DNA from: Comamonadaceae bacterium
GTDB lineage: Bacteria; Pseudomonadota; Gammaproteobacteria; Burkholderiales; Burkholderiaceae_C
NCBI GenBank assembly: GCA_947448745.1
Contig: CANFOQ010000043.1
Span: 1 to 21,671, forward strand
Length of the DNA: 21,671 nt
Direction: 5' to 3'
Shown here: positions 1 through 21,671 of the stretch, piece after piece
Numbering within the stretch: the first letter of the stretch is position 1
Layout of the letters: each line of letters starts with the position of its first letter
Notes under the pieces: model-generated
The model's input: only the letters and a program-made list of their open reading frames with translations
Database searches by the model: none
What the model was told of the DNA's origin: nothing
Made by a program: the position numbers and the translations under genes

Positions 1-614
1 AGTTCGATTTGCCGTTGCAAATAAGCGTTGCAATGCATCAATTCTTCAGGGCTGGGGTTGCGTTTGTCTTGCGGATGGCATTTCACGGCGCTGGTGATCA
101 CCACCGTCTCAGGTGTTGGACTGCCCGCATGGCGCGACAAACCCATGGCTTGCAACATGGCGTCCAACAACACGCCTTCTTCGCCCACAAAGGCCATGCC
201 CGCCAGGTCTTCGGCGTCGGTGGGCGCGTCGCCCACAATCAGCCAATCCGCGCGAGCAACAGCAGCGCCGCTGGCAAACAAACTGTGGTGGCGGCCTTGG
301 CACAAACCACAGGCTTGACAACTTGCAGCGGCCTCTTTCAGGCCAGCCCAGTCCATCTGCGCCAAACCTTCGGGCAGCGGAGACAAAGTCACCATGGGTG
401 GCAGCACAGCCTTGGCCACAGGGGTCGGCGCAACGAGGGGAACCGCCGGCGCAGCCCGTTCTGCGGTTGCAGTTGGCAAGCCTTGGGGTTGCGCCATGGG
501 CGAGGACACGGCAGTCTCCAGCACAGGCGTGGGTGCCACCGCTTGCGGCGACCACACGCGCACACCCATCTCGGCCAGCATGGCGCGTTGACGTGGATCG
601 AGTTGCATGGTCAT
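1..614 (-). CDS. Uracil-DNA glycosylase, family 4 (partial; 3' end runs off the left edge)
   Basis: Absent from the ORF track because there is no stop in the window. Manual minus-strand translation from ATG at 614 gives MTMQLDPRQRAMLAEMGVRVW...EAAASCQACGLCQGRHHSLFASG...WLIVGDAPTDAEDLAGMAFVGEEGVLLDAMLQAMGL...SAVKCHP. The Cys cluster and the GDAP...FVGE.G motif are typical of family-4 UDGs. It lies directly downstream of rimI. Confidence 0.8.
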   Translation of the reverse strand, partial: MTMQLDPRQRAMLAEMGVRVWSPQAVAPTPVLETAVSSPMAQPQGLPTATAERAAPAVPLVAPTPVAKAVLPPMVTLSPLPEGLAQMDWAGLKEAAASCQACGLCQGRHHSLFASGAAVARADWLIVGDAPTDAEDLAGMAFVGEEGVLLDAMLQAMGLSRHAGSPTPETVVITSAVKCHPQDKRNPSPEELMHCNAYLQRQIE

Positions 615-624
615 GTGGGCAACC

Positions 625-1068
625 TTAACACTGCAAACGCATGACCACCGCGTCTTCGCGCTGGCCCAAATGCAGTGGATAGTAGCCACGGCGCAGGCCC
701 TCGGTGGTGAAGCCATGGGCTTGATAAACCTCGATGGCACGCTGGTTGCTGACCCGCACTTCCAGCCACAGGTGGTGCGCGCCGCGCTCTTTGCTCCATT
801 CGGACAGGTGTTGCAGCATCTTGCGCGCCCAACCTTGGCGTTGAAAATGGGGTGCCACCGTCAGGTTGAGCAAATGCACTTCATCAACACCGCGCATGGC
901 CACCAAATAGCCCGCCATCTGATCCTGCTCGAACCACAAAGGCATGTGGTAGCCCGAGGCCATGGAATCGATGAAGTTGCCTTGCGTCCACGGGTGTGAA
1001 TACGCGGCTTGCTCAATGTGCATCACATCGGGCAGATGGTGTGCTTGCATGGCGACAGCAGGCTTCAT
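625..1068 (-). CDS. rimI: Ribosomal-protein-alanine N-acetyltransferase RimI (GNAT)
   Basis: 147 aa ORF. The GNAT core is NLTVAPHFQRQGWARKMLQHL...LWLEVRVSNQRAIEVYQAHGF. Its start overlaps the tsaB stop by 4 nt (ATGA), the classic tsaB-rimI pairing. Confidence 0.9.
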   Translation of the reverse strand: MKPAVAMQAHHLPDVMHIEQAAYSHPWTQGNFIDSMASGYHMPLWFEQDQMAGYLVAMRGVDEVHLLNLTVAPHFQRQGWARKMLQHLSEWSKERGAHHLWLEVRVSNQRAIEVYQAHGFTTEGLRRGYYPLHLGQREDAVVMRLQC

Positions 1069-1775
1069 GCCACGGCAGCTTTCAAAGCCAAGCGTTCGGC
1101 GGTGGTGAGCGCCACTTGGTCGCGCACATACAGTGGCAGGGCTTGGTCGGCATCCACGGCTTCACCGCGAAGCCACGCCATTTGGGCCAATCGAAGCAGG
1201 GGCAAGGCTTGCGGCCAAAGCTCAACACACACTGATGGCGTGGTTTGTAAATCTTGCAAGCGGTGGTGCAACTCAGGGGCGGCCATGGCATTGCCTGCGA
1301 TGACACATTCGTGTGCTTGCCAAGTTGAAGGCAAGCGCACATCCGATGGGTTGAGCAATTGTGGTGTTTGAACGCAGTGCCATTGCGCGTCTTGCCATTC
1401 ATAGGCGGCCGCATAAACCTGTTGCATGCGGGCATCCATCAACACCAATACCCGTTCAGCCTGGGGACGTGCCGCCTCGGCCACGCACAACAACGTATCG
1501 ATGGGGAGCACAGGCAAATCAGCGCCTAAGGCCAAACCTTGGGCCACTGCGCACGCGGTGCGCAAACCCGTGAAAGCGCCCGGCCCACGGCCAAAAGCAA
1601 TGGCGTTCAAATCGCTCAAGGAAAGATGCGCTTGTTGCAGCAAATTCATGACGGCAGGAATCAGTGTGGCCGAGGATTGCGCGCCGCCTGCGCCTTCAAA
1701 AGCCCAAGTGGCTTCGCCGTGTTGAACGGCCACCGATAGCCGATCGGTGCTGGTTTCCAGTGCCAACAACTTCAT
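1065..1775 (-). CDS. tsaB: tRNA t6A37 threonylcarbamoyltransferase complex dimerization subunit TsaB
   Basis: The ORF 1065..2021 was trimmed to the internal ATG at 1775: MKLLALETSTDRLSVAV...IAFGRGPGAFTGLRTACAVAQGLALG. The upstream 82 codons are low-complexity and overlap the DMT gene. ATGA overlaps occur at both ends. Confidence 0.9.
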   Translation of the reverse strand: MKLLALETSTDRLSVAVQHGEATWAFEGAGGAQSSATLIPAVMNLLQQAHLSLSDLNAIAFGRGPGAFTGLRTACAVAQGLALGADLPVLPIDTLLCVAEAARPQAERVLVLMDARMQQVYAAAYEWQDAQWHCVQTPQLLNPSDVRLPSTWQAHECVIAGNAMAAPELHHRLQDLQTTPSVCVELWPQALPLLRLAQMAWLRGEAVDADQALPLYVRDQVALTTAERLALKAAVA

Positions 1776-2752
1776 GCTTTGGCCAAGGCCACTGGAGCCT
1801 TTCGCACGCCAAACAAAATGCCAAAGGTCACCAGGGACAGACCCAGCAACAAATGCCAACCCAAAGGCTCGCCCAAAATCACCACCGCGCCCAAGGCGGA
1901 CAAGCCCGGCACCAAGGAGGTGATCATGGTCGAGCGCACGGGGCCATAGTGGCGAATCATTTGGGTGAAAGTGATGCCCGAGATGACCACCGAACCGCCG
2001 CCTTGAAACAGCGCTTGCCACAGCACTTCAGAGACGGGCGCAGTGAACAAATGGCTGGGCAGCACTTGCAGCCAAGCCAACACGGTGTACAGCGGCACAA
2101 AGCTGAAAAAGGCAAAACAGGTGATGGCGATCGTGGCGGGAATGGCTTGCAGGTTCAAGCGTCGGCTCATGACGCTGTAGGTGGACCAGCAAAAACTGGC
2201 GCACAAAAACAAAACATCACCCACCCACACAGTGCCGCCGTCAAACGCATGCAACAAACTGCTGCCGCCGACCAACATGCCGCCGCTGATGATCAGCGCC
2301 AAGCCCATCAAGCGGTTGCCATGCAAGCGTTCGCCCAACAACAGCAAGGCCAGCAAACTGGTCCAGACCGGCAAAAAACCAGGCATCAAGACCGAGCCGT
2401 GGGCGGCGGGCGCAAAGAAAAAACCGTTATAGGCCAACATGGCATAGCCCAAACCACCAAACAAACCGAGGCGCCAAGTGATGTGCCAAGGCAGCGGCGA
2501 CAGACCGCCCAAGGACCCCAAGGCTTCACCGCGTGCTTTGGCCCGTTGGCTCAACCACCAACCCCATGGCAGCAAGACCACACTCGCCCCCACCATGCGG
2601 GCCCAGGCAATGTCCAAGGGCAACAAATGCCGCGAAGCGGAGGCGCGAGCGATGACGATGAAAGCGCTCCAGATAGAAACCGTGATGACGGCAGCCAACA
2701 GGCCGACGGTTTGGGGGGGCAGTTGCCGCAGGCGAAGAATAAAAGAGCGCAT
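1772..2752 (-). CDS. DMT superfamily (EamA-like) permease
   Basis: About 326 aa counted from ATG at 2752 (MRSFILRLRQLPPQTVGLLAAVITVSIWSAF...). It has about 10 hydrophobic segments in a two-EamA-repeat layout. Its stop overlaps the tsaB start by 4 nt. Confidence 0.85.
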   Translation of the reverse strand: MRSFILRLRQLPPQTVGLLAAVITVSIWSAFIVIARASASRHLLPLDIAWARMVGASVVLLPWGWWLSQRAKARGEALGSLGGLSPLPWHITWRLGLFGGLGYAMLAYNGFFFAPAAHGSVLMPGFLPVWTSLLALLLLGERLHGNRLMGLALIISGGMLVGGSSLLHAFDGGTVWVGDVLFLCASFCWSTYSVMSRRLNLQAIPATIAITCFAFFSFVPLYTVLAWLQVLPSHLFTAPVSEVLWQALFQGGGSVVISGITFTQMIRHYGPVRSTMITSLVPGLSALGAVVILGEPLGWHLLLGLSLVTFGILFGVRKAPVALAKA

Positions 2753-2800
2753 CCCGTGATTATCTGTGGCGAGGACCAAGTGCAGTTTCATAATCGGAAC

Positions 2801-4246
2801 ATGACCATGACAACGATCAAACCAGGCCGCGTTGACCACACCATTTCACACATGCCCGCACGTCTGGTTTGCGGCGTCATGTTGATCCTGGGCTTGCTGG
2901 GCGCAGCACATGGGCAAAGCAGCTTGCCGCCCGCCGTGGAAGACGCGTTGCAACGCGCCAAATTGCCACGCGACGCACTGAGTGTGGTGGTGTTGCCCGT
3001 GGGCGCACCCGGCACCCCCCGTTTGCAGCACATGGCCGAGGTGGCCCGCAATCCAGCGTCCCTCATGAAGCTGGTCACCACCAGCGCGGCGCTGGACCTG
3101 CTGGGCCCGGCCTTCACGTGGCGCACGCCGGTGTATTTGGACGGGCAGCTGCGTGGCGATGTGTGGCACGGGCAGGTGTACTTGCAAGGCAGTGGCGACC
3201 CGAAGTTGGGCGTGGAGCAACTTTGGTTGTTGCTGCGTCGCTTGCAAGGCATGGGCATTCGCAAAATTCAGGGTGACATGGTGTTGGACCGCAGTTTGTT
3301 TTCATTGCCGCCGCACGACCCCGCCAGCTTTGATGGCGAACCCCTGCGTTCTTACAACGCCGCACCAGATGCGCTGCTGCTGAACTTCAAATCCTTGCTG
3401 ATTCAATTCGTGCCCGACCCAGCGCACAAAGTGGCGCGGGTGCATCTGGAGCCGCCCCTCGCCGGGGTGCAGGTGCAAAGCAGCGTGCCCTTGATGGGTG
3501 GCGACTGCGCCGATTACCGCGCCAGTTTGAAGCCGGAGTTTGGCCATCCTTTGAACATCCGCTTCTTGGGTGGTTTTCCTGCCAGTTGCAACGACAAACT
3601 CTGGCCCGTGGCGTATGCCGACCCCGAGCAGTTTGCAGCGCGAGCGGTGCTGGGCATGTGGCAACAACTTGGCGGGCAACTCAGTGGCAGCGTGAGAGAG
3701 GGCCCTGTGCCCACGGCCTTGAAACCTGTTTTTGTTGCAGAGTCAGCCACGCTGGGCGAAGTGGTGCGCGACATCAACAAGTTCAGCAACAACGTCATGG
3801 CCGAGCAATTGTTTTTGACGCTGGCCGCACAACAACGTGGTCAAGCCACACCGGCCTTGGCCAAAGAAGTGGTGGACGCATGGTGGCGTGAACGCGTCGG
3901 CGGTGAGCCGCCCTTGATGGACAAAGGGTCGGGCTTGAGCCGAGCCTCGCGCATCAGCGCCCAAGCCTTGGCGCATTTGCTGCAGTGGGATTGGTCGCAG
4001 GCTTTCATGCCTGAGTTGATCGCGTCACTGCCACTCACCGGCGTGGACGGCACCATGAAGCGCAGCAAAAGCAGCGCCCATGCGCATTTGAAAACCGGCA
4101 GCTTGCGCGACGCCATGGGCATTGCGGGTTATGTAGATGGCCAAAACGGCCAGCGCTTTGTGCTGGTCGCCATGTTGAATCATCCGAACGCGAACCAAGC
4201 CCGACCGGTGATGGACGCCTTGATTGATTGGACGGCCGGGCGCTGA
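2801..4246 (+). CDS. dacB: D-alanyl-D-alanine carboxypeptidase/endopeptidase (PBP4, DacB family)
   Basis: This is the real part of the 860-aa ORF 1664..4246. It has a signal-like N-terminus (MPARLVCGVMLILGLLGAAHG). The PBP4 motifs are NPASLMKLVTTSAALDLLG (SxxK), FSNNVMAEQL (SxN) and HLKTGSL (KTG). Start is ambiguous: ATG at 2801, 2807 or 2852. Confidence 0.9.
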   Translation: MTMTTIKPGRVDHTISHMPARLVCGVMLILGLLGAAHGQSSLPPAVEDALQRAKLPRDALSVVVLPVGAPGTPRLQHMAEVARNPASLMKLVTTSAALDLLGPAFTWRTPVYLDGQLRGDVWHGQVYLQGSGDPKLGVEQLWLLLRRLQGMGIRKIQGDMVLDRSLFSLPPHDPASFDGEPLRSYNAAPDALLLNFKSLLIQFVPDPAHKVARVHLEPPLAGVQVQSSVPLMGGDCADYRASLKPEFGHPLNIRFLGGFPASCNDKLWPVAYADPEQFAARAVLGMWQQLGGQLSGSVREGPVPTALKPVFVAESATLGEVVRDINKFSNNVMAEQLFLTLAAQQRGQATPALAKEVVDAWWRERVGGEPPLMDKGSGLSRASRISAQALAHLLQWDWSQAFMPELIASLPLTGVDGTMKRSKSSAHAHLKTGSLRDAMGIAGYVDGQNGQRFVLVAMLNHPNANQARPVMDALIDWTAGR

Positions 4247-4457
4247 TCAAATGTCATCCCAGCGTCAATAGAGTGCAACATAATGCATTCATCGCCGATT
4301 CCTCAGCAGAAATTAGGGTATTGGAGGGCGAAAAAGATGAAAAACCCTGCATGAACTAGGTATTTACACGGTTGTTCAAGCGAGCAGAAATTTCAAGAAT
4401 GCGAGGGTTCGAAGTTTGAATACGGTTTTTCATACCGCTTTTAGAAGGAGTTGTCAG
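4247..4457 (+). promoter_or_regulatory. AT-rich upstream/leader region of the monooxygenase operon (candidate promoter, repeated TTCAAG-like hexamers, strong SD)
   Basis: This region is visibly the most AT-rich stretch of the window. A candidate sigma70 -35 TTTACA (4363-4368) is followed by a weak -10 AGAAAT after 17 nt. TTCAAG occurs at 4375 and 4392, TTCGAA at 4408 and TTGAAT at 4416, a period of roughly 16-17 bp for the first three. SD AGAAGGAG (4443-4450) lies 7 nt before ATG 4458. The promoter assignment is tentative. Confidence 0.35.
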
Positions 4458-5237
4458 ATGTCCACCTTGACCAGTCGTGATCTCAATATGTCCAGTTCGC
4501 AGGACACCACGTCCCGCTTCACCCTCAGCTATGTTTGGTTTGCTGTCGCCATGACGGTGCTGACCGGTGTTTACGTGTCCTACCGCGTCTACCAACAGAT
4601 GTACGGCATGTCGGCAGGTTTGGATTCCACCGAACCCATCTTCCAAGACATCTGGATGCGTTTGTTTTGGATTCAATTGCCCGTGCTGTTTGGCATCGTG
4701 GCCCTGATTCAGGTGTATCTGTTTGTCACCCGGGACCGCAACATTGACGCTATCACGCCCGAGGTTGAACTCAAGCGCTATTTCGCCCTGACCATGTGGT
4801 TGGTGGTCTACACCTTCACCTTCTACTGGATTGGCAGCTTTTTTGGTGAAGGCGACGGCAACTGGCACCAAACCGTGTTGCGTGATACACCCATCACGCC
4901 CAGCCATGTGGTGCTGTTTTACGCTTGCATTCCGCTGTACTTGATGTTCGGTATCGGCAGCTTCGTCTATGCCATGACCCGCATCCCCGCTTTCTGCAAA
5001 GGCATCTCCTTGATGCACGTGTTTGCAGTCGTTGGCCCTTTCTTGATCCTGCCCAACCTGGGCTACAACGAATGGGGTCATGCCTACTGGTTGACCGAAG
5101 AAATCTTCTCTCATCCATTGCACTGGGGCTTTGTGGTGCTGGGCTGGAACGCCTTGTCACTGGCGGGCGTCTTGATGCAAATCATTTCACGATTCCGTGA
5201 CCTGATGCCCATCGTTTTCAAGAACGAAACCGCCTGA
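4458..5237 (+). CDS. xmoC: Copper membrane monooxygenase subunit C (PmoC/AmoC/XmoC family)
   Basis: 259 aa from ATG 4458, preceded by a strong SD; the track ORF starts at an upstream TTG at 4416. Family hallmarks are SFFGEGDGNWHQTVLRDTPITPSHVV, YAMTRIP.F and LPNLGYNEWGHAYWLTEEIFSHPLHWGFVVLGW. Both Asp/His/His and Asn/His/His metal-ligand triads are present. Confidence 0.93.
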   Translation: MSTLTSRDLNMSSSQDTTSRFTLSYVWFAVAMTVLTGVYVSYRVYQQMYGMSAGLDSTEPIFQDIWMRLFWIQLPVLFGIVALIQVYLFVTRDRNIDAITPEVELKRYFALTMWLVVYTFTFYWIGSFFGEGDGNWHQTVLRDTPITPSHVVLFYACIPLYLMFGIGSFVYAMTRIPAFCKGISLMHVFAVVGPFLILPNLGYNEWGHAYWLTEEIFSHPLHWGFVVLGWNALSLAGVLMQIISRFRDLMPIVFKNETA

Positions 5238-5263
5238 ACGGCCTTTCCCACTAGGAACTCATC

Positions 5264-6115
5264 ATGAACACAGAAACACTGCAACACCCTCAGGGTGCTG
5301 CGGCAGGACAAGTGCACGCCAAAGATACTGTCATCAGCGTGTCGGGACTGTCGCCCAAGGCTCTTCATTTCTCCCGCGTCTTCGAACTCTTTGTGGTGGC
5401 CGCCATCATCATGCTGTTTGCCGGCGCCATCCACTTGCATGTGTTGCTGTTGGCTGGCGACTGGGACATGTTCTTGGATTGGAAAGACCGTCAATACTGG
5501 CCGTTGTTGTCGCCTGTGGTGATGATCATGTTCCCAGCGGCTTTGCAGGGCATTTTCTGGACCTACTTCCGCTTGCCCATTGGTGCGACCGTGGGTGCCA
5601 CCTGTTTGATGTTGGCCGTGTCGATTTCGCGTCCCGCGTCATTCATGTGGTGGACCGATTACCCCTTGAACCTGGTGTTGCCCGCGCAAATGATTGCCAG
5701 TGCGATTGTGTTGGACGTGTTTTTGCTGGTGTTTCGCAATGCCTTGTTCACCGCCATTTTTGGCGGCTTTGCGTTTGCGTTTTTGTTCTACCCTTCCAAC
5801 TACGCCATCTTTGCGCCGTTTTATGTGCCAGTCAGCCACCAAGGCATGATGGCCTCTATGGCCGACTTGATTGGCTATGTGTATCCCCGCTCGGCCACGC
5901 CCGAGTACATCCGCATCATTGAGCGCGGGACCTTGCGCACCTTTGGCGACTCGGCCAGTTGGGTCTCGGCGTTGTTTGGGGGCTTTATTTGCATCTTCAT
6001 GCACTATGCCTGGTGGTATTTGGGCATTGCCATGTCCTCCATGAAGTTCCTGCCCAACAACGCCAAAGTCATGGCCTTGATGGGAACCAAAGCGGATGTC
6101 AAAGCAAGTGCTTGA
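5264..6115 (+). CDS. xmoA: Copper membrane monooxygenase subunit A (PmoA/AmoA/XmoA family)
   Basis: 283 aa. Hallmark motifs are LLAGDWDMFLDWKDRQYWP, ATPEYIRIIERGTLRTFG and WWYLG, plus multiple TM segments. It lies 26 nt downstream of xmoC, in canonical C-A-B order. Confidence 0.95.
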   Translation: MNTETLQHPQGAAAGQVHAKDTVISVSGLSPKALHFSRVFELFVVAAIIMLFAGAIHLHVLLLAGDWDMFLDWKDRQYWPLLSPVVMIMFPAALQGIFWTYFRLPIGATVGATCLMLAVSISRPASFMWWTDYPLNLVLPAQMIASAIVLDVFLLVFRNALFTAIFGGFAFAFLFYPSNYAIFAPFYVPVSHQGMMASMADLIGYVYPRSATPEYIRIIERGTLRTFGDSASWVSALFGGFICIFMHYAWWYLGIAMSSMKFLPNNAKVMALMGTKADVKASA

Positions 6116-6140
6116 GCGCCAACCTTCAAGGGGAAAAATT

Positions 6141-7400
6141 GTGCTGTTGATTCAAAAAACAATGAAGTTGTTCGCGCTTTGGCTGGGCTTGGTGCTGGTG
6201 ACCGGTGTCGCCACCGAGTCGGCCTGGGCCCATGGTGAGCGTTCACAAGAACCGTACCTGCGTACTCGCACGGTGCAGTACTACGACGTGCATTACGACA
6301 AGCAAACGGTCAAAGTGAATGAAGAGTTCACCTTGATTGGCAAATTTCGTTTGATGGAAGACTGGCCCGATGCGGTCAGCTTGCCCGAGACCGTGTTCTT
6401 GGCGGCCTATGCACCAGGCCCCATGATCACCCGCGTGGAAAGCTACTTGAATGGCGTGCCTGCGCGTCAATCCTTCTCCAAACTGGAGTTGGGTCGAGAC
6501 TATGAATTCAAGTTGGTCATGAAAGGCCGCGTGCCTGGGCGTCACCACATTCATCCCTTGTTGTCTGTCAAGGGCTCCGGCCCCTTGGTCGGCCCAGGTC
6601 AATGGATTGAAGTCACGGGCAGCAAGGCCGACTTTGTGCACAAAGTCACCACCATGAATGGTGTTGAGATTGACAACATCGAGTTCTACGGCATCTCACG
6701 TGCATTGAAATGGTATGGCGTTTGGATTGCGTTGGCTGCCTTCTGGTTGCTGTTCTGGTTGGTGCGTCCTTTGTTGCTACCACGTTGGATCGCCTTGAAC
6801 AAAGGCCGCGAAGACGTGCTCATCTCCAACCGCGATGTCACCGTGGGTGTGATCTTGGGGGTCGTGGTCGTGGCCATCTCATTTGGCGGCTACATCTATG
6901 CCAACAAAGAGTACCCCTATGTCGTGCCCTTGCAAGCCGGCACCAACAAAGTGGACCCCTTGCCCAAGCCCATGCATTCGGTGGAGGTGACGGTGACGAA
7001 AGCCACGTATGACGTGCCAGGACGCTCCATGAACATCACGGCACGCATGACCAACCGGGGTGCCGAACCCGTGTCCATCCTCGAGTTCGCCACCGCCAAC
7101 CTGCGCTTTGTCAATCAGCAAGCGCCTGGCGCCGACAAAGCGGTGTCGGCGGACTACCCCCGCGACTTGGTGGCCCGTGCAGGTTTGGGCATGTCGGATC
7201 AAAAACCCTTGATGCCTGGGGAAACCCGCGAGATCAAACTCGAAGCCAGCGATGCCTTGTGGGAAGTCGAGCGCTTGGTGAGTTTCTTGACCGATGTGGA
7301 CTCCAAGTTTGGTGGACTGCTGTTCTTTGTCGACAAGTCGGGCAACCGCTTGATGACCGAAATTGGCGGCCCCATCCTGCCCACCTTCACGGCTTTGTGA
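6141..7400 (+). CDS. xmoB: Copper membrane monooxygenase subunit B (PmoB/AmoB/XmoB family)
   Basis: The signal peptide ends ...ATESAWA|HGERSQEPYLRTRTVQYYD, the same N-terminal His context as PmoB. GRHHIHPLLSVKGSGPLVGPGQWIEVTG carries the HxH. There are two central TM helices and a C-terminal cupredoxin-like domain. Start is either GTG 6141 (SD AAGGGGA 6 nt upstream) or ATG 6162; ATG 6096 would overlap xmoA. Confidence 0.92.
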   Translation: MLLIQKTMKLFALWLGLVLVTGVATESAWAHGERSQEPYLRTRTVQYYDVHYDKQTVKVNEEFTLIGKFRLMEDWPDAVSLPETVFLAAYAPGPMITRVESYLNGVPARQSFSKLELGRDYEFKLVMKGRVPGRHHIHPLLSVKGSGPLVGPGQWIEVTGSKADFVHKVTTMNGVEIDNIEFYGISRALKWYGVWIALAAFWLLFWLVRPLLLPRWIALNKGREDVLISNRDVTVGVILGVVVVAISFGGYIYANKEYPYVVPLQAGTNKVDPLPKPMHSVEVTVTKATYDVPGRSMNITARMTNRGAEPVSILEFATANLRFVNQQAPGADKAVSADYPRDLVARAGLGMSDQKPLMPGETREIKLEASDALWEVERLVSFLTDVDSKFGGLLFFVDKSGNRLMTEIGGPILPTFTAL

Positions 7401-7401
7401 G

Positions 7402-7965
7402 ATGCGCATGAAACGTGTTGTGATGAGTTGGTGCCTGTTGCTCGGTGCAACAGGTGCTTGGGCGCATGGTGGTTTGTCCATGGAACAAGACATGTGCAAA
7501 CTCACCGTTGGGCCCTACATGATGCACTTCGCGGGTTACCAAGAAGACGCACAGCGCACCGAGTTTTGTGAAGACATTCCGCACAAAGGGCCGACCATCA
7601 TCGTGCTGGATGTGGTGGATTTGGCTTTGCGTGACTTGCCCATCGAGTTTCGCATTGTGCGCAAAACAGATGGTCCTTTGGATGCTGCGCCCGAGGTCTA
7701 CAAACTCGCACCTGCGGTTTATCCCAAAGGCACTTTGATGATTCGCCACGACTTCATGGACGACGGCGATTACGTCGGTTTGGTCTATGCCGGCGCAGAC
7801 CGCAAACACAGTTCGGTGTTTCCGTTTTCAGTGGGCAAACAAGGCGGCTATTGGAAATACACCTTGGGCTTGGTCGGCTTGTTGCTGTTGGCGGTGTTTG
7901 GCTTGCAAGTTGGTCGACAACGCTTGCAAAAAGACATTGCCAGGCAAGGCCAAAACGAGGCTTGA
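7402..7965 (+). CDS. xmoD: PmoD/AmoD-like periplasmic copper protein with C-terminal membrane anchor
   Basis: 187 aa from ATG 7402, 1 nt after the xmoB stop. The signal peptide is MRMKRVVMSWCLLLGATGAWA|HGG. The motif C32-X7-M40-X-H42 (CKLTVGPYMMH) matches the C-X7-M-X-H signature I recall for PmoD. The C-terminal TM helix is YTLGLVGLLLLAVFGLQVG. Its position after CAB matches xmoCABD/amoCAB-orf4/5 layouts. Confidence 0.7.
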   Translation: MRMKRVVMSWCLLLGATGAWAHGGLSMEQDMCKLTVGPYMMHFAGYQEDAQRTEFCEDIPHKGPTIIVLDVVDLALRDLPIEFRIVRKTDGPLDAAPEVYKLAPAVYPKGTLMIRHDFMDDGDYVGLVYAGADRKHSSVFPFSVGKQGGYWKYTLGLVGLLLLAVFGLQVGRQRLQKDIARQGQNEA

Positions 7966-7968
7966 GAC

Positions 7969-8340
7969 TTGACCGCAATCCGTTTGTTTGCATGGCTGGC
8001 GCTGGCCTGGGGCTTCATGCCCTGGTCTGCGCTGGCCCATGCGCATTTGCGCGGCAGTGAGCCGCCAGCGAACGCGGTGATTGCACAAGCGCCGCAACAA
8101 ATCCGCTTGAAATTCTCCGAGCCGGTTGAGAAACACTTTTCGCGCATTGACATCCAAACCGATAAAGAAGTCATCGTGTTGCCCGCCAACAGTTTGCAAT
8201 GGGATGCGGCTGGCAAGTCCTTGCAAATTGAGGTGCCACCCCATGCAACGGCGACAAGTTATCAAGTGGAATGGTCCATCTTGGCCAAAGATGGGCACCC
8301 TGGCAAAGGGCGGCTGAACTTCAAGGTCAAACCCCAATAA
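7969..8340 (+). CDS. copC: Periplasmic copper-binding protein CopC (Cu(II)-site-only type)
   Basis: 123 aa with a TTG start 3 nt after the xmoD stop. The signal peptide ends ...WSALA|HAHLRGSEP. The CopC signature is YQVEWSILAKDGHPGKGRLNFKV (D-x-H). There is no Met-rich Cu(I) loop. Confidence 0.88.
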   Translation: MTAIRLFAWLALAWGFMPWSALAHAHLRGSEPPANAVIAQAPQQIRLKFSEPVEKHFSRIDIQTDKEVIVLPANSLQWDAAGKSLQIEVPPHATATSYQVEWSILAKDGHPGKGRLNFKVKPQ

Positions 8341-8341
8341 C

Positions 8342-10234
8342 GTGGACGCCTCCGTTGCCCTGCGCGGTTTGCAAACAGCCCTGCTGGCGTGTGCATTCGG
8401 CTTGGCTTTTTTACTGCGCTTGGCCCACATATTCAGCGATGATTTAAAAGCGCAAGCATTGCGTTGGCTCAAGTGGGTCACTGCACTCGTGTTGCTTTTG
8501 CAAGCAATGCGTTTGGGCGACATGGCTTGGTCCTTGCAAGCCTTGTTGGCCCCTGGCGCATCGGTGTTCAGTGTGTTTCAAACCTATGGTGGCCAGGTGT
8601 TGCTTGGCCAAGCGGTGGTGCTGTTGTTGGCCGCTGCGGGTGTCTGGTTGTGGCGATGGCGCAGCTTGCAAATCACGGCGGTGCTGCTGTTGTTCATGGC
8701 GATGGTGGCCATGGGCCTGAGTGGTCATGTGGTGTCGGCATCCGAAGAAACCGTGCTGAGTTTGGCCGCCATCATGCATGTGCTGTTGGCGCAGTTGTGG
8801 GTGGCGGGCGTGTTGGCTTTGCTGTTTCTGGCCAAACACGGCGGGCCCGATTGGACTCAAAGATTGGCGGTGTTTTCCAAATGGGCTTTGCCCGGCATGG
8901 TGTTGCTGCTGCTGAGTGGCGTGTACCTTGGCCGATGGAGTGTCGGCAGTTGGCCAGGTTTGTTGGCCACCAACTATGGTGCTTTGCTGGTCTTGAAACT
9001 TGTCTTTGTGGTGGGTGCATTGTGGTGTGCTTGGCAACTGCGACGCGGCCTCGCTGTCCAACCCCAAGACCCGGCGCAACAGCAATCGTGGTTGAGCAGC
9101 GAAGCGGGCTTGGCCTTGACCGTGTTGGCAGCGGCCAGTGTGTTGGCGTCGACCGTGCCCGCCTCACACGACACCATCGTGTGGCCGTTGTCGTTTCGCT
9201 TAGCGCCGGTGTTGGCTTGGCGTCAAGACGCCCAGCACACCGTGCAAATGCTGGTCATCAGTTTGGCCTTGTGTGTGGCGGGCTTGGCCTTGTGGATGCG
9301 TTGGCGCCAGCAACATCGTGCTCGCGCCAAAAGCGTGTTGGCCGCTTGTGTGATCGCAAGTTTGTCGCTGGCATTGCCCGCCATCAGCATCACCGCCTAC
9401 CCCACCACCTACATGCATTCATCAGCGCGATTGGATGCGCCCTCCGTCATGGCGGGGCAGGCCTTGTATGAACAGCATTGCGTGCAATGTCATGGCGTGC
9501 ATGGGCACGGCGATGGACCGGTGGCGCAGCTGAACAAATTGCAACCAGCCAACTTGACCGAGCCGCATGTCAGTTGGCACACGCATGGCGACATGTACTG
9601 GTGGCTCAGCCATGGCAAGGGCCAGATGCCGGGCTTTGCGGATGTGTTGTCAGAAGAAGAGCGCTGGCACCTGATCAATTGGTTGATTGCCCTTTCATTG
9701 GGCTATGAAGCGCGTTCGATCACGCCAACCCCTGCAGCTTTCAACCCTTGGTTGCCCAGCATCGATTTCCGTTTTCAAATGGACAACAACAACTTCATGT
9801 CCTTGTCCGAGTGGCGCGGTTTGCATCCGGTGCACCTGATCATCGTCAACCAGCGTGAAGAACTGCAACGGGTGCGTGATTTGTTGAAGGACATGAAAGG
9901 CTTCCCCGCACAATTGGTCATCGTCAGCCGTCCTGAATGGTTGAAGGACTTGGTGAAAGGGCCGTGTGAAGCGGTGCTGGTGGGCGACGCAAATGGCGAC
10001 ATTGCCCGCGCGTGGGCCCATTACCGACGAAGCTTTGCAACCCCCGATTTGTTGAACGAAGAAACCCAGGTGGCACGCATGGAATTTTTGATCGACCGTT
10101 TTGGTTTTGTGCGGGCCCGTTGGCGCTCCGATGAAACACCCAACGCCTTGTCTTTGAATGCATTGAAATCGATTTACGACAGCTTGGCCCCTGAGGGCGA
10201 AATCAAATCAGCGGCGATCCATCAACATGACTGA
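8342..10234 (+). CDS. copD: CopD-family copper transport membrane protein fused to a class-I cytochrome c domain and a C-terminal thioredoxin-fold (peroxiredoxin/TlpA-like, no CxxC) domain
   Basis: 630 aa with a GTG start 1 nt after the copC stop. About 10 hydrophobic helices span residues 1-355. The heme motif CVQCH sits at 9479-9493, with the distal Met in GKGQMPGF. Residues from about 465 to 630 have a redoxin-like strand pattern (HLIIVNQ..., LVIVSRPE, LVGDANGDIARAW, FLIDRFGFVRARW). Confidence 0.85.
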   Translation: MDASVALRGLQTALLACAFGLAFLLRLAHIFSDDLKAQALRWLKWVTALVLLLQAMRLGDMAWSLQALLAPGASVFSVFQTYGGQVLLGQAVVLLLAAAGVWLWRWRSLQITAVLLLFMAMVAMGLSGHVVSASEETVLSLAAIMHVLLAQLWVAGVLALLFLAKHGGPDWTQRLAVFSKWALPGMVLLLLSGVYLGRWSVGSWPGLLATNYGALLVLKLVFVVGALWCAWQLRRGLAVQPQDPAQQQSWLSSEAGLALTVLAAASVLASTVPASHDTIVWPLSFRLAPVLAWRQDAQHTVQMLVISLALCVAGLALWMRWRQQHRARAKSVLAACVIASLSLALPAISITAYPTTYMHSSARLDAPSVMAGQALYEQHCVQCHGVHGHGDGPVAQLNKLQPANLTEPHVSWHTHGDMYWWLSHGKGQMPGFADVLSEEERWHLINWLIALSLGYEARSITPTPAAFNPWLPSIDFRFQMDNNNFMSLSEWRGLHPVHLIIVNQREELQRVRDLLKDMKGFPAQLVIVSRPEWLKDLVKGPCEAVLVGDANGDIARAWAHYRRSFATPDLLNEETQVARMEFLIDRFGFVRARWRSDETPNALSLNALKSIYDSLAPEGEIKSAAIHQHD

Positions 10235-11081
10235 ACAGACCCTTCAGGAAAAAACCCGTACATGGCACAAAGCCCAATGGCTCATCGGCGCTTTGGCGTT
10301 GATGGGTTTTTTGTACATGGTGGGCAAGAGTTGGATCAAGCCGCCCTTGCCGCAAGCGGCGGCATCGGTGAAAGCCACGACAGGCACTTGTGCACAAGCC
10401 TTGAGTGGTCAAGCGGGCCGCAGTGCTGAATTGAAAACCCCGAACGGCTTGCGCTACAGCGTGGTCGCGCCCAGCAACTACCAAGCGGACAAGCAACATG
10501 GCTTGTTGATGATGTACCCGCCCGCGGGCTTCAATCACGAGATGGCTGAGCACTATTACCAACTGACGACCCAAGCCAACAGCCAAGGCTATGTGGTGGT
10601 TTACAGCGCGTCCATTCCGTTGTCAGCACGTGCCTTGCGCTTGCAAAACGAAGTGGTGCCGCAGGTCTTGGCCAGCTGGTGCATTGACCCCCATCGCATT
10701 GTGTATGCAGGGCATTCTGATGGCGGCACCCTCAGCACAGGGCTCACGGTTCGGGCGCAAGCGCAAGACCCCGCGCCTCACACTATCGTTGCCAGCGCAG
10801 CGGGCATCACCCAAGAAGATTTGCAGCAAGAGCAGTGTCCCGCGCCTTTGAATGTGACGGTGTTGCACAACCCGAAAGACGATTTGTTTCCGGGCTTTGG
10901 TGAGGGCGCAGTGAAGTGGTGGGGTCAATGCATGCAGTGTGCAGAGCCCGTGCAAACCGAGGCAACCGGTTGCACGGTTCGGCAATGCACCCAGGGCAAG
11001 GTGTTGCGCCATTGCGTGACGCCAGAGCCACATGTGAAGTTTCCGGCGGTGGCTTCGCACATGTTGGAGTGGCTTGACTGA
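10227..11081 (+). CDS. Membrane-anchored alpha/beta-hydrolase, PHB-depolymerase/LpqC-like esterase family
   Basis: 284 aa. Its start overlaps the copD stop by 8 nt. The N-terminal TM anchor is WLIGALALMGFLYMVG and the nucleophile elbow is GHSDGG. The Cys-rich C-terminus (WWGQCMQCAEP...GCTVRQCTQGKVLRHC...PH.KFP) resembles the tail of COG3509-type esterases. Confidence 0.7.
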   Translation: MTEQTLQEKTRTWHKAQWLIGALALMGFLYMVGKSWIKPPLPQAAASVKATTGTCAQALSGQAGRSAELKTPNGLRYSVVAPSNYQADKQHGLLMMYPPAGFNHEMAEHYYQLTTQANSQGYVVVYSASIPLSARALRLQNEVVPQVLASWCIDPHRIVYAGHSDGGTLSTGLTVRAQAQDPAPHTIVASAAGITQEDLQQEQCPAPLNVTVLHNPKDDLFPGFGEGAVKWWGQCMQCAEPVQTEATGCTVRQCTQGKVLRHCVTPEPHVKFPAVASHMLEWLD

Positions 11082-11106
11082 GTAACTGGAATCTGACCCC
11101 AATTGT

Positions 11107-12102
11107 TCAAGCCGCTGCCCGCTGCAACCTGTCCCGCACCCCATCCCAAGCCTCACCATCAGGCGGGGTTTCTACCCAAATCTCATGAACACCTTCGGCA
11201 TCCATGGCTCGCAACTGTGCAAACAACTCATGGGCGCACTGCGCCGCATCTGATGGCATCTTCACCCATCGAACACCCGCAGGCACATCCAACACAGCGC
11301 GGGTCCACAACGCCACCTGCACATCCATGCCAGACAAGCGCGACAACATGTCTTCTGAAGTCAACAAACGCACACGCGCACGCGGTGCATAGTGCGATGC
11401 CAAGGTGCCGGGCGCTGCCGGTGCTTGTTCAATCAAAGCATCAGCAGAAGGTGCTGACGTGTTTTCAAGAAGCGGCGAATGCAACACAGGCACACCAGCA
11501 GCCTCCGACAGTTGCGACAAACTCAGCATGCCCGGGCGCAACAACACCGGCGCACCTCGGCTGCAATCGATGATGGTGGACTCGATGCCGACATCACACG
11601 CGCCGCCGTCCAACACCAAGAGCGATGGAAACGCTTCGCGCACATGCGCTGCGGTGGTGGGGCTGACGCTGCCAAACAGATTCGCACTGGGGGCGGCCAC
11701 ACCTTGCACGCCCAAGCGTTGCGCGACTTGCAACACAGCCAAAGCCACAGGGTGCGATGGACAACGCAAGGCCACGGTGGCGTGACCACCTGCAGCGGCA
11801 TCGGCCACACCCACTTGTTTGGGCAAGATCAGCGTTAACGGGCCGGGCCAAAACGCCGCCATCAAGCGCTGTGCAAACGCGGGCACTTTCTGCGCAAACA
11901 AAGCCACTTGCGCCGCATCGGCCACATGGACGATGAGCGGGTGGTTCGCGGGCCGGCCTTTGGCATGAAAAACAGCATCCACAGCTTGCGGGTTCAAAGC
12001 ATCAGCGGCCAAGCCATAGACCGTTTCGGTGGGCAAGCCGATCAAACCACCTTGTGACAACACGTGGGCGGCTTGCAGCACCGCCTCGGATGAGACGTTC
12101 AC
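11107..12102 (-). CDS. tsaC: L-threonylcarbamoyladenylate synthase (Sua5/YwlC-type TsaC with C-terminal Sua5 domain)
   Basis: The ORF 11107..12267 was trimmed to GTG at 12102, which overlaps the purK stop (GTGA). Motifs are GGLIGLPTETVYGLAADA, HAKGRPANHPLIVHV, WPGPLTLIL and APSANLFG. Confidence 0.9.
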   Translation of the reverse strand: MNVSSEAVLQAAHVLSQGGLIGLPTETVYGLAADALNPQAVDAVFHAKGRPANHPLIVHVADAAQVALFAQKVPAFAQRLMAAFWPGPLTLILPKQVGVADAAAGGHATVALRCPSHPVALAVLQVAQRLGVQGVAAPSANLFGSVSPTTAAHVREAFPSLLVLDGGACDVGIESTIIDCSRGAPVLLRPGMLSLSQLSEAAGVPVLHSPLLENTSAPSADALIEQAPAAPGTLASHYAPRARVRLLTSEDMLSRLSGMDVQVALWTRAVLDVPAGVRWVKMPSDAAQCAHELFAQLRAMDAEGVHEIWVETPPDGEAWDGVRDRLQRAAA

Positions 12103-13286
12103 CACGCAGCGATACCCAAGATGGCGGCGGCTTGCAAGGCCACTTGTTTGGCCGCTTCGGGCGTGGCGGCCGTGATGGTGAGGTGGCCCATCTTGCGACC
12201 AGTGCGTGCTTGTGTTTTGCCATACAAATGCAAATGCACGCCAGGCAAGGCCAACACTTGCGGCCAAGGCGGCTCCATGGCTTCATCGCCTTGTGCAAAC
12301 CACAAATCGCCCAACAGGTTCAGCATGACGCTGGCGCTGTGCAAGCGCGGCTGCACCAATGGCAAGCCAGCCATGCAACGCACTTGCAATTCAAACTGCG
12401 ACACATCGCAACTGTCGATGCTGTGGTGCCCGCTGTTGTGTGGGCGCGGTGCAATCTCGTTCACCACGAGGGGGCCCAAAGCATCACGTTCGGGGCCGTC
12501 GTGCAGCAAGAAAAATTCGACGCACAACACACCCACATAGTTCAAGCCGCGTGCCACGTCACAGGCTGCTTGCACAGCTTGGTGTTCGGTGGCGGCGGGC
12601 AAGGCGTGTGCAAACACCTCGGTCACTGCCAAGATGCCGTCACGGTGCAGATTCACTTGCACCGGCAAGTGCACCATCTGACCATCAAAGCCCCGCGCCA
12701 ACACCACCGAGCACTCGGCGGCCAAGGGCAGGCGTTTTTCCAAAATACACACGGTGGGACCAGCGCCTTGGAGTTGTTGCCAAGCAGCGGGCAAGTCAGC
12801 AAGCGACGCCACCCGCACCTGGCCTTTGCCGTCATAACCCAAGCGTGTGGTTTTCAAGATCCCTGGAAATAAATCAGGGGACACCGAAACCAAGCCAGCT
12901 TCACTGTGCAACACCGCATGCGGCGCCACCGGCACACCGCAAGCCACAAAATGCGCTTTTTCTTTCGCGCGGTCTTGGGCCACGGCCACGGGGTCTGCGC
13001 CAGGGGCGCAAGGCAAGCTCAAACCCAATTGGTGCAAAGCTTCGGCGGGCACGTTTTCAAATTCGGTGGTGATGGCGTGGCATTGCGCGGCCATCTGCTG
13101 CAAGGCCGCAGGGTCGAGGTAATCGGCCGCCACATGAACATGACTGACCAAACCAGCCGGGCTGTGTGCATCGGGGTCAAGGACGGCGGTGCGGTAGCCC
13201 AAGGCTTGTGCAGCGTGGCTCCACATGCGACCCAATTGACCGCCCCCCAGCACGCCCAAGGTGGCGCCTGGCAACAAGGTTTTCAA
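12099..13286 (-). CDS. purK: 5-(carboxyamino)imidazole ribonucleotide synthase PurK
   Basis: 395 aa. ATP-grasp features include LGVLGGGQLGRMW and TEFENVP. The start overlaps the purE stop by 4 nt. Confidence 0.95.
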   Translation of the reverse strand: MKTLLPGATLGVLGGGQLGRMWSHAAQALGYRTAVLDPDAHSPAGLVSHVHVAADYLDPAALQQMAAQCHAITTEFENVPAEALHQLGLSLPCAPGADPVAVAQDRAKEKAHFVACGVPVAPHAVLHSEAGLVSVSPDLFPGILKTTRLGYDGKGQVRVASLADLPAAWQQLQGAGPTVCILEKRLPLAAECSVVLARGFDGQMVHLPVQVNLHRDGILAVTEVFAHALPAATEHQAVQAACDVARGLNYVGVLCVEFFLLHDGPERDALGPLVVNEIAPRPHNSGHHSIDSCDVSQFELQVRCMAGLPLVQPRLHSASVMLNLLGDLWFAQGDEAMEPPWPQVLALPGVHLHLYGKTQARTGRKMGHLTITAATPEAAKQVALQAAAILGIAAW

Positions 13287-13777
13287 AGGGCGGGCGGCAC
13301 GGTCATGGCACGTGCGGCGTCTGTTTGTTGTTGGCGAAACGCTTGTAGCGCTTGGTGGAGTTTGGGGTGGTCGTGCGCCAACAGGGCCACGGCAAACAAG
13401 GCCGCGTTGGCTGCACCTGCTGCACCAATGGCGAAGGTGGCCACTGGAATGCCTTTGGGCATTTGCACGATGCTGTGCAGCGAATCCACGCCTAGCAAAT
13501 GCTTGCTGGCCACCGGCACACCCAACACCGGCACCGTGGTTTTGGCGGCCAACATGCCTGGCAAATGCGCCGCCCCACCCGCACCCGCAATGATGGCTCT
13601 GAGGCCGCGGCCGTGCGCGGCTTCGGCATAGGCAAACATGTCGTCGGGCATGCGGTGCGCGGACACCACCTGGGCCTCAAAGCCGATGCCGAAATCTTGC
13701 AAGATCTGGGTGGCGTGTTGCATGGTGTCCCAGTCGGAGCTGGAGCCCATGACCACACCGACAAGAATGGGGTTCAT
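13283..13777 (-). CDS. purE: 5-(carboxyamino)imidazole ribonucleotide mutase PurE
   Basis: 164 aa. Motifs are VGVVMGSSSDWDTM, VVSAHRMPD and IIAGAGGAAHLPGM. Confidence 0.95.
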   Translation of the reverse strand: MNPILVGVVMGSSSDWDTMQHATQILQDFGIGFEAQVVSAHRMPDDMFAYAEAAHGRGLRAIIAGAGGAAHLPGMLAAKTTVPVLGVPVASKHLLGVDSLHSIVQMPKGIPVATFAIGAAGAANAALFAVALLAHDHPKLHQALQAFRQQQTDAARAMTVPPAL

Positions 13778-13887
13778 GATGAAGGGGCAGTGAACTGCGG
13801 GTAAGCTTATGCGTTAACAGAAAGCCTAAGGCCCATTCGGGCTTTGGCGTGTTGGTGAACTGATTTTATTCCCCTGGACCTGACCCC

Positions 13888-14844
13888 ATGATTGATGTGA
13901 CCGTTGCCAATTTTGAAGCCGAAGTGATTGCCGCTTCTACCCAAGTGCCTGTGTTGGTGGATTTTTGGGCGCCCTGGTGCGGCCCGTGCAAATCCTTAGG
14001 CCCCATCTTGGAAAAACTGGAAGAGGCATACGCCGGCCGCTTCAAGTTGGTGAAGATCAACTCGGACGACGAGCAGCAACTCGCGCAAGCTTTTGGCATC
14101 CGCAGCATCCCCACTTGCGTCTTGCTCAAAGACGGCAAGCCTGCCGACGGCTTCATGGGCGCGTTGCCCGAAGGCAAGGTGCGTGAATTTTTAGACAAGC
14201 ATTTGCCCAGCGAAGATGAGTTGATCGCGCAAGAAGACGTGAGCGAAGCCGAGGCTTTGCTGGCACAAGGTGACACCAGCACAGCACTGGCCAAGTTGCA
14301 AGAAGCCTTGGCCATCAACCCCGACAACGATGACGCCCGCTTTGATTACATCAAGCTCTTGATGGCCATGGGTGAACTCGATCAGGCGCAAGCCGCCTTG
14401 GCCCCCGCGCTGGTGCAAATTCCGTTGCAACTGCGTTTTGAAGCCTTGAAGCATTGGTGGGAGGCGCTGCACTTCGCCACCACCGACGAACGTGCGCAAT
14501 GGACCCTGGACCAATTCGATGCGCTGATTGAAAAGAACAAACGCGACTTTGACACCCGCTTGGCCAAGGCGCGTTTGTTGATGGCTGCAGCCGAATGGAC
14601 CGCGGCCATGGACGAGTTGCTGGAAATTGTGATGCGCGACAAAACCTGGGCGGAAGAGGCTGCGCGTAAAAACATCGTGGCGATTTTGGAGTTGCTCACG
14701 CCCCCCAAAGCCAAGGGCGAGCAACCCGTGCCCGGCAAATCCGCCGGTGGCATTGAACTCACCGGCAAAGCCACGGCCCTGGAAGACCCGCAAGCCGAGT
14801 TGGTGTCCAAGTACCGCCGCCGTTTGAGCATGGCCTTGAACTGA
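13888..14844 (+). CDS. ybbN: Thioredoxin-domain / TPR co-chaperone (YbbN/CnoX family) with intact WCGPC site
   Basis: 318 aa. The N-terminal thioredoxin fold is VLVDFWAPWCGPCKSLGPILE. The C-terminal helical, TPR-like half ends in the typical ...YRRRLSMALN. Confidence 0.85.
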   Translation: MIDVTVANFEAEVIAASTQVPVLVDFWAPWCGPCKSLGPILEKLEEAYAGRFKLVKINSDDEQQLAQAFGIRSIPTCVLLKDGKPADGFMGALPEGKVREFLDKHLPSEDELIAQEDVSEAEALLAQGDTSTALAKLQEALAINPDNDDARFDYIKLLMAMGELDQAQAALAPALVQIPLQLRFEALKHWWEALHFATTDERAQWTLDQFDALIEKNKRDFDTRLAKARLLMAAAEWTAAMDELLEIVMRDKTWAEEAARKNIVAILELLTPPKAKGEQPVPGKSAGGIELTGKATALEDPQAELVSKYRRRLSMALN

Positions 14845-14859
14845 GTCAAAGTATGGGGA

Positions 14860-15168
14860 TCAAAGACCTTTTCGAACCGCTTTGACCAACACAGCGTTGA
14901 TGCGGGTTTGCCAACCCGGGCCTGTGGCTTTGAAAGCCTCCAACACATCAGCATCCACCCGCATGTTCAAAGTGGGTCGCTTCACAACGGCGGCAGGCCG
15001 CCCACGCTTGATGCTTGCCGTCTGCCAAAAGGCATCCACCGCGGCCGGGTCATTCGGATCGTACAAATCTGACGCGGCATCGCAGGGAATGGTTTGGCGC
15101 ACGGCAGGCTTGCGCGGGCCCCTAAGGCGAACAGGCTCAGCTTTAAGCTTTGTTTTTCCATTTGACAT
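14860..15168 (-). CDS. brnA: BrnA-family (DUF4415) type II antitoxin, no intact partner toxin
   Basis: 102 aa from the internal ATG at 15168 of ORF 14860..15264. The C-terminal signature is KRGRPAAVVKRPTLNMRVDADVLEAFKATGPGWQTRINAVL. Confidence 0.75.
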   Translation of the reverse strand: MSNGKTKLKAEPVRLRGPRKPAVRQTIPCDAASDLYDPNDPAAVDAFWQTASIKRGRPAAVVKRPTLNMRVDADVLEAFKATGPGWQTRINAVLVKAVRKGL

Positions 15169-15264
15169 ACAGCAACCTTTCTTGCTTCGAAGCCAGCCGC
15201 AATATAGATTAAGCCGCCCGAAGTTTGCAGAGGTGAAGTACTGATCACTTTTTTGATGATCCAA
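15169..15264 (-). pseudogene. Possible 3' remnant of a brnT (DUF497) toxin gene
   Basis: The in-frame upstream extension ...YFTSANFGRLNLYCGWLRSKKGCC loosely resembles, by eye, the BrnT C-terminus (..vvhTeRg..iRiISARkAskkE..). Only about 30 codons fit before the divergent ridA gene. This is weak and not statistically tested. Confidence 0.2.
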
Positions 15265-15291
15265 TCACCCACTCACCAAGAAAGGGCGCGC

Positions 15292-15717
15292 ATGGAAAAG
15301 CAATGGATCAGTTCTGGATCAGGCTATGAAGATCAAATCGGCTATTCACGCGCCGTGGTGGTGGACAACTGGGTATTTGTGTCGGGCACCACAGGGTTTG
15401 ACTATGCCAGCATGGCCATTTCTGATGACGTGGCTACGCAGGCCGAGCAGTGTTTGAAAAGCATCGCCGCGGCTTTAGCGCAGGCTGATTGCAGTTTGGA
15501 TGACGTTGTTCGTGTCAACTACGTGCTGCCCAATGGCGATGATTTTGAAGCCTGTTGGCCTGTGTTGCGCAAGCACTTTGGCACAGCCAAGCCTGCCGCC
15601 ATGATGATCACCGCAGGCTTGCTGGATTCGCGGATGAAGATTGAAATAGAAGTGACGGCGCTGAAGACCCGCAAAGCAATGAATCAAATCGGCGGCGTTG
15701 ATAACCGCCTGAGCTGA
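15292..15717 (+). CDS. RidA/YjgF/TdcF family protein
   Basis: 141 aa from ATG 15292; the track ORF starts at 15253. Motifs are GYSRAVVVDNWVFVSGTTG, DDVVRVNYVL and KIEIEVTA. Confidence 0.85.
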   Translation: MEKQWISSGSGYEDQIGYSRAVVVDNWVFVSGTTGFDYASMAISDDVATQAEQCLKSIAAALAQADCSLDDVVRVNYVLPNGDDFEACWPVLRKHFGTAKPAAMMITAGLLDSRMKIEIEVTALKTRKAMNQIGGVDNRLS

Positions 15718-16614
15718 TTAATTCTTCAACCTCGCCCACGCCTCTTGGTATTTGTCTGCCGTGAGCGAAATCACCTCGGAAGGCAATGTGGGCGCAGGTG
15801 CTTCTTTGTTCCAAGCCGCGCCGTTCATTTGCGCGGTTTCCAACCAGTCGCGCAAATACTGTTTGTCAAAGCTCGGTGGGTTCACGCCTTCGGTGTAGGC
15901 ATCGGCGGGCCAGTAGCGTGACGAGTCGGGTGTCAGCACCTCGTCCATCAGCACCAGCGTGCCCTCGGGGCTCAAGCCAAATTCAAACTTGGTGTCGGCG
16001 ATCAAGATGCCTTTGGCCGCTGCAATGTCATAAGCCGCTTCGTACAGCGCAATGCTGATGCTGCGGATGCGCTCGGCCAAGTCGGGGCCGATCATGGCCA
16101 CCACTTGCTCAAAGCTGATGTTCTCGTCGTGCTCGCCCATCTCGGCCTTGGCGGCGGGCGTGAAGATCGGCTCGGGCAAGCGAGATGCATTCTTCAAGCC
16201 CGCGGGCAGCGGCACGCCGCACACCGATTGGCTCTCTTGGTATTCCTTCCAACCGCTGCCGGCCAAATAGCCGCGCACCACGGCTTCCACCGGAATCGGT
16301 TTCAAGCGGCGCACCAGCATCGAGCGTTGCATCACGAAGGGTTTTTCGGCATCCGACACCGCGGTTTCGGGCGCATCGCCCGTCAAGTGGTTGGGGCAAA
16401 TGTGGCCGAGTTTGTCGAACCAAAACAGCGCCATTTGGGTGAGCAATGCGCCCTTGCCGGGAATGGGCTCGCCCATGACAACATCGAACGCGCTGATGCG
16501 GTCCGAGGCCACCATCAGGATGCGGTCTTCACCGACGGCGTAGTTGTCGCGCACCTTGCCGCGTGCCAACAGGGGAAGTGAGCCAAGGGTGTGGGTGTGC
16601 AGGGTGGGGTTCAT
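15718..16614 (-). CDS. purC: Phosphoribosylaminoimidazole-succinocarboxamide synthase PurC
   Basis: 298 aa. Motifs are [22 protein letters not shown] and [11 protein letters not shown]. The stop abuts the ridA stop. Confidence 0.95.
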
Positions 16615-16654
16615 GGGGCTGTTTTCAAAAAACGGGGTTGGGGAAAAAGGGGAT

Positions 16655-17062
16655 TCACATCAATTGCAAGGCGGGTGCGATGCGTTGCAGGTGCTCAAAG
16701 TCGGCGTCGCGTGCCAGCAGCGGCAGCTCGGCTTCCAACGCGCAAGCTGCCACCACACAGTCGATCGGGTTGCGCACCGTCAAGCCTTGCCAGCGGCAAC
16801 GCGCATACAGCAAGGCCGCTTGCGCGTGCAAATGGGGCCAGTCTTCAGGCTCAAAGACATCGATGGTTTCAAGGGCTGTTTGCAAGGCCATGTAGTGGCT
16901 GGGGGAGCGTGCGCCTTGCAACACTTCTTGCAACACCACGGCGGGGATCAGCACCCCTTGTGGTGAACGCAAGGCGCTGGCCACGGCGTGGTCGTGCCGC
17001 GAGCCGGTGGCGCGCAAGTACTCGACCCAGGCCGAGGTGTCGATCAAGACAGGCAGGCTCAC
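16655..17062 (-). CDS. vapC: PIN-domain ribonuclease toxin VapC
   Basis: 135 aa. It has LIDTSAW (Asp), VLQEVLQG (Glu), NPIDCVVAA and LLARDADF acidic residues in PIN spacing. The start overlaps the vapB stop by 4 nt. Confidence 0.85.
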
Positions 17063-17331
17063 GGGCGTTTGGCCGAGCGTTTGGCCTTGGCCGGCGGCGC
17101 TTTGGCGGCCATCAAGGTGAACCCAGCAGGCTGTGCAAAGGCTTCGTTCGGGTCGTAGTCGTCGGCCAGCACGCCGCTGCCGCGCAAAGCTGTGATGGCG
17201 CTGTAGTCGGGCTTGCGGATGAAGGCTTTGAGGGCGGCTTCGATGGCGGCTTTTTTGGTTTTGACGCCGGCGCGAAGCATGGCCTGGTGGACCAAAGCGT
17301 CATCCAAAACAATGTTGGTACGGGTTTCCAT
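17059..17331 (-). CDS. vapB: VapB-type antitoxin (Rv0623-like)
   Basis: 90 aa from ATG 17331 with SD AGGAAGAG upstream. The N-terminus METRTNIVLDDALVHQAMLRAGVKTKKAAIEAALKAFI is typical of the VapB_antitoxin family. The track ORF extends to 17394. Confidence 0.8.
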   Translation of the reverse strand: METRTNIVLDDALVHQAMLRAGVKTKKAAIEAALKAFIRKPDYSAITALRGSGVLADDYDPNEAFAQPAGFTLMAAKAPPAKAKRSAKRP

Positions 17332-17363
17332 GCGGCTCTTCCTGATCAAAGAGGAGGAGATTT

Positions 17364-17384
17364 TATACACATTTTTTGTGTATA
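17364..17384. promoter_or_regulatory. Perfect 8-bp inverted repeat TATACACA-N5-TGTGTATA upstream of vapB (candidate VapB operator/promoter)
   Basis: Read directly from the sequence. It lies 33-53 nt upstream of the vapB start, inside the AT-rich 72-bp gap between the fba stop and vapB. Confidence 0.5.
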
Positions 17385-17403
17385 TCTCACACAATCTTGG
17401 TGA

Positions 17404-18468
17404 TCAGTGCACCAATTGCGCCAACAAACCTTGCTGGTATTTGGCCGCCATCATTTGCAGTGGCGTGCCTTTGATCTTGCTGCCTTGGCCTTCGCAGCCG
17501 AACTCGAGGTAGCGTTGCTTGCAAATGGCTTTGGCGGCTTCGCGTGCTGGTTTAAGCCATTCACGGGCGTCGAACTTCTCGGGGTTCTCGGCCAAAAATT
17601 GGCGCACCGCAGCCGTCATGGCCAAACGGATGTCGGTGTCGATGTTGATTTTGCGCACACCGTGTTTGATGGCCTCTTGAATTTCGCTCACGGGTACGCC
17701 GTAGGTTTCTTTCAACTTGCCGCCGAACTGGTTGATGCGGGCCAGCAGGTCTTGCGGCACGCTGCTGGAGCCGTGCATCACCAAATGCGTGTTCGGGATG
17801 CGGGTATGAATGGCTTTGACTTGGCTGATGGCCAGCACGTCACCTGTGGGTGGGCGTGTGAATTTGTAAGCACCGTGGCTGGTGCCAATGGCAATCGCCA
17901 AGGCGTCGAGTTGCGTGGCTAGGACAAACTGCGCGGCCTCTTCGGGGTCGGTCAGCATTTGGCTGTGCTCGAGTTTGCCCACCGCGCCCACGCCGTCTTC
18001 TTCGCCCGCTTCGCCCGTTTCCAACGAGCCCAAGCAACCGAGTTCGCCTTCGACAGTAGCGCCAATCGCGTGCGCCATCGCCACCACTTTTTGCGTCACG
18101 CTCACGTTGTAGGCAAAGTCGGCCGGGGTTTTGCCGTCTTCCATGAGAGAGCCGTCCATCATCACCGAGCCAAAACCCAGGTTCAGGGCACCTTGGCAAA
18201 TGGCGGGTGAGGTGCCGTGGTCTTGGTGCATCACCAAGGGGATGTGGGGATAGGACTCGGTGGCGGCTTGAATCAAGTGTTTGATGAAAGGCTCACCGGC
18301 GTATTTGCGGGCACCCGCACTGGCTTGCAAGATGACCGGCGCACCCACTTCATCGGCAGCGGCCATGACGGCCTGTACTTGCTCGAGGTTGTTCACATTG
18401 AAAGCGGGAATGCCATAGCCGTGTTCGGCGGCATGGTCCAAGAGTTCGCGCATTGAAACTAAAGCCAT
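17404..18468 (-). CDS. fba: Fructose-1,6-bisphosphate aldolase, class II
   Basis: 354 aa: [30 protein letters not shown]...VMHQDHG...GTSHGAYKF...LVMHGSS. Confidence 0.95.
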
Positions 18469-18497
18469 GGAGAGAGTTCCTTCAAAAGTTAAAAGGG

Positions 18498-19931
18498 TTA
18501 GACCACGCGGCTGATCTTCAGCATGTTGGTGCCGCCGGGTGAGCCCATGGGTTCACCGCAGGTGATGGCATAGACATCGCCGGTGTTGACGATGCCGCGA
18601 TTTTTCAAATGCGCTTCGGCTTGCGCCAAGGCCGTGTCGCGGTCGGTGCTGGTGTCCATCAACAGCGCATGCACATTGCGGTACAGCGCCATGCGGCGTT
18701 GCGTGCGCTCTTTGGTGGTCAGCGCGTAAATGGGGATGTGGATGCGGTGACGGCTCATCCACAAAGGCGTGGAGCCCGATTCGGTGAGCGCCACGATGGC
18801 CTTGGCACCCAAATGATGCGCGGTGAACAAGGCCCCCATGGCAATGGTTTGGTCGATGAACTCAAACTGCTTGCCGGTGAAGTCGGCGTCCAGCGCCACA
18901 TCTTCGGCCTCTTCGGCGGCTTTGCAAATTTGGGCCATTTGCAGCACGGTTTCCAAGGGGAATTTGCCGACAGCGGTTTCGGCGCTGAGCATCACGGCGT
19001 CGGTGCCGTCCAGCACCGCGTTGGCCACGTCACTCACCTCGGCACGGGTGGGCACCGGGTTGGTGATCATGCTCTCCATCATTTGCGTGGCGGTGATCAC
19101 CACCTTGTCCATCTCGCGGGCCATTTTGATCATGCGCTTTTGCAGCGCGGGCACCGCAGCGTTGCCCACCTCGACCGCCAAGTCGCCCCGTGCGACCATG
19201 ATGCCGTCGCTGGCCTTCAAGATTTCTTCCAGGTGCGGAATGGCTTCAAAGCGTTCAATTTTGGCAATCAGGCCGGGCTTGTGTTTGAACGGTTCGGCCG
19301 CCACGTTGCACAACTGCCGCGCCATTTCCATGTCGGTGGCGTTCTTGGGAAAGCTCACCGCCACATAGTCGGCTTGGAAGGACATGGCGGTTTTGATGTC
19401 CTCCATGTCTTTGGCCGTCAGGGCTGGCGCAGTGAGGCCACCGCCTTGTTTGTTGATGCCTTTGTTGTTGGAGAGTTCACCACCCAACTTCACCGTGGTG
19501 TGGACTTGCTCGCCCTTGACCGCGTCAACGGTGAGCACAATCAGGCCGTCATTGAGCAGCAGCAAGTCACCGGCTTTCACATCGCGCGGCAGCTCTTTGT
19601 AATCCAAGCCCACGCCATGCACATCGCCGGGCTCGGTGCGCGAGGCGTCGAGCACAAATTGGGCGCCGTTTTCCAGCATCACCTTGCCGTCGGCGAATTT
19701 GCCGACGCGGATTTTCGGGCCTTGCAAGTCGGCCATGATGGCCACCACTTTGCCAGCCCGCTTGGCCGCTTCGCGCACCAGGTTGGCCCGGTCCACATGG
19801 TCTTGCGCTTGGCCGTGGCTGAAGTTCAAGCGCACCACATTGACACCGGCTTTGATCATTTGCTCCAACACCGCCACCTCACTGGAGGCGGGCCCGAGGG
19901 TGGCAACGATTTTGGTGGCGTGCAGTGGCAT
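18498..19931 (-). CDS. pyk: Pyruvate kinase
   Basis: 477 aa from the internal ATG at 19931 of ORF 18498..20459. Motifs are [16 protein letters not shown]...[19 protein letters not shown] and [10 protein letters not shown]. The upstream extension is antisense to the crp-like gene. Confidence 0.95.
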
Positions 19932-20078
19932 GAAGGTCCCTTGAAATGAGCCGCTATTGTCACACGCTGACCATGGTGACTTGGCTGCCATGGCCTGACT
20001 TTGGCGTGACAGTCTGACTCGCAAATTGCGAACGTTGAACTTGCGCTCTTTGTCATGCACCCCGCCTAAAGTGGGCCC
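19932..20078. promoter_or_regulatory. Divergent pyk / Crp-family regulator intergenic region with clustered TGAC/GTCA tetramers
   Basis: TGAC occurs at 19968, 19977, 19996, 20007 and 20015; GTCA occurs at 19959 and 20052. A near-duplicate occurs as CCATGGtGACTTGG / CCATGGccTGACTTTGG. Function is not established. Confidence 0.3.
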
Positions 20079-20747
20079 ATGAACAACGACACGATTGAAT
20101 TTGAAGCCTTGTCCACAGCCGGCAGTTTGCCGGGCTTGCAGGTACTGGCGCGGCAAGGCCAGGTGCGCCACTACCGCAGAAACACCGTGCTCATCCAGCA
20201 GGGCGACCATGGCCAGCAGCTGTATGTGGTGCTGAGCGGGCGCTTGCGCGAATACGCCCTGTCCACCGACAGCAAGCCGCGTGAAATCACCTTGGCGGTG
20301 GTCGGTGCCGGTCAGTTGGTGGGCGCGTTGGCGCTGGACGAGGGGCCGCATTGCGCCAGCGTGGTCACTTTGTCGGCGGTGGTTTGCGCCGTGGTCAGCC
20401 GCGAAGCCGCGCTGGCCGTGTTGCGCCACCACCCGGGTTTGGCGGTGGACCTGTTGCAACTGGCCTTACAGCGGGTGCGCATGGCCACCGAAACCACCCG
20501 GCTGGCGCTGTTCTCTGACGCTTACAGCCGCCTCAGCGCTTTGTTGTTGCGACAAGAAGCCGAACGCGAGGCCTTGTGCGCCGCCGACAGCCTGCCGGCC
20601 ATGACCCACGCCCAAATGGCGCAGCACATTGGTTGCAGCCGCGAAATGGTCAGCCGCTTGTTGAAAGAGTTGGTGATGGGCGGCTATGTGGTGCGTGAAC
20701 CCGACCGGGTTTACCGGGTCCGCAAGCGATTGCCCGCACGCTGGTAG
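20079..20747 (+). CDS. Crp/Fnr-family transcriptional regulator (cNMP-binding-like domain + C-terminal HTH)
   Basis: 222 aa. The beta-roll region is LIQQGDHGQQLYVVLSGRLREY. The HTH is MTHAQMAQHIGCSREMVSRLLKELVMGGYV. There is no N-terminal Cys cluster, so it is not an Fe-S FNR. Confidence 0.85.
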   Translation: MNNDTIEFEALSTAGSLPGLQVLARQGQVRHYRRNTVLIQQGDHGQQLYVVLSGRLREYALSTDSKPREITLAVVGAGQLVGALALDEGPHCASVVTLSAVVCAVVSREAALAVLRHHPGLAVDLLQLALQRVRMATETTRLALFSDAYSRLSALLLRQEAEREALCAADSLPAMTHAQMAQHIGCSREMVSRLLKELVMGGYVVREPDRVYRVRKRLPARW

Positions 20748-20864
20748 GGGTTGGTCCAAACAGGCCCCAACTGGCTACAATCGGGCTTACGGACTGAGAA
20801 AAACAACAAACTTGCTTTTCTTTGCGAATCGCCCCCTTTTTTGGTGCGCCAAAGCACCTGATTT

Positions 20865-21671
20865 ATGACCAACCTCGAACAACCCATTCCCGCCAACGAG
20901 CCGATGCCGCACCGCAAGGTGATCCGCGAGTGGCTGGTGCCCTTGTCTCACCGCGTCACCTTTGGCGCCATCGTGTTGCTGCTGCTCGATTACGCCATTT
21001 GGGCAGGCTTCTTGGCCGGCACCGTGTTCTTCGAGGCTTGGTGGGCCAAGTTGTTGTGCGCCGTCGCCATGGGTTTCACCATCGGCCGCTTGTTCATCAT
21101 TGGTCATGACGCTTGCCACCAAAGCCTGACCCCCCACCGTGGCCTGAACAAATGGCTGGGCCGGATTGCGTTCCTGCCCTCGCTCACCACCTACAGCTTG
21201 TGGGACATCGGCCACAACGTGGTGCACCATGGCTACACCAACCTCAAAGGTTTCGACTTTGTTTGGGCCCCGCTCACACAGGAAGAATTTGCCAAGCTGT
21301 CGTGGATGGGTCGTTTGTTGGACCGCATCTACCGCAGCGGCTGGGCACCCGGTCTGTACTACATGATCGAAATTTGGTGGAAAAAAATGATCTTTCCCAC
21401 CGCCAAAGAAATGCCCACCCGCCGCCCCATCTTCACCCGAGACAGCTGGCTGATCACCGCCTTTGCTGCCTTGTGGATTGGCGGCATCGTGTTCGCCGCT
21501 TTGGTCACCAACCAGTCGGTGCTGTGGTTGTTGTTCTGCAGTGTTGTCGTGCCGTTCTTGTTCTGGTGCGCCATGATTGGCTTCGTGGTCTATGTGCACC
21601 ACACCCATGTGAAAGTGTCTTGGCACGATGACCGCAGCGCTTGGGCCAAAGCCCAGCCCTTCGTGTCCACC
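20865..21671 (+). CDS. Membrane fatty-acid desaturase family protein (partial; runs off the right edge)
   Basis: Absent from the ORF track because there is no stop in the window. Manual translation from ATG 20865 gives MTNLEQPIPANEP...FIIGHDACHQSLTPH...WDIGHNVVHHGYTN...VVYVHHTH. These are the His boxes HxxxH and HxxHH, plus the start of a third. Confidence 0.85.
   Translation, partial: MTNLEQPIPANEPMPHRKVIREWLVPLSHRVTFGAIVLLLLDYAIWAGFLAGTVFFEAWWAKLLCAVAMGFTIGRLFIIGHDACHQSLTPHRGLNKWLGRIAFLPSLTTYSLWDIGHNVVHHGYTNLKGFDFVWAPLTQEEFAKLSWMGRLLDRIYRSGWAPGLYYMIEIWWKKMIFPTAKEMPTRRPIFTRDSWLITAFAALWIGGIVFAALVTNQSVLWLLFCSVVVPFLFWCAMIGFVVYVHHTHVKVSWHDDRSAWAKAQPFVST

What the first reader, a model, noticed from the sequence alone, without database searches (positions are those of the whole stretch)
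4247..11106. Compact xmoCABD-copC-copD(cyt c)-esterase operon: a copper membrane monooxygenase in a non-nitrifier, non-methanotroph betaproteobacterial context
Seen in the sequence:
- Seven plus-strand genes span 4458-11081, with gaps of 26, about 25 (or 46), 1, 3 and 1 nt, then an 8-nt overlap. They therefore form one translationally coupled unit.
- The first three products carry unmistakable PmoC/AmoC, PmoA/AmoA and PmoB/AmoB motifs.
- Both flanks are core genes (dacB on the left; sua5-purK-purE on the right).
- There is no integrase, IS element, tRNA or obvious direct repeat at either boundary.
- Codon style (TTG/CAA-rich, by eye) matches the flanks.

Established knowledge: CuMMOs are best known from methanotrophs and ammonia oxidisers, and from a few actinobacterial and gammaproteobacterial alkane/alkene oxidisers. 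As I recall, divergent xmoCABD clusters were reported from Rhodoferax/Polaromonas single-cell genomes and linked to C2-C4 alkane oxidation (Rochman et al., ISME J 2020).

Inference: this enzyme is probably not a bona fide methane or ammonia monooxygenase. XmoA looks far from beta-AOB AmoA by eye, and no hao/cycAB or mxaF/xoxF genes lie in the window. Its substrate and physiological role are open.
Basis: partly seen in the sequence, partly recalled or inferred. Interest (0 to 1): 0.9.

Follow-up and report, generated by a model that had tools for sequence, protein, structure and literature searches.

The report
Uncharacterised copper monooxygenase island in Limnohabitans
A common freshwater plankton bacterium (Limnohabitans-like) carries an intact 6.9-kb gene island for a copper membrane monooxygenase that is neither a typical ammonia nor a typical methane enzyme; the genes were already noticed in this genus, but what the enzyme oxidises is still unknown.

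Summary
Window 4247-11106 holds seven co-directional, tightly packed genes: xmoC, xmoA, xmoB, a PmoD homologue, copC, a CopD-cytochrome c fusion and a periplasmic serine esterase.

All CuB, CuC and CuD copper ligands are conserved. All seven genes are under purifying selection.

XmoA is only 40-44% identical to structurally solved AmoA and PmoA. It lies outside the AmoA/PmoA/Pxm group, in a Burkholderiales/Bradyrhizobium clade of unknown function.

It is not new. amo/pmo-like genes in Limnohabitans were reported in 2012 (read as ammonia oxidation) and in 2023-24 (GROWdb, read as a divergent pMMO). Related betaproteobacterial xmoCABD were linked to ethane/propane use in 2020.

Sister clades link the module to MimR-type regulators, acyl-CoA genes or a GMC oxidoreductase/glyoxalase set. 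My best guess, at moderate confidence, is therefore oxidation of small organic volatiles.

The haem c and thioredoxin-fold extension of CopD and the co-inherited esterase are the least described parts.

Verdict: real, ordinary in kind, function open.

The parts
4247..11106 (+). Whole accessory island of 6,860 nt, lying between the stop codons of the convergent genes dacB and sua5.
   Evidence: In the related contig L089, sua5 and dacB are separated by only 4 nt (CACT). Homology to the window stops at 4246 and resumes at 11109. In L001, L003 and L026 only about 4330-11081 is shared with the window.
4273..4286 (.). Conserved TGCA-N6-TGCA box (TGCAACATAATGCA). Candidate operator, about 185 nt upstream of xmoC.
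   Evidence: Invariant columns in the alignment of six upstream regions. Present at -178 to -194 in 9 of 9 loci of this clade and in none of 61 other xmo loci. Its function is inferred.
4337..4374 (+). Conserved upstream block ATGAAAAACCCTGCATGAACTAGGTATTTACACGGTTG. Probable promoter or activator region. RBS AAGGAG lies at 4445-4450.
   Evidence: Conserved across species even where the flanking genes differ. The consensus sigma-70 scan found nothing, so the promoter type is unresolved.
4458..5237 (+). xmoC, the CuMMO C subunit (259 aa).
   Evidence: Pfam AmoC 295 bits. NCBIfam AmoC_BACT 344.6 bits against a cut-off of 319. CuC ligands D/H/H and CuD ligands N/H/H are conserved. The specificity site reads RDT-P-ITPSH.
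5264..6115 (+). xmoA, the CuMMO A subunit (283 aa).
   Evidence: Pfam AMO 268 bits. AmoA_BACT 284.1 bits, below the cut-off of 290. 40-44% identity to solved AmoA and PmoA. The exact sequence occurs in MAG GCA_947449995.1 and in several metagenomes.
6141..7400 (+). xmoB, the CuMMO B subunit (419 aa from GTG 6141). Signal peptide, then mature N-terminus HGERSQEP.
   Evidence: Monooxygenase_B 460 bits; AmoB_BACT 526.6 bits. The CuB ligands are conserved: the N-terminal His and the H-x-H in GRHHIHP.
7402..7965 (+). xmoD, a PmoD/AmoE-type cupredoxin (187 aa) with a signal peptide and a C-terminal TM helix.
   Evidence: PDB 6CPD (PmoD) at E=1.4e-18. The motif C32-x7-M40-x-H42-x14-C57 fits the Cx7MxHxnC CuA-forming class defined in PMC6189053. 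TM helix at residues 153-171.
7969..8340 (+). copC, a periplasmic copper-binding protein (123 aa).
   Evidence: Pfam CopC at E=1.6e-19. dN/dS about 0.18 against relatives.
8342..10234 (+). Three-part fusion (630 aa): CopD membrane domain of about 10 TM helices, a class I cytochrome c (CVQCH at residue 380, nt 9479-9493), and a cysteine-less thioredoxin-fold domain (nt 9677-10231) ending in H-x-H.
   Evidence: Pfam CopD, Cytochrome_CBB3 and Cytochrom_C. PDB cytochrome c552 at E=3.5e-15. TM scan. C-terminal model pLDDT 68.7; Foldseek hits peroxiredoxin, AhpE and ResA at E about 1e-8. Invariant FLxDRxGxVRARWRxDE and HxH.
10227..11081 (+). Membrane-anchored periplasmic serine esterase (284 aa) of the CE1/PHB-depolymerase-like alpha/beta-hydrolase type.
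   Evidence: Invariant GHSDGG (S164), D218, H269 and seven Cys in 30 homologues. AlphaFold pLDDT 92.6. Foldseek hits: feruloyl esterase 8jh8 at E=4.7e-12, PHB depolymerases, acetyl-xylan esterases. N-terminal TM helix at 19-37. Co-located with xmo in 35 loci.

Best explanation
Shown: the region is a chromosomal 6.86-kb accessory island in a Limnohabitans-like freshwater Comamonadaceae. It encodes a complete, selectively maintained copper membrane monooxygenase (XmoCAB) of a lineage outside AMO, pMMO and Pxm.

Inferred from characterised homologues:
- XmoCAB assembles in the inner membrane. O2 activation and substrate hydroxylation happen at the copper sites of XmoC (CuC/CuD), with CuB in XmoB.
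- XmoD, a CuA-forming PmoD type, supports the enzyme.
- CopC and the CopD domain acquire and deliver copper.
- The periplasmic haem c and thioredoxin-fold domains fused to CopD probably do copper redox handling, or pass electrons.

Inferred from gene context in sister clades: the physiological substrate is most likely a small organic volatile, either a C2-C4 alkane/alkene or a short ketone such as acetone. It would be oxidised to feed heterotrophic metabolism, rather than ammonia or methane being oxidised as an energy source.

Open: the co-inherited periplasmic esterase acts on an unknown ester linked to this chemistry or to enzyme maintenance.
For: Identity and integrity:
- Pfam and NCBIfam hits.
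- All CuB, CuC and CuD ligands conserved.
- PmoD homology with the Cx7MxHxnC motif.
- dN/dS 0.02-0.26 for all seven genes.

Not AMO or pMMO:
- 40-44% XmoA identity to solved AmoA and PmoA.
- Separate clade in both trees.
- The XmoC specificity site is Pro. It is Asp in pMMO, Ser in AMO, Ala in HMO and Glu in PMO3 (site described in PMC8630023).

Host: PurC and Fba are 97% identical to Limnohabitans sp. proteins.

Island status: empty site in L089.

Organic-substrate hint, from relatives at about 74-75% XmoA identity:
- A divergent MimR_N/HTH_8 regulator (L077; homologues also in L005, L048 and L051).
- Acyl-CoA synthetase, thiolase, SDR and enoyl-CoA hydratase next to the module. The acyl-CoA synthetase cluster also includes weak (about 31% identity) hits beside the Mycobacterium xmo loci L069 and L070.
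- A glyoxalase / Gluconate_2-dh3 / GMC oxidoreductase set. This resembles the Methylacidiphilum pmoCAB3 acetone cluster (PMC8630023).

Literature: related betaproteobacterial xmoCABD carriers were described as alkane-utilising (Rochman 2020; only the title was seen, in reference lists).
Against: - No catabolic gene or regulator is adjacent in the window or in its own clade. The context argument is borrowed from sister clades 25% diverged in XmoA.
- XmoB and XmoC score above NCBI's AMO equivalog cut-offs.
- GROWdb authors placed Limnohabitans sequences with methanotrophs on their tree, and Zeng et al. 2012 read them as ammonia oxidation.
- Deep nodes of my NJ trees are unresolved, with bootstraps of 6-58%.
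- CuMMOs are promiscuous, so sequence cannot fix the substrate.
- The roles of the haem domain and the esterase are pure inference.
Confidence: 0.5

Rival explanations
1. It is a divergent particulate methane monooxygenase. It would let Limnohabitans oxidise methane, as facultative or trace-level methanotrophy, in surface freshwaters.
For: [quoted passage not shown]
- All pMMO copper ligands are present.
- An in-operon PmoD of the CuA class with copCD matches the alpha-methanotroph extended pmo operon.
Against: - XmoA is 42-44% identical to gamma PmoA and lies outside the PmoA+AmoA+Pxm group.
- The specificity site is Pro, not Asp.
- TIGR03080 scores 254 bits, below its cut-off of 318.
- No methanol dehydrogenase or C1 gene lies near the module in any of about 80 loci.
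- No betaproteobacterial methanotroph is known (established knowledge).
- GROWdb itself says the substrate is unconfirmed.
Confidence: 0.15
2. It is an ammonia monooxygenase, giving Limnohabitans ammonia-oxidising capacity (lithotrophic or heterotrophic nitrification).
For: - NCBIfam AmoC_BACT (344.6 vs 319) and AmoB_BACT (526.6 vs 336) pass their equivalog cut-offs, and AmoA_BACT nearly does (284.1 vs 290).
- PGAP names 74-75% homologues 'bacterial ammonia monooxygenase'.
- The title of Zeng et al. 2012 claims ammonia-oxidiser capability for Limnohabitans Rim28 and Rim47.
- The operon layout amoCAB-(E)D-copCD is that of beta-AOB.
- The best PDB hits by score are AMO subunits A and B.
Against: - Only 40-43% identity to AmoA and AmoB, and outside their clade.
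- Pro instead of the AMO Ser at the XmoC site.
- One PmoD homologue, not the amoE+amoD pair.
- PMC3591437 notes there is no experimental confirmation.
- The same NCBI label is applied to a methanotroph plasmid gene, so the label is not diagnostic.
- The host family is heterotrophic or photoheterotrophic.
- hao/cycAB could not be checked.
Confidence: 0.1
3. The enzyme has no single dedicated growth substrate. It would be a broad co-oxidising or detoxifying periplasmic oxygenase, or a copper- or redox-stress-related module. It would be kept as a dispensable accessory island.
For: - Presence/absence polymorphism among close relatives.
- Different chromosomal contexts in L001, L003 and L026.
- No linked catabolic genes or regulator in this clade.
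- Four of the seven genes are copper- or redox-handling or a hydrolase.
- CuMMO promiscuity is noted in PMC6215863.
Against: - Very strong purifying selection on xmoCAB, with dN/dS 0.02-0.10.
- Conserved clade-specific upstream elements imply specific regulation.
- Sister clades are embedded in catabolic clusters.
Confidence: 0.15

Closest known systems
amo/pmo-like genes already reported in Limnohabitans (Zeng et al. 2012, strains Rim28 and Rim47; GROWdb Limnohabitans MAGs, Borton et al. 2023/2024)
   Same: Same genus-level host and freshwater habitat. L004, whose record title carries a WHONDRS S19S sample name and which I therefore take to be a GROWdb river MAG (not confirmed against GROWdb records), carries XmoA 96% identical to the window's, with the same left flank. 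The literature likewise says the substrate is unconfirmed.
   Different: Those reports mention only amoA/pmoA-type genes and assign ammonia or methane by annotation or tree placement. As far as I could read, they do not describe the seven-gene island, its empty site, the CopD-haem c-thioredoxin fusion or the esterase. I could not test whether Rim28 and Rim47 carry this exact lineage; no Limnohabitans isolate appeared among the 71 genome loci.
Betaproteobacterial xmoCABD lineages of Rhodoferax and Polaromonas (Rochman et al., ISME J 2020)
   Same: Comamonadaceae hosts, xmoCABD order, non-nitrifier and non-methanotroph carriers. A 2025 paper (PMC11964087) still lists them as uncharacterised.
   Different: The one Rhodoferax-labelled locus recovered (L041) is only 50% identical in XmoA, sits in another clade with Nevskia and Polycyclovorans, and has Ala rather than Pro at the XmoC specificity site.
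Extended pmo operon of alpha-methanotrophs (pmoCAB-pmoD-copC-copD-pCuAC) and the beta-AOB amoCAB-amoE-amoD-copC-copD operon
   Same: Same gene order for the first six genes. The in-operon PmoD has the Cx7MxHxnC motif. PCuAC follows the module in sister clades.
   Different: The catalytic subunits are 40-44% identical and fall outside those clades. There is one PmoD rather than two. CopD carries extra cytochrome c and thioredoxin-fold domains, and an esterase gene is appended. I did not check whether CopD of AOB or MOB has such extensions.
Bradyrhizobium sp. ERR11-type XmoCAB of unknown function (Khadka et al. 2018)
   Same: Nearest named-isolate relatives: XmoA 58-63% identical, with Pro at the XmoC site and xmoCABD-copC-copD(cyt c) order. 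They are a sister group in both trees.
   Different: Alphaproteobacterial soil hosts. The esterase gene is mostly absent.
Methylacidiphilum PMO3 acetone monooxygenase (pmoCAB3-pmoD cluster; Awala et al. 2021)
   Same: A CuMMO with a proven non-alkane, non-ammonia substrate. Its cluster holds GMC oxidoreductase and lactoylglutathione lyase, and the same kinds of genes follow the module in the L007/L008/L079 sister clade.
   Different: Verrucomicrobial and distant. It has Glu at the specificity site. No such neighbours occur in the window's own clade.

Membership tests
Copper membrane monooxygenase (CuMMO; AMO/pMMO superfamily) | Three subunits matching the AmoC, AMO (A) and Monooxygenase_B models, encoded together. 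| tested here: met
   295, 268 and 460 bits, all far above the gathering cut-offs. Order C-A-B with 26- and 25-nt gaps.
Copper membrane monooxygenase (CuMMO; AMO/pMMO superfamily) | Conserved copper ligands: CuB (N-terminal His plus HxH in B), CuC (Asp, His, His in C) and CuD (Asn, His, His in C). | tested here: met
   Alignments to solved AMO and pMMO chains, and to 75 homologues.
Copper membrane monooxygenase (CuMMO; AMO/pMMO superfamily) | Copper-dependent, acetylene-sensitive monooxygenase activity. | not testable with these tools
   Needs culture or heterologous expression.
Bacterial ammonia monooxygenase (beta-AOB / comammox type) | A subunit reaches the NCBIfam AmoA_BACT equivalog cut-off and nests within the AmoA clade. 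| tested here: not met
   284.1 bits, below 290. 40-42% identity to three solved AmoA. Separated by a 100% bootstrap split in the XmoA tree, and the Amo/Pmo/Pxm group is monophyletic at 97% in the XmoB tree. Note that AmoC_BACT and AmoB_BACT cut-offs are passed.
Bacterial ammonia monooxygenase (beta-AOB / comammox type) | Ser at the XmoC substrate-associated site (RDT-S-FTPSH). | tested here: not met
   The window has Pro (RDTPITPSH); AmoC of 9pxf has Ser.
Bacterial ammonia monooxygenase (beta-AOB / comammox type) | Genome encodes the hydroxylamine-oxidising module (hao, cycAB). | not testable with these tools
None of these genes is in the window.
Particulate methane monooxygenase | Nests within PmoA clades and reaches the TIGR03080 cut-off. 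| tested here: not met
   254 bits, below 318.15. 42-44% identity to gamma PmoA; alpha PmoA scores lower. Lies outside the clade.
Particulate methane monooxygenase | Asp at the XmoC substrate-associated site. | tested here: not met
   Pro in the window; Asp in Methylocystis PmoC. Site described in PMC8630023.
Particulate methane monooxygenase | Host has methanol dehydrogenase and C1 assimilation. | not testable with these tools
Pxm (pxmABC) | Gene order A-B-C. | tested here: not met
   The window order is C-A-B. The Methylobacter and Methylomonas loci show A-B-C.
Actinobacterial hydrocarbon/butane monooxygenase (HMO/BMO) | Ala at HmoC151, and clustering with the Mycobacterium/Rhodococcus enzymes. 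| tested here: not met
   Pro rather than Ala. Mycobacterium loci are 31-43% identical and form the outgroup.
Betaproteobacterial Xmo lineages of Rochman et al. 2020 | xmoCABD cluster in a Comamonadaceae that is not a known nitrifier or methanotroph. | tested here: met
Betaproteobacterial Xmo lineages of Rochman et al. 2020 | Sequence falls in one of their three described lineages. | not testable with these tools
   Paper and sequences not held.
PmoD/AmoD/AmoE family, CuA-forming subclass | Cupredoxin homologous to PmoD, with the Cx7MxHxnC motif, a signal peptide and a C-terminal TM helix. | tested here: met
   6CPD at E=1.4e-18. C32, M40, H42 and C57 present. TM helix at 153-171.
CopC / CopD copper-uptake pair | Matches to the CopC and CopD models in adjacent genes. 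| tested here: met
   CopC 71 bits and CopD 55.8 bits, both above cut-off. The NCBIfam equivalog cut-offs are not reached, so these are family members, not equivalogs.
Alpha/beta-hydrolase serine esterases (CE1 / PHB-depolymerase-like) | Alpha/beta-hydrolase fold with a Ser-Asp-His triad and a GxSxG elbow. | tested here: met
   pLDDT 92.6. Foldseek E=4.7e-12 to feruloyl esterase, also PHB depolymerases. Invariant S164, D218 and H269. No Pfam model reaches its cut-off. Hydrolytic activity is untested.

The most novel reading that the evidence does not exclude
The island could be a self-contained periplasmic oxidation system of a new CuMMO subclass.
- The haem c domain fused to CopD would be the enzyme's dedicated electron donor. 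That would give a genetic handle on the long-unresolved question of how CuMMOs are reduced.
- The co-inherited esterase would process an ester substrate or product.
- Cosmopolitan Limnohabitans could then consume oxygenated volatiles or trace gases, conceivably including methane, in surface freshwaters.
Probability: 0.1. Interest if true: 0.8.

Novelty: new member of a known kind. Interest (0 to 1): 0.42.

Why it matters
Limnohabitans is among the most abundant and active genera of lake and river bacterioplankton.

Its CuMMO is currently read three different ways in the literature and by annotation pipelines: ammonia, methane and short alkanes.
- Metagenomic nitrogen- and methane-cycle budgets that count these genes as amoA or pmoA are probably wrong. 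One example of such reasoning appears.
- PGAP naming of homologues as 'bacterial ammonia monooxygenase' appears.

Isolates of the genus exist, and close relatives with and without the island co-occur. The substrate question is therefore directly testable.

The fused CopD-cytochrome c and the conserved esterase are cheap leads into how these enzymes get copper and electrons.

Tried and rejected
- Rochman 2020, Zeng 2012 and Kasalicky 2018 could not be read.
- The sigma-70 consensus scan found no promoter. The terminator-like hits were at background level.
- Rfam, tRNA and repeat scans were empty.
- My first operator pattern used the wrong spacer (N7) and found nothing. It was corrected to N6.
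- The plasmid search found only actinobacterial HMO and one Methylomagnum copy at about 42%, so there is no evidence the island is plasmid-borne.
- The homologue search with the CopD C-terminal domain returned only 12 proteins, most of them short fragments, so its model is shallow at pLDDT 68.7.
- Cluster look-ups gave no organism names for more distant XmoA hits, so Rim28 and Rim47 could not be placed.
- Deep nodes of the NJ trees are unresolved. I do not claim which characterised clade is sister.
- Pseudogene or relic was rejected: dN/dS is 0.02-0.26 and the frames are intact.
- Recent foreign acquisition detectable by composition was rejected: codon usage matches the flanks.
- Epoxide-hydrolase or dehalogenase-type alpha/beta-hydrolase was rejected: the nucleophile is Ser in GHSDGG.
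- Redox-active thioredoxin or peroxiredoxin for the CopD C-terminal domain was rejected: no conserved Cys.

Full report
**Observation**

The window contains seven plus-strand genes between the stop codons of dacB (4246) and sua5 (11107, minus strand).

| Gene | Coordinates | Spacing to previous gene |
|---|---|---|
| xmoC | 4458-5237 | - |
| xmoA | 5264-6115 | 26-nt gap |
| xmoB | 6141-7400 | 25-nt gap |
| xmoD | 7402-7965 | 1-nt gap |
| copC | 7969-8340 | 3-nt gap |
| copD fusion | 8342-10234 | 1-nt gap |
| esterase | 10227-11081 | 8-nt overlap |

The best xmoB start is GTG 6141, behind the RBS AAGGGGA.

Pfam gives AmoC at 295 bits, AMO at 268, Monooxygenase_B at 460, CopC, and CopD plus cytochrome c.

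The flanks are housekeeping genes:
- Left: rimI, tsaB, an EamA transporter, dacB.
- Right: sua5, purK, purE, a thioredoxin-TPR protein, ridA, purC, fba, pyk, crp.

There is no tRNA, Rfam family or boundary repeat. GC3 and synonymous codon usage of the module match the flanks, with r=0.94 and both TTG/CAA-rich.

**What the parts are**

*Catalytic subunits.* Alignments to solved AMO and pMMO chains show every copper ligand conserved:
- CuB in XmoB: the mature N-terminal His of HGERSQEP, and the H-x-H of GRHHIHP.
- CuC in XmoC: Asp/His/His in GDGNWH...TPSH.
- CuD in XmoC: Asn/His/His in NEWGH...PLHW.

*XmoD.* Orf4 has no Pfam hit but matches the PmoD crystal structure 6CPD at E=1.4e-18. It carries C32-x7-M40-x-H42-x14-C57, the Cx7MxHxnC class shown to form a CuA site (PMC6189053). 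It also has a signal peptide and a C-terminal TM helix. Some automatic gene calls start it at Met31 and so lose the signal peptide.

*CopD fusion.* This product has three parts:
- About ten TM helices.
- A class I cytochrome c with CVQCH.
- A 185-aa C-terminal domain whose model (pLDDT 68.7) matches peroxiredoxin, AhpE and ResA thioredoxin folds at E about 1e-8. It has no conserved cysteine. It keeps an invariant FLxDRxGxVRARWRxDE motif and a terminal H-x-H.

*Esterase.* The last gene encodes a membrane-anchored periplasmic alpha/beta-hydrolase.
- The model has pLDDT 92.6.
- Best fold matches are feruloyl esterase 8jh8 (E=4.7e-12), PHB depolymerases and acetyl-xylan esterases.
- Thirty homologues share an invariant GHSDGG Ser164, Asp218, His269 and seven cysteines.
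- No Pfam model reaches its cut-off.
- The database search found only 57 homologues.

*Selection.* All seven genes are under purifying selection against five related species. dN/dS is 0.02-0.10 for xmoCAB and 0.08-0.26 for the rest.

**Where it belongs**

XmoA is 40-42% identical to three solved beta-AOB AmoA and 42-44% to gamma PmoA. XmoB is 43% identical to AmoB and 42% to PmoB.

In bootstrapped NJ trees, AmoA+PmoA+PxmA (100%) and AmoB+PmoB+PxmB (97%) form groups that exclude the window. The window sits in a 100%-supported clade with five freshwater MAGs (L001-L004, L026). That clade lies inside a Burkholderiales group. Neighbours are the L013/L014/L016 MAG group ('Green' isolate names) and Bradyrhizobium (ERR11 type). 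Deep nodes are unresolved.

The XmoC site linked to substrate preference reads RDT-X-FTPSH. X is Asp in pMMO, Ala in HMO and Glu in the acetone-oxidising PMO3 (PMC8630023), and Ser in the solved AmoC of 9pxf. In the window and its Burkholderiales/Bradyrhizobium relatives it is Pro, as in Methylobacter Pxm. The Rhodoferax-OTU1/Nevskia clade has Ala, and a third betaproteobacterial clade has Ser.

NCBIfam's 'bacterial AMO' equivalog models are passed by XmoC (344.6 vs 319) and XmoB (526.6 vs 336). XmoA just misses (284.1 vs 290). PGAP accordingly names 74-75% homologues 'bacterial ammonia monooxygenase'. It gives the same name to a methanotroph plasmid gene. The label is therefore not diagnostic.

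**Host and island status**

The window's proteins match exactly an NCBI contig of 21,672 bp. Its PurC and Fba are 97% identical to proteins NCBI names Limnohabitans sp.. Limnohabitans belongs to the Comamonadaceae, Burkholderiales.

The same DNA occurs elsewhere:
- At 99.8% identity in MAG GCA_947449995.1.
- At 100% identity in run ERR10509559.
- A 90%-identity XmoA cluster has 123 members; one member sequence (P0121) is indexed in 53 blocks of the collection. Eight contigs carrying P0121 show the synteny uvrA...dacB | island | sua5....

A close relative, L089, has right-flank genes 93-97% identical at the protein level, apart from sua5 (86%) and crp (84%). In it, sua5 and dacB are convergent with only CACT between their stops. 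Homology to the window ends at 4246 and resumes at 11109.

In L001, L003 and L026 the same block sits in three other chromosomal contexts, with no mobility genes visible. The shared block includes about 190 nt of upstream DNA.

That upstream DNA carries two conserved elements. One is a clade-specific TGCA-N6-TGCA box (window 4273-4286), present in 9 of 9 loci of this clade and 0 of 61 others. The other is a conserved block at 4337-4374.

Composition is fully ameliorated and no homologue is plasmid-borne.

**Conserved module and context**

The order xmoCABD-copC-copD(cyt c)-esterase recurs in most Burkholderiales loci, down to 47% XmoA identity. In some lineages the esterase is moved to directly after xmoD. 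The Bradyrhizobium ERR11 type mostly lacks the esterase. Nevskiaceae have only xmoCABD.

Sister clades at about 74-75% XmoA identity add informative neighbours:
- A divergent MimR_N/HTH_8 regulator (L077; homologues in L005, L048 and L051). By my own knowledge, MimR activates the mycobacterial acetone/propane monooxygenase.
- Acyl-CoA synthetase, thiolase, SDR and enoyl-CoA hydratase. Weak (about 31% identity) hits to the same acyl-CoA synthetase lie beside the Mycobacterium xmo loci L069 and L070.
- In another subclade, PCuAC followed by glyoxalase, Gluconate_2-dh3 and GMC oxidoreductase. These are the same enzyme kinds that surround pmoCAB3 in the Methylacidiphilum 2-propanol/acetone/acetol cluster.

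The window's own clade has none of these neighbours.

**Mechanism**

Shown: the window encodes an intact, conserved CuMMO with its full ligand set, a CuA-class PmoD, CopC/CopD and an esterase, all predicted to face the periplasm.

Inferred from characterised homologues: XmoCAB hydroxylates a small hydrophobic substrate with O2 at the XmoC copper site. PmoD, CopC and CopD support copper loading.

Inferred from borrowed context and phylogeny: the substrate is a small organic volatile (C2-C4 alkane or alkene, or a ketone such as acetone) that supplements heterotrophy. This fits a genus known to live on algal exudates and DOM photoproducts (PMC3591437).

I put about 0.5 on this reading, 0.15 on methane, 0.1 on ammonia and 0.15 on a non-dedicated co-oxidation or stress role.

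The functions of the haem c domain (copper reduction versus electron donation to the enzyme), the Cys-less thioredoxin-fold domain and the esterase are open.

**Comparison with the known, and novelty**

The first six genes have the architecture of the alpha-methanotroph extended pmo operon and of the beta-AOB amoCABED-copCD operon.

CuMMOs of unknown function in Bradyrhizobium ERR11 were noted in 2018. Betaproteobacterial xmoCABD in alkane users were reported in 2020 and were still called uncharacterised in 2025.

For Limnohabitans itself:
- The 2012 genome note on strains Rim28 and Rim47 claimed ammonia-oxidiser capability (title cited), with no experimental confirmation.
- GROWdb reported Limnohabitans amoA/pmoA-like genes with unconfirmed substrate and provisionally called them methanotrophs.
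- L004, 96% identical in XmoA, has a WHONDRS sample name of the kind used for GROWdb river MAGs.

So this is a further member of a known, already noticed but uncharacterised lineage. It is not a discovery of a CuMMO in an unexpected host.

In the literature I could access, I did not find the following described:
- The exact island and empty-site polymorphism.
- The clade-specific operator-like box.
- The three-part CopD fusion.
- The tight co-inheritance of a periplasmic esterase.

**Verdict**

Novelty is modest and interest moderate (0.42). The interest comes from an ecologically important genus, conflicting published function calls, a clear annotation pitfall and a readily testable question.

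Noticed in passing
window 4246/4247 and 11106/11107; L089 13710-13715: A close relative (JGI contig Ga0620986_09364) has the empty site. The sua5 and dacB stop codons are separated by 4 nt (CACT) where the window holds the 6,860-nt island.
   Followed up: yes
window 541-4246 versus 11109-21671, compared with L089 and L081: Synonymous divergence from the empty-site relative is about twice as high on the left flank (dS 0.63-1.02) as on the right flank (0.21-0.45, crp 0.63). Island-bearing L081 shows the same step at 11084 (82.5% vs 91% nt identity). This may mark a recombination boundary at the island's right edge.
   Followed up: partly
window 16655-17062 (-) and 17059-17394 (-): By synteny with L089 these two minus-strand ORFs are a vapC (PIN) / vapB toxin-antitoxin pair between purC and fba. 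The 270-aa plus-strand ORF 16591-17403, which has no Pfam hit, is a shadow ORF.
   Followed up: partly
window 14846-15708: About 860 nt has no counterpart in L089, L081 or L083. It holds a 120-aa ORF with no Pfam hit (14882-15244) and a RidA/L-PSP gene (15253-15717). This is a second small indel between the thioredoxin-TPR gene and purC.
   Followed up: no
window 4458-7400; hits P0010, P0020; plasmid hit H1: NCBIfam 'bacterial AMO' equivalog cut-offs are passed by XmoC and XmoB of this non-AOB lineage. PGAP names relatives in Burkholderiaceae and Methylibium MAGs, and a Methylomagnum plasmid gene, as ammonia monooxygenase. This is a likely source of false nitrifier calls in metagenomes.
   Followed up: partly
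window 7402-7965; L072-L074 gene calls: Automatic gene calls in the contigs identical or nearly identical to the window start xmoD at Met31 (157 aa). This removes the signal peptide. Calls in other relatives give 185 aa.
   Followed up: yes
L034 + L040 (MAG OFTM156); L032 + L043 (MAG binchicken_co21_65); L047 (TH-08apr19-40): Single MAGs of Hyphomicrobiales carry two divergent xmo paralogues. A second, distant xmo lineage (48% XmoA identity) with the full seven-gene module occurs in a MAG (TH-08apr19-40) whose isolate name has the same format as the Jr-* MAGs L001 and L003, possibly from the same freshwater survey.
   Followed up: no
window 4458-7400 versus 7969-11081, compared with L002: xmoCAB has lower synonymous divergence (dS 0.54-0.77) than dacB (1.2), copC (2.0), copD (1.2) or the esterase (1.6) in the same genome pair. 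This could reflect codon constraint from high expression, or more recent exchange of the catalytic genes.
   Followed up: no
L007, L008, L039, L079, L080 downstream of the module: A PCuAC (LpqE-like) copper chaperone gene follows the esterase in this subclade. tblastn hits at similar positions suggest the same in L009 and in several Bradyrhizobium loci. This completes the pmoD-copC-copD-pCuAC set known from alpha-methanotrophs. It is absent from the window.
   Followed up: partly

Follow-up and report, generated by a model that had tools for sequence, protein, structure and literature searches.

Gene string and membrane part of the CopD-type protein

The analysed window (i.e., the whole stretch of DNA, 21,671 nt long) carries a tight gene string on the forward strand that is headed by xmoCAB, the genes of a copper membrane monooxygenase, and runs through a pmoD/amoE-like gene and copC to a three-part copD-type gene (Table 1). 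That is, ORF 8342-10234 is the copD of an extended xmoCAB-pmoD-copC-copD operon, in which the amoB stop (7400), the pmoD ATG (7402), the copC TTG (7969) and the copD GTG (8342) follow each other closely, with a spacing of 2 nt between the copC stop and the copD GTG. Among the xmo genes, NCBIfam AmoC_BACT and AmoB_BACT scored above, and AmoA_BACT slightly below, the respective cut-off, and the pmoD-like product has the Cx7MxH motif in the definition of PMC6189053. The CopC of the operon has the mature N-terminus HAHL, a DGH motif and no Met in its mature part, and solely Cu(II)-type site motifs were seen in its sequence. A terminator-like hairpin at 10279-10308 was also considered and rejected; it falls where the following ORF encodes its hydrophobic N-terminal part and is hence read as coding.

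Table 1. Genes of the copper-related string and features of the copD-type ORF (positions in the window; fractions are counts in the alignment of family members)
Feature	Position	Strand	Evidence or remark
xmoC (4416-5237), xmoA (5264-6115), xmoB (6096-7400)	4416-7400	+	Pfam AmoC, AMO, Monooxygenase_B
pmoD/amoE-like gene	7402-7965	+	Signal peptide, CKLTVGPYMMH (Cx7MxH), C-terminal membrane helix; ATG start
copC, periplasmic copper-binding partner	7969-8340	+	Pfam CopC, 71 bits; TTG start
copD-type gene, three-part	8342-10234	+	630 aa; GTG start
CopD core, eight TM helices, residues 1-275	8342-9166	+	Pfam CopD, hydropathy/positive-inside, AlphaFold2 helices, YebZ alignment; N-terminus predicted outside
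His129, equivalent of YebZ His135	8726-8728	+	YebZ alignment; 77/77
His146, equivalent of YebZ His154	8777-8779	+	YebZ alignment; 77/77
Periplasmic loop after helix 8, His276 and WPLSFR motif	9167-9199	+	Not in YebZ, which ends before this segment
Extra helical hairpin, helices 9 and 10	9230-9391	+	Cytoplasmic turn RWRQQHRARAK; chain returned to periplasm (hydropathy, model)
AYPTTY linker motif, membrane exit	9395-9412	+	A352 72/77, P354 76/77, T356 77/77
Class-I cytochrome c domain, c552/CcoP-like	9419-9706	+	Pfam, PDB sequence search, Foldseek
Heme-binding motif CVQCH (C380, C383, H384)	9479-9493	+	77/77
HVSWH (His409 and His413), subfamily signature	9566-9580	+	H409 76/77, H413 77/77
Met429, predicted distal heme ligand, in GKGQMPGF	9626-9628	+	M429 and P430 77/77; aligns with c552 MPGF
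Cys-less peroxiredoxin/TlpA-type thioredoxin-fold domain, about residues 465-620 (~165 aa)	9734-10201	+	Includes FLIDRFGFVRARW at 10085-10123
Flexible C-terminal tail AAIHQHD, H627 and H629 (His-x-His)	10211-10231	+	pLDDT <50 for residues 624-630

The membrane core of the ORF protein matched Pfam CopD (PF05425) with 55.8 bits (gathering score, 32.1) over residues 175-268; the model also matched all 40 aligned relatives. The ORF scored 39.5 bits against the NCBIfam CopD equivalog model (NF033808), which has a cut-off of 195 bits, and on sequence grounds we assign it to a distant CopD subfamily rather than to canonical CopD. Both functional histidines of Escherichia coli YebZ are kept in each of the 77 family members that we aligned for all conservation counts reported here; in YebZ, the H135A substitution reduced copper uptake and H154A abolished it (PMC11923076). 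We describe here, in addition, a third, subfamily-specific histidine at the periplasmic end of helix 8, H276 (conserved in 73/77 members), in a loop whose W281 and R286 are invariant (77/77 each) and which has a short strand at residues 285-287 in the AlphaFold2 model.

The first-pass annotation of this DNA, made from the letters alone, had proposed about 10 hydrophobic helices, with four basic loops in the cytoplasm and the heme and redoxin-like domains in the periplasm. We counted ten helices, of which nine exceeded the hydropathy threshold and the tenth, less hydrophobic one (~44-64) came from the structure model (AlphaFold2; mean pLDDT 88.8, pTM 0.77). With ten helices, the positive-inside pattern places the K/R-rich loops RWRS, AKHGG, QLRRG and RWRQQHRARAK in the cytoplasm as proposed and, because of this, both soluble domains are predicted to be periplasmic. 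The topology of YcnJ, with its CopC domain outside and ahead of the CopD core, and the covalent attachment of heme to CxxCH, which occurs solely outside the cytoplasm, agree with this placement.

A cytochrome c and a cysteine-poor thioredoxin fold in the soluble part

The first soluble domain matched Cytochrome_CBB3 (PF13442; 52.4 bits vs. a threshold of 27) and Cytochrom_C (PF00034; 38.5 vs. 21.3 bits) over residues 369-448, found the cytochrome c552 of Thioalkalivibrio paradoxus in a PDB sequence search (E-value 1.5e-16), and reached a target TM-score of 0.77 in Foldseek. It combines a CxxCH motif, a distal Met in the range of about 40-50 residues downstream, a family-model match and a predicted extracytoplasmic location, all of which are expected of class I cytochromes c. 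Hence, its earlier reading as a class-I module holds, with CVQCH exactly at 9479-9493 and the distal Met (Met429) in GQMPGF, and heme is presumably attached covalently to CVQCH. Of the solved structures, the c552 protein (PDB 7o9u, 9vr0) comes closest to the heme domain, with 36% identity in the Foldseek alignment, and the two have CxxCH, MPGF and H-x3-H in common. That is, H409 and H413, whose near-invariance in the subfamily is a newly described detail, align with His83 and His87 of c552, and His83 has been proposed to link the heme 7-propionate to the copper enzyme on the electron path (PMC9456337). c552 also has His-rich disordered ends and an Em of about +160 mV, and exchanges electrons with a copper enzyme; unlike the heme domain of the ORF, it is a free periplasmic protein, unfused to a permease, which accepts its electrons from thiocyanate dehydrogenase.

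For the last domain, the Pfam scan of the ORF protein itself gave no match, whereas AhpC-TSA (PF00578) matched nine and Redoxin four of the 40 aligned relatives. A profile of the domain found AhpE (4e-8), Bcp, ResA (~1e-6) and TlpA (0.01) in the PDB, and Foldseek with the AlphaFold2 model returned AhpE, Bcp and Bacillus subtilis Sco (rank 11) at target TM-scores of about 0.6. The Pfam, profile and Foldseek matches are significant and not due to chance. The two structural lines agree on the thioredoxin-like fold suggested earlier and, together with the Pfam results, bear out the proposed CopD-cytochrome c-thioredoxin fold layout.

The last domain shares its thioredoxin-type fold with AhpE/Bcp, ResA/TlpA and Sco, but has neither the peroxidatic Cys nor the CxxC of these proteins, nor the CxxxC and His ligand of Sco. 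In the ORF, the sole Cys after residue 383 is C542, in GPCEAV; in the alignment with AhpE, the region of the peroxidatic motif (PxxxT/SxxC) is shortened and devoid of Cys. The lack of CxxC and of a peroxidatic Cys, which had been remarked for this single protein, extends to the family, in that CxxC or CxxxC occurs in the last 175 residues of none of the members (0/77) and the domain has no Cys at all in 59/77. We therefore rejected thiol-based redox chemistry of the peroxiredoxin, TlpA or Sco type, and the missing cysteines and ligands render the domain incapable of thiol chemistry or Sco-like copper binding. It is nonetheless under constraint, given that it is 73-84% identical to its counterparts in the closest genomes, vs. 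45-52% for the membrane part, and that D585, R591, R593 and E618 are invariant (77/77). The domain leads into a short tail with a His-x-His motif that, as a further newly described detail, ends the protein in most members (exactly at the C-terminus in 53/77 and within six residues of it in 58/77). The motif is missing in 14/77 members, mostly Nitrosomonas, and thus is not essential everywhere.

A widespread CopD subfamily and its relation to known systems

A homologue search found proteins of 600-700 aa with a layout identical to that of the ORF; relatives are encoded in at least 351 species genomes, 80 loci of which were used for the neighborhood counts. Members of the subfamily occur in extended amo/pmo operons, namely those of Nitrosomonas, comammox Nitrospira, Methylocapsa and Burkholderiales. 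As Methylocella loci with no visible monooxygenase genes and a CusF-type copper cluster carry the fusion as well, we rejected the idea that it is confined to xmo operons. Consistent with this, co-occurrence of the architecture with xmo/amo/pmo genes is partial. CopC is the constant partner, since 73/80 related loci have a copC immediately upstream on the same strand, whereas xmoCAB or pmoD is found within 8 kb in only 50/80.

These counts also bear on an alternative role of the heme domain, namely that of a membrane-anchored electron carrier for the copper monooxygenase or the CuA-like PmoD, as c552 is for thiocyanate dehydrogenase, with no part in copper transport. The location of the gene within the xmoCAB-pmoD string, the proximity of xmo or pmoD in the 50 loci just mentioned, and the role of c552, the nearest homologue of solved structure, as electron partner to a copper enzyme would all fit such a carrier. 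We consider it unlikely, however, as the fusion is kept, always with copC, in loci that show no monooxygenase or pmoD genes, such as the Methylocella and CusF-type loci, and the soluble module is almost never free of CopD, which suggests that its role is linked to the permease. Specifically, among 140 clusters recovered at E<=1e-30, nearly all were 600-700 aa long and the module was almost solely CopD-fused. We rejected a stand-alone cytochrome c plus thioredoxin-like module; the short matches resemble truncated gene calls beginning within helices 9-10 or the heme domain. Other CopD-cytochrome c layouts do exist, either with CopC or without the last domain.

The first-pass annotation knew of no characterised example of this architecture. 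This stands insofar as the soluble domains of no member have been characterised biochemically; the architecture itself, however, is widespread and has been described before, in one sentence of a 2025 paper, according to which about 4% of ~50,000 proteobacterial CopDs, including the CopD of M. trichosporium OB3b, have a cytochrome cbb3 domain joined to one resembling Sco1 or thioredoxin (PMC11923076). The fusion is, therefore, neither rare nor unnoticed. The canonical copD of the amo operons of ammonia-oxidising betaproteobacteria (beta-AOB; amoCABED-copCD) and of comammox Nitrospira belongs to the same family, and these genes and the OB3b pmoCAB-pmoD-copC-copD share layout, copC partner and operon logic with the ORF. 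Full-length alignments with proteins of the Nitrosomonas, Nitrospira and Methylocapsa loci give 29-33% identity, and the clade of the ORF is nearest to freshwater Comamonadaceae and Betaproteobacteria metagenome-assembled genomes (57-62% identity). The ORF differs in its tail (AAIHQHD vs. ...DDHVH in the copD of extended amo/pmo operons) and in its clade-specific Cys, C542. That is, ORF 8342-10234 belongs to a widespread CopD subfamily and is itself ordinary for such operons, and the present results are of value for the family rather than for this copy.

Among known systems, the eight-helix permeases E. coli YebZ and Pseudomonas CopD/PcoD have in common with the ORF the Pfam CopD domain, both functional histidines and an upstream copC-type gene, whereas YebZ (290 aa) is without helices 9-10, the H276 loop, the heme domain and the thioredoxin-fold domain. 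B. subtilis YcnJ (CopC-CopD-YtkA) resembles the ORF in having an extra C-terminal, extracytoplasmic, copper-related domain behind the CopD core; that domain is, however, of the YtkA/CtaK type instead of a heme domain and thioredoxin fold, and CopC is fused rather than separate. YcnJ function needs CopC and a CopD histidine (PMC13344008).

A possible redox step in CopC-fed copper transport

The reading that we favor, tentatively and with a little under even confidence, is that of a copper permease that is fed by CopC, has its own one-electron redox module for copper built in, and supplies the monooxygenase and other cuproenzymes. Under this hypothesis, periplasmic CopC would deliver copper to the eight-helix CopD core at its periplasmic mouth, where H129, H146 and H276 are expected to lie, and helices 9-10 would bring the chain back to the periplasm, bearing the His/Met cytochrome c, the Cys-free peroxiredoxin-like domain and the HxH tail. 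The heme domain would then most likely be the one-electron redox partner for copper in transit, the most probable step being the reduction of Cu(II) to Cu(I), upon which CopC releases the metal and the permease takes it up. The thioredoxin fold and His-x-His tail would probably be used for docking or for handing on copper, not for thiol redox catalysis, and the physiological purpose would be copper for the neighboring copper monooxygenase and other cuproenzymes. The retention of both functional YebZ histidines and the (near-)invariance of CxxCH, Met429, H409 and H413 (n=77) are consistent with this mechanism; we infer the direction of electron and copper flow, as well as copper binding by the soluble domains. 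The suggestion of the first-pass annotation, i.e., reduction of CopC-delivered Cu(II) by the heme domain and a copper- or partner-binding role for the last one, is plausible. In a more specific version, which we find possible but rather doubtful, the module would be a heme-dependent copper redox site within the permease, with H409/H413 by the heme propionate, the HxH tail and H276 binding copper within electron-transfer distance, and with the Cu(II) of CopC being reduced, released and passed into CopD.

Dedicated Cu(II) reductases beside a copper pathway have precedent, as in yeast Fre1/Ctr1. Another case is CcoG of R. capsulatus, a cupric reductase (PMC13344008). Both represent functional analogies only, i.e., they are not homologous, use flavin/b-type heme or Fe-S, and are unfused to a permease. 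Further, the workers on the B. subtilis system noted that import by CopC/CopD, for which there is no known reductase, may require one (PMC13344008).

The energetics deserve attention in this respect. The strong preference of the CopC site for Cu(II) should lower the copper potential. A heme at about +160 mV, a value that is the homologue's only, would therefore probably reduce CopC-bound Cu(II) uphill unless a tight Cu(I) acceptor were present. Conversely, the heme might oxidise Cu(I), either exported by CopD or free in the periplasm, to Cu(II) and thereby load CopC for the monooxygenase/PmoD sites, acting as a cuprous oxidase rather than as an aid to import. Oxidation towards a CopC with Cu(II)-type motifs only would be downhill, the copper sites that need filling are extracytoplasmic, and C. 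glutamicum CtiP joins CopD-related domains to CtaG, an oxidase assembly factor. In addition, according to a review, neither copper uptake nor the copper switch was critically affected in an OB3b copCD mutant (PMC7558416), which also speaks against the import reading that we favor. We nevertheless hold this reversed direction to be improbable; the sole direct CopD data, those on YebZ, show import via the two equivalent histidines (PMC11923076), the YcnJ data likewise favor import (PMC13344008), and export activity is known for no CopD.

It is also conceivable, and in our view very unlikely, that the soluble module is a regulatory sensor, in which the CopD channel is gated by heme redox state or by copper bound to the HxH tail, so that import follows the redox state or copper load of the periplasm. 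The flexible, His-rich tail would suit such a function, and a precedent is offered by E. coli periplasmic YebY, proposed to be a safety valve that inhibits YebZ/YobA import at high copper (PMC11923076), but the invariant heme ligands and c552-type histidines fit catalysis at least equally well.

If copper import coupled to heme-dependent reduction is correct, the family would be the first described case of a bacterial copper importer with a coupled reductase, and would represent the copper route for ammonia-, methane- and alkane-oxidising monooxygenases. A heme-bearing permease within the monooxygenase operons of nitrifiers, methanotrophs and their relatives is the obvious candidate for the missing redox step of CopC/CopD, and the family bears on copper delivery to ammonia/methane monooxygenase sites as well as on the hand-off of tightly held Cu(II) from CopC to CopD. 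H276, H409, H413 and the C-terminal His-x-His represent direct targets for mutagenesis.

Membrane core and predicted topology of the CopD fusion

The 630-aa product of the ORF downstream of copC is an additional CopD of a widespread subfamily that was already on record, and is ordinary for an operon in which xmoC, xmoA, xmoB, a pmoD-type ORF, copC and copD follow each other tightly on the plus strand.

Features of the monooxygenase-copper cluster and two adjoining ORFs
Feature	Position	Strand	Evidence
860-aa ORF	1664-4246	+	Peptidase_S13 match confined to residues 424-858
xmoC	4416-5237	+	Pfam AmoC; NCBIfam AmoC_BACT above cut-off
xmoA	5264-6115	+	Pfam AMO; NCBIfam AmoA_BACT 284, below cut-off of 290
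xmoB	6096-7400	+	Pfam Monooxygenase_B; NCBIfam AmoB_BACT above cut-off
PmoD/AmoE-type ORF	7402-7965	+	200-codon ORF with likely ATG at 7402; signal peptide, Cx7MxH, C-terminal membrane helix
copC	7969-8340	+	Pfam CopC, 71 bits
copD-type ORF, 630 aa	8342-10234	+	GTG start 2 nt past copC stop
284-aa ORF	10227-11081	+	overlaps copD stop by 8 nt

The Pfam CopD match (55.8 bits) covers residues 175-268, and ten membrane helices were found both by a hydropathy scan and in the AlphaFold2 model (mean pLDDT 88.8, pTM 0.77). Since acidic or neutral loops separate the basic ones (RWRS, AKHGG..., QLRRG, RWRQQHRARAK), the short N-terminus and everything after residue 351 are predicted to lie outside; hydropathy, loop charge and the model support the periplasmic placement that the first-pass annotation had proposed from the basic loops. 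Heme is covalently attached to proteins exclusively outside the cytoplasm, in agreement with this topology. The B. subtilis CopC-CopD fusion YcnJ, whose CopD core follows a CopC domain lying outside (PMC13344008), agrees with it as well.

H129 and H146, invariant among the 77 aligned family sequences, correspond to H135 and H154 of YebZ, the plain CopD of E. coli, which imports copper and needs both histidines for uptake (PMC11923076, 2025). A third histidine, H276, at the predicted periplasmic end of helix 8 and followed by WPxSFR, is present in 73 of the 77 members and is without counterpart in YebZ, which ends before that segment.

Heme and thioredoxin-like domains

The heme domain (Pfam Cytochrome_CBB3 and Cytochrom_C, residues 369-448) has CVQCH at 9479-9493 and Met429 within GKGQMPGF, exactly as the first-pass annotation had placed the motif and the distal Met, and carries an H-x3-H signature formed by H409 (76/77) and H413 (77/77). 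Its closest solved relative, Thioalkalivibrio paradoxus cytochrome c552 (E 1.5e-16), shares this motif; H409 aligns with c552 His83, which lies on the proposed electron path via the heme 7-propionate (PMC9456337). The c552 heme is unusually exposed and takes electrons from thiocyanate dehydrogenase, a tricopper enzyme (PMC9456337); its Em is about +160 mV, and its ends are disordered and His-rich. One relative's protein (P0053, 554 aa), which keeps the CopD core and overall layout with no CxxCH at the heme-domain position, is apparently a heme-less variant.

The C-terminal domain has no Pfam match in the protein itself. Among 40 aligned homologues, however, it matches AhpC-TSA in nine and Redoxin in four, a profile of 14 domain copies matches solved AhpE, Bcp, ResA and TlpA chains (E 4e-8 to 0.01), and Foldseek with the model retrieves AhpE, Bcp and B. 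subtilis Sco (target TM-score ~0.6), which together indicate a peroxiredoxin/TlpA-type thioredoxin fold and confirm the earlier fold assignment. The sole Cys past residue 383 is C542 in GPCEAV, also as previously described. The claimed lack of a peroxidatic Cys or CxxC holds too: none of the former appears in the AhpE alignment, where the stretch due to hold it is shortened, and CxxC or CxxxC occurs in this domain in none of the 77 family sequences, 59 of which have no Cys there whatever. Membership of the thiol-type redox-active families was rejected because these motifs are missing. The domain is not in decay, since its identity to the closest genomes is 73-84% (just 45-52% for the membrane part) and D585, R591, R593 and E618 are invariant across the 77 sequences. 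His-x-His is the exact C-terminal end of 53 of the 77 members (typically ...PPPDDHVH); five further members have HxH within the last six residues, five end in HxxH, and the remaining 14, mostly Nitrosomonas, are without the motif. The target ends in AAIHQHD, and this tail is the sole low-confidence part of the model.

Family distribution and the proposed role in copper transfer

By word-indexed protein search, 54 homologues were retrieved; most have 620-670 aa and share the Pfam layout, and one is a Bradyrhizobium 'CopD family protein'. With each species represented by one genome, a scan showed that at least 351 species encode a relative, and the best 80 loci include canonical Nitrosomonas amo operons (e.g., N. 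marina, with amoC-A-B, pmoD-like, copC and copD), comammox Nitrospira, Methylocapsa, Methylocella, Bradyrhizobium, many Burkholderiales, Rokubacteria and Methylomirabilota; the closest among the matches listed are freshwater Betaproteobacteria and Comamonadaceae MAGs (57-62% identity). The architecture had been noted previously in a bioinformatic survey, where about 4% of proteobacterial CopDs, including that of M. trichosporium OB3b, combine a cytochrome cbb3 domain with a linked Sco1- or thioredoxin-like domain (PMC11923076). New here are the match of H129/H146 to YebZ, H276, the H409/H413 signature and the His-x-His tail.

A same-strand copC lies directly upstream in 73 of the 80 best loci, and xmoCAB or pmoD less than 8 kb away in 50, with neither within 8 kb of copD in the Methylocella loci. 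The alternative that the heme domain is an electron carrier for the monooxygenase or PmoD is weakened by such loci, which have the fusion but no monooxygenase or pmoD genes nearby. Searched for exhaustively, the soluble module (residues 352-630) was found in 140 clusters (E<=1e-30), almost all of them 600-700 aa proteins with the module C-terminal; short matches look like fragments and were rejected as stand-alone modules, and hence fusion is the rule. With CopC as the constant partner and CopD as the constant fusion partner, the module most likely serves CopC-CopD copper transfer. In E. coli, the CopC homologue YobA boosts copper uptake by YebZ (PMC11923076), and for the B. subtilis CopC/CopD route, where no reductase is known, a cupric reductase acting locally may be required (PMC13344008).

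CopC has a predicted mature N-terminus HAHL, a DGH motif and a mature part without methionine, that is, site motifs of the Cu(II) type only. Our tentative reading, to which we give slightly less than an even chance, is that a built-in one-electron step would reduce CopC-delivered Cu(II), releasing the metal to enter the permease at H129, H146 and H276, and that the Cys-less thioredoxin-fold domain with its His-x-His tail would be a docking or hand-off element. The first-pass annotation, whose description of the domain layout is confirmed, had likewise proposed Cu(II) reduction for CopD, and its interpretation is partly supported. The analysis itself establishes the anatomy, the conservation and the gene linkage; that heme is attached, that copper is bound and in which direction the step runs are inferences. 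The reverse redox direction, in which oxidation of Cu(I) would load CopC so that it can supply periplasmic copper sites, is retained as a rival because a CopC site with a strong Cu(II) preference should be hard to reduce without a tight Cu(I) acceptor; the soluble module could alternatively be a regulatory gate. Against Cu(II) reduction for import, a review (PMC7558416) states that mutating copCD in OB3b proved critical neither to copper uptake nor to the copper switch. Proteomes of Nitrosomonas and Nitrosospira show CopD at low abundance, and our literature search yielded no biochemical study of the soluble domains. The family is a good experimental target for copper delivery, and its oxidation state, to copper membrane monooxygenases.

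Among the related loci, a copper cluster without monooxygenase (L082, 396-8339) holds a more distant tri-domain CopD beside CusF, a cytochrome c/P19-like protein of 318 aa and two more copC genes, one paired with a 454-aa CopD-cytochrome c without the thioredoxin-like domain. In a distant relative's locus (L084, 9950-12016), a single 688-aa gene with AMO (subunit A) and Monooxygenase_B Pfam matches is a genuine A-B fusion or else an artefact of gene calling or of a frameshift.

Monooxygenase genes and flanks

By model scores, xmoCAB appear to be of the bacterial AMO type; xmoA and xmoB share 20 nt, no hao gene lies within the window, and the nearest genomes belong not to known nitrifiers but to freshwater MAGs of Comamonadaceae and Betaproteobacteria. 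The substrate may be ammonia or short alkanes. The next ORF is assigned to the PmoD/AmoE type on its signal peptide, C-terminal membrane helix and Cx7MxH motif (CKLTVGPYMMH; motif defined in PMC6189053), with an additional Cys in EFCED; it has no Pfam or NCBIfam match, though its family is described.

Housekeeping genes (Sua5, PurK, PurC, aldolase, pyruvate kinase) flank the cluster, and G+C is 0.53-0.58 within it (4001-11000) vs. 0.59-0.62 in the flanks, which fits a horizontally acquired island. Divergence from the L001 and L003 MAG copies of the operon (4416-10234) is very uneven, with identities of 97-98% for XmoA, 88-90% for XmoB and XmoC, just 47-69% for CopC and 48-52% for the CopD membrane part, and 73-82% for the CopD heme and thioredoxin-like domains.

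The product of the 284-aa ORF begins with a membrane anchor, contains a serine-hydrolase elbow (GHSDG) and is rich in Cys at its C-terminus. No Pfam family can be assigned to it with confidence (a single Abhydrolase_3 match, below threshold; homologues without precomputed match), and some sources label it 'predicted esterase' or 'PHB depolymerase'. Of the 80 related copCD loci, 24 have a homologue, at varying positions, and 22 of those 24 also have xmo genes; a conserved partnership with copper monooxygenase clusters may thus have gone unrecognised. Finally, the first 420 codons of the 860-aa ORF match no family and coincide with an unusually strong AT skew (0.335 at 2001-3000); this ORF may be over-extended or hide another feature.
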